From the NCBI GenBank assembly GCA_028702545.1, contig JAQVOQ010000002.1, forward strand, positions 1 to 33,406: a DNA stretch of 33,406 nucleotides. The letters run 5' to 3'. The position numbers and the translations under genes were made by a program. Each line of letters opens with the position of its first letter. Position 1 is the stretch's first letter. The stretch comes from Clostridia bacterium. GTDB lineage: Bacteria > Bacillota > Clostridia > Christensenellales > UBA1242. The notes under the pieces were generated by a model. That model was not told the origin of the DNA, ran no database searches, and worked only from the letters and a program-made list of their open reading frames with translations. This document shows, one piece after another, positions 1 through 33,406 of the stretch.

Positions 1-1
1 A

Positions 2-445
2 ATCAACCTAGATCAAATAGGTGGGCTAAATACTGAGGTGCTAGAAGTTAATATAGCAACAGTAGATAATGTTACGATTGATTTAAGCTTTATAGTAAAG
101 CTTGATATGCAAGATATTAAAAATCAATTAGGTTTCTTTGGATTTTTCTTACCAGATACGCTATATGTTCAAGCACAAAATACCTTAGAGTTAATAGAAG
201 GCGAATATGCTTTAATTTCTGCTAGTATTAAAGTTAATAATTTAGACGAGGAAACAAACACAAGGATGCTTGAAATTTTGGTTAAGGCATTGAGTAATGA
301 CAACCCAGACTTAACGGTGCAGGAGCTAAATGAGGCGACAGGAAGGCTAATATTAGAAGGAATTAAACAAGCATCAACAACTTTTAATACAAGTATTACT
401 TTTAATAATGGTAGCATAACATTTACGCCTATTGCTTCAATTTAA
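2..445 (+). CDS. C-terminal fragment of a hypothetical protein; the ORF is open to the 5' window edge
   Basis: The frame is open from nt 2, with no stop before the GTG at 38 used by the ORF track. Stop TAA at 443-445 is followed by a hairpin terminator. The sequence is N/T/I-rich, ends ...NNGSITFTPIASI, and matches no family I recognise. Confidence 0.6.
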   Translation: MNLDQIGGLNTEVLEVNIATVDNVTIDLSFIVKLDMQDIKNQLGFFGFFLPDTLYVQAQNTLELIEGEYALISASIKVNNLDEETNTRMLEILVKALSNDNPDLTVQELNEATGRLILEGIKQASTTFNTSITFNNGSITFTPIASI

Positions 446-451
446 TTTAAT

Positions 452-480
452 AAAAAAACTAGCTAATTGCTAGTTTTTTT
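452..480. terminator. bidirectional intrinsic terminator
   Basis: CTAGC (459-463) pairs with GCTAG (469-473), flanked by A7 and T7 runs. It lies between convergent ORFs ending at 445 (+) and 493 (-). Confidence 0.7.
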
Positions 481-492
481 AAGCGTACAAAC

Positions 493-942
493 TTATCTTG
501 AGAATGAATTAATTTTTACTATTTCTTTTCCATAATTCTCTGCATATATTTGTTCCTGAGCCTGATATAATAGCTTTAATTGGTAATTACTATAAGTACT
601 TAATTTGCTTTTAATTATAGTTTTTAATACATCTTTTTCAACATCTTCTAGTTCATTCAAAACACTAGAAATTTGGTAAATAGCAGAAGGACCAGATTTC
701 ATCTTTTCGCCATCAAAGGTGCTAGTTGGCAAATAGAATTTAGCAAATTCTTTATAAATTTCTGCACCTCCAATTATAAAGTTTTGTTTTTGTTTTGTTT
801 TTGTGTTGTAAATCATATTATATTTTTTTAAAAATTCTTTGACATCGGCATCATCCAAACAAAGAACACCTTCTGTTTTAAAAGCATAGTATGTAGATAA
901 CATAACAAATTTTCTTGCATCTACTAGAAAAAATTTATTCAT
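493..942 (-). CDS. hypothetical protein (149 aa)
   Basis: ORF-track ORF 493..1062 is trimmed to the ATG at 942, which has GGGGG (948-952, minus strand) 5 nt upstream. The 40 upstream codons have no RBS. No domain recognised. Confidence 0.6.
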   Translation of the reverse strand: MNKFFLVDARKFVMLSTYYAFKTEGVLCLDDADVKEFLKKYNMIYNTKTKQKQNFIIGGAEIYKEFAKFYLPTSTFDGEKMKSGPSAIYQISSVLNELEDVEKDVLKTIIKSKLSTYSNYQLKLLYQAQEQIYAENYGKEIVKINSFSR

Positions 943-1093
943 AAATTCCCCCGTATTTTTAATGTAATTAATTATATTATTTAATAAAGTAAAAAACAAT
1001 AGTATTTTTAATAAAAAATGGGTAGATAAAGCGCACTCATATAATTGTGTTAAATTTGTCAAAATTAAAAAAATAAATTATTATCATATTTAT

Positions 1094-1127
1094 AAAAAAC
1101 TCAACCTTAAATCGAGTTGAGTTTTTT
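1094..1127. terminator. intrinsic terminator ending the tasA-like/sipW/HD-GYP operon
   Basis: CTCAAC (1100-1105) pairs with GTTGAG (1116-1121), flanked by A and T runs, immediately downstream of the minus-strand stop at 1132. Confidence 0.7.
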
Positions 1128-1131
1128 ATAC

Positions 1132-1776
1132 TTACCATTTAACCCTTAAAACTTTTTTAACAAAAATTTTTGCAAGGCTTAAGTCAAATTGAGTACCGGA
1201 ACAACGCTTTATCTCTTCCACTGCTAGTTTTTTAGAAAGAGCTTTTCTATATGGACGATTTGAAGTCATAGCATCATAGCTGTCTGCAAGAGCTATAATA
1301 CGAGCAGGTAAGCAAATTTGCTCACCACTTATTTGATTTGGATAACCTTGTCCATCCCATCTTTCGTGGTGTTCTAGCACAAATTGTGAAATTTTTTCTA
1401 AATCATTAGATAAATTTAGTATTTTGCTTCCCATTAAACTATGGGTTTTAATTTTTTCAAACTGAAGACTTGTTAATTTTTGTTTGCTATTTAGTATTTC
1501 ATCTGAAATACCTAATTTTCCAATATCGTGCATAAGTGCTGCAAGAGAAATTTGTCTTATAGTGTCTTTATCTAAGTTTACACTTTGAGCAAGTTTTTTT
1601 GCCAACTTACTTGTTCGTTTTGAATGTGAAAAATAGTTTACACTTTTATTTGCCAGCGCATGCATGATCATCTTTTTATCGTTTTCAATATTTTCAACAT
1701 AATCAGCATTATCAACGATAAATAGTAACATATCTTGTAGAATATTATTTTTTGTTGTAGCTATTTTTTCCATCAT
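1132..1776 (-). CDS. stand-alone HD-GYP domain phosphodiesterase
   Basis: 214 aa with the HD motif LMHDIGK and the HHERWDGQGYP signature. A GAGGA RBS is present. The gene starts only 24 nt after the sipW stop, so it is probably co-transcribed. Confidence 0.9.
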   Translation of the reverse strand: MMEKIATTKNNILQDMLLFIVDNADYVENIENDKKMIMHALANKSVNYFSHSKRTSKLAKKLAQSVNLDKDTIRQISLAALMHDIGKLGISDEILNSKQKLTSLQFEKIKTHSLMGSKILNLSNDLEKISQFVLEHHERWDGQGYPNQISGEQICLPARIIALADSYDAMTSNRPYRKALSKKLAVEEIKRCSGTQFDLSLAKIFVKKVLRVKW

Positions 1777-1800
1777 CTATCCTCACAGTTAGTATTTTAT

Positions 1801-2361
1801 TTATTTTTTCTTTTTGCCAATCTTTAGGTAATCCGCTACTAAAAATATTATTACTATGTCAAAAATTATTACTGATTTGCCAAATGGAGATTCAGCAAAC
1901 ATTAATAAGCTTCCAAGTTTAGGTATCTTAAAAGCAAAAATTCCAATAATGTCATCTTGAGTTATTTCCCAGTCGTCCCAGTCCACATAACTAGTAACAT
2001 TTTCTCTTTTTGTATTAAATGTTTTGTTGCCAAATTCATCGGTAGTTACATTTGCTATGTAATGGACAACTATTTCGTTTTTTCCATTATCATTTAAATC
2101 ATGATAAAAACTTATAATAGTGTCTACGACTAAATCCTCAGGGTTATAATTATTATCAACAATAACTATATCTCCACGACTAATTGTTGGACTCATACTG
2201 TTTGACACTATAATAAAATGTTGTTTAGTATTGAAGAAGGGAACAAAGTTAAAAATCACAAACCCAACAGCATAAATAATAAATAGTATGCATAAAAAAC
2301 GAATCCATTTTTTTAATTCGGAAGTGTCTTTTTTACTAGTTAAGTTGTTATTTTTTGCCAT
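1801..2361 (-). CDS. sipW: SipW-type (S26B, ER/archaeal-like) signal peptidase I
   Basis: 186 aa. An N-terminal TM helix is followed by the Ser box SNSMSPTISRGDIVIV, a later His box (VVHYIANV) and a C-terminal TM. The gene sits directly downstream of a protein with a SipW-class signal peptide. Confidence 0.8.
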   Translation of the reverse strand: MAKNNNLTSKKDTSELKKWIRFLCILFIIYAVGFVIFNFVPFFNTKQHFIIVSNSMSPTISRGDIVIVDNNYNPEDLVVDTIISFYHDLNDNGKNEIVVHYIANVTTDEFGNKTFNTKRENVTSYVDWDDWEITQDDIIGIFAFKIPKLGSLLMFAESPFGKSVIIFDIVIIFLVADYLKIGKKKK

Positions 2362-2499
2362 GCTATTTACCCAAAGCCCTTGTTATTAAAAAAAGAAAAG
2401 TTTATAATTTATACATTCTTTGCTTTTTTAAGTAAAATTTATTTTGTTTTTAAACAATACTGCATTAATATATGCATTATAAATAATTTTAAAGTTTGA

Positions 2500-3039
2500 T
2501 TATGCTTCTGTTACTTCAAAACTAATTTCAAATGTAATAGAATTTCCTGCAAGCGCAAGATAAGCTGCATCATAATCTTCTGCGTCTAATAAACTATCAT
2601 CAATTGTAACGCTTAAGCTAACTATAACATCACTATTTTGAATAGTTCCTGGGTTAGTAACTACTACGCTGATTAAACCATAAGGGTTTGCAACTGAATC
2701 AACTTCAATATTGCTAACTGTTACTTCTAAATCTAATGCTGCGTCAAGTGGTTCTGCAATTCTTACAGTATATTCTAAAACTACTTCATGAGTATCACCA
2801 GTTTTTAATATAGCGTCTGCTGGAACTAAACTACCATCTGTTAAAGGATCAATTTCAACATCTAATACAACCAATTCTAAACCTTGACCAACAGTTACAA
2901 TGTCTTGCTCTAGACGGTTTACTGTTAATGAATCCCACCATGAAAATGCGATTGTAGAACCTCCTAAAAGTATTACTGCGAAAATAAGTACTAAAATTTT
3001 TCTCATCATTTGATTTTTTTCTTTTTTACCAGTTTCCAT
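2500..3039 (-). CDS. TasA/camelysin-like secreted protein with a SipW-dependent-type signal peptide
   Basis: 179 aa with a GGAGG RBS at 3048-3052. The signal peptide ends LLGGSTIAFSWWDS (compare TasA GGGTWAAFND). The C-terminal strand NSITFEISFEVTEA resembles TasA NSIKLQFSFEATQ. Confidence 0.7.
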   Translation of the reverse strand: METGKKEKNQMMRKILVLIFAVILLGGSTIAFSWWDSLTVNRLEQDIVTVGQGLELVVLDVEIDPLTDGSLVPADAILKTGDTHEVVLEYTVRIAEPLDAALDLEVTVSNIEVDSVANPYGLISVVVTNPGTIQNSDVIVSLSVTIDDSLLDAEDYDAAYLALAGNSITFEISFEVTEA

Positions 3040-3071
3040 TTTGTTTTCCTCCGTTATTTTTTTAATTGATT

Positions 3072-3110
3072 AAAAAACAAAAAGCCACATTTATACAATA
3101 TAAATATGGC
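3072..3110 (-). terminator. leader (attenuator) terminator upstream of the tasA-like gene
   Basis: The minus-strand RNA forms GCCAUAUUUAUA (3099-3110) paired with UAUAAAUGUGGC (3084-3095), loop UUG, followed by UUUUUGUUUUUU. One pair is G.U on the minus strand but C.A on the plus strand, so the hairpin is strand-specific. It lies between the promoter and the RBS. Confidence 0.75.
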
Positions 3111-3178
3111 ACCTGGCTATCTTGCTGTGCAAGACCATATAGTTTTCCGTCACTAGATCACTCTAGTTTTAGCTTTTT
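3100..3178 (-). promoter_or_regulatory. candidate riboswitch aptamer, GEMM-I (c-di-GMP-I)-like
   Basis: The minus-strand RNA reads GCUAAAAC-CUAGA-GUGA-UCUAG-UGACGGAAAAC-UAUAUGG-UCUUGC-ACA-GCAAGA-UAGCCAGGUGCCAUAU. It has a GNRA-capped hairpin and a second hairpin closed by AUAUGG/CCAUAU, whose 3' strand overlaps the terminator arm. The strings echo the Vc2 motifs GGCAAACC..GGGACGCAAAGCC..UAGCGGGGUUACC. No covariance-model search was run. Confidence 0.45.
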
Positions 3179-3218
3179 CATAATTTTTGATTACTTTTTA
3201 TTTTTCTTAATCTTTTTT

Positions 3219-3247
3219 ATTTTAACCTTTTTAAAGAGTATAGTCAA
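3219..3247 (-). promoter_or_regulatory. sigma-A type promoter of the leader/tasA-like operon
   Basis: On the minus strand, TTGACT (3242-3247) is followed by a 17-nt spacer and TAAAAT (3219-3224). Confidence 0.65.
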
Positions 3248-3493
3248 CAAAAATAAAGCTTTTATTTAATTTTTTTTATTTTTTTTTTAAAAAGTTGTTT
3301 TAATTGTTATAATATTGACAAAGTAGCCGATTATATTGAGTTTACCGCTCATTTTATTATATGTATATGCTTTAATTTTGTAAAAGTTTAGATAGTTTTT
3401 ATGTAAATTTTAATATTTAGCCTCTTGTTTTATCAAATTCGTTTGATAAGCTTTTGTTTTTAAATAAATGCTTAACAGCATTAAAGTATTTAT

Positions 3494-3568
3494 TGGTGCA
3501 CCCGTCAGGACTCGAACCCGAAATATTTGTTTCGAAGACAAATGTGATATCCGTTTCACTACAAGTGC
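3494..3568 (-). tRNA. tRNA-Arg (anticodon UCG), CCA encoded
   Basis: A manual cloverleaf works. Acceptor GCACUUG pairs with CGGGUGC (two G.U pairs); D arm is GUGA-AACGGAUA-UCAC; anticodon arm is UUUGU-CUUCGAA-ACAAA; T arm is UCGGG-UUCGAGU-CCUGA; discriminator A precedes CCA. Confidence 0.9.
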
Positions 3569-3581
3569 AAATAACATCAAT

Positions 3582-3610
3582 AGTTTAATGTTTGATAGTC
3601 TCTTTGTCAA
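3582..3610 (-). promoter_or_regulatory. promoter of the tRNA-Arg gene
   Basis: On the minus strand, TTGACA (3605-3610) is followed by a 17-nt spacer and TAAACT (3582-3587), about 13 nt upstream of tRNA position 1. Confidence 0.6.
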
Positions 3611-3728
3611 ATCAATTTTTTCTAGTTTTAAAAAAATAAGCTTTTACTGTTAAACAAATCAATAATAATTGTTTAGTTTTTATTATTATGCTATATTTAT
3701 AATATGAAAATGACAAAAGAGGGAAAAG

Positions 3729-4358
3729 ATGAACTTATTTGATATTTTAAATAAAGAATACGAATTGAGAGTAAATCCAGCTGAAAAATTTGACCTTGTA
3801 AATGTTTCACGCTATTTTAATGAAGATGAAGACAGATACAAGCATATTTTGGGCGTTGCAGCACATATGAAGGCGCTAGTTGAACAACTTGGACTGGACG
3901 ATGAAGAAAAAGAAGACTTAATGAAAATAGCATATCTTCACGATATAGGATATTCTAAAAGAGTTATGTCAAGAGGATTTTATGCACTAGATAGTGCAAT
4001 TTTTGCACTTGAGAAAGCATTTGGCGAAACAGTTGCGCTTGCTATTATGTTTCACACCGCAGCTTACGGCGAGTCAAGGCACTTGAGTGTTAGCATTAAA
4101 TATATTTATGACAAAGCCAAATTGCTATTAAATGCAAATGAAAAAGCAAAACGATATGTTGAGCTTATAACCTATTGCGACCTTCATACCGAGAGCGATG
4201 GAAGACCGACGACAACGCCAAGACGCATATTTAAAATACTAGCAAGATATGAAAAAGGCAGTCCAACTTATAAGAACATAAAAGCACACAAAAGATATTT
4301 TAAAAATCTAACTAAAAAAATTAGAACAAGCGTTTTAAAAGAAAAAATTGTTAGTTAA
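3729..4358 (+). CDS. HD domain-containing phosphohydrolase
   Basis: 209 aa with H..HD spacing (HILGVAAHM ... AYLHDIGYS ... MFHTAAY). RBS is AGAGGGAAAAG. It lacks the GYP motif. Confidence 0.8.
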   Translation: MNLFDILNKEYELRVNPAEKFDLVNVSRYFNEDEDRYKHILGVAAHMKALVEQLGLDDEEKEDLMKIAYLHDIGYSKRVMSRGFYALDSAIFALEKAFGETVALAIMFHTAAYGESRHLSVSIKYIYDKAKLLLNANEKAKRYVELITYCDLHTESDGRPTTTPRRIFKILARYEKGSPTYKNIKAHKRYFKNLTKKIRTSVLKEKIVS

Positions 4359-4368
4359 GGAAACTTTG

Positions 4369-4554
4369 ATGGAGTACGAATTAAAAGATAAATTAATAAG
4401 CAAAAAACAACATCCTTGTGGCTTCAATGAGTGGGAAATTATAAGAACGGGCGCAGATTATAAACTAAAATGTTTAGGTTGTGGGCATATTATTTTAGTG
4501 GATTATAGTATTTTAAAAAAAATGACAAAGCAAATAATCAAAAAGGAAAATTAA
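4369..4554 (+). CDS. DUF951 family small protein
   Basis: KKQHPCGFNEWEIIRTGADYKLKCLGCGHIILV matches the DUF951/YyzM-type HPCG...W.IIR.G.D...KC.GC.H pattern. The ATG at 4369 with an AAGGAA RBS is preferred over the TTG at 4348, which overlaps the upstream stop. Confidence 0.8.
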   Translation: MEYELKDKLISKKQHPCGFNEWEIIRTGADYKLKCLGCGHIILVDYSILKKMTKQIIKKEN

Positions 4555-4557
4555 TTT

Positions 4558-5229
4558 TTGAAAAAATTAGACATTTCAAAAAAAGGCTTTGTAGAGGTAA
4601 ATGCCTCTTCAAAAGCACTTAATACTGCTTTAAATTATATTCTTTTTTTAAGTGTAATAATCAGTATTGCATTTTTTTCTTTTTCTTATTTTTTTATTGA
4701 TGTGCAAGTCGTAGGACCATCAATGCAACCTACTGTCAATGCACAATGGACAACAGAAGATAATTATAAGCAAGACACTGCGTATATTAAAAAAAGCAAC
4801 AATTATAATAAAGGAGATATAATTGTTGCGCAGTCAACGGGAGACCTCTATGTTATTAAAAGATTAATAGCAATAGAGGGCGACAGAGTAAATATTGTAG
4901 AAAATTTAATAAGCGGTGAAATAGAGCTTTATTTAAATAATGAGTTATTAGTTGAAGATTATGTCGTTTATAAAGATGGTATGAGTTATACTTTAAATAA
5001 CTTTAATAATTTAAGGTCAACAATGCCAGAAAATTTTGTCGAAGATGATTTAATTATACCAGAAAATTATGTGTTTTATTTAGGCGACAACCGTGGTCAA
5101 AGTCAAGATTGCAGTTATTATGGACCAATAGAAAAAGAAAAAGTTATAGGCAAGGTTGATATTATAGTGCCTTATGGTCAAACTTTTGTGGGGTTTATGT
5201 GGCAAGAGTTTATATCATTATTTAATTAA
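4558..5229 (+). CDS. lepB: signal peptidase I (bacterial LepB type)
   Basis: 223 aa. A TM helix is followed by GPSMQPT (Ser box), IKRLIAIEGD (Lys box) and GDNRGQSQDCSYYGP. TTG start with an AAGGAAAA RBS. Confidence 0.9.
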   Translation: MKKLDISKKGFVEVNASSKALNTALNYILFLSVIISIAFFSFSYFFIDVQVVGPSMQPTVNAQWTTEDNYKQDTAYIKKSNNYNKGDIIVAQSTGDLYVIKRLIAIEGDRVNIVENLISGEIELYLNNELLVEDYVVYKDGMSYTLNNFNNLRSTMPENFVEDDLIIPENYVFYLGDNRGQSQDCSYYGPIEKEKVIGKVDIIVPYGQTFVGFMWQEFISLFN

Positions 5230-5256
5230 AAAAGAAGTTCAATAACTTCTTTTTTA
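5228..5256. terminator. bidirectional intrinsic terminator
   Basis: GAAGTT (5234-5239) pairs with AACTTC (5244-5249), loop CAAT, flanked by A and T runs. It lies between convergent lepB and radC. Confidence 0.75.
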
Positions 5257-5262
5257 ATTTTT

Positions 5263-6018
5263 TTATACTTCATATTTTGGTGCTTTTTGCCTTAGAACAT
5301 CAAAGTCAAGTATTGAATTAAATTCTCTATTAAAAACCTTAAATAGCCCGTCTTTGTTAAAGCTATAATAATCGTCCTTAGCAATAATTAAATGGTCCAT
5401 AACGCAAATGCCATTTAGCGACAAAGACAAATAAACTTTTTTAGTTAAAATAATATCTTCTGCGCTCGGCTGACTAGTACCACTTGGATGATTATGTACT
5501 AAAATTATTCCGCTCGCACTCGTTTGAAGTGCAGTTTGAGTTATCTGTTGCAAATTAAGTGACACTTGATTGTTTGTTCCTTTTGACAAAAGTTTAGCCA
5601 GCAAAACTTTGCTTTTTGAGTTTAAACATATTAAATAAAATTCCTCATAAGGCACGAGCTTTATCATATCTCCTAAATAGTCAAAAACTTGCATAGGGCT
5701 AGTAATACACACGCCACTTTGCATTTTGCTTTTTTTATAAGCTTTTAATATTTGAGGAATAAGTTCAATAAAAGCAGAGGCTTTTTCGCCCATTCCATCT
5801 ACTTTCATTAAATCAGATGTTTTAGCCTCTAAAACTTTTGCCAAACTACCAAACTCTTTAATAAGTTTATGCGCAATAGGGTTTGTATCAACTCTAGGTA
5901 AATAAAAACTTAAAATAAGTTCTAATACTTGGTGCTCATTAAAACTATCAAGCCCATTTTCAATGGCTCTAACTCTTAATCTTTCTCTATGCCCTTCGTG
6001 CAAATTTTCGTCTTTCAA
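5263..6018 (-). CDS. radC: RadC-like JAB/MPN domain protein
   Basis: 251 aa with N-terminal GHRERLR, helix-hairpin-helix-like KVDGMGEKA and the JAMM motif HNHPSGTSQPSAED. TTG start with an AAGGA RBS. Confidence 0.9.
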   Translation of the reverse strand: MKDENLHEGHRERLRVRAIENGLDSFNEHQVLELILSFYLPRVDTNPIAHKLIKEFGSLAKVLEAKTSDLMKVDGMGEKASAFIELIPQILKAYKKSKMQSGVCITSPMQVFDYLGDMIKLVPYEEFYLICLNSKSKVLLAKLLSKGTNNQVSLNLQQITQTALQTSASGIILVHNHPSGTSQPSAEDIILTKKVYLSLSLNGICVMDHLIIAKDDYYSFNKDGLFKVFNREFNSILDFDVLRQKAPKYEV

Positions 6019-6113
6019 TTTAATTTATCCTTTGTAAGTATTTATTACAGTATATATAAACTAAAAAATTAATTCAACTAATATAACTATATTAAGTTCA
6101 CAAAGCACTTAAA

Positions 6114-6911
6114 TTAAAATAGTTTTTTAATATTTGGAGTGGGTATTTGGCGCTTAATAGGTATCCCTAGTTTTTTGGCTATCTCTATGCTTTGCTTTTT
6201 AAAGCACATATACCAAGCAACACAATAAACATTAGGGTCATCTGTTTCTAATTGTTGACGCTCCAAAAGCTCTTTTACTGTTTGCGGTTGCCTCAATATA
6301 ACATCATCTCCTAACCTCCAATTAGCGGGAGTCGAAACATCTTCTAAATCAGTTATTTGTAAGGCCTGTATAACCCTTCTTACTTCTTCTAAATTTCTGC
6401 CAGTTTTGTGCCCATAATATAATATGGCCCGTATTCTTGCATCGGGATCAATTACAAACAAGGTACGAATAGTTCTTGTATTGGTTTCACCGCGATGAAT
6501 CATCCCATACTTATTGCTTATTTCCATCGTAGGGTCTGCTATTATTGGAAAGTTTATGTTAATATCTTTTAAACCATTCCATTCTATTTGATAAATGCTC
6601 TGTATCCACTCTAAATGTGAATCTATTGAATCAACACTCAAACCAAGAAGCTCGGTGTTCATATCTTTAAATTGTTGTTGCATTGTTTGAAATATCATAA
6701 ACTCACTCGTACAAACGGGCTCAAAGTCACCAGGATGACTAAAAAACACAACCCACTTTCCAGCATAATCAAAAGGAAAGTTAACGGGTCCTTTTGTTGT
6801 TTCTGCTTTAAAAGGTGCAGCACGCTCTCCAATTAGAGGCATTTTATATATTATTGGAGAGCGACCAGTTTCGCCAGTTTGCATGGCGTCTGTTTGATTT
6901 TTAATATCCAT
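6114..6911 (-). CDS. Prx6-like peroxiredoxin paralog with a variant active site (PGDFEPVC)
   Basis: 265 aa with an AAGGAG RBS. The AhpC/TSA fold motifs FSHPGDFEPVCTSEF, TIRTLFVIDP and C-terminal YCVAWYMC (C-x5-C) are present. The Thr of PxxxTxxC is Glu (codon 6720-6722). There are N- and C-terminal extensions. Confidence 0.85.
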   Translation of the reverse strand: MDIKNQTDAMQTGETGRSPIIYKMPLIGERAAPFKAETTKGPVNFPFDYAGKWVVFFSHPGDFEPVCTSEFMIFQTMQQQFKDMNTELLGLSVDSIDSHLEWIQSIYQIEWNGLKDININFPIIADPTMEISNKYGMIHRGETNTRTIRTLFVIDPDARIRAILYYGHKTGRNLEEVRRVIQALQITDLEDVSTPANWRLGDDVILRQPQTVKELLERQQLETDDPNVYCVAWYMCFKKQSIEIAKKLGIPIKRQIPTPNIKKLF

Positions 6912-6928
6912 AAAAGCTCCTTGATTTG

Positions 6929-7747
6929 CTATTTATTATTTGTAGGATTGCGCCATATAACTTTTGCACTATTAGGTGAAGAATTTTTGTTTATATTAGT
7001 GCTGTTTTGATTTTGTTTAGCACCACTAGTATCTTTTTTTAGGCATAAATACCAATCTGGGCAATAAACATTATTATCTATAATATTTCTTTTTCTGCGG
7101 TCAATATCTCCATCTATTGTCATAGGAGGAGGTAGTATTATATCATCACCAGGCATCCAGTTTGCAGGAATATGAACATTTTCGGTGTCGTGCTTTATAA
7201 CAGCTGTTACAAGACGCCTAATTTCTTCTCCGGACTTGCCTACTTCTCTTGGGTAAATTTGAATAGCTCTAATTTTTCCGTTAGGGTCAATCAAAAAACC
7301 ACCTCTTACTGTTTCCGTCTTAGTTTCACCTCTTCTTAAAAGCCCGTATCTGCGAGCAATTTCCATACTGCTATCTGATATTAGAGGAAAAGTAATTATG
7401 GTATTTTTAAAATCTAAATACTCCATATTATAAATACTCTCAAGCCAAGCAACATGAGAAAACATAGAATCTATGCTTAATGCAACTATTTCTACATTTA
7501 ACTTTTTATAAAATTCTTCACTTTCCATAAGTTCAAATAGTTCTGTTGTGGCAACGGGTCCAAAGTCGGCAGGATATGAATAAAACAAAACCCATTTACC
7601 CTTGTAATCAGCTGGGAAATTAATTGGACCTTTTGTAGACTCGGCTTTAAAAGGTGGAGCTGGTTCTCCTATTAAGGGCAAAGTGTAGATAGGTGGTATT
7701 TGATAAGTATCCTGAGCGTTTATGTTTTTTTTATTTTTTTCATCCAT
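6929..7747 (-). CDS. peroxiredoxin-like protein lacking the peroxidatic Cys (PADFGPVATTE)
   Basis: ORF-track ORF trimmed to the ATG at 7747, which has an AAGGAG RBS. Motifs are YSYPADFGPVATTE (Ala codon 7550-7552 in place of the peroxidatic Cys, Gly in place of Thr), TVRGGFLIDP and YCPDWYLC. It ends 18 nt upstream of paralog 6114..6911. Confidence 0.85.
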   Translation of the reverse strand: MDEKNKKNINAQDTYQIPPIYTLPLIGEPAPPFKAESTKGPINFPADYKGKWVLFYSYPADFGPVATTELFELMESEEFYKKLNVEIVALSIDSMFSHVAWLESIYNMEYLDFKNTIITFPLISDSSMEIARRYGLLRRGETKTETVRGGFLIDPNGKIRAIQIYPREVGKSGEEIRRLVTAVIKHDTENVHIPANWMPGDDIILPPPMTIDGDIDRRKRNIIDNNVYCPDWYLCLKKDTSGAKQNQNSTNINKNSSPNSAKVIWRNPTNNK

Positions 7748-7909
7748 AAAAAAACTCCTTTTTACTAAGTTATATATGAAAAAAGTATAAAAACAGTTAA
7801 CATAAAAATTAATATTGAGTAAAAAAGAGCCTAAAACAGCCTGTTTTGGTGCGAATCTTTTAAAAATGCACATTTTTTGATTAAATTAGTAGATTTATTT
7901 TCTAAAAAT

Positions 7910-7918
7910 TGGTACAAT
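7910..7918 (+). promoter_or_regulatory. extended -10 promoter element for hup
   Basis: TGgTACAAT lies 32 nt upstream of the hup ATG. No good -35 element. Confidence 0.45.
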
Positions 7919-7949
7919 TAATTATCAAAAATTTTTTTTGGAGGAAATT

Positions 7950-8222
7950 ATGAATAAAGGACAATTTGTAAAATCATTAGCTGAAAAAGCAGATTTAACA
8001 GCAAAACAAGCAGATGTAGCTTATAAAGCATTTGTAGAAACAGTGGTTGAGGAATTAAAAAAAGGTGAAAAAGTTCAATTAGTTGGCTTTGGTACTTTTG
8101 AATTACAACATAGACCAGCAAGAGAGGCTTTCAATCCTTTAACAGGTCAAAAAGTTAAAGTTGCAGCATCTAATGCACCAAAATTAAAAATAGGAAAAAG
8201 TTTTAAAGAATTATTTAACTAA
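7950..8222 (+). CDS. hup: HU family DNA-binding protein
   Basis: 90 aa: MNKGQFVKSLAEK...VQLVGFGTFE...NPLTGQKVKV...KIGKSFKE. The GGAGGA RBS at 7940-7945 supports the ATG at 7950 rather than the TTG at 7938. Confidence 0.9.
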   Translation: MNKGQFVKSLAEKADLTAKQADVAYKAFVETVVEELKKGEKVQLVGFGTFELQHRPAREAFNPLTGQKVKVAASNAPKLKIGKSFKELFN

Positions 8223-8238
8223 AAATTAAATAAAAAAT

Positions 8239-8264
8239 GTGTGGCATTTGCCACACTTTTTTTT
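8239..8264 (+). terminator. intrinsic terminator after hup
   Basis: GTGTGGC (8239-8245) pairs with GCCACAC (8250-8256), loop ATTT, followed by T8. Confidence 0.85.
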
Positions 8265-8343
8265 ATGCATTTTTTAAAATATTATTAACAAAATTAAATT
8301 TATATGTTAAAATAATAAGCATTATAAATAAGAGGTGTAAAAG

Positions 8344-8769
8344 ATGGCAAGAAACGAAAACATACAAAGAACTTATATTATGCTAAAACCAGATGCGTAC
8401 AAAAGAAAATTGATGGGCGAAATTATTGGACGCATAGAAAAAAAAGGTTTTAAAATTACCGCTATGAAAATGATGACATTAAATGATAAAGTTTTAAAAG
8501 AACATTATTCACATATTGCAGATCAACCATTTTTTCCAGAAATTGAAGACTTTATGACCTCAGCACCAGTGGTTGGAATGATAGTAGAAGGTAGTGATGT
8601 AATAACTGGAATGAGGCGCTTGATGGGTCCAACACATTGGACAGAAGCGCAACCCGGCACAATTAGAGGCGACTATTCTTGCATTATTGGGGAAAATTTA
8701 ATTCACGGATCTGATAGTATTGATGGCGCAGAAGAAGAGATTGAAAGGTTCTTTGGCAAAAATGCTTAA
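8344..8769 (+). CDS. ndk: nucleoside diphosphate kinase
   Basis: 141 aa with the YIMLKPDA start, NLIHGSD active-site His and GTIRGDY. AGAGGTG RBS. Confidence 0.95.
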   Translation: MARNENIQRTYIMLKPDAYKRKLMGEIIGRIEKKGFKITAMKMMTLNDKVLKEHYSHIADQPFFPEIEDFMTSAPVVGMIVEGSDVITGMRRLMGPTHWTEAQPGTIRGDYSCIIGENLIHGSDSIDGAEEEIERFFGKNA

Positions 8770-8780
8770 TTTAATAATTT

Positions 8781-8808
8781 AAAAAGCAGTTATTTAAACT
8801 GCTTTTTT
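8781..8808 (+). terminator. intrinsic terminator after ndk
   Basis: AGCAGT (8785-8790) pairs with ACTGCT (8798-8803), followed by a T run. Confidence 0.8.
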
Positions 8809-8820
8809 ATAAAATGCATA

Positions 8821-8849
8821 TTGAAATTTGATATTTTATATGTTATAAT
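8821..8849 (+). promoter_or_regulatory. sigma-A promoter of the three-paralog operon
   Basis: TTGAAA (8821-8826) is followed by a 17-nt spacer and TGtTATAAT (TATAAT at 8844-8849). Confidence 0.7.
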
Positions 8850-8886
8850 TTGTGAATAAATAACTAAAGGCAGGGACTTGAGTTTT

Positions 8887-9906
8887 ATGCAAATAAAAAA
8901 AATAAAAGCATCAGGCGAGTTTAGGCACCGTTACATACAAATTAATGATGCAATATATACATTTAATCAAGCATTAATATCTTTTGCTAAAAAAGCAGAT
9001 GAAATTAGAAAAGTTCATTATTCAATGGATATCAAAAATGAAATACCGGTTACCGCTAAGTTCATTTATCCATCTGTTGAAGTTATGCAAAAAGAGATAG
9101 ATGCCAACATTAAAAATATAATTGAAAACTTGCATTTAAAAGCAAGTGATAAACAAATAGACGAGTTTTTTTCAGTATATAAATTACAAGATTACTTTTC
9201 AAATAAACTAACATACAGTATGTTAGCACAAGAAGAAAGAGGATATCAGTTCGAAGACAATAACTATTATATGAGTGCTATAAAATATAATAGGGATAAG
9301 CTTAGGTCGTTTAATTTAAAACCAGCGCCAGCACCGCAAGAAAGAAAGTTGTATAGAATTCAAAAACATAAAATTTATGAAGAGATGTCAAATGAAAATG
9401 AGTTTATAAAAAGCAATGTTCCTTTTAATCAAATAAATTATTTAAAAGGCTTATATAATGTATTTGTAAGAGAAAATGGAGTATGTTCGGAATTTTCTAA
9501 CGCATTTAGTTACATTTTAAACAAGATAGATATAGTAAGTTACAAAGTTTTGGTAAGTAAATTTATAAATAATACAGAGCTGTTCCACGCTTATAATTTA
9601 ATTGAGTTTGTAACAAAAGGACAAAAAAAATATTATGCTTGTGATTTAACCAGAAGCGTTTGTAACAAAGAAAAATACAATAATTTAAAAGTTAAAAATA
9701 GAATTCTAGGTTTTGGAATGGGAAGTGACCAATTAGAAGATACCAACAACTCTAAAATTCTATCTATTCAAAAATATGGCGAAAATTTACAAAAAGAATT
9801 TTTTCCACAAGTAGAAGAAGACATTTTAATAAACGATTTATCCGAAAGGTTGATAGAAAAACTTTTAAAAACTAATGATTTAGTTGAAGAGAAGGAAATA
9901 AATTAA
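8887..9906 (+). CDS. transglutaminase-like (Cys-His-Asp papain-fold) protein, paralog 1
   Basis: The ATG at 8887 is preferred: the TTG at 8878 abuts the RBS, and MQIKKIK parallels MEIKKVV of paralog 2. Core is NGVCSEFSNAF (Cys codon 9484-9486) ... FHAYNLIEF ... YYACDLT. No signal peptide. Confidence 0.75.
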   Translation: MQIKKIKASGEFRHRYIQINDAIYTFNQALISFAKKADEIRKVHYSMDIKNEIPVTAKFIYPSVEVMQKEIDANIKNIIENLHLKASDKQIDEFFSVYKLQDYFSNKLTYSMLAQEERGYQFEDNNYYMSAIKYNRDKLRSFNLKPAPAPQERKLYRIQKHKIYEEMSNENEFIKSNVPFNQINYLKGLYNVFVRENGVCSEFSNAFSYILNKIDIVSYKVLVSKFINNTELFHAYNLIEFVTKGQKKYYACDLTRSVCNKEKYNNLKVKNRILGFGMGSDQLEDTNNSKILSIQKYGENLQKEFFPQVEEDILINDLSERLIEKLLKTNDLVEEKEIN

Positions 9907-11003
9907 TGGAAATTAAAAAAGTTGTAACTGATAAGTTTTATAAAAATCAATATATTAATTTTGGTGGAAATATTTTTGAAATTAATTATTTTAAAGCGAT
10001 GAACCCATCATTAATTGGTGCGTTAGAAGAGGTTGAGGCAATATTAAAAAATTCTAAAGACAATTTAAAGGCGGCAAAATTTATAGAAAAAATAACCTTT
10101 AAGCCTTTTCCATCTAATAAAAAAATGATAGAAACTATTAATAAAAAATGCGAAAGTATTTGTGATTTTTTACAGTTAAATGAAATAAAAGGTGAGGATG
10201 CTAAAATAGTAAAATCACTCGTATTATTTAATTATCTTTCAAAAAATACAAGATATAATATGACCGTGCAAGAGTCGATAGATATTGATAATTTTGAAAA
10301 AATAATTAATAAAATGGAAAATAAACTAATTAAACTAAAAGAAGAACATCAAAATTTAGAAATTCTTAAAAATCTAATGGAAGATAAAAATGATAAAAAA
10401 ATTCTTTCAGCACAAATTGAGCATGTAAAAAAAGATTTTATATCACTATCAAACCAAAGCAATAAGTGTCTTATAGAGTTTTTGAATGAATTTTATATAA
10501 AAGCCATCTATAGCACTTTAATATATAATCAAGGTGTTTGCTCAGGATTTAGTTATACATATCAACTTTTATTAAAAACTGCAGGCATCAATGCATTTTC
10601 GTTAGAAGCATATAAAGAAGGTGAAGCTACGGGGCATGCATTTAACTTACTAGAATTTAAACAGGGAAATAAAACAACTTATCATATAGCGGATGTAACC
10701 TCGGCAATTGCGCAAGGTTCAAAAGATAGTAAAACAATTTTAAAGTCTTTTAGTATACCAAAAGAAAAGTATTTTTATATGATTAATCAAAATGTAGCGA
10801 CAATAAAAAAATTATCAAGTCTTAAAAAAGATTCGCGAACTACATTTTTTGAAAATATCTATACCTCAACTTTATGTGGCTTAATATATAACAAGATAAA
10901 TAATAAAGAAGTATTAGAAAAACAAAAATTAAAAGCACTAATTTTTATTGACAAGCATAGCAAAATTAAAGAGCAAATATTAAACGATGAAATAATAAAA
11001 TAA
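9906..11003 (+). CDS. transglutaminase-like (Cys-His-Asp) protein, paralog 2
   Basis: Its start overlaps the upstream stop (TAATG at 9904-9908). Core is QGVCSGFSYTY (Cys codon 10539-10541) ... GHAFNLLEF ... YHIADVT. The N-terminal half is helical. Confidence 0.8.
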   Translation: MEIKKVVTDKFYKNQYINFGGNIFEINYFKAMNPSLIGALEEVEAILKNSKDNLKAAKFIEKITFKPFPSNKKMIETINKKCESICDFLQLNEIKGEDAKIVKSLVLFNYLSKNTRYNMTVQESIDIDNFEKIINKMENKLIKLKEEHQNLEILKNLMEDKNDKKILSAQIEHVKKDFISLSNQSNKCLIEFLNEFYIKAIYSTLIYNQGVCSGFSYTYQLLLKTAGINAFSLEAYKEGEATGHAFNLLEFKQGNKTTYHIADVTSAIAQGSKDSKTILKSFSIPKEKYFYMINQNVATIKKLSSLKKDSRTTFFENIYTSTLCGLIYNKINNKEVLEKQKLKALIFIDKHSKIKEQILNDEIIK

Positions 11004-11035
11004 ATATTGAAATGTAAACTTGAGGGGAAAAAAAT

Positions 11036-12154
11036 ATGAAGCAAGAAGAAAAAGTAATACCAGTAGTAGCTGACGAATTTTACAAAGATTCTTATGTCGG
11101 TATAGGATATGATATTTTTGAGTCACAATATGCACTAGATAGGTATCCCGAGCATCAAGAAGCAATTTTAAAAGCTATTGAAGTAGTTAAACCTGCAAAA
11201 AATGTTATAAAATTGACATATAGGGCTTTTCCAAGCAATAATAAAATGATAGAAATTTTATTGAATAAGCGTGAAACAATTTATAAAAACTTGAATTTAG
11301 ATAAGATTGTTGGCAAAGGTTCGGATATAATAAAAGCATGGGTTTTATATGATTATATATCTTTAGGTTTGTTTTATAATATGGCAACTATGGAAGAAGT
11401 TGTAACAAAAATAAAAGGCGTTGAAAAAATATCTGAGACTTACGAAGAGTCATTTAAAAAACAAAATTTATTTGCTAAACTTTATAAATTAGCAAAAACA
11501 GAAGAAGAAAAACTTAAAATAGCTACTATGTGGGAAAAATTAGGAAGAAAAATATCAAATATTGAAACAGATTATTACAAAAAAGAAACTCAAGCGGATA
11601 ACCGTACTTATTTAAGACAACTTTATAGCGCACTTATAAGAGGCAAAGGAGTTTGTGCCGAGTTTAGTTATGTTTATCAATTTTTACTAGAAGGAATTGG
11701 CATAAAAAGTATATATACTATAATTTATGCGGAGGGTTCTAAATTTGCGCATGCAATTAATTTAGTTGAATTTAAAAAAGATAACAAAAAAGCATATTAT
11801 ATTGTAGATCTTACTGCGGGCAGTTCTTACGCTAAATCGTGCGAGGGCTCATATTTTAATTATCATGGTTTTGCAGTACCAAAAGATAAATATTTTGCTT
11901 TAGAAGATAATACGCAAAAGATTTGTGCAGCGGGTTATTTTAATGGATTAGATATTGATTTAAATAAAAAAATAGTAAAATTTTCATCAAGAGAATCAAC
12001 TATGGAAATACTAAGAAGAAAGATTGTAAATACTTTTGATTTCCAAAAGGAATATGAAAAAGCTGCAAGATTTTCACTATCAAGTTATTCTGAATTTGGT
12101 ACGGGCAAAACTAAAGAGCCTCAAAAAGAATATAAACAACAAGAAATTTTATAA
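11036..12154 (+). CDS. transglutaminase-like (Cys-His-Asp) protein, paralog 3
   Basis: GAGGGGA RBS. Core is KGVCAEFSYVY (Cys codon 11654-11656) ... AHAINLVEF ... YYIVDLT. The N-terminal motif FYKDSYVGIGYDIFE parallels FYKNQYINFGGNIFE of paralog 2. Confidence 0.8.
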   Translation: MKQEEKVIPVVADEFYKDSYVGIGYDIFESQYALDRYPEHQEAILKAIEVVKPAKNVIKLTYRAFPSNNKMIEILLNKRETIYKNLNLDKIVGKGSDIIKAWVLYDYISLGLFYNMATMEEVVTKIKGVEKISETYEESFKKQNLFAKLYKLAKTEEEKLKIATMWEKLGRKISNIETDYYKKETQADNRTYLRQLYSALIRGKGVCAEFSYVYQFLLEGIGIKSIYTIIYAEGSKFAHAINLVEFKKDNKKAYYIVDLTAGSSYAKSCEGSYFNYHGFAVPKDKYFALEDNTQKICAAGYFNGLDIDLNKKIVKFSSRESTMEILRRKIVNTFDFQKEYEKAARFSLSSYSEFGTGKTKEPQKEYKQQEIL

Positions 12155-12181
12155 AAAATGGCTAATATAGCCATTTTTTTA
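12153..12181 (+). terminator. intrinsic terminator after paralog 3
   Basis: ATGGCTA (12158-12164) pairs with TAGCCAT (12168-12174), followed by T7. Confidence 0.8.
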
Positions 12182-12314
12182 TTGTTAAAATTAGGAAAAT
12201 GTGGATAGATAAAAAATGCATAAATTAGTGTAAAAAACACAAAATAAAAGTAGAAAAATGTCATAATTTAATATGAATTTTTCTAATAATTAACTAAGTA
12301 AGGAGGGATTAATC

Positions 12315-12443
12315 ATGGCAAATCAATATAGAAAAAATCAATATAACAGAAGTTCTAATTCAAAAGCCGTTCGAGTAGCAGGTTATACCAGAAAGGACGG
12401 AACAAGAGTAGCAGGTTATACTAGAAGTATGCCTAATAGCTAA
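12315..12443 (+). CDS. 42-aa highly basic protein with a tandem RVAGYTR repeat (not in the ORF track)
   Basis: AAGGAGGGA RBS (12300-12308) lies 6 nt before the ATG. Translation: MANQYRKNQYNRSSNSKAVRVAGYTRKDGTRVAGYTRSMPNS. A strong terminator follows, and TGtCATAAT sits upstream at 12259-12267. Confidence 0.6.
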   Translation: MANQYRKNQYNRSSNSKAVRVAGYTRKDGTRVAGYTRSMPNS

Positions 12444-12485
12444 TTTTTTAATGTAATAATTGTTCAACATTATTTTTAACAAAAA

Positions 12486-12518
12486 CAACACCCTTTATTT
12501 TAAAAGGGTGTTGTTTTT
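12486..12518 (+). terminator. intrinsic terminator after the small basic ORF
   Basis: An 11-bp stem pairs CAACACCCTTT (12486-12496) with AAAGGGTGTTG (12503-12513), followed by T5. Confidence 0.85.
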
Positions 12519-12539
12519 ATGAATGTTATATGGTATAAT
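12511..12539 (+). promoter_or_regulatory. promoter of the second HD-GYP gene
   Basis: TTGTTT (12511-12516) is followed by a 17-nt spacer and TGgTATAAT (TATAAT at 12534-12539). Confidence 0.6.
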
Positions 12540-12576
12540 TTAACAGTTTATTATACATTACTATTAAGGAGAAACT

Positions 12577-13266
12577 ATGAACAATAATATAATAAGCGTA
12601 ATAAAAGACTATGATAACTACGCGACAATAACGAAAGAATATGATAATTACTTGCAATCAATTCAACAAACTACGCCAAAATATTTAAATGCAATAATAA
12701 TTATGGCGGTAGAAAAAGTTATGAGAATTCACAGTTTAGAAACATATAATCATGCCGAAAATATGATTAAAATTGTAACGCCTTTAGCTAAAGCACTTAA
12801 TTTAAGCAAAGAGGATTCAAAAAAGATAAAACTAATCGCAAAATTGCATGATATTGGTAAACTTTCAATAAGTCAAAGTATTTTAAACAAAAAATCACCA
12901 CTTGATGATAAAGAGTGGAATATTATTAAAACTCATCCTGTTGAATCATACAAAATAGTAAGGTGCATTGATTGCTCCATAGATGTGGCAAAAGATATTT
13001 TGCATCACCACGAGCGCTATGATGGCACAGGATACCCCAATAAATTAAAAGGTGAGGAAATACCATACTTGTCAAGAGTGATAGCTGTTGTTGATGCTTA
13101 TGAGGCTATGTTAAATGGAAGGATATATAAACAGCCAAGGCCAAATGCTGAGGTTATAGCTGAAATTAAGCATTGTTCGGGCACGCAATTTGACCCCAAT
13201 ATCGTAAAAGTTTTTGTAAAAACATTTGACAAACAAAAAAATAAAGAGGACTTTAAAAACCTTTAA
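12577..13266 (+). CDS. stand-alone HD-GYP domain phosphodiesterase (second copy)
   Basis: 229 aa with KLHDIGK and HHHERYDGTGYP. AAGGAG RBS at 12566-12571. Confidence 0.9.
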   Translation: MNNNIISVIKDYDNYATITKEYDNYLQSIQQTTPKYLNAIIIMAVEKVMRIHSLETYNHAENMIKIVTPLAKALNLSKEDSKKIKLIAKLHDIGKLSISQSILNKKSPLDDKEWNIIKTHPVESYKIVRCIDCSIDVAKDILHHHERYDGTGYPNKLKGEEIPYLSRVIAVVDAYEAMLNGRIYKQPRPNAEVIAEIKHCSGTQFDPNIVKVFVKTFDKQKNKEDFKNL

Positions 13267-13274
13267 TATATAAA

Positions 13275-13308
13275 ACAAAAAAACTAGACGCAAATGCCTA
13301 GTTTTTTT
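13275..13308. terminator. bidirectional intrinsic terminator (bulged hairpin)
   Basis: CTAG (13284-13287) pairs with CTAG (13298-13301), with an inner GC/GC pair and A/T-run flanks. It lies between convergent genes ending at 13266 and 13318. Confidence 0.55.
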
Positions 13309-13317
13309 GTTAGCTTA

Positions 13318-13980
13318 CTAAACTTCTTTATAACAAAGCCACCAGTCTTTGCATTCATATTTTCCTTCTTGCATACCGCTTAGCCTTGCATCAATTTGTT
13401 GATTTGATTGAGGAGGCGGATAAACCATAACATTTTTGCCAAGCCACAGGTTATTAGGAAAGTTCTCAGGTGCTGCCATTTTATATTTATCTGACATTTG
13501 AAGTGCGTTTAAAGACCTTAAGACCTCGTCAACACTCCTGCCAATTTCTGGCGGATAGGTCATGGTTAGTCTAATAACTCCTCTTGGATCAATTATAAAA
13601 AGTTTTCTTACAGTTTTAGCACCCTTTTTAGCATGAACCATGCCTAACTCTTTTGCAACATTTCCTAAGGGGTCTTCAATAATAGGAAAGGGCACAGCCG
13701 TATTAGCATTTTCTTCAATCCACTCCACCCATTTAAAATGTGGGCCTAATCCATCAACGCTTAAGCCTAAAAGGTTGGCACCTAGTGCTTTAAATTCATC
13801 CACTCTATTTGACATAGCAACAAATTCTGTAGTGCAAATAGGCGTGAAGTCGCCAGGATGACTAAATAAAATTAGCCATTTACCAGCATAATCCTGAGGT
13901 AAGTTTTTAATGCCATCGGTCGTGCTAACTTGCATTTGTGGCAGTTCATCGCCTAGCATTAACTGCTTTTCTTCGTTCAT
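13318..13980 (-). CDS. peroxiredoxin, Prx6-like with a canonical active site and C-terminal C-x5-C
   Basis: 220 aa with FSHPGDFTPICTTEF (intact PxxxTxxC), TVRKLFIIDP and the C-terminal YECKDWWLCYKEV. AGGAGA RBS. Confidence 0.9.
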   Translation of the reverse strand: MNEEKQLMLGDELPQMQVSTTDGIKNLPQDYAGKWLILFSHPGDFTPICTTEFVAMSNRVDEFKALGANLLGLSVDGLGPHFKWVEWIEENANTAVPFPIIEDPLGNVAKELGMVHAKKGAKTVRKLFIIDPRGVIRLTMTYPPEIGRSVDEVLRSLNALQMSDKYKMAAPENFPNNLWLGKNVMVYPPPQSNQQIDARLSGMQEGKYECKDWWLCYKEV

Positions 13981-14048
13981 ATATGTATTCTCCTAAAAAA
14001 AATTCTTACTAAATATTATATATTACTTTTGACTAAAGAATGTTAAAA

Positions 14049-14080
14049 TAAAAAAAGCCATAGTTTTTTTATTATGGCTT
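14049..14080 (-). terminator. intrinsic terminator after the anti-sigma gene
   Basis: AGCCATA (14056-14062) pairs with TATGGCT (14073-14079). On the minus strand the hairpin is followed by a U run (the complement of A51-A55). Confidence 0.7.
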
Positions 14081-14097
14081 GATTTAAGTGTTAAATA

Positions 14098-14943
14098 TTA
14101 ATTATTGCCGCCAGCATTTTGACCATAAGGTGGGCCAGCAATATTATTTATAATCCTATTGATTATTTCTGTTACTGCAACGCTTGAGGCCTCTGCATTT
14201 AGCAGTTTATATAATTCCATCATGTTCATACTAGCTAAATATTCTTCATGTCCTAAAAGCGTTGGAAACCTGTTTATTATTTTTTTGATGTAACAATATT
14301 TTGCGGGAGTAACATTTATATTTTGCTCAAAATGTTGTTTTAAGGCATTAAATTCTTCTATTGCCTCTTCATCATACTCTTCTACAATAATATTTCCATT
14401 AAGTCCATTGCTATTTAAATATGTGTTTACCATTGCTTGCAAATTATTTTTATAAGCATTTTCAACATTTTTATTTTTATTTTTTACAGAAAGCATTATT
14501 GCATTTTCAAAAGAATTTTGTAAGTAGCCATCATTTTGTGCTTTTGTAAGCACTGCATTTAAGGCAAGGTTATAGTTTAATCCAGGCAAAGTTAAGCCGG
14601 CTAAGAAAGTTGCTCCGTCGTCATTTATACCAGTTGCTCCAACTACAATCGCATCTGAGTTTAATGTTAATTCAATGCTTGGATTAATATCAAGTGTAAG
14701 CGTAGTATAAGCAGATTCAAGATTTGGCATAAGTGCGTTAAACATAACAAAAGCTATTAATACGAATGCCATAACAGCGGGTACAAGCCTAAAAACTAGT
14801 GAGCGTTTTGACGCCTTAGCTTTTGCTAGTTGATTACTCATTACAACAATGTCGGACTTTTGTCTAACTTTATCTATTACATCGGGTATGGGTAGTGAGT
14901 TTAATTCAATATTTAATTGTTTTATTAATTGTTTTTTATTCAT
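14098..14943 (-). CDS. membrane anti-sigma factor with an RsgI-type juxtamembrane (DINPS) domain
   Basis: 281 aa. The start overlaps the sigma stop by 8 nt. It has a short cytoplasmic N-terminus and one TM (LVPAVMAFVLIAFVMF). The ectodomain begins TLTLDINPSIELTLNSD...INDDGATFL (DINPS at 14677-14691), like B. subtilis RsgI ..IDINPSVEM..LNDEG. Confidence 0.75.
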   Translation of the reverse strand: MNKKQLIKQLNIELNSLPIPDVIDKVRQKSDIVVMSNQLAKAKASKRSLVFRLVPAVMAFVLIAFVMFNALMPNLESAYTTLTLDINPSIELTLNSDAIVVGATGINDDGATFLAGLTLPGLNYNLALNAVLTKAQNDGYLQNSFENAIMLSVKNKNKNVENAYKNNLQAMVNTYLNSNGLNGNIIVEEYDEEAIEEFNALKQHFEQNINVTPAKYCYIKKIINRFPTLLGHEEYLASMNMMELYKLLNAEASSVAVTEIINRIINNIAGPPYGQNAGGNN

Positions 14944-15463
14944 TACCCTTAACCTCCTTTTGTAATTTTTTAATGGCTTTACTGTAAATCCATAATACAG
15001 TTCCTAAGGGTTTGTCTAATTGAGTAGCAATTTCTCTATGTTTATATCCTAAAGTATATAGGGTCACCACCTGTCTTTCTTCAAAGTCTAATATTGTAAG
15101 CAATTTTTTTAAGAGCATATTATTTATCATACTGTCTTCATTACTTGAACTAAATAGATACTCATTTTCAACTTCATCTGTAATAATTTCTCTCTTTCTT
15201 CTATTATATGTATTTATTGCTATATTGCGAGAAAGGCTCATTATCCAAGCTTGTGCATTTGTATTTGCTCTATATTGGCCAATAGTTTTCCTTATTTTAA
15301 TATATGCGTCTTGCATTAATTCTTCCGCTATACCATAGTCTTTTATTATTGAAAATATAACAAAGAAAACCTGCTTTTTTGTTTGATTATAAACTGTTTC
15401 AAAAGCTTGTTCGTCACCTGTTTGCATTTTTTGCATATTTTGTTCTAATAGTTGCTTATCCAA
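14936..15463 (-). CDS. ECF-type sigma-70 family RNA polymerase sigma factor
   Basis: 175 aa. Region 2 (AFETVYNQTKKQVFFVIFSIIKDYGIAEELMQDAYIKI) and the region 4 HTH (LGYKHREIATQLDKPLGTVLWIYSKAIKKL) are recognisable. TTG start with an AAGGA RBS. Confidence 0.9.
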   Translation of the reverse strand: MDKQLLEQNMQKMQTGDEQAFETVYNQTKKQVFFVIFSIIKDYGIAEELMQDAYIKIRKTIGQYRANTNAQAWIMSLSRNIAINTYNRRKREIITDEVENEYLFSSSNEDSMINNMLLKKLLTILDFEERQVVTLYTLGYKHREIATQLDKPLGTVLWIYSKAIKKLQKEVKGNE

Positions 15464-15496
15464 TTGTTTTATCCTTTGTTACTTTACTTTAATGAT

Positions 15497-15525
15497 ATTC
15501 TATCAAAACATTAAATTCTTAACAA
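15497..15525 (-). promoter_or_regulatory. candidate sigma-A promoter of the sigma/anti-sigma operon
   Basis: On the minus strand, TTGTTA (15520-15525) is followed by a 17-nt spacer and TGaTAGAAT (TAGAAT at 15497-15502). Confidence 0.5.
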
Positions 15526-15596
15526 ACAAATAACATACAAAACTTTTGTTACACTAATAATAACAATCAAAATGAAGTGTTTATTGGTAAAACTAT

Positions 15597-15625
15597 TAAA
15601 AAGCCACATAAAATGCAGCTTTTTA
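15597..15625 (-). terminator. intrinsic terminator after the 414-aa coiled-coil gene
   Basis: The minus-strand RNA forms AGCUGCAU-UUU-AUGUGGCU followed by UUUU. The G.U pairs make it specific to the minus strand. Confidence 0.6.
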
Positions 15626-15655
15626 AAGGATAAAACAAAATGTTAATTTGTATTG

Positions 15656-16900
15656 TTATGGTCTATTAGTTTGCCAAGTAGCTTGGATAGAATCTAAAAT
15701 GCTATCTATTTGCTCTTCGGTTAAATTGTTTTGAAAGTTTTTCCACTGAGCCTTTACTTGTTCTGATCTTTCAACTTTATTTGCTTGCCAATCTTCATAT
15801 TTATCTAATGCTGCACCTTTTTTTGTTTGTGCTTGAAGTTGCAAAGTATTTAAATATAGTTGTCTTGCACCAAGTGTTGATTGTAACTCGCTTAGTGTAA
15901 TATTAAGTGTAGCAATTTGATTTGTTAGTAAAACAACTTCTGCTTGCAAGTCACTAGCCGTTAATTCAGCCGTAGCAATTTGAGTAGTTATGCTTACTAT
16001 TTCAGTTTCTAAATCAGTAACAGCTAATTGATTTGCAGCAAGTTGAGTGTCATAAATTGCTAAATCTTCAACCGTATATTCTGTCGTATCAATAGCTTCA
16101 AAATTTACAAGTTCAGCTTGTGCTAATATTAAACTTGCATTAGCCGCATCTAATGTAGCATTAAGTGTAATAACTTCGTCTTGTGCTAGTATTAAATTTG
16201 CGTTAGCCGAATTTAATGTAAGATTAAGCGCATCAATTTGAGTTTGAGTCGCAATAATTTGTGAATCTAAATATTCAATATAACTTTCAACTTCTCTAGC
16301 ACCTCTTAACATATCCATCATATCTTTTACTGATAAGTTAAGGGCTTGTTCTGTTGTTACATCAGGATAAACGGCTTGAATACTCCTAATTAATTTTAGG
16401 TTTCCAGCGCCTACTCCTAAAGTTTCTGCCTCTGCGATAATGTCAGCCATATCAAGGTCTGTCATTATCACTCCATAAATACCATTGTTTTTGAAAAAGT
16501 TTTCTAAATGAGTTTTAACCCTATCTCTAAGCCTAGCTTGTAGTCTTATATTTTGAGATTCTAGTACGGTTGTAATTGTAATCGCATTAGGATCATCCGC
16601 TAAAGCTTCTGGGTCTAAGTAGCCATATTCTATGGCAAGTTCTACAATTCTCTCAGTAGCTTCTTCAATGCTTAAACCGATTAAATTATCAACCTCTCCT
16701 AGTAAAATTGTTTCGCCATCATCATTTGCTGCTGTTACGCTAACAACCTCGTTCGCGCCGTCAGTTACAAATTGTACACTTGGGTTAATGTCTACGCTAA
16801 CGTATGCCATAACTGAACCTATATTAGAGTTAAATACATAACCATAAAGTAAGCCTGTAATTAAAACCATAGGCAATATAATTGCTAATATTTTTTTCAT
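15656..16900 (-). CDS. membrane-anchored protein: RsgI-type DINPS domain fused to a long coiled coil, with no anti-sigma domain
   Basis: The ATG at 16900 is 8 nt after GGAGG (16909-16913). MKKILAIILPMVLITGLLYGYVF forms the TM, followed by VSVDINPSVQF...ANDDGETIL (DINPS at 16778-16792) and about 200 aa of A/L/Q/T-rich heptad repeats. Confidence 0.8.
   Translation of the reverse strand: MKKILAIILPMVLITGLLYGYVFNSNIGSVMAYVSVDINPSVQFVTDGANEVVSVTAANDDGETILLGEVDNLIGLSIEEATERIVELAIEYGYLDPEALADDPNAITITTVLESQNIRLQARLRDRVKTHLENFFKNNGIYGVIMTDLDMADIIAEAETLGVGAGNLKLIRSIQAVYPDVTTEQALNLSVKDMMDMLRGAREVESYIEYLDSQIIATQTQIDALNLTLNSANANLILAQDEVITLNATLDAANASLILAQAELVNFEAIDTTEYTVEDLAIYDTQLAANQLAVTDLETEIVSITTQIATAELTASDLQAEVVLLTNQIATLNITLSELQSTLGARQLYLNTLQLQAQTKKGAALDKYEDWQANKVERSEQVKAQWKNFQNNLTEEQIDSILDSIQATWQTNRP
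16105..16230 (-). repeat. imperfect 63-bp (21-codon) tandem duplication inside the coiled-coil gene
   Basis: Protein units LNLTLNSANANLILAQDEVIT and LNATLDAANASLILAQAELVN. A 48-nt core differs at 7 positions by eye. Confidence 0.6.
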
Positions 16901-16984
16901 AATAATTTCCTCCATATTTTTATTTTTTTAGTCTACGAACAATAAAACCATCTCAACATAGTTTTTATTGGCAATATTAAAAAA

Positions 16985-17013
16985 ATAATAAAAAACCCGA
17001 TAAATGATCAGGC
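16985..17013 (-). terminator. intrinsic terminator after the 280-aa coiled-coil gene
   Basis: The minus-strand RNA forms CCUGAU-CAUUU-AUCGGG followed by UUUUUUAUUAUUUUU. Confidence 0.6.
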
Positions 17014-17031
17014 TTTTTATTTTAGAAGTAT

Positions 17032-17874
17032 TTAATTTTGAAGAAATTGTATTCCATATTTAATTCTATATTGATTACTTAAAGTTTCACTAATTCTTAT
17101 TGTGGCTTTAACTTTATTCATTTTTTGTGTCATTGCTCGGTACTCTTTACTTACTTGTAACATTGATTCATTAAGTTCAACTAGTGATGTTTCTAAGGCA
17201 TCAATCTCAGCATAGTAAGCAGTTAATTCTTCTTCTGTATAAGTAGTAGTATCTGTTTCATAAAGAGTTGCAAGTTGAGTCTCTATTTGAGTGATTTGTT
17301 CATCAAACTTTATCATGTGCATTTCATTTTTATAAAGTTCGCCTTGCTGTAAACCTGCTGCCTTTTCATAAAAAGAAAAAGTTTTTTCTGCAAAAATTTC
17401 CTCAGCTGTATTGTTATATTGGAGTTGTTTTCTGGTTTGAAATTGTTCTCTTGCCATAATGCCCTCGGTTAGTTGCATGCGTAGTTGAGTCATTACTTTT
17501 AATGCTTCAAAATCAGCAATTTGAGTTTCTAATTCAGCAATTTGAGCGTTGTAAGCGACTAGTTCCTCTTCAGTATAGTTTGTAATGTCTCTTGCTAACA
17601 ACTCGTCCAAACTTGCTTGAAGGATTAAAAGTTCAGCATAAGTTTGAGTTTGTTGATTTAAGTAATAATTCAATTTTTGCATAGCAGATAAATTTTTTAC
17701 CTCTTCCTCTTCTTCTAGTAACCCTTTTTTCTTTTTCTGTTTGTTAATACCATTTTGAGACTGACCGCTCATGTAAGCAGTGTTTGTCATAGTTTGTTCA
17801 GCAGCAATCATTGGTGTAGCAACTGCACCACCTGCAAAAACGACTGGCAATAACAATGATAACAATATTTTCAT
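17032..17874 (-). CDS. secreted or membrane-anchored coiled-coil protein (280 aa)
   Basis: The ATG at 17874 is 6 nt after GGAGGT (17881-17886). It has the signal/anchor MKILLSLLLPVVFAGGAVATPMIAA and two copies of the module TNYTEEELVAYNAQIAELETQI / TTYTEEELTAYYAEIDALETSL, which also occurs in gene 15656..16900. Confidence 0.75.
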   Translation of the reverse strand: MKILLSLLLPVVFAGGAVATPMIAAEQTMTNTAYMSGQSQNGINKQKKKKGLLEEEEEVKNLSAMQKLNYYLNQQTQTYAELLILQASLDELLARDITNYTEEELVAYNAQIAELETQIADFEALKVMTQLRMQLTEGIMAREQFQTRKQLQYNNTAEEIFAEKTFSFYEKAAGLQQGELYKNEMHMIKFDEQITQIETQLATLYETDTTTYTEEELTAYYAEIDALETSLVELNESMLQVSKEYRAMTQKMNKVKATIRISETLSNQYRIKYGIQFLQN

Positions 17875-18004
17875 TTTTTTACCTCCATATTTTTTCATAC
17901 TTTTCGTATGTACTAATCATTAAACAATTTAAAAGCTAATTTTATTGTTAAAATATTAAAAAAAATTTTATTTTTAAAAAGTAGCAAAGAACGCTCAATA
18001 TACT

Positions 18005-18033
18005 TTGAGTTTTTTACCTTTGTTAGGTATAAT
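18005..18033 (+). promoter_or_regulatory. sigma-A promoter of the GLUG-repeat gene
   Basis: TTGAGT (18005-18010) is followed by a 17-nt spacer and TATAAT (18028-18033). Confidence 0.6.
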
Positions 18034-18078
18034 AAAAGTATATATAATGTTTTTAAATTTTAAAGGTGAAGGTGCTTT

Positions 18079-19905
18079 ATGAACTCAAACACAAGAATAA
18101 GACAAATATTTTTATTTTCTTTAATAATTATGTTTTTTGTTGCAGGATTTTTTAATTTCTTAGTTAACAATAATTTGGTTGTTAGAGCATGGGACGGTGT
18201 GGTTAGTTCAACTCCCGTTGGAGCGGGTACGGAGGAAAGCCCTTATCTAATTTCAACAGCTGAAGAACTTTTTTGGTTAAGCACAGAAACTAACGAAGGT
18301 AATTTTTTAGGTGGCGAGTATTTTAAACTTACCGCTAATATTAACCTAGAAGATTATGAATGGCAACCAATTGGCGACTATGGTTCAGGAGACAGTACGA
18401 CGGCTTTTAGTGGCAACTTTGATGGCGACAACTTTACTGTTTATAATTTTAGCTTTAGAGATGATGAAAATATATTTCAGTATAGCGGTTTATTTGGTTA
18501 TGTTTATTCAGCGACTATAGAAAATTTAAAAGTTAAACAAATAGATTTGGACCTAGACTTAACTAATTATAATAATGATTTATATGCTGGAGCGCTAGCA
18601 GGATATGTAACTAGCTCTACGATATCCAATATTATAAGCGATGGAACGATAGATGTGTCAAATGGAACTCAAGCAGTTTATGCTGGTGGTATAGTTGGCT
18701 TATGTGAAAATTCAAGTTTAGAAATTTTACAAAATTTAGTAATAATAATTACAAATCAAGTTGCTGATGTTTATGCTGGAGGTTTAGTTGGCAAAACAAA
18801 TTATGCAACAATTGAAAAAAGTTATAACGATGATGCAATTATAATTAACTCAATAAATTCAGCCTTTGTCGGCGGACTAGTAGGTGAGGCCAGTCAAACA
18901 AATTTTCTAAAAGTTTATAACGATAAAAATATATCTGTTACAAGCGATATGATAAATGTTGGGGGACTAGTAGGTCTTTTGTCTAGCGATGCACTTAGTG
19001 AGGTTATTAACACGACTAAGTTTGTTTATAATAGAGGAACAATTATACTATCAGCTTTAGACGAACTAGAGGCCAATTTATTTATAGGTGGTTTAGTAGG
19101 ACAAACAACAGAAGATAACACAATTAGTTATGCCTATAATGCTGGACAAATAGGAGATGGAACGCTAGATGTAATAAATAAAGGCTCCCTTGTCGGCGCG
19201 TTAAACGCAATAGATGCAAGTGTTATGTATAGTTATTATGATAGAGAAAAAGCAGATTTTGGAGTAGATGGCATTGGTATAAATAGCGGAACTATTACAG
19301 ATGTTTACGATTTATCAACTACTAATATGCAATATTCTTACAGTTATGAAGGTGGCACAGAATGGAATTTTAATGATATTTGGAGAATGGCAACCAATCT
19401 TAATAGCAGATATCCAATACTAAGATATGTGGGCAACTACGCCGTGCAAGTTCAAACAGCGGGGTCTGGTACTGTTAGTTCAACAGGATTAAACTTTTAC
19501 AAAGTTGGTTACAGTCAAATATATACAATTGTGGCCAAAGAAGGTTGTCAAATTAAACAAATAATTTATCAAAATGAAATACTAAGTGAATATGCGGGAA
19601 GAACGAACCTAAACTTTACGGTAGAAAGCGATGGGTCTTATTCGCCGTCTACAATTAACTTGGCTGTTGAATTTGAAACGATTCCTTTTTATAAAACTAG
19701 CAGATTTTACTTTTTATTAGGCGTTGGATTACTTATTCTACTCATGATTGTTGGAACAATAATAATTAATTACAGATACGCAATTAAAATGGATAAAATA
19801 ATGGAAGAAAAGAAAAAAGGAATAAATATAGATGCAGTAGTTGAAAAGAACACTAAAAAATCAGAAGAACCAAAAAAGAAAGAAGAACCAAAAAAGAAAG
19901 AATAA
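18079..19905 (+). CDS. GLUG-motif repeat surface protein with an N-terminal signal/TM and a C-terminal TM anchor
   Basis: 608 aa with repeated units YAGALAGY, YAGGIVGL, YAGGLVGK, FVGGLVGE, NVGGLVGL and FIGGLVGQ. The C-terminal TM is FYFLLGVGLLILLMIVGTIIINY, followed by a K/E-rich tail. Confidence 0.85.
   Translation: MNSNTRIRQIFLFSLIIMFFVAGFFNFLVNNNLVVRAWDGVVSSTPVGAGTEESPYLISTAEELFWLSTETNEGNFLGGEYFKLTANINLEDYEWQPIGDYGSGDSTTAFSGNFDGDNFTVYNFSFRDDENIFQYSGLFGYVYSATIENLKVKQIDLDLDLTNYNNDLYAGALAGYVTSSTISNIISDGTIDVSNGTQAVYAGGIVGLCENSSLEILQNLVIIITNQVADVYAGGLVGKTNYATIEKSYNDDAIIINSINSAFVGGLVGEASQTNFLKVYNDKNISVTSDMINVGGLVGLLSSDALSEVINTTKFVYNRGTIILSALDELEANLFIGGLVGQTTEDNTISYAYNAGQIGDGTLDVINKGSLVGALNAIDASVMYSYYDREKADFGVDGIGINSGTITDVYDLSTTNMQYSYSYEGGTEWNFNDIWRMATNLNSRYPILRYVGNYAVQVQTAGSGTVSSTGLNFYKVGYSQIYTIVAKEGCQIKQIIYQNEILSEYAGRTNLNFTVESDGSYSPSTINLAVEFETIPFYKTSRFYFLLGVGLLILLMIVGTIIINYRYAIKMDKIMEEKKKGINIDAVVEKNTKKSEEPKKKEEPKKKE
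19864..19899 (+). repeat. perfect 18-bp tandem duplication encoding (EEPKKK)x2
   Basis: GAAGAACCAAAAAAGAAA occurs at 19864-19881 and again at 19882-19899, just before the stop codon. Confidence 0.95.
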
Positions 19906-19921
19906 CTAAAAATTAAAAAAC

Positions 19922-19951
19922 AAAAAAACAGCCGTTATAGCTGTTTTTTTT
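19922..19951. terminator. bidirectional intrinsic terminator
   Basis: ACAGC (19928-19932) pairs with GCTGT (19940-19944), flanked by A7 and T8. It lies between the convergent GLUG gene and folD. Confidence 0.8.
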
Positions 19952-19971
19952 GTTTTAATTAATATTAATTA

Positions 19972-20802
19972 TTAAATTAATTTTTTTACTGCCTCAACTG
20001 TTTGAGTAAGCAGTGCAACGATAGTCATAGGTCCAACTCCACCGGGAACAGGAGTATAATAACTCGCTATATTTTCTACGCCCGTTAGGTCCACATCTCC
20101 AATATTGCCCCTATTATAGCCAGCATCTATTATAACGACGCCTTTTTTTAATTTTTTTGCTTTAATAAAATGAGCAATGCCCACGCAGGCAACCACAATG
20201 TCGGCTTGCTTTAATAATTCATCTAAGTTTCGAGTTTTGCTGTGAGCTATTGTGACTGTTGCATCGGCGTTAAGCAGTAAACTTGCAACAGGTTTTCCTA
20301 AAATTTGACTTCTGCCAATAACAAGCGCGTGTTTGCTTTGCACATTAATATTATAATGGTTAAGCAACATCATAATACCGAGCGGAGTTGCGGGCGCAAA
20401 AGCTTTTTGACCCATTGCAATTTTGCCATAACTCGCTGTATTTGTACCGTCCACATCTTTACTTATTAATATTTTGTTAAAGCAAACATCTTCGTCAATA
20501 TGCTTAGGAGTTGGATGTTGTAAAAGTATTCCGCATACATCTTTTTGTTTGTTTAACTCATCAATTTTTGCCATAAGTTCTTTTGTTGTAGTGTTTGCGG
20601 GCATTTTAACAAAAATTGAACCCATACCAATATCTTTACAGGCTTTAATTTTCATATTTACATAAACTTGGCTCGCTTCATCCTCACCAACCAAAATAGT
20701 TGCTAACTTTGGAACAAAAGCAATGTGACTTTTTAATTCTTCAATTTGATTTTTTAAATCAATTTTTATGTGACTTGCTAATTTTTTACCATCTAAAATC
20801 AT
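19972..20802 (-). CDS. folD: bifunctional methylenetetrahydrofolate dehydrogenase/cyclohydrolase
   Basis: MILDGKKLASHIK..., YVNMKIKAC, LLQHPTPKHID, PATPLGIM, VIGRSQILGKP and PVPGGVGPMT are present. The ATG at 20802 is preferred because the GTG at 20808 lies inside the AGAGGTG RBS. Confidence 0.95.
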   Translation of the reverse strand: MILDGKKLASHIKIDLKNQIEELKSHIAFVPKLATILVGEDEASQVYVNMKIKACKDIGMGSIFVKMPANTTTKELMAKIDELNKQKDVCGILLQHPTPKHIDEDVCFNKILISKDVDGTNTASYGKIAMGQKAFAPATPLGIMMLLNHYNINVQSKHALVIGRSQILGKPVASLLLNADATVTIAHSKTRNLDELLKQADIVVACVGIAHFIKAKKLKKGVVIIDAGYNRGNIGDVDLTGVENIASYYTPVPGGVGPMTIVALLTQTVEAVKKLI

Positions 20803-20886
20803 AAACACCTCTTAACATATAACACTATAATAACAAAATGTTGATTAAAAATCTATTAAAATATGAAGAATTATGTTAAAGGTACA

Positions 20887-20915
20887 TTGACTAATAATAT
20901 TAAAACTGTTAAAAT
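20887..20915 (+). promoter_or_regulatory. sigma-A promoter
   Basis: TTGACT (20887-20892) is followed by a 17-nt spacer and TAAAAT (20910-20915). The predicted start site falls after the ATG at 20918, which supports the 20957 start. Confidence 0.65.
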
Positions 20916-20956
20916 TTATGTATACATTAAACAATAAAAATTTAAGGAAGCACTTT

Positions 20957-21406
20957 ATGAAAGAAAACAAGGCCAAAAGTTTTAAAAACATTGCTTTTAT
21001 GTTTGCAATGCTAATTTTTGTAGCCGTTGTTGCAAGTGTTACCTATGTTATTGTTTATAATAAACTTAAGCCGACCATGTTACTTGCACCAACAAACCTC
21101 GAATTACTTGAAGGCAATGAACTATCTTGGGATGAGGTTGCACATGCCGATAGTTACAGCGTGCAAATACTAAACCGAACAATTAATCATACTGTTACAA
21201 TTTATGTTTACGATACGATGTATACTTTAAATGCGTTGCAAAAAATAGTTTACGATATTTCAGACGAGATTGAAACAAATAGCAATTATTCAATTGCGGT
21301 AAAAGCGAACTCTAACACGATAGAAAATTCTGGCTATTGCAACGCTTATGAATTGCAACAAGTCAACCCAGAAGAAGATATTAATCCGTATATTCCAGAA
21401 GAATAA
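20957..21406 (+). CDS. membrane-anchored hypothetical protein (149 aa)
   Basis: AAGGAAG RBS. The N-terminal TM is IAFMFAMLIFVAVVASVTYVIVY. The ectodomain reads LAPTNLELLEGNELSWDEVAHADSYSVQIL, which looks FN3-like but is unverified. Confidence 0.7.
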   Translation: MKENKAKSFKNIAFMFAMLIFVAVVASVTYVIVYNKLKPTMLLAPTNLELLEGNELSWDEVAHADSYSVQILNRTINHTVTIYVYDTMYTLNALQKIVYDISDEIETNSNYSIAVKANSNTIENSGYCNAYELQQVNPEEDINPYIPEE

Positions 21407-21432
21407 AAAAACTGTAATTATTACAGTTTTTT
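21405..21432. terminator. bidirectional intrinsic terminator
   Basis: ACTGTAA (21411-21417) pairs with TTACAGT (21421-21427), flanked by A and T runs. Confidence 0.8.
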
Positions 21433-21928
21433 ATTTGAATTTCTCTGCTATTACCATTTCGCTAAGTGAAGGTATTTTATGGAAACTAGGTGCAGTAAAG
21501 TCATAATAACCTAAGGCGACAAGCCCCATTAAATACAGGTCATTTGGCGCTTTTAACAAGGCACTTATCTCTTTTGAATAAGGTTCGCCGTAAGTCGCTT
21601 GCCAGCAAACTCCAACATTATAATAGTTGGCGGCAATAAGCATCGCTTCTATTGCTGCAGAAGTATATTCTATTTTAAATTTATTATCTTTACTAAAAAA
21701 AGCAATTAGTATGTTTGCATCACTAATACAATCTATATTACACAGCTCACTTATGTTTTTTTTAAGGGGTTTGTTTTTTATTACAACAAATTTCCAGTCC
21801 TGAGCGTAATTTCTAGTAGGGGTGACGCGGGCACAATTTAATATTTCTGCAATTATGTCGCTCGGTATGTCTTTATTATTAAAAGTTGTCACGCTCTTTC
21901 TGTTTTTTATTAAATAAAGTGCATCCAT
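21431..21928 (-). CDS. nitroreductase family protein
   Basis: ORF trimmed to the ATG at 21928, which follows a GGAGG RBS. LIKNRKSVTTF matches the RRSxRxF-type motif, and the length (165 aa) is typical. Confidence 0.85.
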   Translation of the reverse strand: MDALYLIKNRKSVTTFNNKDIPSDIIAEILNCARVTPTRNYAQDWKFVVIKNKPLKKNISELCNIDCISDANILIAFFSKDNKFKIEYTSAAIEAMLIAANYYNVGVCWQATYGEPYSKEISALLKAPNDLYLMGLVALGYYDFTAPSFHKIPSLSEMVIAEKFK

Positions 21929-22224
21929 AATAACCTCCTTTAAAAAATAAACATCTTTTACATCATATAAGTAAAAAATGTTAGCAAAGTCATAATGCAA
22001 AAACATATCCTTTGTTTTATTATTTTATATACTTACATTATATAGTATATTATCTAATTTTAAAAATAATTTTATATACTTTTGTCAATTTAAAAAAGAG
22101 TTTGTATATAACTTTTATGTTTAATTTAAAAAACCTATTATTTGTTTATCTATTTGACAAACAGCCTCGCTATGTGCTATTTTTATTAAATAGTATTAAT
22201 ATAAAAACTGTGAATATGTTTTAG

Positions 22225-22440
22225 TAGCGTATTAACTAACTTGATAAGAGAGTGTGCCCTTAGGCTGAGAGGCATTAAGCTATGGTTAATAAAGTGAATT
22301 TCGGCATAGGAGTTGGCGTGCGGTAAAAGCATGCTCGTAATTAAGATGCGTTAAATCTTGCTAATGAGGTGGGCGGTTTTACTCACGAATTAGGGTGGTA
22401 CCACGAAGTTTATTCGTCCCTTACATGGGGCGATTTTTTA
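22225..22440 (+). promoter_or_regulatory. T-box leader (tRNA-Phe responsive) upstream of pheS-pheT
   Basis: Stem I contains AGAGAG and GCUGAGAGGC elements. The specifier loop is GUGAAUUUCGG, with the UUC Phe codon at 22300-22302. The T-box sequence AATTAGGGTGGTACCACG is at 22388-22405, and a terminator hairpin follows. Confidence 0.9.
22414..22439 (+). terminator. T-box leader terminator
   Basis: TCGTCCC (22414-22420) pairs with GGGGCGA (22427-22433), followed by T6. Its 5' arm competes with the T-box antiterminator. Confidence 0.85.
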
Positions 22441-22458
22441 TTTAAAAAGGAGATAAAA

Positions 22459-23505
22459 ATGCAGGCAAAAATTAAAGAGTTAAAGACTTTGTTTGAAAGT
22501 CATCTGCAAAAAGCAAAAACTTTAGCGGAAGTAGAAAATTTAAGGGTAGAATTTATTGGCAAAAAAGGGCATGTTACTTCACTTTTAGGCGAATTAAGAT
22601 TAGTGGCAAATGAGCAAAAAAGAGAAATGGGTAAAAAAATCAATGAACTTAAACAATTTGTTGAAGATGCACTTTTTGTTCAAAAACAATTTTTGGAACA
22701 AGAAACAATAGTAAAAGTTATTAGCAGTGCTAAAAAAATAGATATAACTATGCCGACGGGGCAAGTTTTTGGCTCAATTCACGCGGTGACTTCAGTTGCA
22801 AAAGAAGTTGAAGATGTTTTTGTAAGTATAGGCTTTATTGTTGAAGATGGACCAGAGGTTGTAACCGAGTATGAAAATTTTGAAGCAGTGAATGTACCTA
22901 AAGACCATCCAGCACGAGATATGCAGGATACTTTTTGGTTAGAAAACGGTCAAGTGCTAAAAACTCATACGAGCGCTAGCCAAAATCGCATACTAAAAAA
23001 ATATGCTGATAACTTAGCAAAGGGCGAAGATATTAGAGTAATTTTTCCGGGTCGCTGTTTTAGAAACGAAAATGTTGACGCGTCGCATGAAAACACATTT
23101 TTTCAACTTGAAGGAATGATGGTAGGAAAAGACATATCTGTTGCAAATCTAATTTATTTTATGAAGGGTATGCTTGAGGGCGTGTTTAAAAAAGATATCA
23201 ATGTAAGGCTAAGACCGGGCTTTTTTCCGTTTGTTGAGCCGGGTTTTGAGCTTGATGCTAGTTGCCCATTTTGCGAGGGCAAAGGTTGCAGTGTTTGTAA
23301 ACATAGTGGTTGGATAGAACTTTGTCCGTGTGGTATGATTCACCCAGAAGTTTTAAAGATGGGCGGAATAGATACAAATAATTATAGAGGCTTTGCTTTT
23401 GGGCTTGGATTAACGAGGTTAGTAATGTTGAAATATGGTTTAAAAGAAATTAGAATATTAAACAGTGGCAACTTAAAATTTTTAAAACAAACTGGCACGA
23501 AATAA
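22459..23505 (+). CDS. pheS: phenylalanine--tRNA ligase alpha subunit
   Basis: The ATG at 22459 follows an AAGGAGA RBS; the ORF-track N-terminus (22369-22458) is the T-box leader. Class II motifs HPARDMQDTFW, FRNE and GFAFGLGLTRL are present. Confidence 0.95.
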   Translation: MQAKIKELKTLFESHLQKAKTLAEVENLRVEFIGKKGHVTSLLGELRLVANEQKREMGKKINELKQFVEDALFVQKQFLEQETIVKVISSAKKIDITMPTGQVFGSIHAVTSVAKEVEDVFVSIGFIVEDGPEVVTEYENFEAVNVPKDHPARDMQDTFWLENGQVLKTHTSASQNRILKKYADNLAKGEDIRVIFPGRCFRNENVDASHENTFFQLEGMMVGKDISVANLIYFMKGMLEGVFKKDINVRLRPGFFPFVEPGFELDASCPFCEGKGCSVCKHSGWIELCPCGMIHPEVLKMGGIDTNNYRGFAFGLGLTRLVMLKYGLKEIRILNSGNLKFLKQTGTK

Positions 23506-23515
23506 GGAGAAAATA

Positions 23516-25894
23516 ATGAAAATAAGTATAAATTGGTTAAAAGATTTTGTAGACCTTAGCGGTATTACAAATCAAGAACTTATAAAACGCTTAACGCTAT
23601 CTACTGCCGAAATTGAAAAAGTAGTAGATTACGGCAAAAATACAAATAATGTGGTAGTTGCTAAAATTATAAAAAGAGAACCAGCACAAAACTCTAAAAA
23701 ACTTAGCGTGCTAAAAGTTGATGCAGGTGACAGAATTTATGATGTTATCTGCGGCGCTCCAAATTGCCGTGAGGGAATAAGGGTAGCTTTTGCTAAGTCT
23801 GGCGGAGAGGTTAATGGTTTTAAAATTGAAACTATCGAGATTGCAGGTTATAAAAGCGAGGGAATGTGCTGTTCGGAAAAAGAGTTAGGTATAAGCGAAA
23901 ATCACGATGGCATTATGGAAATTGAATGCTATGCCCCACTTGGAACGGATATAAAAAGTATATACGACATTGAGGATACAATTTTTGAAGTGGACAATAA
24001 GTCGCTTACTAATCGCCCTGATTTGTGGTGTCATTACGGCTTTGCACGAGAAGTTGCAACAATTTTTAATAGGCAATTAAAACCACTTGAAGTAGTTAAT
24101 TTAGAAGAATATGAAAAATTAGAAAAATTAAAACTAGCAATTGAAGATAGCGAAAAATGTTATCGTTACTCAGGCATAAAACTAGGTAATATTACAAAAA
24201 AAGTTTCGCCAATTAATATGAAAATTAGATTATTTTATGCGGGTATGCGAAGTCTTAACTTGCTTGCTGACTTAACAAACTATGTAATGTTAGAAGTAGG
24301 CCAACCAATGCACGCTTTTGATAGCAAAAAAGCAAAAAATATATCTGTTAAAACCTTTGACAAACCGATTAATTTTACAACGCTTGACGGAGAGGAAAGA
24401 AAGATAAACAAAAACACACTTATGATTTGTGAGGGCAATATTCCTATTGCAATTGCCGGTATAATGGGTGGTTTAATTAGTGAAGTTGAAGAGCATACGA
24501 CTAACATTTTATTAGAAAGCGCAAACTTTTTTGCAACGAGCATTAGAAAAAGCGCAAGCGCTCTTAGTTTAAGAACAGAAGCTAGTTTAAGGTACGAAAA
24601 AAGCTTAGACCCAGAACTTACTTATATTGCAACCGCAAGGTTTATTAAATTGCTAAAAATAATAGATGTTAGTATTGAGGTGCAGTCTAGTTTGGCCGAT
24701 GTTTATCCACATAAATATCCAAAACTTACTATCAATACGAGTGTAGGCTATATTGAGGATTACTGTGGAATAAAAATTGGTGAGGATAAAATTGTTAGCA
24801 TTTTGACCAGTCTTGGTTTTACTGTTTTAAATAAAAACGAAAATTTAACAGTTACAGTGCCTAGTTTTAGAGCGACAAAAGATGTGTCTATCTCCGCTGA
24901 CTTAGTTGAGGAAGTTGCGCGTATTTATGGCTATGATAATATATTGCCACGAGCAGTGGAGAGCAAAATTAAACCAGCAGAGCAACAAACTGAGCACTTG
25001 TTAGAGTATGAAGTTAAAAAATTGCTTGCTCAAAAATTTGCATTGTCGGAAGTTCACACATATTTGTGGAACGATGTTAAAGTCAATAAGCAACTTAACA
25101 TACAAACAAAAGGCTTTGTAAAAGTGCTTAATTCAACAGTTAAGGATAACGATGAGTTAAGGAGCGAACTGACTCCAAGTTTAATTAAAATTATTGACGA
25201 AAACAAAAACACAACTAGCGAAATGGGCATATTTGAAATAGGTAGAGTAATTACAGGACTTGATAAAAATAATTTAGCTATTGAAGAAAAACATTTGAGT
25301 GTAGTGCTTGCAAGCAAAACAAAATCCCAAGAAGAACTTTATTTTGAACTTAAAAAAATGTTAGAAGCTATATTTGCTACTTTTAAAAACAAGCGATTAG
25401 AATTAAAAATAAACAAAAAAGTTAACGTACCATACTTGCACCCCATTAATAGCGCTTATGTGATAGGTCGAAATGCATCTATTGGTCAATTGGGAGTAAT
25501 GCATCCATCAGTTGTTAGACAAATAGACAAGAAGTTTAATATAGCGGCTGCGGAAATTGATTTTAGTCAGTTTAGCAATATTAAACAGGAACAAATGCAA
25601 ATAAAAGAATTATCCAAATATCAAACAACAACGCTAGATTTTAACTTTTTAGCAGACAAAAATTCTTGTTATTTTAATTTAGAAATGCTATTTGCAAACT
25701 TTGAGTCTAAACTTGATTACACTTTTAAATTAAAAAATGTTTTTGAAGATGAAAGCGTAATATCTGGCAAAAAGAGTTATACATTTAGTTTTGAAATAGG
25801 CTCAAAAAATCATACATTAACGAGTATAGAAATTGAAGAGTTTTATAATGGATTAATAAACTATGCAAAAGCAAACGGCTTAGAATTAAGGTAA
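23516..25894 (+). CDS. pheT: phenylalanine--tRNA ligase beta subunit
   Basis: 792 aa, starting 10 nt after pheS. It begins MKISINWLKDFV and has the B3/4, B5 and FDX-ACB regions typical of PheT. Confidence 0.95.
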   Translation: MKISINWLKDFVDLSGITNQELIKRLTLSTAEIEKVVDYGKNTNNVVVAKIIKREPAQNSKKLSVLKVDAGDRIYDVICGAPNCREGIRVAFAKSGGEVNGFKIETIEIAGYKSEGMCCSEKELGISENHDGIMEIECYAPLGTDIKSIYDIEDTIFEVDNKSLTNRPDLWCHYGFAREVATIFNRQLKPLEVVNLEEYEKLEKLKLAIEDSEKCYRYSGIKLGNITKKVSPINMKIRLFYAGMRSLNLLADLTNYVMLEVGQPMHAFDSKKAKNISVKTFDKPINFTTLDGEERKINKNTLMICEGNIPIAIAGIMGGLISEVEEHTTNILLESANFFATSIRKSASALSLRTEASLRYEKSLDPELTYIATARFIKLLKIIDVSIEVQSSLADVYPHKYPKLTINTSVGYIEDYCGIKIGEDKIVSILTSLGFTVLNKNENLTVTVPSFRATKDVSISADLVEEVARIYGYDNILPRAVESKIKPAEQQTEHLLEYEVKKLLAQKFALSEVHTYLWNDVKVNKQLNIQTKGFVKVLNSTVKDNDELRSELTPSLIKIIDENKNTTSEMGIFEIGRVITGLDKNNLAIEEKHLSVVLASKTKSQEELYFELKKMLEAIFATFKNKRLELKINKKVNVPYLHPINSAYVIGRNASIGQLGVMHPSVVRQIDKKFNIAAAEIDFSQFSNIKQEQMQIKELSKYQTTTLDFNFLADKNSCYFNLEMLFANFESKLDYTFKLKNVFEDESVISGKKSYTFSFEIGSKNHTLTSIEIEEFYNGLINYAKANGLELR

Positions 25895-25898
25895 ATTT

Positions 25899-25931
25899 AA
25901 AAAAATCACATAATTTAATGTGATTTTTTTT
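25899..25931 (+). terminator. intrinsic terminator after pheT
   Basis: ATCACAT (25905-25911) pairs with ATGTGAT (25918-25924), followed by T8. Confidence 0.8.
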
Positions 25932-26012
25932 AAATTTATTAATAATTTGATAACAAATTTATTTGTTTTATGCTAAAATTTTTATATAAGTTATTTTTAA
26001 GGGAGAATTTTT

Positions 26013-26795
26013 ATGGACGCTATTTTATTAATAATTAAAGACTATGGACCAGCTGCAGCTGCACTTTTGTCAATAATTGCAGTAATAGTTGTTTTTGTAG
26101 TAAACAGTAAAGTACAAAGAACACTAAGGCAAATTATAAAATTAAAAGATGATACAAGAAATGAAAAAAGTAAAGTTATAGTGGAGGCTTTTAATATAAT
26201 CAACAAATTAGAGCAAACGAACTTTCTTGATTATAAGTTAGTTGCTGTTGAACTTGACGTAGTTTATAATAGGCTATATTCAACCGTTGCAGATGCCAAA
26301 CTTATTCAAGCATATGATAACGTTATTAAAACTTTTATTATAGGCAATAAGGCAAGTTTATCAGAGTTTGAAGTTTTGGCAAGAAAAGAGCTTGGTTTAA
26401 GTGTTGTAAATAACAAAACTAAACAAAATTACTTGTTAATGATAAACGACAGCGAAAGCAAAGAGCGTGCAAGAATAGAATTAGAAGAACAAAGGCAAAG
26501 AGAATTGCAAGAGATAGAACAACAAAAACTTGCCCTAAAAGAACAAAAAGAACAAGAGCGTTTATTAAAATTACAAGAAAAAGAAGAAGAAAAACATAGA
26601 AAAGAAGAAGAAAAATTAAGATTAAAACAAGAAAAAAAAGAGATAAAACAAGAAACACAACAATTGGTTGAAGAACCTATAGTTGAAGAGCAGATAGTTG
26701 AAGAGCCAAAGATAGAAAAAGAACAAAAACAAAAAGTGATAACAAAAGACATTGAACAAATAAAAGGGCCAAAAGTAATAAAGAATAAAAAGTAA
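26013..26795 (+). CDS. membrane-anchored protein with an E/K-rich coiled-coil tail
   Basis: 260 aa with a GGGAGA RBS. The N-terminal TM is AAAALLSIIAVIVVFVV, and the C-terminal half is charged, low-complexity E/K/Q sequence. Confidence 0.7.
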   Translation: MDAILLIIKDYGPAAAALLSIIAVIVVFVVNSKVQRTLRQIIKLKDDTRNEKSKVIVEAFNIINKLEQTNFLDYKLVAVELDVVYNRLYSTVADAKLIQAYDNVIKTFIIGNKASLSEFEVLARKELGLSVVNNKTKQNYLLMINDSESKERARIELEEQRQRELQEIEQQKLALKEQKEQERLLKLQEKEEEKHRKEEEKLRLKQEKKEIKQETQQLVEEPIVEEQIVEEPKIEKEQKQKVITKDIEQIKGPKVIKNKK

Positions 26796-26837
26796 TCAAA
26801 GAAGTTAAACGAGAAAAACCAGCGGATGAAAATTGAT

Positions 26838-26866
26838 AAAAAAACACTTTTTTAAAAGTGTTTTTT
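26838..26866. terminator. bidirectional intrinsic terminator
   Basis: CACTT (26845-26849) pairs with AAGTG (26856-26860), extended by A and T runs. Confidence 0.7.
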
Positions 26867-26878
26867 ATAAACTAGTTA

Positions 26879-27901
26879 TTATTTTAATTTTTTAATTTGT
26901 GTTTGACATGCGACCAAGGTTTTTTTAATTGCTTCTTTTAAGTCATCGGGATTATATTTTAAGTTTGTCATACACTCAGCTGTATCAATAAAGGCGTCGC
27001 GTTTTTGAAATTCTAAATATTCTACTAAGTCTAAACCGCTTTCTCTGCCTTCTCTTGCATACCTATTCGTTTTTTTTATCATTTCTCTTCTTGTTGCAAA
27101 ATTAGAGTAAGGTGTTAAAACTTTGTGTTCTTGGTTTTGTAATCTTAACAAATAACTCAAAAAATCTTTCCATTTTAAGTTAATGCTTGCAACGGGATAA
27201 GCCTTGCCACCAGTTCCATAAAGTATAGCACCCTCAATAGCCTCTGCAACTTCTTTTTCGGTAGCCATCGCTGTTCCACCAACAGGATAGTAGATATGCT
27301 TATTACTATTTAATTGATCAATTACGATTGATAAAAGCGGAGTTTGTTTTGGTACAGTGCCAAATACATATGGAAGCTCTAAAATTATAACTTCCATAAC
27401 GCTAGAATTAAAAGTAAAAGCAAGTTCCATTTGCTCAACACGACTTCTAATATAGGGATGAGTTTCTTTTAGTTTAAGTTCTGGCCAAATGCGGTTGAAA
27501 TAAGTAAAATAAGAGCCTAAAATAATAACTTTTTTAATTTTTGCAAGCCTTGCAAGCCTTAAAAGATTCATAGCGTAAGTTACATTGTATTGCCTAAAAA
27601 AATTTATTGCAGGCGCTTTTGGAGTGTATCTTTCATCGGCACCAAGGGCAATAATCATATAATCTTTTTCTTTCATAATTCTAAGCATTTCAGTATCGGT
27701 TATATTATTTACATCTTTTAAAATATATTCTACTTTACCGTCAAATAAGTCTTTTGGTTGACTTGATGGCAAACTAATGCTTGTAACCTTATAACCCTTT
27801 TCAACTAATGTACGGGTGGTGCTTTTTCCAAGCATGCCCGTTCCGCCTACTATAAATACTTTTTTTGTTTGATATCCGTTTTTTAATAATTCCTGTGTCA
27901 T
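26879..27901 (-). CDS. NAD(P)-dependent epimerase/dehydratase family (extended SDR) protein
   Basis: The ATG at 27901 is 5 nt after GAGGA. It carries the Rossmann motif VFIVGGTGMLGKS. 340 aa. Confidence 0.85.
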   Translation of the reverse strand: MTQELLKNGYQTKKVFIVGGTGMLGKSTTRTLVEKGYKVTSISLPSSQPKDLFDGKVEYILKDVNNITDTEMLRIMKEKDYMIIALGADERYTPKAPAINFFRQYNVTYAMNLLRLARLAKIKKVIILGSYFTYFNRIWPELKLKETHPYIRSRVEQMELAFTFNSSVMEVIILELPYVFGTVPKQTPLLSIVIDQLNSNKHIYYPVGGTAMATEKEVAEAIEGAILYGTGGKAYPVASINLKWKDFLSYLLRLQNQEHKVLTPYSNFATRREMIKKTNRYAREGRESGLDLVEYLEFQKRDAFIDTAECMTNLKYNPDDLKEAIKKTLVACQTQIKKLK

Positions 27902-27933
27902 ATAAATCCTCAAATTAACTTTTTGTTAATTTC

Positions 27934-27965
27934 TTTAAAAAAGAGTTTTAGTATTAAAACTCTTT
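27934..27965 (-). terminator. intrinsic terminator after the 85-aa gene
   Basis: A perfect 10-bp stem pairs AAAGAGTTTT (27940-27949) with AAAACTCTTT (27956-27965). A U run follows on the minus strand. Confidence 0.65.
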
Positions 27966-27982
27966 AGTAATTAATTTCAATG

Positions 27983-28240
27983 TTAACGCTCGTCTTCTTC
28001 TGAAATATTATATATTTTTTTATATTTTCCAGTCATAGATGATTGTTCGTTTTTAGAAATTGTTTTAACTGCTTTAGTGGCTTTTTCTTTTTCTATCATT
28101 TTATCACGCATATAACTTAAAGATGCTTCTTTTTCATCTTCTGAGCCATAACCATTGCTCATGGTAATTGGTTGGCCTGCATCGTTGCATTTATATCCGT
28201 TTATATATTTAACGCCGTTTACTATTTCAAATTTACTCAT
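27983..28240 (-). CDS. hypothetical protein (85 aa)
   Basis: ORF trimmed to the ATG at 28240, which follows an AAGGAG RBS. The sequence starts MSKFEIVNGVKYINGYKCNDAGQPI... No family recognised. Confidence 0.6.
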   Translation of the reverse strand: MSKFEIVNGVKYINGYKCNDAGQPITMSNGYGSEDEKEASLSYMRDKMIEKEKATKAVKTISKNEQSSMTGKYKKIYNISEEDER

Positions 28241-28363
28241 ATTAAACTCCTTATACAATTTAATTTTATCATAATAATAATAATATTTCAATACTTTTTA
28301 AATTTTTGTTTGATTCAAAAAGTATAAGATGTGTTATAATTTGACTTAAGAGGAAAATTAATA

Positions 28364-29761
28364 GTGAATAACATAAAAAACACAACACAAAACTTGATTA
28401 TAAATAATTTAGGCATTAACGGAGAAGGCATTGCAAAGTTAGATGGCATAACTATTTTTTTGCCTTTTGCATTGCCAAATGAAGAAGTAGAAGTAAAAAT
28501 AATAAAAGAAGATAAACATTTTTTAAAAGGCGAGTTAAAAAGCATTATTACTCAGTCAAAATTTAGGGTAACCGCTCCTTGTCCAGTTTTTGAAAAATGC
28601 GGTGGTTGCCAATTACAACACTTAAAATATGACGAGCAGTTGAATTTTAAAACTAATTTAGTCAAGGAAACTTTTAAAAAGGTAGGCAACATTGAATTTA
28701 CGCCGAATAATTGCACGCCAAGTGACAACGAATATAATTATCGCAACAAAATTAGTTTGCCTATAAGAAGTGTTGAAGGAGAGTTAAAAATAGGCTTTTT
28801 TGCAAATAACTCACACCGAATAGTTGAGATTGAGAGCTGTCCTTTACAGCAAAATCTTACTAATAAAATTATTAAAGTATTTAAAGATTTTATGATAAAA
28901 CATAATATTCCCGCTTATGATGAGGAAAATAGAAAAGGTTTAGTAAAGCATTTAGTTGCGCGTGAATTTAAGGACGCGCTTTTAGTTGCCGTTGTAATAA
29001 ACGGAAAAGAAATGAAAGAGGCAAATAAACTCTACGAAGTGTTAAAACAAAATTTTAATAAGGTTACACTATATTTAAACCATAACGACAAAAGCAACAA
29101 TGTTATTTTAGGAGCTCGTAGTACGCTTGTTGGTGGGGATAAGTTTTTAGTTGAAGAGTTACAGGGATTGAGTGTTAAAACGGGCGTAGTGAGCTTTATG
29201 CAGGTCAATGATGGTGTTAGGGACAGTATTTATGGAGACGCATTAAAAAGTATAAAAAGTTTTAACCCACAAATAGTAATTGATGCTTACAGCGGGGCTG
29301 GTTTGCTTACTGCAATAATTGCAAAAAATGTAAGTGCAAAAGTGTACGGACTAGAAATAATTAGCGAAGCCGTGGATGCTAGCAATAAAATGTTAAAAGA
29401 AAATAATTTAGAAGCAAAAGTACAAAATATTTTAGGCGATTGCTCGTTAACTTTGCCAAAATTAATGAGTGATATTAAAAATAAAACAACGCTTGTTTTA
29501 GACCCACCACGAAAAGGGCTTGATAAAGCGATAATAAACGCAATACTAGTTAGTAGACCCGAGCAAATAATTTATATTGCTTGTGGACTTACAAGTCTAG
29601 CAAGAGATGCGGCATATTTAACAAATACAAAAGATATTTTGACCGATAAAACTGTTGAAATAGTAGAGCCAATTTATGAAATTGTTAGTGTAACTCCATA
29701 TGATATGTTCCCACAAACTAAGCATGTAGAAACGCTAGTTGAATTAAGACTAAAAAAATAA
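28364..29761 (+). CDS. RumA/RlmCD-type 23S rRNA (uracil-C5)-methyltransferase, paralog 1
   Basis: 465 aa. It has an N-terminal TRAM-like domain, the Fe-S cysteines CPVFEKCGGCQLQH plus a later SCPL, the SAM motif DAYSGAGL, DPPRKGL and the catalytic CGLTS. GTG start with an AGAGGAAAA RBS. Confidence 0.9.
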   Translation: MNNIKNTTQNLIINNLGINGEGIAKLDGITIFLPFALPNEEVEVKIIKEDKHFLKGELKSIITQSKFRVTAPCPVFEKCGGCQLQHLKYDEQLNFKTNLVKETFKKVGNIEFTPNNCTPSDNEYNYRNKISLPIRSVEGELKIGFFANNSHRIVEIESCPLQQNLTNKIIKVFKDFMIKHNIPAYDEENRKGLVKHLVAREFKDALLVAVVINGKEMKEANKLYEVLKQNFNKVTLYLNHNDKSNNVILGARSTLVGGDKFLVEELQGLSVKTGVVSFMQVNDGVRDSIYGDALKSIKSFNPQIVIDAYSGAGLLTAIIAKNVSAKVYGLEIISEAVDASNKMLKENNLEAKVQNILGDCSLTLPKLMSDIKNKTTLVLDPPRKGLDKAIINAILVSRPEQIIYIACGLTSLARDAAYLTNTKDILTDKTVEIVEPIYEIVSVTPYDMFPQTKHVETLVELRLKK

Positions 29762-29784
29762 ATGAAAAAGGTGACAAAAACAAA

Positions 29785-31119
29785 ATGAAAGTTAAGGATA
29801 TTGTTGAGTTTGACATCAGCTATTTAAATGAAGATGGAAGAGGTGTAGGGCACCTTGGCTCTCAAAAATTAGTTATACCAGATGTTATTGAAGGTGAAAG
29901 GGTCAGTGCCGTTATTACTTCGTTTTATGACGGAGTGACTTTTGCAAAACTTTTAAAAGTAATTAAGCCAAGCGAGTTTAGAGTTAAGCCTAAATGCCCA
30001 TATAACGACATCTGTGGAGGTTGCAATTTTCAACATATTGATTACCAAAAACAATTATATATAAAGCATGATTTGGTTAAATATGCCTTGTCAGATTTTA
30101 ATGTAAAAATTGACGACACAGTAGGCGTGTATTATCCTTTTAAATATCGCAACAAACTTCATTTTGTAATAGGTCAAAAGGATAAAAAACCGCTAATAGG
30201 TTTTTTTAAGGGTGGAACTAAGCAAATAGTTGATATTCCAAAATGCATTTTGCACGACGATTGGGCAGAGAAGTTATATAATATTGTTGCAGAATATATT
30301 AAAGTTTCAAAAATCAGTATTTATGATATAGATAGTCAAGAAGGTGCACTGCGCTATGTTACAGCAAGGCACATTGATAACAACATTATTGTAACAATGG
30401 TTATTACTAACAACTTTTTGCCAAAGTCCGAGTGGCTGTATAAAACTTTAAAAGAAGAGTTTAAAAAAGTATCTCTATATTTAAACATAAATAATCGCAT
30501 GGATAGCAAGGTTTATTCTGAAGACTTTATAAAACTTAATGGCGACTGGAATTTACAGGCTAAAATTATGGGTGTAGACATTGAGGTATCACCATCTTCA
30601 TTTTTACAAGTTAATTTACCTATTATGAACAAAATTTATAAAAGAATTATTGATTATACAGATGCAAAAGAAGGCAGTTACATAATAGACCTGTTTAGCG
30701 GTATTGGAATAACTTCGCTATTTTTTGCAAAAGCTGGTGCAAAAGTTACTTCAATAGAACTTGAAAAAAACTCGGTTAATGAAGCGAGAAGGCTTATTAA
30801 AGCAAATAATTTAAGCGATAAAGTTAATGCTTTACAAGGCGACTGTAATCAAATGCTAAAAATTGTTATTGACGAGTTGCCAAAAAACGCGCCAAAAACA
30901 ATATTTGTTGACCCTCCGCGAAAAGGGCTAGAAGGTACTGCTTCAACCCTTGCAAACTCAGGAGCACAAAGAATAATTTATTTGTCTTGTAATCCATTAA
31001 GCTTAGCTACGGATTTAAAAATTTTAATAAAACATTATAAAATAATGAGCATAACCCCATTTGATATGTTCCCACAAACTAAACATGTAGAAACATTAGT
31101 AGAGTTAGAGTTAAAGTAA
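29785..31119 (+). CDS. RumA/RlmCD-type RNA (uracil-C5)-methyltransferase, paralog 2
   Basis: 444 aa with a TRAM-like N-terminus, CPYNDICGGCNFQH plus KCILH, DLFSGIG, DPPRKGL, the catalytic SCNP and the C-terminal FDMFPQTKHVETLVEL. Confidence 0.9.
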   Translation: MKVKDIVEFDISYLNEDGRGVGHLGSQKLVIPDVIEGERVSAVITSFYDGVTFAKLLKVIKPSEFRVKPKCPYNDICGGCNFQHIDYQKQLYIKHDLVKYALSDFNVKIDDTVGVYYPFKYRNKLHFVIGQKDKKPLIGFFKGGTKQIVDIPKCILHDDWAEKLYNIVAEYIKVSKISIYDIDSQEGALRYVTARHIDNNIIVTMVITNNFLPKSEWLYKTLKEEFKKVSLYLNINNRMDSKVYSEDFIKLNGDWNLQAKIMGVDIEVSPSSFLQVNLPIMNKIYKRIIDYTDAKEGSYIIDLFSGIGITSLFFAKAGAKVTSIELEKNSVNEARRLIKANNLSDKVNALQGDCNQMLKIVIDELPKNAPKTIFVDPPRKGLEGTASTLANSGAQRIIYLSCNPLSLATDLKILIKHYKIMSITPFDMFPQTKHVETLVELELK

Positions 31120-31128
31120 CAAACCAAA

Positions 31129-31156
31129 GAAAAACCCTTGATTAAGGGTTTTTTTA
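31129..31156. terminator. bidirectional intrinsic terminator
   Basis: AACCCTT (31133-31139) pairs with AAGGGTT (31144-31150), flanked by A and T runs. Confidence 0.8.
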
Positions 31157-31351
31157 TTGTTTAAAATCAGTGGAACTTATTAAAGCCATATATTCATCAA
31201 ACTTATGTTCTCTTATAGGCATAGGGATATTATTATCAAAATATAAAACAAGTGCTGGCGAAATTTTGTTGTAGCTGTTTACAAACTCAAACTTTACCAA
31301 GTGACCCGTTATAATTAGATTTTGTGCTTTCGCATGATAATTAAAATACAT
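31154..31351 (-). CDS. hypothetical protein (65 aa), possibly leaderless
   Basis: There is no SD sequence. TATACT (31358-31363, minus strand) ends 6 nt before the ATG. The sequence starts MYFNYHAKAQNLIITGHLVKFEF... No family recognised. Confidence 0.5.
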   Translation of the reverse strand: MYFNYHAKAQNLIITGHLVKFEFVNSYNKISPALVLYFDNNIPMPIREHKFDEYMALISSTDFKQ

Positions 31352-31425
31352 ATTGATAGTATAGCTTATTTTTTAAAGTTTAGCACAGCATTTTTTACAC
31401 ATACTAAAAAAAGGAGGTGTCGCAT

Positions 31426-31572
31426 ATGTCAAGAAGTAAAAACACAAAAGGGGCAAGTCAAGTATACAACCCTAAAACAAATAGGTATGTAGAAAAAGAT
31501 GCTTCGGGAAAATTTGCAAAAGTTAATTCTCAACCAAACAAAAAATTTCCTGGCGTTGAAGTAGAAAAATAG
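31426..31572 (+). CDS. 48-aa basic protein (not in the ORF track)
   Basis: AAGGAGGTG RBS (31411-31419) lies 6 nt before the ATG. Translation: MSRSKNTKGASQVYNPKTNRYVEKDASGKFAKVNSQPNKKFPGVEVEK. A terminator follows. Confidence 0.55.
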   Translation: MSRSKNTKGASQVYNPKTNRYVEKDASGKFAKVNSQPNKKFPGVEVEK

Positions 31573-31576
31573 TTTT

Positions 31577-31607
31577 TTAAAAACCACTTTTTATAAGTGG
31601 TTTTTTT
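31577..31607 (+). terminator. intrinsic terminator after the 48-aa ORF
   Basis: CCACTT (31584-31589) pairs with AAGTGG (31595-31600), followed by T7. Confidence 0.8.
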
Positions 31608-31615
31608 AAATTTAC

Positions 31616-31645
31616 TTTACATTTATTATATCAAACTGATATAAT
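31616..31645 (+). promoter_or_regulatory. promoter placed for a leaderless HAD-like transcript
   Basis: TTTACA (31616-31621) is followed by an 18-nt spacer and TGaTATAAT (TATAAT at 31640-31645). The ATG at 31653 is only 7 nt downstream and has no SD. Confidence 0.5.
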
Positions 31646-31652
31646 AAATTTC

Positions 31653-32192
31653 ATGAAAGAAAATTTTTATATATTTTTAGATATAGATGGTGTACTTTGG
31701 GATTGGGCCTTTATTAAGGAACAAGTAAAAAAAGGCATCATAAAACAAGGCGCGCCGATTACCTCTTTTAAACCAGAGAGTATTGATGCTCTAAATTTTT
31801 TGATTAAATCATTATACGAACAGTATAAAGTGAATTTAGTATTATCTTCTTCATGGCAAACAACTGATATGGCAAAGGCAATAAGTGCGCTTTTTAATAG
31901 TAATTTAGAAGTTGTTGGTAAAATTGAAGCGACTAGAAATACGACTCATAAAATACGAGGCGTTGAAATTAAGAAATATTTAAACGGTACAAATAATAAT
32001 CAAAATTATGTTGTTATAGATGATGAAACCTCAGATATCAAAGCTTTTGTAGACATTAAAAAAATAATAAAAACAAATTTGCAAAACGCCGCCCTAAATT
32101 TAGGTCAGGTTAAGAAGTTTCTAATTAATTTAAAAGAAAATAAGCAGAAAAATTTGTATGAAGAGACAAATGAAGAAGTTGTAAAAAGATAA
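31653..32192 (+). CDS. HAD-like hydrolase domain protein
   Basis: 179 aa. The N-terminus is the HAD motif I FLDIDGVLWDW, with a later VIDDE acidic motif. Confidence 0.75.
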   Translation: MKENFYIFLDIDGVLWDWAFIKEQVKKGIIKQGAPITSFKPESIDALNFLIKSLYEQYKVNLVLSSSWQTTDMAKAISALFNSNLEVVGKIEATRNTTHKIRGVEIKKYLNGTNNNQNYVVIDDETSDIKAFVDIKKIIKTNLQNAALNLGQVKKFLINLKENKQKNLYEETNEEVVKR

Positions 32193-32217
32193 AGCCACAT
32201 AAGCATGTGGTTTTTTT
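32191..32217 (+). terminator. intrinsic terminator
   Basis: CCACAT (32195-32200) pairs with ATGTGG (32205-32210), followed by T7. Confidence 0.8.
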
Positions 32218-32230
32218 AATTAATTTTCTT

Positions 32231-32260
32231 TTGACCCGAGTATAATATAAATGGTATAAT
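32231..32260 (+). promoter_or_regulatory. sigma-A promoter of the ABC transporter operon
   Basis: TTGACC (32231-32236) is followed by an 18-nt spacer and TGgTATAAT (TATAAT at 32255-32260). Confidence 0.65.
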
Positions 32261-32294
32261 ATTTTAATTATTTAATAATTAAGGAGAGTTTTTT

Positions 32295-33159
32295 ATGGCA
32301 ACAGCTTTTAAGGTTGAGGGATTAAAATTTAGATATCCAAAAGGCACAGAAGATGTTATTTGTGGAGTAGACTTTGAAGTTAATGAGGGCGAAGTATTTG
32401 GACTACTTGGTCCAAGTGGCGCAGGTAAAAGTACAACGCAAAAGGTTATGATAAAATTATTAGAAGGCTACGAGGGTAAAATTGAATATTTTAATGCCGA
32501 CTTAGACGAGCTCAACACGAGCTATTACGAAGAGATTGGTGTTGGTTTTGAAATGCCCGTGCATTTCAATAAGTTAACGGCAATGGAAAATATTAACTTT
32601 TTTTTTAAATCTTTATAAAAGCCGTGCTAACAGCGAAGAGTTGTTAAAAAAAGTAGGGCTTTATGAGGACAAGGACAAAAAAGTTGGCGAGTTTAGTAAA
32701 GGTATGAAGGTTAGACTTAATTTTGTTAGAAGCCTGCTAAACAATCCAAAAGTACTATTTTTAGATGAAGTTACAAACGGACTTGATCCAATGAATGCAA
32801 GAATTATAAAAAATCTTATATTAGAGTTCAAACATAATGGTGGAACAGTATTTTTGACTACTCACCTTATGAAAGATGTTGAAGAGTTGTGTGACAGAGT
32901 TGCGTTTATGGATAAAGGATTAATAGTAGAAACTAATACTCCACGAAATTTAAAATTAAAATACGGCAAAAAACAAATCACCGTGGAATATAAAAATGGT
33001 AAAGGTAGTAAAACCAAAGTGTTTGAAATGGAAAACATCGGCGAAAATGCTGAGTTTTTAAAGTTATTAAAAGAAAAGAATATAGAAACTATTCACTCGG
33101 GCGAAACGGGTTTAGACGAAATATTTATTAAAATTACGGGGGCGAAAGATGTTAAATAA
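32295..33159 (+). pseudogene. ABC transporter ATP-binding protein interrupted by a frameshift in a T9 tract
   Basis: Fragment 1 (32295..32618) carries Walker A GPSGAGKST. Fragment 2 (32641..33159, +1 frame) carries the signature FSKGMKVRL and Walker B VLFLDE. Removing one T from T9 (32598-32606) gives the continuous sequence ...ENINFFLNLYKSRANSEELLKKVGLYED... Confidence 0.8.
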
Positions 33160-33406
33160 TGTTTTAAAATTATTTGTGGCCGATGTAAAACGCTTAGCCA
33201 AGTATAATATTTTGCAAATCAGTTTTGGGCTTGCAATTTTATACGGCGCTATAATTTATTTTACTTCAGCACAAGAAGCCGAACTGCTAGTTACTCTACT
33301 TGTTTTTGTAGATGCCACTATGATGAGCATTATTATGCTAGGCGCTAGTTTGTTTTATGAAAAACAAGAGGGCAGTTTAAAAAGTGTTTTAGTGACGCCG
33401 GTCAAA
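33149..33406 (+). CDS. ABC-2 type transporter permease, N-terminal fragment running off the window
   Basis: The ATG at 33149 overlaps the ATPase stop, with GGGGG 6 nt upstream. The frame is open to the window end. The sequence starts MLNNVLKLFVADVKRLAKYNILQISFGLAILYGAIIYF... and is hydrophobic. Confidence 0.7.
   Translation, partial: MLNNVLKLFVADVKRLAKYNILQISFGLAILYGAIIYFTSAQEAELLVTLLVFVDATMMSIIMLGASLFYEKQEGSLKSVLVTPVK

Follow-up and report, generated by a model that had tools for sequence, protein, structure and literature searches.

A putative c-di-GMP riboswitch-controlled operon encoding a possible remote TasA relative, a SipW-like signal peptidase and an HD-GYP phosphodiesterase in a Clostridia bacterium

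Three neighboring genes on the minus strand of a contig from a gut Clostridia bacterium raise the question of whether a second messenger may switch on a TasA-like fibre system together with the enzyme that destroys the signal. In Bacillus biofilms, the main protein scaffold consists of TasA-type fibres, whose known control is exerted by protein repressors; to our knowledge, c-di-GMP signalling in Bacillus is only loosely linked to these fibres. In the 33,406 nt analyzed here (hereafter, the window), a sequence-only reading had placed three minus-strand genes at 1132-3039, and both the open reading frames and the gaps between them were confirmed. Gene 1 (2500..3039, minus strand, 179 aa) encodes a putative fibre subunit precursor, gene 2 (1801..2361, minus strand, 186 aa) an archaeal/ER-type (S26B, SipW-like) signal peptidase I, and gene 3 (1132..1776, minus strand, 214 aa) a predicted stand-alone HD-GYP phosphodiesterase. 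The genes are separated by 138 nt (gene 1/gene 2) and 24 nt (gene 2/gene 3), and Shine-Dalgarno sequences were found for gene 1 (GGAGG, 8 nt upstream) and gene 3 (GAGGA). Genetic code 4 was also considered (30 long ORFs without TGA stops) and rejected: reading TGA as a sense codon joined none of the ORFs, and TGG serves as the Trp codon.

By homology, the leader of these genes is predicted to sense c-di-GMP, which the sequence-only reading had put forward as a condition, namely that the leader senses a cyclic dinucleotide. A c-di-GMP-I (GEMM-I) riboswitch aptamer (Rfam RF01051) was detected at 3105..3183 on the minus strand, matching the full model (1-87); its 49.2 bits exceed the gathering score of 35, and E is 7e-7 over the whole window. 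When the leader was aligned to the RF01051 model, the nucleotides that specify c-di-GMP were all present, G20 as the G before the first paired CU, A47 as the A after the closing GG, and C92 as the middle base of GCC; an A20 instead of G20 would point to cGAMP. The UAU variant riboswitch model scored 46.1 on the leader, below its gathering score of 65.9. A terminator scan identified the expression platform at 3074..3110 (minus strand), consisting of an intrinsic terminator hairpin (12 bp, 3084-3110) followed by a U-run. This hairpin (−13.1 kcal/mol) was present in the ligand-free minimum-free-energy fold of the leader, and the GCCAUAU of its 5' arm also forms the 3' end of the aptamer, C92 included. 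Since the two structures share this segment, the riboswitch is likely to be of the ON type, a logic that was proposed for GEMM in general by Weinberg 2007 (PMC1950547). The overlap between aptamer and terminator, with compensatory changes in the stem, was found in nine near-clade aptamers, and was seen in the related loci L001 (three aptamers), L003, L016, and L004 (three aptamers). Neither the riboswitch at 3105-3183 nor the leader terminator at 3084-3110 had been mentioned in the sequence-only reading.

Upstream of the aptamer, a promoter-like match claimed at 3219-3247 was recovered exactly there by a consensus scan (TTGACT-17-TAAAAT, 3219..3247, minus strand, 10/12 match), and this putative sigma-70-type promoter may drive the leader. 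With 21 matches of this kind found in the 30% G+C DNA of the window and 17 +/- 4.3 expected from shuffles, there is no enrichment, and the promoter is therefore no more than plausible. Below position 3537, the DNA is 99% identical in other assemblies and their upstream DNA is different; the promoter lies inside the shared stretch, which fits a promoter belonging to the operon itself. An inversion, suggested by an upstream 135-aa gene in L008, was rejected, as the other assemblies merely diverge at 3537, inside a tRNA-Arg. At the 3' end, the terminator previously placed at 1094-1127 proved to be real: a 16-bp hairpin followed by a U-run at 1091..1130 (minus strand) folded with −17.6 kcal/mol (z = −6.1), and 0/200 shuffles were as stable. 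This hairpin was missed by the terminator pattern scan, probably because uncounted pairs at the loop end leave a loop that exceeds the 8-nt limit.

Sequence comparisons and structure models suggest that the gene 1 product is an acidic secreted beta-sandwich, a remote member of the TasA superfamily, and a putative fibre subunit. Its mature part (about 146-148 aa, 19% Asp+Glu, 2% Lys+Arg) would be released by a predicted cleavage at A-F-S↓W-W-D-S-L. The protein had no Pfam match (E <= 0.1) or NCBIfam match and, when used alone as a query, found no relative among 185,579 reference genomes. Its family comprises 9 close homologues (down to 1e-63) and 340 cluster representatives, and the broad family alignment retrieved at least 17 proteins from a set of 5.8 billion. 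The members are acidic, with a mature part of ~150 aa and the N-terminus A-[FY]-[AS]↓Φ-W-D-x-L, in which the mature position 2 is Trp in 120/123 members and position 3 is Asp in 96/123. Residues W34, W35, D36, and L38 of gene 1 are invariant, and conservation extends over the first 20 residues that follow the signal peptide. In the AlphaFold2 model of gene 1 (pLDDT 73.8), these 20 residues fell below 50 in the monomer, and a conserved N-terminal segment with such a low monomer pLDDT is as expected of a donor strand. By analogy, the motif may parallel the "aromatic at 2, acidic at 4" donor strand of AbpX/TasA.

The "TasA-like" character claimed previously may hold as a remote relationship, as suggested by fold and profile comparisons, but not by the domain models. 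Both peptides named in support of it are indeed present in gene 1, LLGGSTIAFSWWDS as residues 24-37 and NSITFEISFEVTEA as the C-terminus. When models of 2500..3039 were compared with known folds, TasA ranked first, but the match was weak: Foldseek searches with two AlphaFold models placed TasA at the top of 350,542 PDB chains (8aur_A, E 1.2e-2; 5of2, E 4.8e-3, probability 0.99), with a TM of 0.40 for both and no match at E <= 1e-3, and snail agglutinin, pilins, and other beta-sandwiches scored nearly equal to TasA. Comparison of the gene 1 family with a 111-sequence TasA/CalY profile by hhalign gave a score of 31.1 (P = 9.5e-4, probability 22%), colinear from end to end, when shuffled and reversed controls scored 9-18. 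Without the signal peptide, the C-terminal strands alone aligned (P = 0.011), and no match was obtained by hhalign against a single TasA sequence. The 141-member family profile did not retrieve TasA from the PDB sequences; its best match there, a GH65 domain (E 0.0035), was judged spurious. PF12389 (Peptidase_M73; TasA/CalY/camelysin) was touched by 2/141 family members (E = 0.0036) and had no match in gene 1, whereas 120/120 of the true TasA relatives among the matches listed carry it. Likewise, TIGR04088, which describes the SipW-type signal peptide, matched 1/141 family members (0.0043) and not gene 1. Thus, what stands of the proposed SipW-class signal peptide is a likeness seen by eye, GGSTIAFS↓WWD in gene 1 resembling GGGTWA↓AFND in TasA.

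As judged from its conserved residues and profile scores, the gene 2 product is SipW-like in type and is not a SipW orthologue. It scored 54.0 with TIGR02228 (cut-off 51.85) and 43.4 bits with the Bacillus SipW equivalog NF046067, far below the 190 of that model. In the alignment with human SEC11A, Ser55 (SNSMSP) matches Ser56 and His100 (VVHYI) matches His96, so that Ser and His, and not the Ser-Lys pair of LepB-type enzymes, occupy the catalytic positions. The position of SEC11A Asp122 (KGDN motif), whose SipW counterpart we take to be Asp106, is occupied by Glu120 (TKRENV); related peptidases have Glu (L003), Tyr (L001), or Asp (L013/L017) there. The earlier label "S26B SipW-type peptidase" therefore agrees with TIGR02228 and with the Ser and His residues, but not with the SipW equivalog or with the replacement of Asp by Glu. 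Two hydrophobic segments (18-44 and 158-182) correspond to two transmembrane segments. A separate housekeeping signal peptidase of the LepB type is encoded in the window at 4558-5229.

The description of gene 3 as a sensor-less HD-GYP starting 24 nt downstream was borne out, as the domain is intact and neither a sensor domain nor a membrane segment was found in its product. The Pfam HD_5 match covered residues 36-200 with 126.7 bits against 27.2 (E 9.8e-37), the motif residues H51, H83-D84, H112, H136-H137, D165, and G144-Y145-P146 were all present, and the E135-HHERWDGQGYP-146 stretch was intact. The best solved relative was PmGH (4mcw, 3.8e-32), a c-di-GMP enzyme, and the cGAMP enzyme V-cGAP3 (5z7c) was nearly as close. 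Seven of the eight metal ligands of the trinuclear PmGH site are conserved, with Asn47 in place of the third-metal Glu, which is presumably Glu185 of PmGH, consistent with the chain alignment. The gene 3 product may act as a phosphodiesterase on c-di-GMP and thereby exert feedback. The other HD-GYP of the window (12577-13266) retains the third-metal Glu. It was considered as a second riboswitch-HD-GYP unit and rejected, since no aptamer was found upstream at E <= 1 and the three preceding ORFs were devoid of signal peptides. No GGDEF genes were found in the 33-kb window.

The association of aptamer, subunit, and peptidase is conserved among related loci. One to three c-di-GMP-I aptamers were located directly upstream of family genes in all 12 of 12 independent related loci, and the loci retrieved via the peptidase alone also contained family genes and aptamers (6/6). 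Double and triple tandem aptamers were observed in L004, L099, and L106, and each fibre gene of L001 is preceded by its own aptamer. The peptidase nearly always adjoins family genes, as in the window, L003, L013/L017, L099, L100, L102, L103, L104, and L106. Related clusters contain two to three paralogous subunits and a CBM_5_12 "tip-like" protein with the same N-terminal motif, and the canonical AFAFFD/AYAFFD SipW-type motif is found in their accessory proteins, as are CBM_5_12 repeats. In the 33-kb window, no second subunit, tip protein, or anchor was found, in agreement with the previous statement that a TapA-like partner is missing.

Linkage to an HD-GYP gene was restricted to the sub-clade of the window. 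Such a gene was absent within 5 kb in the six peptidase-retrieved loci and from the Acholeplasmataceae loci, and is therefore no core part of the system. Two loci nevertheless support the proposed coupling of the HD-GYP to the fibre system, L003 through its synteny and L001 through a natural fusion of peptidase and HD-GYP. In L003, the HD-GYP gene lies at the end of an operon that follows the same gene order behind one aptamer; the gaps measure 17-99 nt, and those separating the last four genes 17-33 nt. In L001 (a MAG), one polypeptide comprises the peptidase (residues 225-385) and the HD-GYP (442-617), and the second transmembrane segment (376-402) would leave the HD-GYP on the cytoplasmic side, adjacent to the peptidase. 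This fusion, which appears to be undescribed, speaks for the signal-degrading enzyme being part of the secretion machinery. The fusion gene follows a strong terminator and has its own promoter-like site but no aptamer; therefore, riboswitch-driven feedback is not general.

We consider it somewhat probable that the locus is a c-di-GMP-induced matrix or fibre module with self-limiting feedback. Transcription would start near 3212 and proceed into the class-I c-di-GMP aptamer. Without ligand, the 3' end of the aptamer (GCC-AUAU) would pair downstream to form the terminator, and transcription would stop in the leader. The predicted response to bound c-di-GMP is that this segment would be held in the aptamer (C92 and helix P1), no terminator would form, and transcription would read through into the three genes. 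The gene 1 precursor would be exported by the Sec pathway and cut by the gene 2 peptidase after the A-F-S motif, releasing an acidic jelly-roll/beta-sandwich protein of ~146 aa that begins with Trp-Trp-Asp-x-Leu. This N-terminus would most likely serve as a donor strand through which subunits polymerise into extracellular fibres, as in TasA/AbpX, the cleavage site, polymerisation, and fibre formation all being predictions for gene 1. The stand-alone gene 3 HD-GYP would hydrolyse c-di-GMP in the cytoplasm, and induction would therefore limit itself by negative feedback. Several observations weigh against this module: the weak likeness to TasA, the replaced catalytic Asp of the peptidase, the limited occurrence of the HD-GYP gene among related loci, the aptamer-free fusion gene of L001, the missing third-metal Glu and the closeness of gene 3 to V-cGAP3, the window devoid of GGDEF genes, and the weak promoter-like site that precedes gene 2.

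Other explanations were weighed against this module. If the riboswitch governed gene 1 alone, the peptidase and the HD-GYP would be expressed from an internal promoter, independently of c-di-GMP. A weak promoter-like site at the spacer, ahead of gene 2 (2514-2486, 9/12 in the consensus scan), would allow such a separate transcription of genes 2 and 3, and L001 has both a separate peptidase-HD-GYP unit and fibre genes that each carry an aptamer. However, promoter-like hexamers are no commoner than in shuffled sequence, the 138-nt spacer (2362..2499, minus strand) showed no significant structure (z = 0.1), Rfam match, or terminator, the single strong terminator lies after gene 3, and L003 has the same order, with short gaps, behind one aptamer. 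We thus regard separate units as highly unlikely and infer that the three genes are co-transcribed. Alternatively, the gene 1 product may be a non-polymerising secreted or surface beta-sandwich (an adhesin, a matrix-binding protein, or a coat protein) whose TasA likeness reflects a generic jelly-roll/Ig-like fold. The weak fold matches, nearly equalled by snail agglutinin and pilins, the profile search of PDB sequences without TasA, and the window devoid of a second subunit, tip protein, and anchor would all fit such a protein. Yet TasA came first among all chains for both models, the conserved N-terminus with its low pLDDT resembles a donor strand, relatives occur in clusters with several paralogous subunits and a "tip-like" protein, and the TIGR02228 peptidase is a dedicated one, as in the TasA, AbpA, AbpX, and Tafi systems (10.64898/2026.01.04.697558). 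A non-polymerising role is unlikely in our view.

The HD-GYP may also act locally with the membrane peptidase rather than as a global feedback enzyme, either by lowering c-di-GMP solely at sites of subunit export or as a c-di-GMP- or pGpG-binding trigger through which processing or secretion is tuned to the signal. The fusion in L001, which positions the HD-GYP beside the peptidase and is encoded behind a terminator without an aptamer, favors this possibility, as does the missing third-metal Glu in the operon HD-GYPs, unlike that at 12577-13266. On the other hand, the HD-GYPs of the window and L003 are separate soluble proteins without a membrane segment, and none of the catalytic HD and GYP residues is altered. 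We assign a low probability to a local role, which would be compatible with feedback. A further and more doubtful proposal is that these loci form a previously unrecognised, minimal TasA-superfamily branch of uncultured Clostridia and Acholeplasmataceae, gated throughout by riboswitches of the c-di-GMP class. In the lineage of the window, the HD-GYP would be complexed with the peptidase at the membrane, as the L001 fusion links them covalently, and export would be tied to local destruction of the signal; if true, second-messenger feedback would here be coupled to secretion in a way that has not been described for a fibre system.

If the self-limiting module is correct, an RNA sensor would make the production of a TasA-like subunit depend directly on c-di-GMP, a link found in every related locus examined. 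An unannotated family with 340 cluster representatives in uncultured gut Clostridia and Acholeplasmataceae would gain a function and an inducer that can both be tested. The three-gene version is small enough for whole transfer to a heterologous host and would offer a simple system for the self-limiting induction of matrix genes.

In B. subtilis, tapA-sipW-tasA is controlled by the SinR/AbrB repressors, unlike the window operon with its predicted c-di-GMP riboswitch. Both systems place a secreted subunit, a predicted jelly-roll in the case of gene 1, beside a dedicated archaeal/ER-type signal peptidase (8AUR, 5OF1/5OF2 for TasA), both subunits have a signal peptide ending in G-G-x-T-x-A followed by an aromatic-x-Asp N-terminus, and the C-terminal strand motif of gene 1, NSITFEISFEVTEA, corresponds to (N)SIxFxFSFEAT of TasA. 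By contrast, the gene 1 mature protein has ~146 aa against 234, ~70 middle residues of TasA being without a counterpart in the alignment, and the peptidase has Glu at the position of SipW Asp106. The window operon also lacks TapA, has the subunit gene first and not last, and includes an HD-GYP gene. A closer parallel in content is offered by the TasA-superfamily AbpX loci of archaea and Bacillota, reported in a 2026 preprint with signal peptidase I and HD-GYP genes, the bacterial AbpX-type loci often having diguanylate cyclase and HD-GYP genes (10.64898/2026.01.04.697558). They share with our loci a small acidic mature subunit (163 aa and ~15% Asp+Glu in AbpX), an adjacent TIGR02228-type peptidase, and clusters with minor subunits and tip proteins. 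As far as descriptions can be compared, they differ in a ten-helix signal peptidase I, against two transmembrane segments in gene 2, and in a DUF5305 accessory protein; no DUF5305 was found in the neighbor proteins scanned. Riboswitches are not mentioned in the preprint (10.64898/2026.01.04.697558).

The arrangement had been put forward as one without a described example. This is too broad, since HD-GYP was listed in 2007 among the gene families downstream of GEMM (PMC1950547) and AbpX loci contain HD-GYP genes (10.64898/2026.01.04.697558), but riboswitch gating of such loci appears undescribed, as does the fusion. Literature searches found no paper joining a c-di-GMP riboswitch with sipW or with Acholeplasma, and nothing relevant on a c-di-GMP riboswitch with camelysin or on TasA with c-di-GMP-I. 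The Bc3-5 triple-tandem c-di-GMP-I riboswitch of B. thuringiensis cspABCDE is similarly ON-type, uses terminators, and precedes a surface-protein operon (PMC4759541). However, its genes carry the annotation of cell surface proteins, a cell-wall anchoring motif being predicted for four of the five, and include neither a phosphodiesterase nor TasA-like subunits with a signal peptidase (PMC4759541); given this annotation as cell-wall-anchored surface proteins, cspABCDE was rejected as the same system. The feedback logic predicted here resembles that of V. cholerae, in which VpsR acts through CdgC, an induced phosphodiesterase, in a c-di-GMP negative feedback (10.1101/2024.09.01.610008), so that high c-di-GMP raises the expression of an enzyme that removes it. 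In V. cholerae, however, the sensor is a protein transcription factor, whereas here the predicted phosphodiesterase is encoded together with the structural output that it would limit and, in one relative, forms a single polypeptide with the secretion peptidase.

Three consecutive minus-strand ORFs were found exactly at the positions described in the sequence-only reading, together with the peptide motifs quoted for them: gene 1 (3039-2500, 179 aa), encoding a putative TasA-like fibre subunit, gene 2 (2361-1801, 186 aa), encoding a SipW-like signal peptidase I, and gene 3 (1776-1132, 214 aa), encoding an HD-GYP protein. The intergenic gaps are 138 nt between genes 1 and 2 and 24 nt between genes 2 and 3. 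A terminator had been placed downstream of gene 3, and the hairpin present there (1130-1091, minus strand; -17.6 kcal/mol, z = -6.1) is a convincing terminator of the operon end. The proposed shared promoter is plausible only: the hexamers TTGACT-17-TAAAAT are present at 3247-3219 (minus strand), but matches of this quality were equally common in shuffled window DNA (30% G+C). The three genes may be co-transcribed.

The leader upstream of gene 1, which had been considered a possible sensor of a cyclic dinucleotide, contains a predicted class-I c-di-GMP aptamer (RF01051; 3183-3105, minus strand) whose Rfam score of 49.2 bits exceeds the gathering score of 35 (window-wide E = 7e-7). Alignment to the Rfam model gave G20, A47, and C92 as the ligand-reading nucleotides, a set that, judged by sequence, specifies c-di-GMP; the score of the UAU variant model stayed under its threshold. 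A 12-bp hairpin followed by a U-run (3110-3084, minus strand) lies directly after the aptamer, and its 5' arm, GCCAUAUUUAUA, starts with the final bases of the aptamer, C92 included. The minimum-free-energy fold without ligand contains this terminator (-13.1 kcal/mol), and when the first seven bases of the terminator arm were withheld, no stable hairpin remained ahead of the U-run. This overlap and the loss of the hairpin argue that the ligand should block termination: bound c-di-GMP would stop the 3110-3084 terminator from forming, and the leader should be an ON switch with a predicted ligand response. ON logic was proposed for GEMM in general in 2007 by Weinberg et al. (PMC1950547). The same overlap was observed in nine aptamers of close relatives, in which the inner stem parts vary compensatorily (UUUAUA/UAUAAA in the window, UUCCCU/AGGGGG and UUUCCA/UGGAAA in the aptamers L001a and L001b).

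The gene neighbourhoods of homologues, whose survey had been proposed earlier, were compared at 12 independent loci (the window, L001, L003, L004, L016, the L013-L018 group, L099, L100, L102, L103, L104/L105, and L106), L001, L002, and L101 being one contig counted as one locus. At least one c-di-GMP-I-class aptamer was located directly 5' of a gene 1 family member at all 12 loci, and the six loci retrieved with the peptidase alone all carried both family genes and aptamers. Tandem aptamers, each accompanied by a separate terminator-like hairpin, were found in L004 (three, 5363-5657), L106 (two, 1113-1333), and L099 (two, 3565-3763), and L001 contains three consecutive units of aptamer and subunit gene (5172-6619). 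The c-di-GMP-I-GGC variant (RF03167; gathering score 59) was the best model for two aptamers upstream of family genes, L099 3689-3763 (60.6 bits) and L103 5650-5727 (59.9 bits). In the Acholeplasmataceae aptamers (L013 5809-5883 and L017 6254-6328), which have a longer expression platform and a separate terminator, position 20 seemed by eye to be A and not G, the substitution that goes with cGAMP sensing in GEMM-Ib.

Most related clusters exceed that of the window in size: they encode paralogous subunits, two or three per cluster, together with a 266-435-aa protein that has the same type of N-terminus (e.g., AYAFFD or AFAFFD, the canonical SipW-type motif) and, in two cases, CBM_5_12 carbohydrate-binding repeats. 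Since the window contains a single subunit and no other ORF with the N-terminal motif, it represents a minimal version of the cluster. Among the 12 loci, HD-GYP linkage was confined to the sub-clade of the window; in L003, the HD-GYP gene closes a tight five-gene operon behind one aptamer.

The gene 1 protein has no Pfam or NCBIfam match, and no relative was found in the reference genome set. Eight close homologues besides itself were found among 5.8 billion proteins, and an exhaustive profile search extended the family to 340 representative clusters, mostly of 155-195 aa; the few members with a source name are all termed hypothetical proteins. The signal peptide of family members is of the Sec type, ends in [A/T/S]-[F/Y]-[A/S], and is followed by a [Y/W/F]-W-D-x-L motif (Trp in 120 and Asp in 96 of 123 members); a Gly-x-Gly-containing strand and the C-terminal motif I-[ST]-F-x-h-x-F are also shared. 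The (-3, -1) rule predicts cleavage after S33, giving a mature protein of 146 aa, close to the ~150 aa estimated earlier; its Asp+Glu content is 19% and its Lys+Arg content 2%, and it lacks Cys.

Two AlphaFold2 models, built from alignments of 9 sequences (pLDDT 65) and 17 sequences (pLDDT 73.8), both showed a beta-sandwich over residues ~55-178 and both placed the conserved stretch directly after the signal peptide poorly. In the Foldseek comparison that had been suggested, TasA ranked first among 350,542 PDB chains for both models (fibre 8aur_A, E = 1.2e-2; monomer 5of2, E = 4.8e-3, probability 0.99, TM 0.40), and 5of1 ranked fourth for the second model; however, none of the matches was formally significant and other beta-sandwiches followed closely. 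The family was also compared by hhalign with a TasA/CalY alignment of 111 sequences, obtained from a search with TasA (query identical to 8AUR). The two aligned colinearly end to end with a score of 31.1 (P = 9.5e-4), against 9-18 for reversed or column-shuffled controls, leaving ~70 residues in the central part of TasA unmatched. Without signal peptides, the C-terminal strands alone aligned (P = 0.011). We read gene 1 as a probable remote member of the TasA superfamily, outside the Pfam TasA/camelysin family; the description as TasA-like holds only in the sense of a remote superfamily tie. Its product may form fibres.

TasA-superfamily fibres with a dedicated signal peptidase I are a known type of component. 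Gene 2 scored 54.0 with TIGR02228, the model for archaeal-type signal peptidase I, above the cut-off of 51.85, but fell far under the cut-off of the Bacillus SipW equivalog (43 against 190). When aligned to human SEC11A, Ser55 and His100 occupy catalytic positions, and the position of Asp122 is taken by Glu120; L003 also has Glu there, L001 has Tyr, and the Acholeplasmataceae relatives have Asp. The catalytic domain lies between two hydrophobic segments. The designation SipW-type is supported by TIGR02228 and the Ser/His pair, but not by the equivalog or the third catalytic position. A LepB-type signal peptidase I (4558-5229, plus strand; TIGR02227, 89.5 bits) is encoded on the far side of the tRNA that precedes the operon, as is a 209-aa HD-domain protein (3729-4358, plus strand). 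The cell thus has a general signal peptidase besides that of the operon, consistent with a dedicated function of gene 2. The Acholeplasmataceae cluster (L013 8631-10487, also L017 and L018) encodes a 211-aa signal peptidase with Ser/His/Asp intact, at least one peptidase-like paralogue of 192 aa, probably inactive as Thr and Tyr replace the catalytic Ser and His, and a further 209-aa membrane protein, peptidase-like by eye, with no Pfam match.

Gene 3 encodes a stand-alone HD-GYP, as had been proposed, HD_5 (1e-36, residues 36-200) being its sole domain. It retains H51, H83-D84, H112, H136-H137, D165, and GYP, while Asn47 replaces the third-metal-binding Glu of the solved HD-GYP PmGH (4mcw). 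Its nearest solved relatives are PmGH (3.8e-32), the cGAMP enzyme V-cGAP3 (1e-30), and 4r8z, deposited as a cyclic di-GMP phosphodiesterase. Sequence does not decide the substrate; the riboswitch in the leader makes c-di-GMP the likely relevant signal. If the operon proteins have their predicted enzyme activities, gene 3 could provide c-di-GMP feedback. A second stand-alone HD-GYP (12577-13266, plus strand; HD_5 2.4e-32) has the third-metal Glu absent from gene 3, and no riboswitch was found upstream of it; three paralogous ORFs (342-372 aa; 8878-12154, plus strand) with a common GVC[SA][EG]FS motif and no Pfam match precede it.

Membership of the HD-GYP in the subunit/peptidase system is best supported by a 624-aa protein of the Clostridia MAG L001 (7541-9415; also L002 and L101), in which a low-complexity N-terminus is followed by a SipW-type signal peptidase domain (residues 225-385; 43% identity to gene 2, E = 1e-39) and an HD-GYP domain (residues 442-617; 44% identity to gene 3, E = 3e-55). 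The membrane segment between the domains puts the HD-GYP on the cytoplasmic side. Upstream of the fusion gene lie a strong terminator (7253-7286) and a promoter-like site of its own, TTGACA-16-TATACT, identical to the site before the first aptamer; the gene itself has no aptamer. Riboswitch-driven feedback would thus be specific to the layout seen in the window and L003 and not clade-wide.

In four other assemblies (L005, L008, L009, and L010), the sequence matches the window at 99% identity from 3537 downwards and is unrelated to it above that position. This breakpoint lies within a tRNA-Arg(TCG) gene (3494-3568, minus strand), of which L005 (1-2501) keeps the 3' 44 nt alone, with an AbiEii-type gene and small ORFs ahead of them. 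This pattern suggests that some strains carry a mobile element integrated at tRNA-Arg, immediately upstream of the operon. A tRNA likewise lies upstream of the aptamer in L003. PheS of the window shares 55-66% identity with MAGs of uncultured Clostridia from the gut, most of which carry the label Clostridia bacterium, Acutalibacteraceae, or Candidatus Onthoplasma, and this comparison gave no close reference genome. Window G+C is 30.4%, and its 30 ORFs of at least 150 aa end in TAA (28) or TAG (2), never TGA; reading TGA as a sense codon was rejected because it merges no ORFs, which indicates the standard bacterial code. Three AhpC/TSA peroxiredoxin paralogues, two RsgI_M anti-sigma-like proteins, and a T-box leader preceding pheS-pheT were also seen (6114-7873, 13318-13980, and 14098-16915, minus strand; 22201-22424, plus strand).

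Overall, the observation was confirmed and all computationally testable parts of its earlier interpretation were supported. In the searchable literature, we found no c-di-GMP riboswitch ahead of a TasA-like subunit, no gene 1 protein family, and no peptidase-HD-GYP fusion; the riboswitch pairing and the fusion appear to be undescribed. The earlier remark that no described example was known has to be softened, and every component type is already known. GEMM-I ON switches have been reported, tandem forms included (PMC1950547, PMC4759541), as have TasA-superfamily fibres with a dedicated signal peptidase I (10.64898/2026.01.04.697558), HD-GYP genes downstream of GEMM (PMC1950547) and near AbpX loci (10.64898/2026.01.04.697558), and c-di-GMP feedback via an induced phosphodiesterase (10.1101/2024.09.01.610008).

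AbpX, the subunit of another TasA-superfamily branch described in a January 2026 preprint, polymerises chaperone-free in a calcium-triggered manner, and its clusters include minor subunits and tip proteins (10.64898/2026.01.04.697558). By description, its properties are strikingly close to those of gene 1: the mature subunits are of 163 aa with ~15% acidic residues (AbpX) and 146 aa with 19% Asp+Glu (gene 1), and AbpX adjoins a TIGR02228 signal peptidase, the class to which gene 2 likewise belongs (10.64898/2026.01.04.697558).

What the first reader, a model, noticed from the sequence alone, without database searches (positions are those of the whole stretch)
3072..3212. Riboswitch-like attenuation leader (GEMM-I-like) in front of the tasA-like/sipW/HD-GYP operon
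A good minus-strand promoter (TTGACT-17-TAAAAT) is followed by about 170 nt of non-coding leader before the GGAGG RBS. The leader RNA contains a 5-bp hairpin capped by a GNRA loop (CUAGA-GUGA-UCUAG, 3153-3166). A second hairpin, UCUUGC/GCAAGA (3120-3134), is enclosed by AUAUGG (3135-3140) paired with CCAUAU (3104-3109). The 3' strand of that enclosing helix is also the left arm of a 12-bp terminator (3099-3110 with 3084-3095) followed by a U tract, so the two folds are mutually exclusive, as in a riboswitch expression platform. The order GCUAAAAC[GNRA hairpin]GUGACGGAAAAC ... UAGCCAGGUGCC parallels the V. cholerae Vc2 c-di-GMP-I core GGCAAACC[GAAA hairpin]GGGACGCAAAGCC ... UAGCGGGGUUACC. The operon also ends with a cyclic-dinucleotide phosphodiesterase. 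Deviations such as ACGG for ACGC could mean a variant ligand.
Basis: partly seen in the sequence, partly recalled or inferred. Interest (0 to 1): 0.75.

Follow-up and report, generated by a model that had tools for sequence, protein, structure and literature searches.

The report
c-di-GMP riboswitch before fibre operon
The leader is a standard class-I c-di-GMP riboswitch, most likely switching on an operon for a secreted TasA-like protein, its SipW-type signal peptidase and a c-di-GMP-degrading enzyme; the RNA class is well known, so only its gene context is new.

Summary
Rfam's c-di-GMP-I model (RF01051) matches window 3105-3183(-) at 49.2 bits, above the gathering score of 35 (E 7e-7 for the whole window).

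- **Ligand site:** the three ligand-contacting positions are canonical (G3173, A3146, C3109). The "ACGG instead of ACGC" deviation is a flipped base pair, not a sign of a different ligand.
- **Subtype:** the aptamer has a GYRA tetraloop (GUGA) and no tetraloop receptor, the known receptor-less subtype.
- **Structure:** the GEMM-I fold is backed by covariation in 16 orthologous leaders and in 139 distinct relatives (about 90% of cells paired, against 19-44% when partners are slid).
- **Switch direction:** a 12-bp terminator (3110-3084) plus U tract shares its 5' arm with C92 and the 3' strand of P1. This overlap recurs in the homologues, which implies an ON switch.
AUAUGG/CCAUAU exists only in this strain and is not the conserved fold.
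- **Operon:** it encodes an unannotated secreted protein whose predicted fold best matches TasA, a SipW-type signal peptidase and an HD-GYP phosphodiesterase. The last suggests negative feedback.
- **Distribution:** the same riboswitch-plus-protein-family module, often with tandem aptamers, recurs in MAGs labelled Izemoplasmatales, Acholeplasmatales, Mollicutes or Bacilli.

This is a new member of a known riboswitch class. Its gene context is modestly new.

The parts
3219..3247 (-). Sigma-70-type promoter: -35 TTGACT (3247-3242), 17-nt spacer, -10 TAAAAT (3224-3219). The inferred transcription start is near 3212.
   Evidence: 10 of 12 consensus positions. A TTGACA-type promoter lies 16-35 nt upstream of the first aptamer in 7 independent homologous loci.
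3105..3183 (-). c-di-GMP-I (GEMM-I) aptamer of the receptor-less GYRA-tetraloop subtype.
   Evidence: RF01051 49.2 bits against gathering score 35, E 7e-7. Covariation.
3179..3182 (-). P1 5' strand UAUG, pairing with CAUA at 3108-3105.
   Evidence: Pair map. P1 is annotated at the same place in the RF03167 consensus. P1 pairs covary among 139 relatives (helix 1).
3173..3173 (-). G equivalent to Vc2 G20, a ligand contact.
   Evidence: Alignment to RF01051 model position 11. The G20/A47/C92 roles are from PMC11218506.
3152..3167 (-). P1b hairpin ACUAGA-GUGA-UCUAGU with a GYRA tetraloop. It is flanked by the 2-bp helix C3172-G3147 and U3171-G3148.
   Evidence: All 6 pairs show compensatory changes among relatives (helix 3).
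3146..3146 (-). A equivalent to Vc2 A47, the base that intercalates between the two guanines of the ligand. It is the first base of the AAA linker.
   Evidence: Alignment. It is A here, whereas the GGC variant model has G at this position.
3111..3144 (-). P2 hairpin with an AG bulge (A3118, G3117) and no 11-nt tetraloop receptor. It carries two non-standard pairs in this strain: A3143/G3112 and U3137/C3115.
3109..3109 (-). C equivalent to Vc2 C92, a ligand contact. It also lies in the terminator's 5' arm.
   Evidence: Alignment. It is C here, whereas the UAU variant model has U.
3084..3110 (-). Intrinsic terminator hairpin: 12 bp, GCCAUAUUUAUA-UUG-UAUAAAUGUGGC. Its 5' arm (3110-3099) overlaps C92 and the P1 3' strand (3110-3105).
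   Evidence: -13.1 kcal/mol. The same overlap, with covarying distal stems, is seen in homologues.
3072..3083 (-). U tract UUUUUGUUUUUU of the terminator.
3037..3052 (-). Ribosome-binding site GGAGG (3052-3048) and ATG (3039-3037) of the first gene.
2500..3039 (-). Gene 1: a 179-aa secreted protein of an unannotated family. It has an N-terminal hydrophobic helix followed by a conserved GGSxxAFSWWD motif and a beta-sandwich domain with a TasA-like predicted fold.
   Evidence: No Pfam, NCBIfam or PDB sequence hit. AlphaFold2 pLDDT 83; the top three PDB fold hits are all TasA. The family lies downstream of at least 49 of 93 related aptamers.
1801..2361 (-). SipW-type (archaeal/ER-type) signal peptidase I.
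   Evidence: TIGR02228 54.0 bits against cut-off 51.85.
1132..1776 (-). Stand-alone HD-GYP phosphodiesterase with HDIGK and HHERWDGQGYP motifs.
   Evidence: Pfam HD_5 E 9.8e-37. Motifs.

Best explanation
The leader is a transcriptional ON riboswitch of the c-di-GMP-I (GEMM-I) class.

Transcription starts from the promoter at 3247-3219. The nascent RNA then forms the two-hairpin aptamer at 3183-3105.

Without ligand, the 4-bp P1 helix is too weak to hold its 3' strand. The segment G3110-A3099 instead pairs with 3095-3084 to make a 12-bp terminator, and RNA polymerase stops in the U tract before the first gene.

When c-di-GMP is bound, it is contacted by G3173, A3146 and C3109. P1 and the pocket are then locked, the terminator's 5' arm is unavailable, and transcription reads through into the three genes: a secreted TasA-like protein, a SipW-type signal peptidase that would process it, and an HD-GYP phosphodiesterase.

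High c-di-GMP would therefore turn on a putative extracellular fibre or matrix module. At the same time it would make an enzyme that lowers c-di-GMP, giving negative feedback.

What is shown: class membership, the covarying fold, the canonical pocket letters, the overlap between terminator and aptamer, and the identities of SipW and HD-GYP. What is inferred: ligand binding, the ON direction, the fibre function of gene 1, and the feedback loop.
For: - RF01051 scores 49.2 bits against a gathering score of 35, E 7e-7, with full-length model coverage 1-87.
- All orthologous genes recovered with upstream DNA carry RF01051 hits of 47-64 bits.
- The fold is 91.9% paired in 16 leaders, against 19-41% for slid controls, with 10 pairs changed on both sides. 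In 139 distinct relatives it is 90.1% paired against 27-44%, with 19 of 25 pairs compensatory.
- Positions 20, 47 and 92 read G, A and C. They differ from the GGC model (G47) and the UAU model (U20, U92).
- The GYRA loop without a receptor matches the described subtype (PMC1950547; PMC11218506).
- The terminator is detected.
- In 12 of 16 related leaders the terminator's 5' arm begins at the G before C92. In the three L003 leaders it uses the P2 3' strand. Distal stem sequences differ but stay paired.
- Energies are -13.1 kcal/mol for the terminator against -7 for the ligand-free aptamer.
- PMC1950547 states that such overlap predicts higher expression at higher ligand concentration.
- SipW: TIGR02228 at 54 bits. 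HD-GYP: HD_5 at 1e-36.
- A natural SipW/HD-GYP fusion protein occurs in L001.
Against:
- This strain's aptamer has a U-C mismatch (3137/3115) at a pair that is G-C in 134 of 135 relatives, and an A-G mismatch at 3143/3112.
- Its nascent RNA prefers, by minimum free energy, the non-aptamer helix AUAUGGU/GCCAUAU. Ligand-competent folding may therefore be impaired or re-tuned.
- P1 is only 4 bp.
- No diguanylate cyclase was found in the 33-kb window. c-di-GMP synthesis in this organism is therefore assumed, not shown.
- The local promoter scan is no better than shuffles.
Confidence: 0.85

Rival explanations
1. The aptamer in this particular strain is decaying or re-tuned. The G-to-U change at 3137 breaks an otherwise invariant G-C pair and creates the AUAUGGU/GCCAUAU helix. 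That helix sequesters the terminator's 5' arm without ligand, which would make the operon leaky or constitutive instead of c-di-GMP-gated.
For: - The window is the only one of 135 relatives with a non-G-C pair at that position. Sister strains break the neighbouring invariant pair instead.
- The alternative helix is the minimum-free-energy fold of the nascent RNA for the window allele only.
- RF01051 scores 49.2 here against 52.3 in the sister strain.
- Three of the nine positions that vary between these strains fall in the 79-nt aptamer.
Against: - All ligand-contact letters, the P1 complementarity and the terminator are intact.
- The score is still 14 bits above the gathering threshold.
- With the full leader, the terminator state is still favoured (-20.4 against -15.3 kcal/mol).
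- Other non-coding DNA varies at a similar rate (3 changes in the 138-nt gap 2362-2499).
Confidence: 0.1
2. The aptamer senses a different cyclic dinucleotide, such as 3'3'-cGAMP, as the reader suggested from the ACGG deviation.
For: In the permissive search the clan's lowest E-value went to variant models: RF03168 for the window (46.1 bits) and RF03167 for the homologues.
Against: - Those scores are below the variant families' gathering scores (65.9 and 59).
- The defining letters are not present: the window has G20, A47 and C92, not U20/U92 or G47.
- cGAMP-selective GEMM-I variants differ at the position that contacts the G or A base (PMC9481103). From my own knowledge that change is G20 to A; the window has G there.
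- ACGG is explained by a flipped pair (C-G in 122, G-C in 16 relatives).
Confidence: 0.03
3. The element is an OFF switch or a translational switch: ligand binding promotes termination or hides the ribosome-binding site.
For: c-di-GMP-I riboswitches with OFF or dual behaviour exist, for example Bc1 in Bacillus thuringiensis (PMC11218506).
Against: - The terminator's 5' arm directly overlaps P1 and C92, so aptamer closure and terminator formation are mutually exclusive.
- No anti-terminator segment lies between them.
- GGAGG lies about 20 nt beyond the U tract and is not paired with aptamer sequence in the predicted folds.
Confidence: 0.02

Closest known systems
c-di-GMP-I riboswitch (GEMM-I, Rfam RF01051), prototype Vibrio cholerae Vc2
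   Same: - Two-hairpin aptamer joined by AAA.
- GNRA-capped first hairpin.
- AG bulge in P2.
- Canonical G20, A47 and C92 letters.
- 5'-UTR location.
- Scores above the family's gathering threshold.
   Different: - No 11-nt tetraloop receptor and a GUGA loop instead of GAAA, which is the receptor-less GYRA subtype (PMC1950547).
- The G21-C46 pair is flipped to C-G.
- P2 is shorter.
- This strain has two non-standard pairs in P2.
Bc2 and the triple-tandem c-di-GMP-I riboswitches of Bacillus thuringiensis (ON switches before adhesin genes; cited in PMC9481103 and PMC12452182)
   Same: - Firmicute c-di-GMP-I aptamers with terminator-based platforms before surface or adhesion genes.
- Homologous loci here also carry double and triple tandem copies (L003, L009; L166).
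   Different: - The window has a single aptamer.
- The regulated genes are an unannotated TasA-like family plus SipW and HD-GYP, not a collagen-adhesion protein.
- The ON behaviour of Bc2 is stated from my own knowledge, not from a paper read here.
c-di-GMP-I-GGC (RF03167) and c-di-GMP-I-UAU (RF03168) variant aptamers
   Same: A similar compact architecture without a receptor. These models therefore give comparable bit scores (46-58).
   Different: The defining pocket substitutions (G47, or U20 with U92) are absent, and the scores fall below their gathering thresholds.
Bacillus subtilis tapA-sipW-tasA biofilm-fibre operon
   Same: - A small secreted beta-sandwich protein encoded next to a SipW-type signal peptidase.
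- The predicted fold's best PDB matches are TasA: 5of2, 5of1 and 8aur.
- Paralogue arrays of major and minor subunits occur in related loci.
   Different: - No sequence-level similarity to TasA or camelysin (Pfam, NCBIfam and PDB profile searches all negative).
- TM-score is only about 0.40.
- From my own knowledge, B. subtilis regulates the operon through the protein repressors SinR and AbrB; here regulation is by a c-di-GMP riboswitch.
- An HD-GYP gene is part of this operon.

Membership tests
c-di-GMP-I riboswitch (RF01051) | Covariance-model score at or above the curated gathering score. | tested here: met
   49.2 bits against 35, E 7e-7, model positions 1-87 of 87.
c-di-GMP-I riboswitch (RF01051) | Two hairpins (P1a/P1b and P2) joined by AAA, enclosed by P1, with base pairs maintained by covariation. 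| tested here: met
   In 16 leaders 91.9% of cells are paired, against 19-41% slid. In 139 relatives 90.1% are paired, with 19 of 25 pairs compensatory. The second alignment was fitted to the model, so it leans towards the structure.
c-di-GMP-I riboswitch (RF01051) | Ligand-contacting nucleotides G20, A47 and C92 (Vc2 numbering; PMC11218506). | tested here: met
   G3173, A3146 and C3109 by alignment to the model.
c-di-GMP-I riboswitch (RF01051) | GNRA tetraloop on the first hairpin, either GAAA with a receptor or GYRA without one (PMC1950547). | tested here: met
   GUGA at 3161-3158. The receptor positions are deleted in the alignment.
c-di-GMP-I riboswitch (RF01051) | Conserved C (of the GAC junction) and G (of the AG bulge). 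From my own knowledge these form the inter-helix C44-G83 pair in Vc2. | tested here: met
   C3149 and G3117 are present and invariant in the 16-sequence alignment. The three-dimensional contact itself cannot be tested here.
c-di-GMP-I riboswitch (RF01051) | Specific binding of c-di-GMP and ligand-dependent gene control. | not testable with these tools
   Needs in-line probing or ITC, and transcription or reporter assays.
c-di-GMP-I-UAU (RF03168) and c-di-GMP-I-GGC (RF03167) variants | Pocket letters U20 with U92, or G47, together with a score at or above the gathering score. | tested here: not met
   46.1 bits against 65.9 for RF03168. The letters are G, A and C.
c-AMP-GMP (GEMM-Ib) riboswitch | A changed nucleotide at the pocket position that contacts the G or A base of the ligand (PMC9481103). 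From my own knowledge this is A in place of G20. | tested here: not met
   The position is G3173.
c-di-GMP-II riboswitch (RF01786) | A match to the family's covariance model. | tested here: not met
   No hit at the gathering score over the whole window, nor at E up to 10 in 2900-3700.
TasA / camelysin family (Pfam Peptidase_M73) | Sequence match to the family profile. | tested here: not met
   No Pfam or NCBIfam hit for 11 members even at E up to 10. A PDB profile search finds no TasA.
TasA / camelysin family (Pfam Peptidase_M73) | TasA-like beta-sandwich fold. | tested here: inconclusive
   AlphaFold2 model at pLDDT 83. The top three PDB hits are TasA (5of2 E 1e-3, probability 1.00), but TM-score is only 0.40. 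An earlier model at pLDDT 65 also ranked the TasA fibre 8aur first.
SipW-type signal peptidase I (TIGR02228) | Score at or above the curated cut-off. | tested here: met
   54.0 bits against 51.85.
HD-GYP c-di-GMP phosphodiesterase | HD_5 domain with HD and GYP motifs. | tested here: met
   HD_5 E 9.8e-37. HDIGK and HHERWDGQGYP motifs. Enzyme activity was not tested.

The most novel reading that the evidence does not exclude
The riboswitch may be the control element of a previously unrecognised extracellular fibre system that resembles TasA and depends on SipW. Its subunits form an unannotated protein family. On this reading the module would be a main output of c-di-GMP signalling in uncultured low-GC Bacilli, in genomes labelled Izemoplasmatales, Acholeplasmatales or Mollicutes. 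It would be wired with single, double or triple riboswitches and with an HD-GYP feedback enzyme that is sometimes fused to SipW. In the window's species both known alleles break one of two otherwise invariant aptamer G-C pairs, which could be strain-level re-tuning of the c-di-GMP threshold.
Probability: 0.35. Interest if true: 0.5.

Novelty: new member of a known kind. Interest (0 to 1): 0.3.

Why it matters
The RNA itself adds little, because c-di-GMP-I riboswitches are well characterised and this one is found by the standard Rfam model.

The value is in the context. The riboswitch points to an unannotated family of secreted proteins, genetically tied to SipW, as a c-di-GMP-induced function, probably a surface fibre or matrix. 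The organisms are poorly studied and mostly uncultured low-GC Bacilli, and I found no paper in the held library linking them to c-di-GMP signalling.

It also supplies a natural allele series (GGG, UGG, GUG) at an otherwise invariant aptamer helix, which could be used to study how riboswitch thresholds are tuned.

Tried and rejected
- **Variant-ligand reading:** rejected. The pocket letters are canonical and ACGG is a flipped pair.
rejected as the conserved fold. Homologues have UAUAGGG, which cannot form it, and covariation supports the Rfam P2 instead.
- **Close relatives of gene 1 in GTDB genomes by peptide patterns:** none found. The word-indexed protein search gave only 9 proteins, then 16 with a profile, all unnamed or 'hypothetical' apart from one stray JGI label. 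The family turned out to be wider once loci were collected through the aptamer's DNA core.
- **Sequence-level link of gene 1 to TasA or any known family:** none found in Pfam, NCBIfam or PDB profiles.
- **Second aptamer in the window:** none found, whether in tandem or in the 138-nt gap between gene 1 and sipW, using Rfam or a purpose-built model.
- **Diguanylate cyclase in the window:** none found, by motif scan plus Pfam on 26 of the 35 ORFs of at least 100 aa.
- **Taxonomy from PheT:** the best match is only 48% identical and MAG labels are inconsistent, so the organism is not placed beyond uncultured low-GC Bacillota.
- **Literature:** searches linking c-di-GMP riboswitches to SipW or TasA, or c-di-GMP to Izemoplasma or Acholeplasma, returned nothing relevant. 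The supplement of PMC5737381 that defines the GGC and UAU variants is not held, so I read their definitions off the Rfam consensus lines.

Full report
**Observation**

- Promoter TTGACT-17-TAAAAT lies at 3247-3219 (10 of 12 consensus positions).
- A GNRA-capped hairpin, CUAGA-GUGA-UCUAG, lies at 3166-3153.
- A second hairpin, UCUUGC-ACA-GCAAGA, lies at 3134-3120.
- AUAUGG (3140-3135) is complementary to CCAUAU (3109-3104).
- A 12-bp terminator pairs 3110-3099 with 3095-3084 and is followed by UUUUUGUUUUUU.
- GGAGG lies at 3052-3048 and the ATG at 3039.

The 176-nt leader folds better than all 200 shuffles (z = -4.4). Promoter-like hexamers are no more frequent here than in shuffled AT-rich sequence (23 against 20.4), so the local scan alone does not establish the promoter.

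**Identity of the RNA**

A scan of the whole window against Rfam 15 gives three hits above gathering score. One is c-di-GMP-I (RF01051) at 3105-3183(-): 49.2 bits against a threshold of 35, E 7e-7, covering the full model. No c-di-GMP-II match appears.

In the permissive mode the clan's lowest E-value goes to the variant model c-di-GMP-I-UAU, at 46.1 bits. That is far below its own gathering score of 65.9.

The consensus lines of the variant models show what defines them. UAU has U at the positions equivalent to Vc2 G20 and C92. GGC has G at the position equivalent to A47. The window has G3173, A3146 and C3109, which is the canonical G20/A47/C92 triad (roles cited from PMC11218506). These variant models score well only because they share the compact architecture without a tetraloop receptor.

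The loop is GUGA and the 11-nt receptor is absent. [quoted passage not shown] A later paper calls this subtype 'type II' (PMC11218506).

That first pair is C-G in 122 and G-C in 16 of 138 related aptamers. It is therefore a compensated flip and not a change in the ligand pocket.

**Comparative evidence**

The first gene's product (179 aa) has few word-sharing relatives in the 5.8-billion-protein index: 9 in total, none named. I fetched their contigs. Every homologous gene with enough upstream DNA has a GEMM-I aptamer in front of it, scoring 47-64 bits on RF01051. Several arrangements recur:
- three aptamers in tandem (L003);
- two in tandem plus one after the gene (L009);
- one before each of three paralogues (L001).

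I aligned 16 distinct leaders and imposed the GEMM-I pairing.
- 91.9% of cells form standard pairs, against 19-41% when partners are slid.
- 10 pairs change on both sides.
- No shuffle reaches the observed covariation score.

An exact search for the aptamer's core (GRCGGAAARCTAYAGGGTCT) in one genome per GTDB species found 88 stretches. Most are in MAGs labelled Izemoplasmatales, Acholeplasmatales, Mollicutes, Mycoplasmatota or Bacilli. A model built from the 16 leaders found 146 aptamers in those loci and only one in the window. On that alignment 90.1% of cells pair, against 27-44% slid, and 19 of 25 pairs show compensatory changes. That alignment is fitted to the model, so it leans towards the structure.

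**Expression platform and direction of control**

Pair mapping shows that P1 is UAUG (3182-3179) with CAUA (3108-3105). The terminator's 5' arm is 3110-3099. It therefore contains the G before C92, C92 itself and the whole 3' strand of P1. A closed, ligand-bound aptamer and the terminator cannot coexist.

The same design recurs in the relatives.
- In 12 of 16 leaders the terminator starts at that same G, and the distal stems differ in sequence but stay paired.
- In the three L003 copies the terminator instead uses the P2 3' strand (CCAGUUGC with GCAACUGG).
- L009a has no terminator of its own and runs straight into the next aptamer.
- L009c is cut by the contig end.

The terminator is worth -13.1 kcal/mol. 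The ligand-free aptamer fold is worth about -7, and P1 adds nothing. The default state is therefore termination, and ligand binding is expected to permit read-through. This is the logic proposed for GEMM elements with overlapping terminators (PMC1950547). The ON direction is inferred, not shown.

A TTGACA-type promoter sits 16-35 nt upstream of the first aptamer in seven independent loci. It is absent where an aptamer follows a preceding paralogue.

AUAUGG/CCAUAU can pair, and it is even the minimum-free-energy fold of the window's nascent RNA. It exists, however, only because this strain has U at 3137. Distant homologues read UAUAGGG and same-species contigs read UAUAGUG. It is not the conserved structure.

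The finding has a second side. The two G-C pairs next to the AG bulge are G-C in 134 of 135 and 135 of 136 relatives. The only exceptions are the window, with U-C at 3137/3115, and its sister strains, with U-C at the neighbouring pair. So each of the two known alleles of this species breaks a different one of two otherwise invariant pairs.

Eight of the nine positions that vary between the window and these 99.3-99.8% identical contigs are non-coding. Three of them lie in the aptamer. I cannot tell from sequence whether this is threshold tuning, decay or neutral drift. The score drop is small, 49.2 against 52.3 bits.

**What is regulated**

- **SipW.** The second gene is a SipW-type signal peptidase (TIGR02228, 54.0 bits against cut-off 51.85).
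- **HD-GYP.** The third gene is a stand-alone HD-GYP protein (HD_5 E 1e-36, with HDIGK and HHERWDGQGYP motifs).
- **Gene 1, sequence.** It has no Pfam, NCBIfam or PDB sequence match, even using profiles of 11 or 39 members.
- **Gene 1, features.** It has an N-terminal hydrophobic helix followed by a conserved GGSxxAFSWWD motif.
- **Gene 1, fold.** A 19-sequence AlphaFold2 model (pLDDT 83, pTM 0.68) has TasA as its top three PDB fold matches: 5of2 with E 1e-3 and probability 1.00, then 5of1 chains A and B, all at TM-score about 0.40. An earlier, poorer model also ranked the TasA fibre 8aur first. 'TasA-like' is therefore a reasonable description at the level of fold and context, but not a family membership.

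Using a profile of the family on the loci collected through the aptamer core:
- 49 of 93 aptamers are followed directly by a family member;
- 58 of 89 loci contain 1-5 copies;
- all 36 loci that contain a SipW homologue also contain the family;
- HD-GYP is nearby in 8 loci.

In L001 a single 624-aa protein joins a SipW-type peptidase domain (TIGR02228, 59 bits) to an HD-GYP domain. This supports a functional link between the two.

The most economical reading is that c-di-GMP induces a secreted fibre or matrix module, with the HD-GYP enzyme giving negative feedback. The fibre function and the feedback are both inferred.

**Context and organism**

The rest of the window is ordinary chromosome:
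- pheS and pheT behind a T-box;
- folD and ndk;
- three peroxiredoxin paralogues;
- a sigma-70-family gene beside two RsgI-domain genes;
- a second HD-GYP.

GC content is about 30%. The closest PheT in the GTDB species set is only 48% identical, and the MAG labels are inconsistent. The organism is an uncultured low-GC member of the Bacillota.

No GGDEF protein is seen in the window, so c-di-GMP synthesis in this organism is assumed. I found no paper in the held library linking c-di-GMP riboswitches to SipW or TasA, or c-di-GMP to Izemoplasma or Acholeplasma. This is a limit of that library, not proof of novelty.

**Verdict**

This is a canonical receptor-less c-di-GMP-I riboswitch, most likely a transcriptional ON switch.

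Two details are corrected: which helix competes with the terminator, and the absence of any sign of a variant ligand.

It is a new member of a known kind. Interest is modest, and comes from the unannotated TasA-like/SipW module it controls and from the strain-specific breaks in an invariant aptamer helix.

Noticed in passing
window 3494-3568 (-), break at 3537: Same-species contigs L010, L013, L014 and L015 match the window only up to 3537, the middle of tRNA-Arg(TCG). Beyond that point L010 carries unrelated DNA that includes an AbiEii gene. No intact tRNA is detected there at E 0.1 or better. This looks like an element integrated into the tRNA gene in those strains, with the window representing the unoccupied site.
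   Followed up: partly
window 3137/3136, 3171, 3287-3288, 2372, 2396, 2489: Eight of the nine positions that differ between the window and sister-strain contigs are non-coding, and three of those lie in the aptamer. The window and the sister allele each break a different one of two G-C pairs that are otherwise invariant in 139 related aptamers.
   Followed up: partly
L001 5541-7415 (+): A 624-aa protein fuses an unknown N-terminal region, a SipW-type signal peptidase domain (TIGR02228, 59 bits) and an HD-GYP domain. In the window these are two adjacent genes.
   Followed up: partly
L003 3655-3949; L009 128-294 and 890-965; L166 6443-6748; L001 3173, 3861, 4541: Homologous loci carry double and triple tandem c-di-GMP-I aptamers, or one aptamer before each paralogue. 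L009's first aptamer has no terminator of its own and abuts the second, so the two may share one expression platform.
   Followed up: partly
L099 2674-3939, L107 2496-3773, L126 1498-2769, L131 1374-2645: In many related loci sipW is followed by an open frame of about 420 aa that matches the family profile, then by another small member. This suggests an ordered arrangement of major subunit, peptidase, large subunit and minor subunit.
   Followed up: no
window 22201-22424 (+): A T-box leader (RF00230, 94.2 bits against gathering score 93) lies upstream of pheS (22369-23505) and pheT (23516-25894).
   Followed up: no
window 12577-13266 (+) and 3729-4358 (+): A second stand-alone HD-GYP protein is present (HD_5 E 2e-32, HHERYDGTGYP motif). 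A further HD-domain protein is encoded divergently just beyond the tRNA.
   Followed up: no
window 8878-12154 (+): Three consecutive ORFs of 342, 365 and 372 aa have no Pfam match at E 1e-5 or better. They lie in a stretch with strong positive GC and AT skew.
   Followed up: no
window 6114-7873 (-) and 13318-13980 (-): Three peroxiredoxin (AhpC/TSA) paralogues occur within 8 kb, two of them adjacent.
   Followed up: no
window 14098-16915 (-): A sigma-70-family gene (14936-15463) overlaps an RsgI-domain gene (14098-14943) by 8 bases. A second RsgI-domain gene lies at 15656-16915.
   Followed up: no
window 2461-2476 (-): A small hairpin, UGCAU-AUAUUA-AUGCA, sits 24 nt after the stop codon of gene 1 in the 138-nt gap before sipW. 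It has no clear U tract. It could partly attenuate transcription after the putative major subunit gene.
   Followed up: no

Follow-up and report, generated by a model that had tools for sequence, protein, structure and literature searches.

So far, work on SEAL autoproteolysis has dealt exclusively with SigI/RsgI signalling in walled Bacilli and Clostridia, where it is the site-1 step. The locus described here raises the question of whether the same self-cutting domain may also serve an anti-sigma factor of a quite different sigma factor, namely one of the ECF type. The locus is found in a stretch of 33,406 nt from a Clostridia bacterium (hereafter the window), and the sequencing runs containing the sequence are DNA metagenomes only (landfill, manure, wastewater).

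The sigma factor gene and the gene overlapping it

Two genes on the same strand are at the centre of the question:

14936..15463, minus strand: ECF sigma factor gene (175 aa, TTG start; Pfam Sigma70_r2 and r4_2/r4, NCBIfam TIGR02937)
14098..14943, minus strand: anti-sigma candidate gene (281 aa; a cytoplasmic N-terminal segment, a single TM helix, the SEAL domain of RsgI periplasmic type and a short tail of G/N/P)

The sigma factor is of the ECF type, having regions 2 and 4 only, just as the initial annotation had read the 175-aa product. In fact it matches Pfam Sigma70_r2 (2e-07), Sigma70_r4_2 (2.6e-06) and also Sigma70_r4, and it scores 66.7 bits against the NCBIfam model TIGR02937 sigma70-ECF, for which the cutoff is 42.9, while none of the named equivalog models in the NCBIfam scan matches it at or above its own cutoff. 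A Shine-Dalgarno sequence AAAGGA is located 8 nt upstream of the TTG start, and the N-terminal MDKQLLEQ is also kept in a relative with 54% identity (comparison locus L082). The 281-aa ORF has an ATG start with AAGGAGG just before it and overlaps the sigma ORF by exactly 8 nt (GGTAATGAATAA). The re-derived coordinates agree both with this overlap, which had been noted at first sight, and with the reported position of DINPS at 14677-14691, which corresponds to residues 85-89 of the 281-aa protein.

The SEAL domain and the cytoplasmic segment

The 281-aa protein can be divided into the following parts:

14803..14943, minus strand: residues 1-47, cytoplasmic segment, putative sigma-binding module (AF2; conservation of P20)
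14731..14802, minus strand: residues 48-71, TM helix (read from sequence; AF2 helix 49-71)
14149..14709, minus strand: residues 79-265, SEAL beta-sheet core and helical subdomain, that is, the full RsgI periplasmic domain (profile against PDB, Foldseek)
14677..14691, minus strand: hairpin D85-I86-N87-P88-S89, predicted scissile bond N87|P88 at 14680-14685 (conservation, model, PDB chain starts)

Sequence, profile comparison with PDB sequences and predicted fold all identify the ectodomain as a genuine RsgI/SEAL domain. The Pfam model PF23750 RsgI_M matches residues 79-199 (E=1.3e-22, 81 bits; cutoff 25.3), and the family profile matches RsgI domains in the PDB at E=1e-15 to 1e-20, for example RsgI6-PD 8HER_B over profile positions 87-249 (E=1.6e-20). 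The close likeness to the juxtamembrane domain of B. subtilis RsgI, as the initial annotation had it, is borne out by the alignment of the same profile to 8T9N (...IDI[GGG]NPSVEMALNSDYEVIELTPLNDEGQ...) at E=3.3e-19. Agreement of this strength lies well outside what chance would give. A structure overlay had been proposed there as well, and the ectodomain is predicted to take the RsgI fold: with the AF2 model (mean pLDDT 87), the best ten Foldseek matches in the PDB are all RsgI SEAL or periplasmic domains, including 8T9N (E=3.8e-07, TMt 0.74) together with 8HDJ, 8HER, 8HEQ, 8HEP and 8U9O, and the TM-scores on the target range over 0.55-0.78 for the RsgI matches. The model is folded to residue 269 and ends with a G/N/P-rich tail of about 12-15 residues. 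Alignment with the RsgI periplasmic domains accounts for the entire ectodomain, and neither a sensor domain nor a long disordered region follows.

The predicted cleavage site merits a closer look. DSSP assigns residues 80-85 and 89-94 of the model to two strands of one sheet and residues 86-88 to the loop of the hairpin between them, at pLDDT 97, and the cleaved C-terminal fragments in the PDB have chains starting at the proline aligned to P88. Across 85 relatives N87, P88 and N107 never vary, and conservation is at least 90% at D85, S89 and D109. The conserved polar residues of RsgI2, namely D95, N97, P98, S99, N117, D119 and R218 (Chen 2023, PMC10328401), have here the counterparts D85, N87, P88, S89, N107, D109 and K215; the numbering of the first six differs by 10 throughout. 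All N-P SEAL domains tested, which are those of B. subtilis RsgI, three clostridial RsgIs and a SEAL-PepSY protein (PMC10556640), have been found to be cleaved; RsgI1, 2, 3, 4 and 6 of C. thermocellum likewise cleave (Chen 2023, PMC10328401), and so does P. brassicae BN853_16100, a TM-SEAL protein of an Acholeplasma relative, when it is in E. coli (Fig. S13 in the preprint of Brogan et al.). By analogy with RsgI, autocleavage at N87|P88 followed by intramembrane proteolysis would be expected here.

For the cytoplasmic side, the initial annotation had described a short helical segment in place of the RsgI N-terminal domain, and this description holds. In the AF2 model residues 1-47 form two short helices (3-15 and 22-29) divided by the conserved P20-D21, and KAKASKR lies on the cytoplasmic side of the TM helix, which is oriented N-in. 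Neither RsgI_N (PF12791) nor zf-HC2 matches the 281-aa protein in Pfam at E<=1, and residues 1-78 have no Pfam match of any kind at this threshold. The only match of the profile of this segment to PDB sequences was a repeat-lectin, which was judged spurious and rejected as a relative. P20 is nearly invariant in ECF-linked SEAL proteins, and it is common also to non-SEAL anti-sigma candidates of Mariniplasma. For example in Mariniplasma anaerobium, an ECF sigma with 39% identity to that of the window and an identical sigma-4 helix DKPLGTVLWIY belongs to the same group, and its gene overlaps by 8 nt that of a protein that has a TM helix and an N-terminus like that of the window's protein, but another ectodomain. 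Residues 1-47 are a short, unclassified candidate for sigma binding.

Relatives, neighbouring genes and promoters

The pairing was compared over 80 loci from species-representative genomes. Among them, 33 SEAL proteins without RsgI_N directly follow an ECF sigma resembling that of the window, although such frequencies are biased, because the sample was drawn with a pattern from the very SEAL family under study. The gap from the ECF sigma to the SEAL gene in these 33 loci ranges from -59 to +15 nt and mostly from -8 to +8 nt, where the most negative values are ORF starts called too far upstream. The hosts belong to Clostridia, Lachnospiraceae, Christensenellaceae, Erysipelotrichia, Izemoplasmatales and Paracholeplasma, and the closest relatives of the module are found in Izemoplasmatales and Acholeplasma-like bacteria. 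The initial annotation had regarded the pair as an unusual domain recombination; with this many ECF-linked SEAL proteins in the sample the combination is common in related bacteria, and that interpretation was only partly right, because the recombination is not rare. Moreover, the SEAL domains cluster by class in a nearest-neighbour test, and therefore the classes represent old lineages, not a recent swap. A literature search for SEAL or RsgI_M domains tied to ECF sigmas found no such link among the papers searched; the ECF-SEAL pairing is real and apparently undescribed.

The two kinds of SEAL proteins are clearly separated by their sigma partners and their cytoplasmic parts. In a Pfam scan of the 33 ECF-linked SEAL proteins and the window's own, RsgI_M is found in 34/34, and RsgI_N or zf-HC2 in 0/34. 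The SEAL proteins with RsgI_N follow SigI-sized sigmas instead, where SigI type means a sigma of about 240-250 aa with region 2 and a C-terminal domain specific to SigI; the 27 sigmas of this set are 223-283 aa long, and region 2 is matched by Pfam in all 27 and region 4 in none. An HMM search for the RsgI N-terminal domain had been suggested from the start, and the domain is absent by Pfam as well as by a custom model: an HMM built from the RsgI_N-bearing matches finds 26 proteins in the loci, and among these there is no member of the window protein's family, nor any other SEAL protein whose coupled ECF sigma was confirmed by phmmer. The cytoplasmic N-terminus of the sigma-coupled SEAL proteins is about 30-60 residues long, while the uncoupled ones, which we call partners, have an anchor only. 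In Paracholeplasma MAGs, the sigma-coupled and the anchor-only types stand side by side after the ECF sigma.

Beyond the two overlapping genes, the window holds a wider module that the initial annotation did not include, with a second SEAL gene upstream and a shared ECF-type promoter; nor did it include that the ectodomain of the anti-sigma candidate lacks a sensor domain. The additional features are:

15656..16915, minus strand: second SEAL protein, the partner (419-aa ORF; TM anchor, SEAL domain, long coiled coil; Pfam RsgI_M 9.4e-22)
17032..17898, minus strand: coiled-coil protein, secreted or anchored (288-aa ORF)
15596..15626, minus strand: terminator-like hairpin after the second SEAL gene
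16987..17021, minus strand: terminator-like hairpin after the coiled-coil gene
15562..15587, minus strand: putative ECF-type promoter before the sigma gene (CCAATAAA-N13-TTGTT, pattern search)
16946..16971, minus strand: putative ECF-type promoter before the partner gene (CCAATAAA-N13-TGGTT)
17923..17948, minus strand: putative ECF-type promoter before the coiled-coil gene (ACAATAAA-N13-TTGTT)
15497..15525, minus strand: housekeeping-type promoter candidate (TTGTTA-17-TAGAAT with TG extension; consensus match only)

The second SEAL gene is the next gene upstream of the sigma gene. Its product probably starts at M6 (16900), which gives 414 aa; a gene call of this length in L081 and the position of the Shine-Dalgarno sequence both point to this start. 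In its AF2 model (pLDDT 86), a TM helix at residues 2-31 is followed by the hairpin I43-N44-P45 and by helices 196-274 and 282-378; the protein has the DINPS hairpin and no cytoplasmic segment. The coiled-coil gene probably starts at M9 (17874), giving 280 aa, and its product has in common with the coiled coil of the partner the motif TxYTxEEL.AY (BLASTP E=1e-4).

The conserved ECF-type motif CCAATAAA-N13-TnGTT has 3 matches in the window as compared with 0.2 expected, and none of 100 shuffles reaches 3. Its occurrence before the sigma gene is repeated upstream of the sigma genes in L082, L010, L068, L013, L044 and L087, and that before the partner gene at the orthologous position in L082, L085, L001, L003, L011, L018, L021, L033, L067 and L068; at least 15 loci keep the motif ahead of their sigma and partner genes. 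With a weight matrix, which was built partly from the matches it scores, 19 of the 23 matches precede sigma or SEAL genes. The housekeeping-type candidate is placed between the ECF-type promoter and the sigma start, and its GTTTTGATAnAATAT stretch is kept in L082. Judged from these motifs, a shared putative ECF-type promoter ties the three transcription units together, and the sigma factor of the window would use promoters of the form CCAATAAA-N13-TnGTT.

Proposed mechanism, rival readings and significance

Taken as a whole, the two overlapping genes probably encode a genuine ECF sigma factor and its single-pass anti-sigma factor, the latter with an RsgI-type SEAL domain as its entire extracytoplasmic part. 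The cytoplasmic residues 1-47 would keep the sigma factor inactive at the membrane, while the SEAL domain, to judge from RsgI and the tested SEAL homologues, would cut itself constitutively at N87|P88 with the two pieces held by their shared beta-sheet. When the C-terminal fragment of 194 residues is pulled off or destabilised, a stub of about 16 residues would be left outside the membrane; a RasP/RseP-type site-2 protease would then cleave inside the TM helix, and the sigma factor would be released by proteases of the cytoplasm. From the putative promoters described above, the freed sigma factor would transcribe its own operon and the genes of two surface coiled-coil proteins nearby; one of these two proteins has a SEAL joint as its own tether. 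No gene for a RasP/RseP-type protease is found among the 35 ORFs scanned in the 33-kb window. In B. subtilis, RsgI signalling requires the disordered region of RsgI.

Such a system would resemble known ones in part only. It shares with B. subtilis SigI/RsgI (8T9N; PMC10556640) a single-pass anti-sigma factor whose gene overlaps the sigma gene, a juxtamembrane SEAL domain with a D-I-N|P-S hairpin and the same predicted fold, and a stub of similar length after the predicted cut; however, the sigma factor is an ECF one and not SigI, and the window protein has neither RsgI_N nor a long disordered region after the SEAL domain. With the periplasmic domains of C. thermocellum RsgI1/2/6/9 (8HEP, 8HEQ/8HDJ, 8HER, 8U9O; PMC10328401), the whole ectodomain aligns, second helical subdomain included, and has counterparts of the conserved polar residues near the cut, while the C-terminal carbohydrate-binding or other sensor module is lacking and the partner is again ECF instead of SigI. 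P. brassicae BN853_16100, built of TM, SEAL and helical domains, also has no RsgI_N and a helical C-terminal part, and it provides, in the figure of the preprint cited above, a cleavage precedent in the Mollicute branch; a profile search seeded with Paracholeplasma paralogues gave no match named BN853_16100. As in the classical ECF systems with regulated intramembrane proteolysis (RseA/DegS/RseP; RsiW/PrsW/RasP; RsiV), there are an ECF sigma, a co-transcribed single-pass anti-sigma candidate, a putatively autoregulated promoter and an expected site-2 step, but here the substrate would do its own site-1 cleavage and the regulated step would be the dissociation of the fragment. Moreover, the cytoplasmic segment falls far short of a class I anti-sigma domain in length and is not of the zinc-binding kind.

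Several other readings have to be weighed against this one. The 281-aa protein might be no anti-sigma factor at all but a co-transcribed, SEAL-tethered surface protein, with the ECF sigma controlled by transcription only or by another protein. The N-terminus indeed matches no anti-sigma domain in Pfam or the PDB, the same loci hold SEAL proteins without any cytoplasmic part, and the Mollicute TM-SEAL protein BN853_16100 is described by Brogan et al. as having no sigma-binding domain. On the other hand, the translational coupling to an ECF sigma is kept in 33 loci of distant taxa, the extra conserved cytoplasmic segment is always present in the sigma-coupled class and missing from the uncoupled one, and in Mariniplasma it is the N-terminus and the TM helix that stay with the sigma while the ectodomain differs; we therefore consider this reading unlikely. 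Quite unlikely, too, is an ECF anti-sigma factor whose SEAL domain is a passive spacer, with cleavage absent or irrelevant and activation by a conventional site-1 protease or a conformational signal. It would suit the lack of a disordered region or binding module for force transmission, and RsgI8, which has no N-P site, indicates that the fold is possible without cleavage (Chen 2023, PMC10328401). Yet the invariance or strong conservation of the six residues around the cut in the 85 relatives disfavours it, because such a pattern would be difficult to account for if the cleavage site were not under selection, and all N-P SEAL domains tested to date have been cleaved.

A diverged SigI/RsgI pair might be supposed from the ectodomain, the gene order and the overlapping genes, which are all alike, and from the NCBI name "anti-sigma-I factor RsgI family protein", which is given even to anchor-only SEAL proteins. 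This reading is very improbable and was rejected, as both its defining features are contradicted: the sigma factor has 175 aa with a canonical region 4 (r4_2, r4), in contrast to the 27 SigI-type sigmas without any region-4 match, and RsgI_N is absent by both kinds of search.

If the reading as an ECF sigma/anti-sigma pair is followed further, the locus, together with its numerous relatives, suggests that the self-cutting joint known from RsgI is also wired to ECF sigmas, the largest family of alternative sigma factors. The SEAL joint is thereby extended to Izemoplasma- and Acholeplasma-like lineages, where neither cell-wall defects nor cellulose is likely to be the signal; more specifically, the relatives of the window's module are wall-less bacteria, and therefore a peptidoglycan-defect signal is unlikely. 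The analysis also yields a testable promoter, CCAATAAA-N13-TTGTT, with a small conserved regulon, and it gives a warning for annotation, since the name "anti-sigma-I factor RsgI family" is carried by SEAL proteins that have ECF partners or no cytoplasmic part. One may even speculate, though we hold it to be rather doubtful, on a self-monitoring surface circuit, in which the targets of the sigma factor are coiled-coil proteins on breakable SEAL joints and the anti-sigma factor bears the same joint as a sentinel, so that a force or condition that tears them off would also pop its ectodomain, switch the sigma factor on and let the lost surface layer be replaced. If true, such a circuit would be a bacterial mechanosensitive homeostasis loop independent of peptidoglycan and SigI, in cells that are probably wall-less.

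The ECF sigma factor and the 281-aa SEAL protein

The two overlapping genes and the Asn-Pro motif are located as follows.

14936..15463, minus strand: sigma factor ORF, 175 aa; TTG start with AAAGGA 8 nt upstream
14098..14943, minus strand: 281-aa ORF, candidate anti-sigma factor; ATG start behind AAGGAGG
14677-14691, minus strand: DINPS, residues 85-89 of the 281-aa protein, read from the sequence

The 175-aa protein belongs to the ECF sigma family. It matches Sigma70_r2, r4_2 and r4 in Pfam and scores 66.7 bits against a cutoff of 42.9 with TIGR02937 (sigma70-ECF, NCBIfam), while none of the named equivalog models of NCBIfam comes near its cutoff. The TTG start (reading MDKQLLEQ) is also kept in a relative with 54% identity. 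With the ORF coordinates in agreement as well, the initial annotation was right to describe an ECF-type sigma factor whose ORF overlaps the anti-sigma start by 8 nt (GGTAATGAATAA), and its placing of DINPS agrees with the sequence.

The sole Pfam match of the 281-aa protein is PF23750 (RsgI_M; residues 79-199, E=1.3e-22), so that the N-terminal domain of RsgI is absent, as had been claimed. In the AF2 model (alignment of 85 relatives, mean pLDDT 87), two short N-terminal helices (3-15 and 22-29) and a low-confidence linker lead to a TM helix (49-71) that contains P55 and has KAKASKR on its inner side; outside the membrane follow a beta-sheet core, where the loop I86-N87-P88 connects the first two strands, 80-85 and 89-94, then helices up to residue 269 and a G/N/P-rich tail of about 12 residues. 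In a Foldseek search of the PDB, RsgI domains fill the first ten places, namely 8T9N of B. subtilis (E=3.8e-07, TMt 0.74-0.78), 8HDJ/8HEQ (RsgI2), 8HER (RsgI6), 8HEP (RsgI1) and 8U9O (RsgI9), and rank 11 reaches only E=0.1. Moreover, positions 87-249 of the family profile align with RsgI6-PD (E=1.6e-20), and PDB chains that represent the C-terminal fragment after cleavage begin exactly at the Pro aligned with the profile. Therefore the entire ectodomain corresponds to the RsgI periplasmic domain, that is, a SEAL core and a helical subdomain with nothing appended; the likeness to the RsgI juxtamembrane domain first noticed in the sequence is borne out, also by the predicted fold. For RsgI2, Chen et al. 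(PMC10328401) described conserved polar residues around the cut (D95, N97, P98, S99, N117, D119, R218), whose counterparts here are D85, N87, P88, S89, N107, D109 and K215. None of the 85 relatives departs from N87, P88 or N107, and conservation of D85, S89 and D109 is 90% or more; the protein belongs to the SEAL-domain family.

The wider module and its promoter motif

The initial annotation overlooked a wider module, which comprises a second SEAL gene, a coiled-coil gene and a common motif.

15656..16915, minus strand: partner, second SEAL protein (RsgI_M, 9.4e-22); next gene upstream of sigma
17032..17898, minus strand: coiled-coil protein, secreted or anchored; gene beyond the partner
15562-15587, 16946-16971, 17923-17948: motif sites

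To judge from Shine-Dalgarno positions and the gene calls of the source contig, the partner probably starts at 16900 (414 aa) and the coiled-coil gene at 17874 (280 aa). The modelled partner has a TM anchor, a SEAL domain whose hairpin is I43-N44-P45, a helical subdomain and helices of about 80 and 97 residues, with no cytoplasmic segment, and it has a TxYTxEEL.AY motif in common with the coiled-coil protein. All three transcription units (sigma operon, partner, coiled-coil gene), between which terminator-like hairpins lie, are preceded by CCAATAAA-N13-T(T/G)GTT; these are exactly the 3 matches in 33.4 kb, against 0.2 expected, and 3 were reached in 0 of 100 shuffles. The motif also stands before the sigma and/or partner gene in other numbered loci (L082, L085 from Ca. 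Izimaplasma HR2, L001, L003, L010, L011, L018, L021, L025, L033, L067 and L068), and in Mariniplasma anaerobium and a relative it occurs with TTGTAT as the second element. In a weight-matrix scan 19 of 23 matches precede sigma or SEAL genes, a count that is partly circular, though with independent cases in L002, L013, L044 and L087. Partner, sigma and anti-sigma stay together while their chromosomal surroundings differ, and the three therefore behave as a unit.

The window itself (30% G+C) is ordinary chromosome with pheS/pheT, folD, ndk, signal peptidase I and peroxiredoxins; its sequence is present in landfill, manure and wastewater metagenomes, and a search for RNA runs containing it found none. 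The gene at 18079-19905 (plus strand) is divergent from the coiled-coil gene and encodes a 608-aa protein that combines a hydrophobic N-terminal segment with a GLUG motif. Its strand carries no ECF-type motif, and L082 has a 612-aa counterpart in the corresponding position. Three 1-Cys peroxiredoxin (AhpC-TSA) paralogues are encoded at 6114-7873 and 13318-13980 (minus strand), two in tandem and 47% identical, the third (32-35% identical) adjoining the anti-sigma gene and convergent with it. Three tandem paralogous ORFs of 342-372 aa (8878-12154, plus strand) are 24-37% identical, one with a weak match to the transglutaminase-like DUF553; L082 and L083 carry four or five tandem copies. Two of three HD-domain proteins (1132-1776, minus; 3729-4358 and 12577-13266, plus) are of HD_5 type and 40% identical, and one sits two genes from the anti-sigma gene, as in L082. 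An ABC-transporter ATPase (32295-33159, plus strand) is split into two ORFs just behind a nine-T run around 32600, a frameshift that reflects either a true pseudogene or an assembly error in the homopolymer.

Distribution of the ECF-SEAL pairing

Species-representative genomes were scanned with a hairpin-derived pattern, which gave 80 loci, a sample biased towards the window protein's own family so that its counts are no census, and the ORFs were classified by phmmer and an RsgI_N HMM built from PF12791-bearing matches. In 33 cases a SEAL protein without RsgI_N directly follows a sigma factor of 159-223 aa matching that of the window (E-values as low as 1e-46), at a gap of -59 to +15 nt, mostly -8 to +8, the most negative values arising because ORF starts were over-extended. 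SEAL proteins with an RsgI_N-like N-terminus are preceded by a 210-300-aa ORF in 24 of 26 cases. With Pfam, the short upstream ORFs (45 from the loci and the window sigma) have r2 in 43/46 and r4_2 in 41/46, and the long ones r2 in 27/27 and any region-4 match in 0/27; Casas-Pastor et al. (PMC7826278) noted this lack of region 4 as a signature of SigI. The ECF-linked SEAL proteins (33 and the window's) all carry RsgI_M (34/34), seven with extra PepSY domains, and RsgI_N and zf-HC2 were matched in 0/34. Their loci come from Clostridia, Lachnospiraceae, Christensenellaceae, Erysipelotrichia, Izemoplasmatales and Paracholeplasma. The combination had been regarded as an unusual domain recombination, a view contradicted by 33 occurrences in 80 (biased) loci across several lineages; to judge from sequence, the pairing is common in genomes. 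Moreover, the nearest neighbour of a SEAL domain belongs to its own class in 37/40 ECF-linked, 23/26 RsgI and 20/23 anchor-only cases, and therefore the classes are old lineages and not recent swaps.

The contig of L005 (CAZVNH010000361.1), binned as 'uncultured Thermoplasmatales archaeon', has the promoter motif and an ORF of bacterial type (171 aa) that shares 4 nt with that of a SEAL protein, probably through binning contamination. In Paracholeplasma / Acholeplasmataceae MAGs (L020:3457-6691, L046:3457-6697) an ECF sigma is followed by two SEAL proteins of 437-456 aa, the first with a cytoplasmic N-terminus, the second with a lipobox (LAAC/LVGC), both with a large C-terminal domain made of helices; the two may be related to the P. 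brassicae protein that Brogan et al. tested.

According to the SEAL paper (PMC10556640), most occurrences of the domain are in anti-sigma factors organised like RsgI. No paper linking SEAL/RsgI_M domains to ECF sigmas was found in the searchable literature; the authors of the SEAL paper may have noticed ECF-linked cases.

Proposed anti-sigma role and mechanism

We infer that the 281-aa protein is an anti-sigma factor. In favour of this, the sigma-SEAL coupling is conserved in distant taxa, and every protein of the sigma-coupled class has roughly 30-60 cytoplasmic residues at its N-terminus, with the common pattern M-x-K-x-x-h-x-x-x-I/L ... T/I-P-D-I/V-L-x-x-I-K; this segment and its pattern are absent from the anchor-only partners, of which some are lipobox-bearing lipoproteins. 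Further support comes from Mariniplasma, where a sigma factor 39% identical to that of the window, with the same sigma-4 helix, overlaps by 8 nt a protein that has a similar N-terminus and a TM helix, but whose ectodomain is not of SEAL type; the SEAL protein there is a separate lipoprotein under the same promoter. On the other side, the N-terminal segment of the 281-aa protein matched no known anti-sigma domain, and Brogan et al. describe a Mollicute TM-SEAL protein as being without a sigma-binding domain. The Mariniplasma arrangement occurs in L086:2354-5032 (M. anaerobium AP024412.1) and L087, with the same ECF group and promoter; the sigma-overlapping membrane protein has 353 aa, and the SEAL lipoprotein has a coiled coil and no cytoplasmic part, for which the NCBI name 'anti-sigma-I factor RsgI family protein' is probably misleading.

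Membership of the window pair in the SigI/RsgI family was rejected, two defining features having been tested and found absent.

On the observed architecture, residue conservation and promoter pattern we build a mechanism, every dynamic step of which we infer by analogy with RsgI (PMC10556640, PMC10328401, PMC12203970). Lacking both a disordered region and a binding module, the 281-aa protein offers no evident trigger. The module's closest relatives come from lineages reported as wall-less (Izemoplasma; PMC8397711), therefore a peptidoglycan signal is unlikely. The protein would autocleave constitutively at N87|P88, with the C-terminal fragment held on through the shared sheet; its regulated dissociation would leave a stub of about 16 residues, and site-2 cleavage within the TM helix would follow. 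The sigma factor would thereby be freed and its own operon and the two surface coiled-coil genes transcribed. The window pair would work on the outside as RsgI does and on the inside as ECF pairs do.

What the first reader, a model, noticed from the sequence alone, without database searches (positions are those of the whole stretch)
15656..17874. Orphan DINPS-domain membrane protein fused to a long coiled coil, plus a secreted coiled-coil paralog sharing a T-x-Y-T-x-E-E-L module
Gene 15656..16900 encodes a three-residue cytoplasmic tip and one TM. The same RsgI-like domain as the neighbouring anti-sigma follows (VSVDINPSVQF...ANDDGETIL, DINPS at 16778-16792), and then about 200 aa of A/L/Q/T heptads. 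It has no anti-sigma domain at all. Gene 17032..17874 encodes a signal peptide plus coiled coil. The two proteins share three copies of the module D-x-T-x-Y-T-x-E-(E/D)-L-x-(A/I)-Y..(Q/E)(I/L): TTEYTVEDLAIYDTQL, TNYTEEELVAYNAQI and TTYTEEELTAYYAEI. If the Asn-Pro bond autocleaves as in RsgI, the coiled-coil ectodomain would be held non-covalently on a roughly 40-aa membrane stub. That could make it a sheddable or force-sensitive surface filament, or a decoy or partner for the anti-sigma sensor domain. This is inference only.
Basis: partly seen in the sequence, partly recalled or inferred. Interest (0 to 1): 0.65.

Follow-up and report, generated by a model that had tools for sequence, protein, structure and literature searches.

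The report
Sigma-controlled self-cleaving surface stalk protein
Two neighbouring genes encode a membrane-tethered protein with a probably self-cutting RsgI-type (SEAL) domain carrying a helical hairpin stalk, and a secreted protein built from two such hairpins; both carry the same promoter motif as the adjacent sigma factor gene, and the sigma, anti-sigma and anti-sigma-less SEAL protein recur together in many wall-less and low-GC bacteria.

Summary
Gene A (15656-16900, minus strand) has a 3-residue tip and one hydrophobic segment. An RsgI-type SEAL domain follows, with the cleavage hairpin D-I-N|P-S intact, then about 190 helical residues. Gene B (17032-17874, minus strand) has a signal peptide plus helices. 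The D-x-T-x-Y-T-x-E-E-L module occurs once in A and twice in B.

Four points need correcting.
- The "coiled coil" is most likely an antiparallel hairpin stalk, and the module is its distal turn. The two arm lengths co-vary across homologues.
- Anti-sigma-less SEAL proteins are not rare. About 120 of the 159 top profile hits have this layout, and one Acholeplasma example is reported to autocleave.
- The GLUG gene lacks the shared promoter motif.
- The anchor could instead be a cleavable signal peptide.

New evidence: one promoter-like motif (ACCAATAAA-N13-TTGTT) precedes the sigma operon, A and B. It recurs before orthologous sigma and orphan-SEAL genes in more than 25 species. Of 63 orphan-SEAL loci, 36 carry an ECF sigma within 4 kb.

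So A and B are probably direct targets of the adjacent sigma. I read A as an autocleaved, force-releasable surface stalk. Whether it is an output or a trans-acting sensor for the anti-sigma is unresolved. It is a new variant of a known kind.

The parts
15656..16900 (-). Gene A: anti-sigma-less SEAL protein with a helical hairpin stalk (414 aa)
   Evidence: ORF list and RBS. Pfam RsgI_M, E 9e-22. AlphaFold2 model, mean pLDDT 83. 16-member family alignment A1.
16829..16900 (-). Residues 1-24, MKK plus a hydrophobic segment: a membrane anchor or a Sec signal peptide
   Evidence: Predicted helix 2-24. The homologues P0010 and P0014 carry lipoboxes (LSGC, LASC) at the same place. V-M-A|Y at residues 29-31|32 fits a signal peptidase I site (read from the sequence), so the kind of anchoring is unresolved.
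16301..16807 (-). RsgI-type periplasmic (SEAL) domain, residues 32 to about 200, including the C-terminal helical subdomain shared with the anti-sigma
   Evidence: Pfam covers 32-171. PDB profile hits to the cleaved periplasmic domains of RsgI1/2/6/9 span profile positions 39-201. Foldseek hit to 8t9n_B, E 1e-4, target TM-score 0.75. hhalign against the anti-sigma alignment gives 99.8% over residues 3-203.
16778..16792 (-). D37-I-N39|P40-S41: the predicted autocleavage hairpin, with the scissile bond between N39 and P40
   Evidence: Invariant in A1. It lies between predicted strands 32-37 and 41-46. Residue 1 of chain B in the solved cleaved RsgI domains aligns to P40. Cleavage between Asn and Pro was shown experimentally for RsgI proteins (PMC10328401 and PMC10556640).
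16094..16291 (-). Stalk arm 1 (helix 204-269), containing a 63-nt (21-aa) tandem duplication at 16093-16218
   Evidence: arm 1 is 71 residues here and 50 in most homologues.
16061..16090 (-). Tip module DTTEYTVEDL: the helix break at 270-276 plus the N-cap of the returning helix
   Evidence: Conserved as D-T-[TS]-x-[YF]-[TD] in P0001-5, P0011 and P0013.
15728..16072 (-). Stalk arm 2 (helix 277-391), with 63-nt periodic repeats
   Evidence: Its length co-varies with arm 1 across the family.
15674..15802 (-). Conserved C-terminal segment KYxxWxxNKxxRxEQVKxxWxxFxNNLTEEQ..., predicted to return to the base of the stalk
   Evidence: The most conserved part outside the SEAL domain. The motif is restricted to P0001-13 plus two others. 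It is kept in P0006 and P0007, which lack the stalk.
16946..16971 (-). Promoter-like motif CCAATAAAAACTATGTTGAGATGGTT, 71 nt upstream of gene A
15596..15626 (-). Terminator-like hairpin directly after gene A
17032..17874 (-). Gene B: secreted protein made of two hairpins (280 aa)
   Evidence: AlphaFold2 model with helices 64-93, 102-150, 157-206 and 214-279. Only four family members among 5.8 billion proteins, each adjacent to an A homologue wherever the context could be read.
17800..17874 (-). Signal peptide of B, MKILLSLLLPVVFAGGAVATPMIAA|EQ
   Evidence: Read from the sequence. Conserved in homologues.
17560..17589 (-). Tip module 1 of B, DITNYTEEEL
   Evidence: helix break at 94-101.
17224..17253 (-). 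Tip module 2 of B, DTTTYTEEEL
   Evidence: helix break at 207-213.
17923..17948 (-). Promoter-like motif ACAATAAAATTAGCTTTTAAATTGTT, 74 nt upstream of gene B
16987..17021 (-). Terminator-like hairpin directly after gene B
14936..15463 (-). ECF-type sigma factor gene
   Evidence: Sigma70_r2 and r4. TIGR02937 sigma70-ECF at 66.7 bits, cut-off 42.9.
14098..14943 (-). Anti-sigma factor: short N-terminal domain, TM, SEAL domain (DINPS at 14677-14691) and a short G/N/P-rich tail. It overlaps the sigma gene by 8 nt.
15562..15587 (-). Promoter-like motif CCAATAAACACTTCATTTTGATTGTT, 124 nt upstream of the sigma gene (presumed autoregulated promoter)
15497..15525 (-). Housekeeping-type promoter-like site, TTGTTA-17-TAGAAT with TG, proximal to the sigma gene
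   Evidence: Conserved in L001 and L003.

Best explanation
Gene A encodes a cell-surface protein held at the membrane by an N-terminal hydrophobic segment. Its homologues use a lipid anchor at the same position.

Layout of A:
- Next to the membrane sits a complete RsgI-type SEAL (periplasmic) domain.
- An antiparallel two-helix stalk projects from it, about 70 residues or 10 nm per arm. Its distal turn is the DTTxYTxE(E/D)L module.
- The conserved C-terminal helices come back to the base.

By homology, the SEAL domain cuts itself between N39 and P40. The ectodomain then stays attached only through beta-strand pairing with a stub of about 39 residues. A pull on the stalk, or unfolding, can therefore release it.

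A has no cytoplasmic domain, so release cannot signal inward by itself.

Gene B encodes a secreted protein made of two copies of the same hairpin-with-tip unit. It probably arose from A's stalk and most plausibly acts with the stalk, or on the same partner.

A, B and the sigma/anti-sigma operon are separate transcripts. Each is preceded by the same motif (ACCAATAAA, 13-14 nt, TTGT[TA]). I take this motif to be the promoter read by the adjacent ECF sigma, so A and B would be switched on whenever that sigma is released.

Committed reading: A is the most conserved output of this envelope-signalling sigma. It is a sigma-induced, autocleaved, force-releasable surface stalk, analogous to the SEA-domain breakaway anchoring of mucins.

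Shown here: architecture, conservation, synteny, shared motif. Inferred: autocleavage, sigma dependence, hairpin geometry, release under force.
For: Architecture:
- Pfam RsgI_M.
- The SEAL fold matches 8t9n, 8hdj and 8her.
- PDB profile hits show the cleaved chain B starting exactly at the residue that aligns with P40.
- D37, N39, P40, S41, N59 and D61 are invariant or nearly so in the family. They correspond to the residues conserved around the RsgI2 cleavage site.

Hairpin:
- The AlphaFold2 model has helices 204-269 and 277-391 with pLDDT 97-98.
- Foldseek finds similarity to helical hairpins such as RipA and Smc.
- The two arm lengths co-vary across homologues: 71/90, 50/69, 26/53 and 3/21.
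- 63-nt duplications lie in both arms.

Precedent: an Acholeplasma (P. brassicae) TM-SEAL-helical protein that lacks a sigma-binding domain autocleaves in E. coli.

Regulation:
- Terminator-like hairpins follow B and A.
- The motif lies upstream of sigma, A and B in the window. There are 5 matches at up to one mismatch, no shuffle out of 100 reaches that number, and the three intergenic matches are these sites.
- The motif is at the same places in L001, L003, L006, L010 and L172.
- In 79 further species loci there are 33 hits, all on the gene strand, and 29 lie directly upstream of a sigma gene or an orphan SEAL gene.
- A strict exact-match scan of all species genomes placed 27 sites 17-20 nt before a sigma gene. 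It placed 16 sites 22-34 nt before an orphan SEAL gene. A few more sat before other secreted proteins or lipoproteins, including a subtilase in three genomes.

Synteny: 36 of 63 orphan-SEAL loci have an ECF sigma within 4 kb, in three gene orders.

B:
- Its homology to the stalk tip is supported.
- The tips are invariant in all four homologues.
- It lies next to A wherever the context could be read.
Against: - No experiment or transcript data exist for this locus. No RNA runs were found.
- The motif has not been shown to be a promoter or to be read by this sigma.
- The hairpin comes from a monomer AlphaFold2 model built on only 16 sequences. Intermolecular coiled coils are not excluded.
- The N-terminal segment looks as much like a cleavable Sec signal peptide as like a TM anchor. 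If signal peptidase removes it, A is soluble and release from a stub has no meaning.
- Being in the regulon and next to the sigma fits a regulatory partner equally well.
- 27 of 63 orphan SEAL genes have no sigma within the 4-kb flanks.
- In L172 the A homologue has a degenerate tip while B keeps perfect tips. The two tips therefore need not act together.
Confidence: 0.55

Rival explanations
1. Split-RsgI or accessory-sensor model. A is part of the signalling device, not an output. Its ectodomain, a paralogue of the anti-sigma's own TM-plus-SEAL part, binds or shields the anti-sigma ectodomain. Pulling A's cleaved ectodomain off exposes the anti-sigma to site-1 and site-2 proteolysis. Because the sigma induces A, new A restores the shield, which gives negative feedback.
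For: - A residues 3-203 are homologous to the anti-sigma's TM and SEAL domain at 99.8% probability.
- A sits inside or beside the sigma/anti-sigma operon in 36 of 63 loci.
- In 15 of those loci the anti-sigma has no detectable SEAL domain, and the orphan SEAL lipoprotein that follows it is the only autocleaving element.
- In one gene order the motif precedes only the orphan gene, which then heads the operon.
- Third components that modulate ECF anti-sigmas are known, for example RseB and CseA (my own knowledge).
Against:
- A keeps its motif when it is unlinked from any sigma gene, as in L006.
- In the window clade A is monocistronic, with its own terminator.
- Other genes carrying the motif are plain surface proteins, so regulon membership does not imply a regulatory role.
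Confidence: 0.3
2. A is a soluble secreted protein. The N-terminal segment is a Sec signal peptide cut after V-M-A31. The SEAL domain then only sheds an 8-residue beta-strand peptide (Y32-N39), or has a folding or maturation role. Neither anchoring nor force release is involved.
For: - The n, h and c regions (MKK; a 20-residue h-region with P and G; small residues at -3 and -1 in all non-lipoprotein homologues) fit Gram-positive signal peptides (sequences; the rule is my own knowledge).
- SEAL proteins with signal peptides instead of TM segments are reported, and one autocleaves.
Against: - About half of the short-N-terminus family members carry lipoboxes. These include P0010 in the same clade and with the same synteny, so membrane tethering appears to be the conserved state.
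- Invariant conservation of the cleavage hairpin is hard to explain if the cut has no consequence.
Confidence: 0.2
3. One reading: the roughly 200 helical residues form one long, extended coiled coil that makes homo- or hetero-oligomers with B, a surface filament of about 30 nm.
For: - The composition is heptad-like and rich in A, L, Q and T.
- A and B share a homologous segment.
- A monomer AlphaFold2 run cannot test intermolecular coils.
Against: - A conserved helix break lies exactly at the shared module.
- pLDDT of 97-98 on both arms of a monomer model argues for intramolecular packing.
- Insertions and deletions always affect both arms together, including homologues that lack both arms.
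- The conserved C-terminal segment is kept when the stalk is absent.
Confidence: 0.1
4. There is no functional link. A and B merely lie next to the sigma pair through shared ancestry, and the shared motif is a chance AT-rich word or the site of an unrelated regulator.
For: - The close relatives L001, L003 and L172 also share unrelated neighbours such as folD, a nitroreductase and the GLUG gene.
- Synteny within this clade alone is therefore weak evidence.
Against: - The association holds across distant lineages and three different gene orders.
- The motif has fixed spacing and strand, and a fixed distance to the start codons of sigma and orphan SEAL genes, in dozens of species.
- Shuffles give 0.8 matches where 5 are seen.
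Confidence: 0.03

Closest known systems
RsgI anti-sigma-I factors (B. subtilis RsgI; C. thermocellum RsgI1-9) and their SEAL / periplasmic domain
   Same: - The juxtamembrane domain family is the same (PF23750).
[quoted passage not shown]
- The predicted fold is the same.
- In those proteins the domain autocleaves, the fragments stay associated, and separation permits intramembrane proteolysis.
   Different: - A has no cytoplasmic sigma-binding domain, no disordered region and no carbohydrate-binding module. It carries a helical hairpin instead.
- The partner sigma is ECF-type by NCBIfam, and the top hits are not SigI models.
- The neighbouring anti-sigma's N-terminal domain has no RsgI_N hit.
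P. brassicae BN85316100 (Brogan et al. 2023, Fig. S13): TM, SEAL domain and an unannotated helical domain, lacking a sigma-binding domain
   Same: - It has a membrane segment plus SEAL domain plus an all-helical C-terminal domain, with no anti-sigma domain.
- It comes from an Acholeplasma-type organism.
- It was shown to autocleave in E. coli, and the fragments stayed associated.
   Different: - Its tail is described as a six-helix bundle, not a two-arm stalk.
- No link to a sigma regulon or to a secreted paralogue was reported.
- I could not obtain its sequence, so I could not test whether it belongs to the same subfamily.
SEA-domain transmembrane mucins (for example MUC1), and GAIN/MAIN-domain surface proteins
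   Same: - An autocleaved juxtamembrane domain holds a long ectodomain non-covalently on a short membrane stub.
- Release by force has been proposed for them.
   Different: The folds and cleavage chemistry are unrelated. This is an analogy only. Mucin ectodomains are glycosylated and disordered, not helical.
Accessory third components of ECF sigma/anti-sigma systems (RseB with RseA; CseA with SigE in Streptomyces; YhdK with YhdL)
   Same: An extracytoplasmic or membrane protein is encoded with the sigma/anti-sigma pair and co-regulated with it (my own knowledge).
   Different: There is no sequence or fold relation. None of those proteins carries an autoproteolytic domain.
Antiparallel coiled-coil hairpins of RipA, PcsB and EnvC, and the Smc arms
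   Same: The long two-helix antiparallel hairpin geometry is the same. Foldseek target TM-scores are 0.65-0.74 to 6ewy, 9hmx_A and 5nnv_B.
   Different: There is no hydrolase domain and no FtsEX or SteAB genes nearby. Sequence identity is only 13-15%, which is generic coiled-coil likeness.

Membership tests
SEAL / RsgI periplasmic domain (Pfam PF23750 RsgI_M) | Profile match above the curated cut-off | tested here: met
   78.5 bits against a cut-off of 25.3 for residues 32-171. PDB profile hits to RsgI1/2/6/9 and B. subtilis RsgI range from E 1e-15 to 8e-6.
SEAL / RsgI periplasmic domain (Pfam PF23750 RsgI_M) | Asn-Pro scissile pair in a tight turn between strands beta1 and beta2 | tested here: met
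   N39-P40 is invariant in 16 of 16 family members. Predicted strands are 32-37 and 41-46. The first residue of the solved cleaved chain B aligns with P40.
SEAL / RsgI periplasmic domain (Pfam PF23750 RsgI_M) | Conserved polar residues around the cleavage site (RsgI2 D95, S99, N117, D119) | tested here: met
   D37, S41 and N59 are invariant and D61 nearly invariant, with the same 20-residue spacing from N39 to N59 (residues listed in PMC10328401).
SEAL / RsgI periplasmic domain (Pfam PF23750 RsgI_M) | Fold like the solved SEAL domains | tested here: met
   Foldseek: 8t9n_B at E 1e-4, target TM-score 0.75, rmsd 3.3; 8hdj and 8her at E 1e-4 to 6e-4. The query is a predicted model, not a solved structure.
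SEAL / RsgI periplasmic domain (Pfam PF23750 RsgI_M) | Autoproteolysis with non-covalent retention of the two fragments | not testable with these tools
   This needs protein expression and mass spectrometry or Edman sequencing. It has been shown for RsgI proteins and for two non-anti-sigma SEAL proteins.
RsgI-type anti-sigma factor | Cytoplasmic N-terminal sigma-binding domain before the TM segment | tested here: not met
   Only MKK precedes the hydrophobic segment in A and its homologues. There is no RsgI_N or zf-HC2 hit. A is therefore not an anti-sigma factor.
RsgI-type anti-sigma factor | Cognate sigma of the SigI type | tested here: inconclusive
   The adjacent sigma passes the ECF superfamily model TIGR02937 (66.7 bits, cut-off 42.9). 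The 25 best NCBIfam hits are ECF models, but only 25 of 88 hits were shown.
Regulon of the adjacent ECF sigma | The same promoter motif as the sigma's own (autoregulated) operon, conserved at orthologous positions | tested here: met
   Motifs at 15562-15587, 16946-16971 and 17923-17948. The same pattern recurs in L001, L003, L006, L010 and L172, and in more than 20 further species.
Regulon of the adjacent ECF sigma | Transcription that starts at the motif and depends on the sigma | not testable with these tools
   No RNA runs hold this sequence. It needs TSS mapping, in vitro transcription or sigma overexpression.
Antiparallel coiled-coil hairpin (stalk) | Two long helices joined by a short turn, with arm lengths that change together | tested here: met
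   AlphaFold2 helices 204-269 and 277-391 with a break at 270-276. Arm pairs of 71/90, 50/69, 26/53 and 3/21 across homologues. 63-nt repeats in both arms. This rests on a prediction plus comparative evidence only.
B as a paralogue of A's stalk | Significant sequence similarity beyond shared composition | tested here: met
   BLASTP 1e-4 with composition adjustment. hhalign 94% probability, E 1.3e-7, over 53 columns centred on the tip. The shared motif occurs in 0.01-0.025% of shuffles. The support is moderate, because the region is short.
Membrane-anchored surface protein | Stable TM or lipid anchor | tested here: inconclusive
   The hydrophobic segment covers residues 4-23 and has no Cys. V-M-A|Y is compatible with signal peptidase I. 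The clade member P0010 and many relatives have lipoboxes.

The most novel reading that the evidence does not exclude
The sigma, the anti-sigma and the anti-sigma-less SEAL protein form a 'split RsgI'. Force sensing would sit on one polypeptide (the autocleaving SEAL stalk, A) and sigma binding on another (the anti-sigma). Release of A's ectodomain would gate proteolysis of the anti-sigma in trans, and sigma-driven resynthesis of A would reset the switch. In Acholeplasma-type, wall-less bacteria this would be a mechanosensory envelope pathway that works without peptidoglycan. B would be a secreted modulator that carries the same tip.
Probability: 0.2. Interest if true: 0.8.

Novelty: new variant of a known kind. 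Interest (0 to 1): 0.55.

Why it matters
SEAL domains are the first bacterial autoproteolytic modules proposed to turn mechanical force into gene expression. So far they have been studied only inside RsgI anti-sigma factors of walled Firmicutes.

What this locus adds:
- The same domain, stripped of its signalling end and fused to a variable-length helical stalk, forms a large family.
- That family is repeatedly wired to an ECF sigma/anti-sigma pair, both by position and by a conserved promoter motif.
- This holds in Acholeplasma-type lineages, including cultured ones (A. granularum, strain zrk7).

What becomes testable:
- A candidate promoter consensus and a minimal conserved regulon for an uncharacterised ECF group.
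- Whether SEAL-based release can act in trans.
- What a breakaway surface stalk does for a cell.

If A is only an ordinary sigma-induced surface protein, the gain is modest: a better annotation for thousands of proteins now labelled 'RsgI_M only'.

Tried and rejected
- Transcript evidence. The window is found in landfill, manure and wastewater DNA metagenomes, but no RNA run holds it. Transcription starts could not be checked.
- Organism identity through PheT. The best matches are only 48% identical and carry inconsistent MAG labels such as 'Christensenella', 'Mollicutes' and 'Bacillota'. I can only say a low-GC (about 30%) Bacillota or Mycoplasmatota-like lineage. Whether it has a cell wall is unknown.
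- GLUG gene as part of the regulon. Rejected: it lacks the motif and has a conserved TTGTTAGGTATAAT-type promoter.
- Motif-bearing lipoproteins (L182, L231, L248) as paralogues of the SEAL-less anti-sigma ectodomain. Rejected: no BLASTP similarity.
- Anti-phage defence role. There were no PADLOC hits beyond coiled-coil noise.
The run with 3 sequences gave only pLDDT 68, so I did not use B's overall shape.
- The supplement tables of the SEAL paper are not held. The domain-architecture counts there could not be compared.
- A promoter atlas for Mollicutes does not mention ECF sigmas or this motif.

Full report
**What is in the sequence.** All genes of the finding are on the minus strand.

Gene A is 15656-16900. 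A GGAGG lies 8 nt before the ATG at 16900, and all homologues begin with MKK. The longer ORF from 16915 is an artefact of the ribosome-binding site.

The product (414 aa) begins MKK followed by a 20-residue hydrophobic segment. Pfam RsgI_M (PF23750) matches residues 32-171 at 78.5 bits, against a cut-off of 25.3. DINPS is at 16778-16792.

The neighbouring anti-sigma (14098-14943) has the same domain (E 1.3e-22; DINPS at 14677-14691). It overlaps an ECF-type sigma gene (14936-15463) by 8 nt.

Gene B is 17032-17874, again with GGAGG 8 nt upstream. It encodes a Sec-type signal peptide followed by helices. An automatic gene caller had started it 64 codons later (P0017), but the signal peptide is conserved in homologues.

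**The SEAL domain looks competent for autocleavage.**
- The 16-member family alignment keeps D37, I38, N39, P40, S41 and N59 invariant, and D61 nearly so.
- These correspond to D95, N97|P98, S99, N117 and D119 of C. thermocellum RsgI2. Those are the scissile pair and the polar residues around it (PMC10328401).
- B. subtilis and clostridial SEAL domains cut between the equivalent N and P (PMC10556640).
- The AlphaFold2 model (mean pLDDT 83) puts N39-P40 in the turn between strands 32-37 and 41-46.
- Foldseek finds B. subtilis RsgI (8t9n_B, E 1e-4, target TM-score 0.75) and C. thermocellum RsgI2 and RsgI6.
- In a profile search of PDB sequences, the C-terminal cleavage fragments of four solved RsgI domains start exactly at the position of P40 and run to about residue 201.

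The four short helices at 152-200, which A shares with the anti-sigma, are therefore simply the helical subdomain of the RsgI periplasmic domain. Profile-profile comparison shows that A residues 3-203 are homologous to the anti-sigma's TM segment plus SEAL domain (99.8%).

A is in effect the anti-sigma's membrane and outer part without the sigma-binding head. It fails the defining test for an anti-sigma factor.

**The helical tail is a hairpin stalk, and the shared module is its tip.**
- The model has helix 204-269, a break at 270-276 (DTTEYT), and helix 277-391, with pLDDT 97-98 across both arms.
- The structural neighbours of this part are antiparallel hairpins such as the RipA N-terminal domain and Smc arms.
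- The strongest evidence is comparative. Across homologues the two arms change length together: 71/90 in the window protein, 50/69 in most, 26/53 in P0008 and P0009, and 3/21 in P0006 and P0007, which lack the stalk. The C-terminal segment KYxxWxxNK...NLTEEQ stays conserved throughout.
- The window protein's extra length comes from a 63-nt (three-heptad) tandem duplication in arm 1 and 63-nt periodic repeats in arm 2.

The picture is therefore a conserved base next to the membrane (SEAL domain plus C-terminal helices), a variable stalk of about 10 nm, and the conserved acidic and aromatic module at its far end. A monomer model cannot exclude intermolecular coils.

**Gene B.**
- Its model is weaker (pLDDT 68). 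It shows four helices with breaks at 94-101 and 207-213, which are the two modules, so B is two hairpins.
- BLASTP of A against B gives 1e-4. The profile-profile comparison gives 94% probability and E 1.3e-7 over the tip region.
- The motif core appears in only 0.01-0.025% of shuffles.
- B is very rare. Only four proteins were found among 5.8 billion. Wherever the context could be read, B lies directly upstream of an A homologue: the window, L001 and L172.
- L003 has A, sigma and anti-sigma but no B.
- In L172 the A homologue has a short stalk with a degenerate tip, while B keeps both tips intact.

B thus looks like a lineage-specific secreted offshoot of the stalk. Its tips are under their own constraint.

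**A is not an orphan in the wider sense.**
- A full profile search of 1.84 billion representatives found 10,158 SEAL proteins (E up to 0.001) and 421 with E up to 1e-30.
- Of the 159 A-family proteins in hand (the 150 listed hits plus the earlier family members), about 120 have a short N-terminal anchor directly followed by the SEAL hairpin (DINPS or RINPE). About half of these anchors are lipoboxes. Most of these proteins continue into a helix-rich tail without Pfam domains.
- The paper that named the SEAL domain already notes SEAL proteins without an anti-sigma domain. It shows that a TM-SEAL-helical protein of P. brassicae (BN85316100) autocleaves in E. coli.
- What is specific to the small clade P0001-13 is the tip module and the C-terminal motif.

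**Link to the sigma factor: position.** I scanned one genome per species with the family alignment. I then classified the ORFs with small HMMs built here.

| Class of locus | Number |
|---|---|
| Species-level loci examined | 79 |
| With a clear anti-sigma-less SEAL gene | 63 |
| Of those, with an ECF-type sigma gene on the same strand within 4 kb | 36 |
| Order orphan, sigma, SEAL anti-sigma (as in the window) | 12 |
| Order sigma, SEAL anti-sigma, orphan | 9 |
| Order sigma, anti-sigma without detectable SEAL, orphan lipoprotein | 15 |

The last order is the one seen in L010. The lineages are Acholeplasmataceae, Izemoplasma, Mariniplasma, Haloplasmataceae and various Clostridia-labelled MAGs.

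**Link to the sigma factor: a shared promoter motif.**
- Terminator-like hairpins follow B (16987-17021) and A (15596-15626), so B, A and the sigma operon are separate transcripts.
- Each is preceded by CCAATAA-N14-TTGTT, at 17923-17948, 16946-16971 and 15562-15587. At up to one mismatch the window has five matches against 0.8 expected, and no shuffle out of 100 reaches five.
- The same motif sits before sigma, A and B in L001 and L172. It sits before A and sigma in L003, and before sigma and the orphan in L010. It also sits before a lone A homologue in L006 that has no sigma nearby.
- In the 79 further loci, a relaxed pattern hits 33 times in 1.17 Mb. Every hit is on the gene strand, and 29 lie directly upstream of a sigma gene or an orphan SEAL gene.
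- The consensus of 36 sites is taCCAATAAAA-N12-tTTGT(a/t)Tat. Its geometry fits a -35 and -10 pair with a 16-17 nt spacer.
- A strict exact-match scan of all species genomes gave 112 sites. Of these, 27 lie 17-20 nt before an ECF sigma gene and 16 lie 22-34 nt before an orphan SEAL gene. A handful precede other secreted proteins of Acholeplasma-type genomes. These include an S8 subtilase with Listeria-Bacteroides repeats in three genomes, small lipoproteins and a DUF2202 lipoprotein. The remainder are scattered hits in unrelated phyla.
- The carriers include cultured organisms: Acholeplasma granularum (L181) and strain zrk7 (L238).
- In the window clade the sigma operon also has a proximal housekeeping-type site, TTGTTA-17-TGATAGAAT (15497-15525). 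That is the usual dual-promoter layout of autoregulated ECF sigmas.
- The GLUG gene has only a housekeeping-type promoter and no motif.

My inference is that the motif is the cognate promoter of this ECF group. The anti-sigma-less SEAL protein would then be its most conserved target after the sigma operon itself, and B would be a target in the window clade. That the sigma reads the motif is not shown.

**How it most likely works.**

Shown: the architecture, the conservation of the cleavage hairpin, the synteny and the shared motif.

Inferred:
- A is exported with its N-terminus in the membrane.
- It cuts itself at N39|P40, and its 375-residue ectodomain stays on a stub of about 39 residues through beta-strand pairing.
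- It can be pulled off by force applied at the stalk tip.

A has only three cytoplasmic residues, so release cannot itself carry a signal inward. Its function must lie outside the cell. I favour a sigma-induced, releasable surface stalk as an output of the pathway, analogous to the breakaway SEA anchoring of mucins. My confidence in this whole package is 0.55.

The main rival (0.3) is that A is part of the sensor, a 'split RsgI' that shields or partners the anti-sigma and gives feedback. That rival is attractive for the 15 loci where the anti-sigma has no SEAL domain of its own.

A third possibility (0.2) is that the N-terminal segment is a cleavable signal peptide. V-M-A|Y, with small residues at -3 and -1 in all non-lipoprotein homologues, would fit. 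A would then be soluble. Against this, many relatives, including P0010 in the same clade, have lipoboxes.

**Comparison with known systems and novelty.** A is a member of the SEAL-domain family: every sequence and fold criterion was met, and cleavage was not testable. It is not an RsgI anti-sigma factor. The closest described relative by architecture is the P. brassicae TM-SEAL-helical protein.

In the literature I could search I found no description of the following:
- the recurrent sigma / anti-sigma / orphan-SEAL triad;
- the conserved promoter motif that places the orphan in the sigma's regulon;
- the variable-length hairpin stalk with a conserved tip;
- the secreted double-hairpin paralogue.

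I rate this a new variant of a known kind, with interest 0.55.

Noticed in passing
window 8878-12154 (+); L001 10812-15342 (-): Three tandem paralogous genes (342, 365 and 372 aa) lie just beyond the anti-sigma side of the locus. They share motifs such as KGVC.EFSY.YQFLL, and only the third has a weak transglutaminase-like (DUF553) hit. L001 has four such paralogues at the equivalent place.
   Followed up: partly
window 6114-6911, 6929-7873, 13318-13980 (all -): There are three AhpC/peroxiredoxin-family genes within 8 kb. Two are in tandem, one of them with an N-terminal extension of about 65 residues.
   Followed up: no
window 1132-1776 (-) and 12577-13266 (+): Two stand-alone HD-GYP-type (HD_5) proteins have no sensor domains. 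In L003 the gene at the equivalent position next to the anti-sigma is a full PAS-GGDEF-HD-GYP protein.
   Followed up: no
window 28364-29761 and 29785-31119 (+): Tandem paralogues of TRAM-domain tRNA/rRNA (uracil-5)-methyltransferase.
   Followed up: no
window 18079-19905 (+): The GLUG-repeat protein has an N-terminal signal or TM segment, a C-terminal TM segment and a K/E-rich cytoplasmic tail. It is transcribed divergently from B. It is conserved in L001, L003 and L172, and it has a conserved TTGTTAGGTATAAT-type promoter rather than the sigma motif.
   Followed up: partly
window 15497-15525 (-): A second, housekeeping-type promoter-like site with an extended -10 lies between the shared motif and the sigma start codon. 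It is conserved in L001 and L003. Acholeplasmataceae sigma genes lack this spacer and have the motif only 47 nt from the start codon.
   Followed up: partly
P0020 (890 aa), P0023 (783 aa): These relatives each have three tandem SEAL domains behind a lipobox. If each domain cleaves, the protein would be a chain of non-covalently linked pieces.
   Followed up: no
L178 4273, L204 2253, L246 2812: An 832-aa secreted S8 subtilase with Listeria-Bacteroides repeats and an Ig-like domain carries the strict sigma motif 31 nt upstream in three Acholeplasma-type genomes. The sigma gene of each genome lies on another contig. This is a probable further regulon member.
   Followed up: partly
L104 1726-2760: One anti-sigma homologue carries a duplicated copy of the helical subdomain (ITVAKLLLINKILELEE...) before its P/G/N/D-rich tail. 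Most anti-sigmas of this group end in a short low-complexity tail reminiscent of the RsgI disordered region.
   Followed up: no
window 20918-21406 (+): A 162-aa membrane protein beside folD is conserved in L001 and L003. Its only hit is weak, to a Mycoplasma MAG0130/MAG3770 family model (E 0.003).
   Followed up: no
window 17506-17546: A 21-nt tandem repeat (2 copies, 90% match) lies inside gene B, in the helix after tip 1.
   Followed up: no
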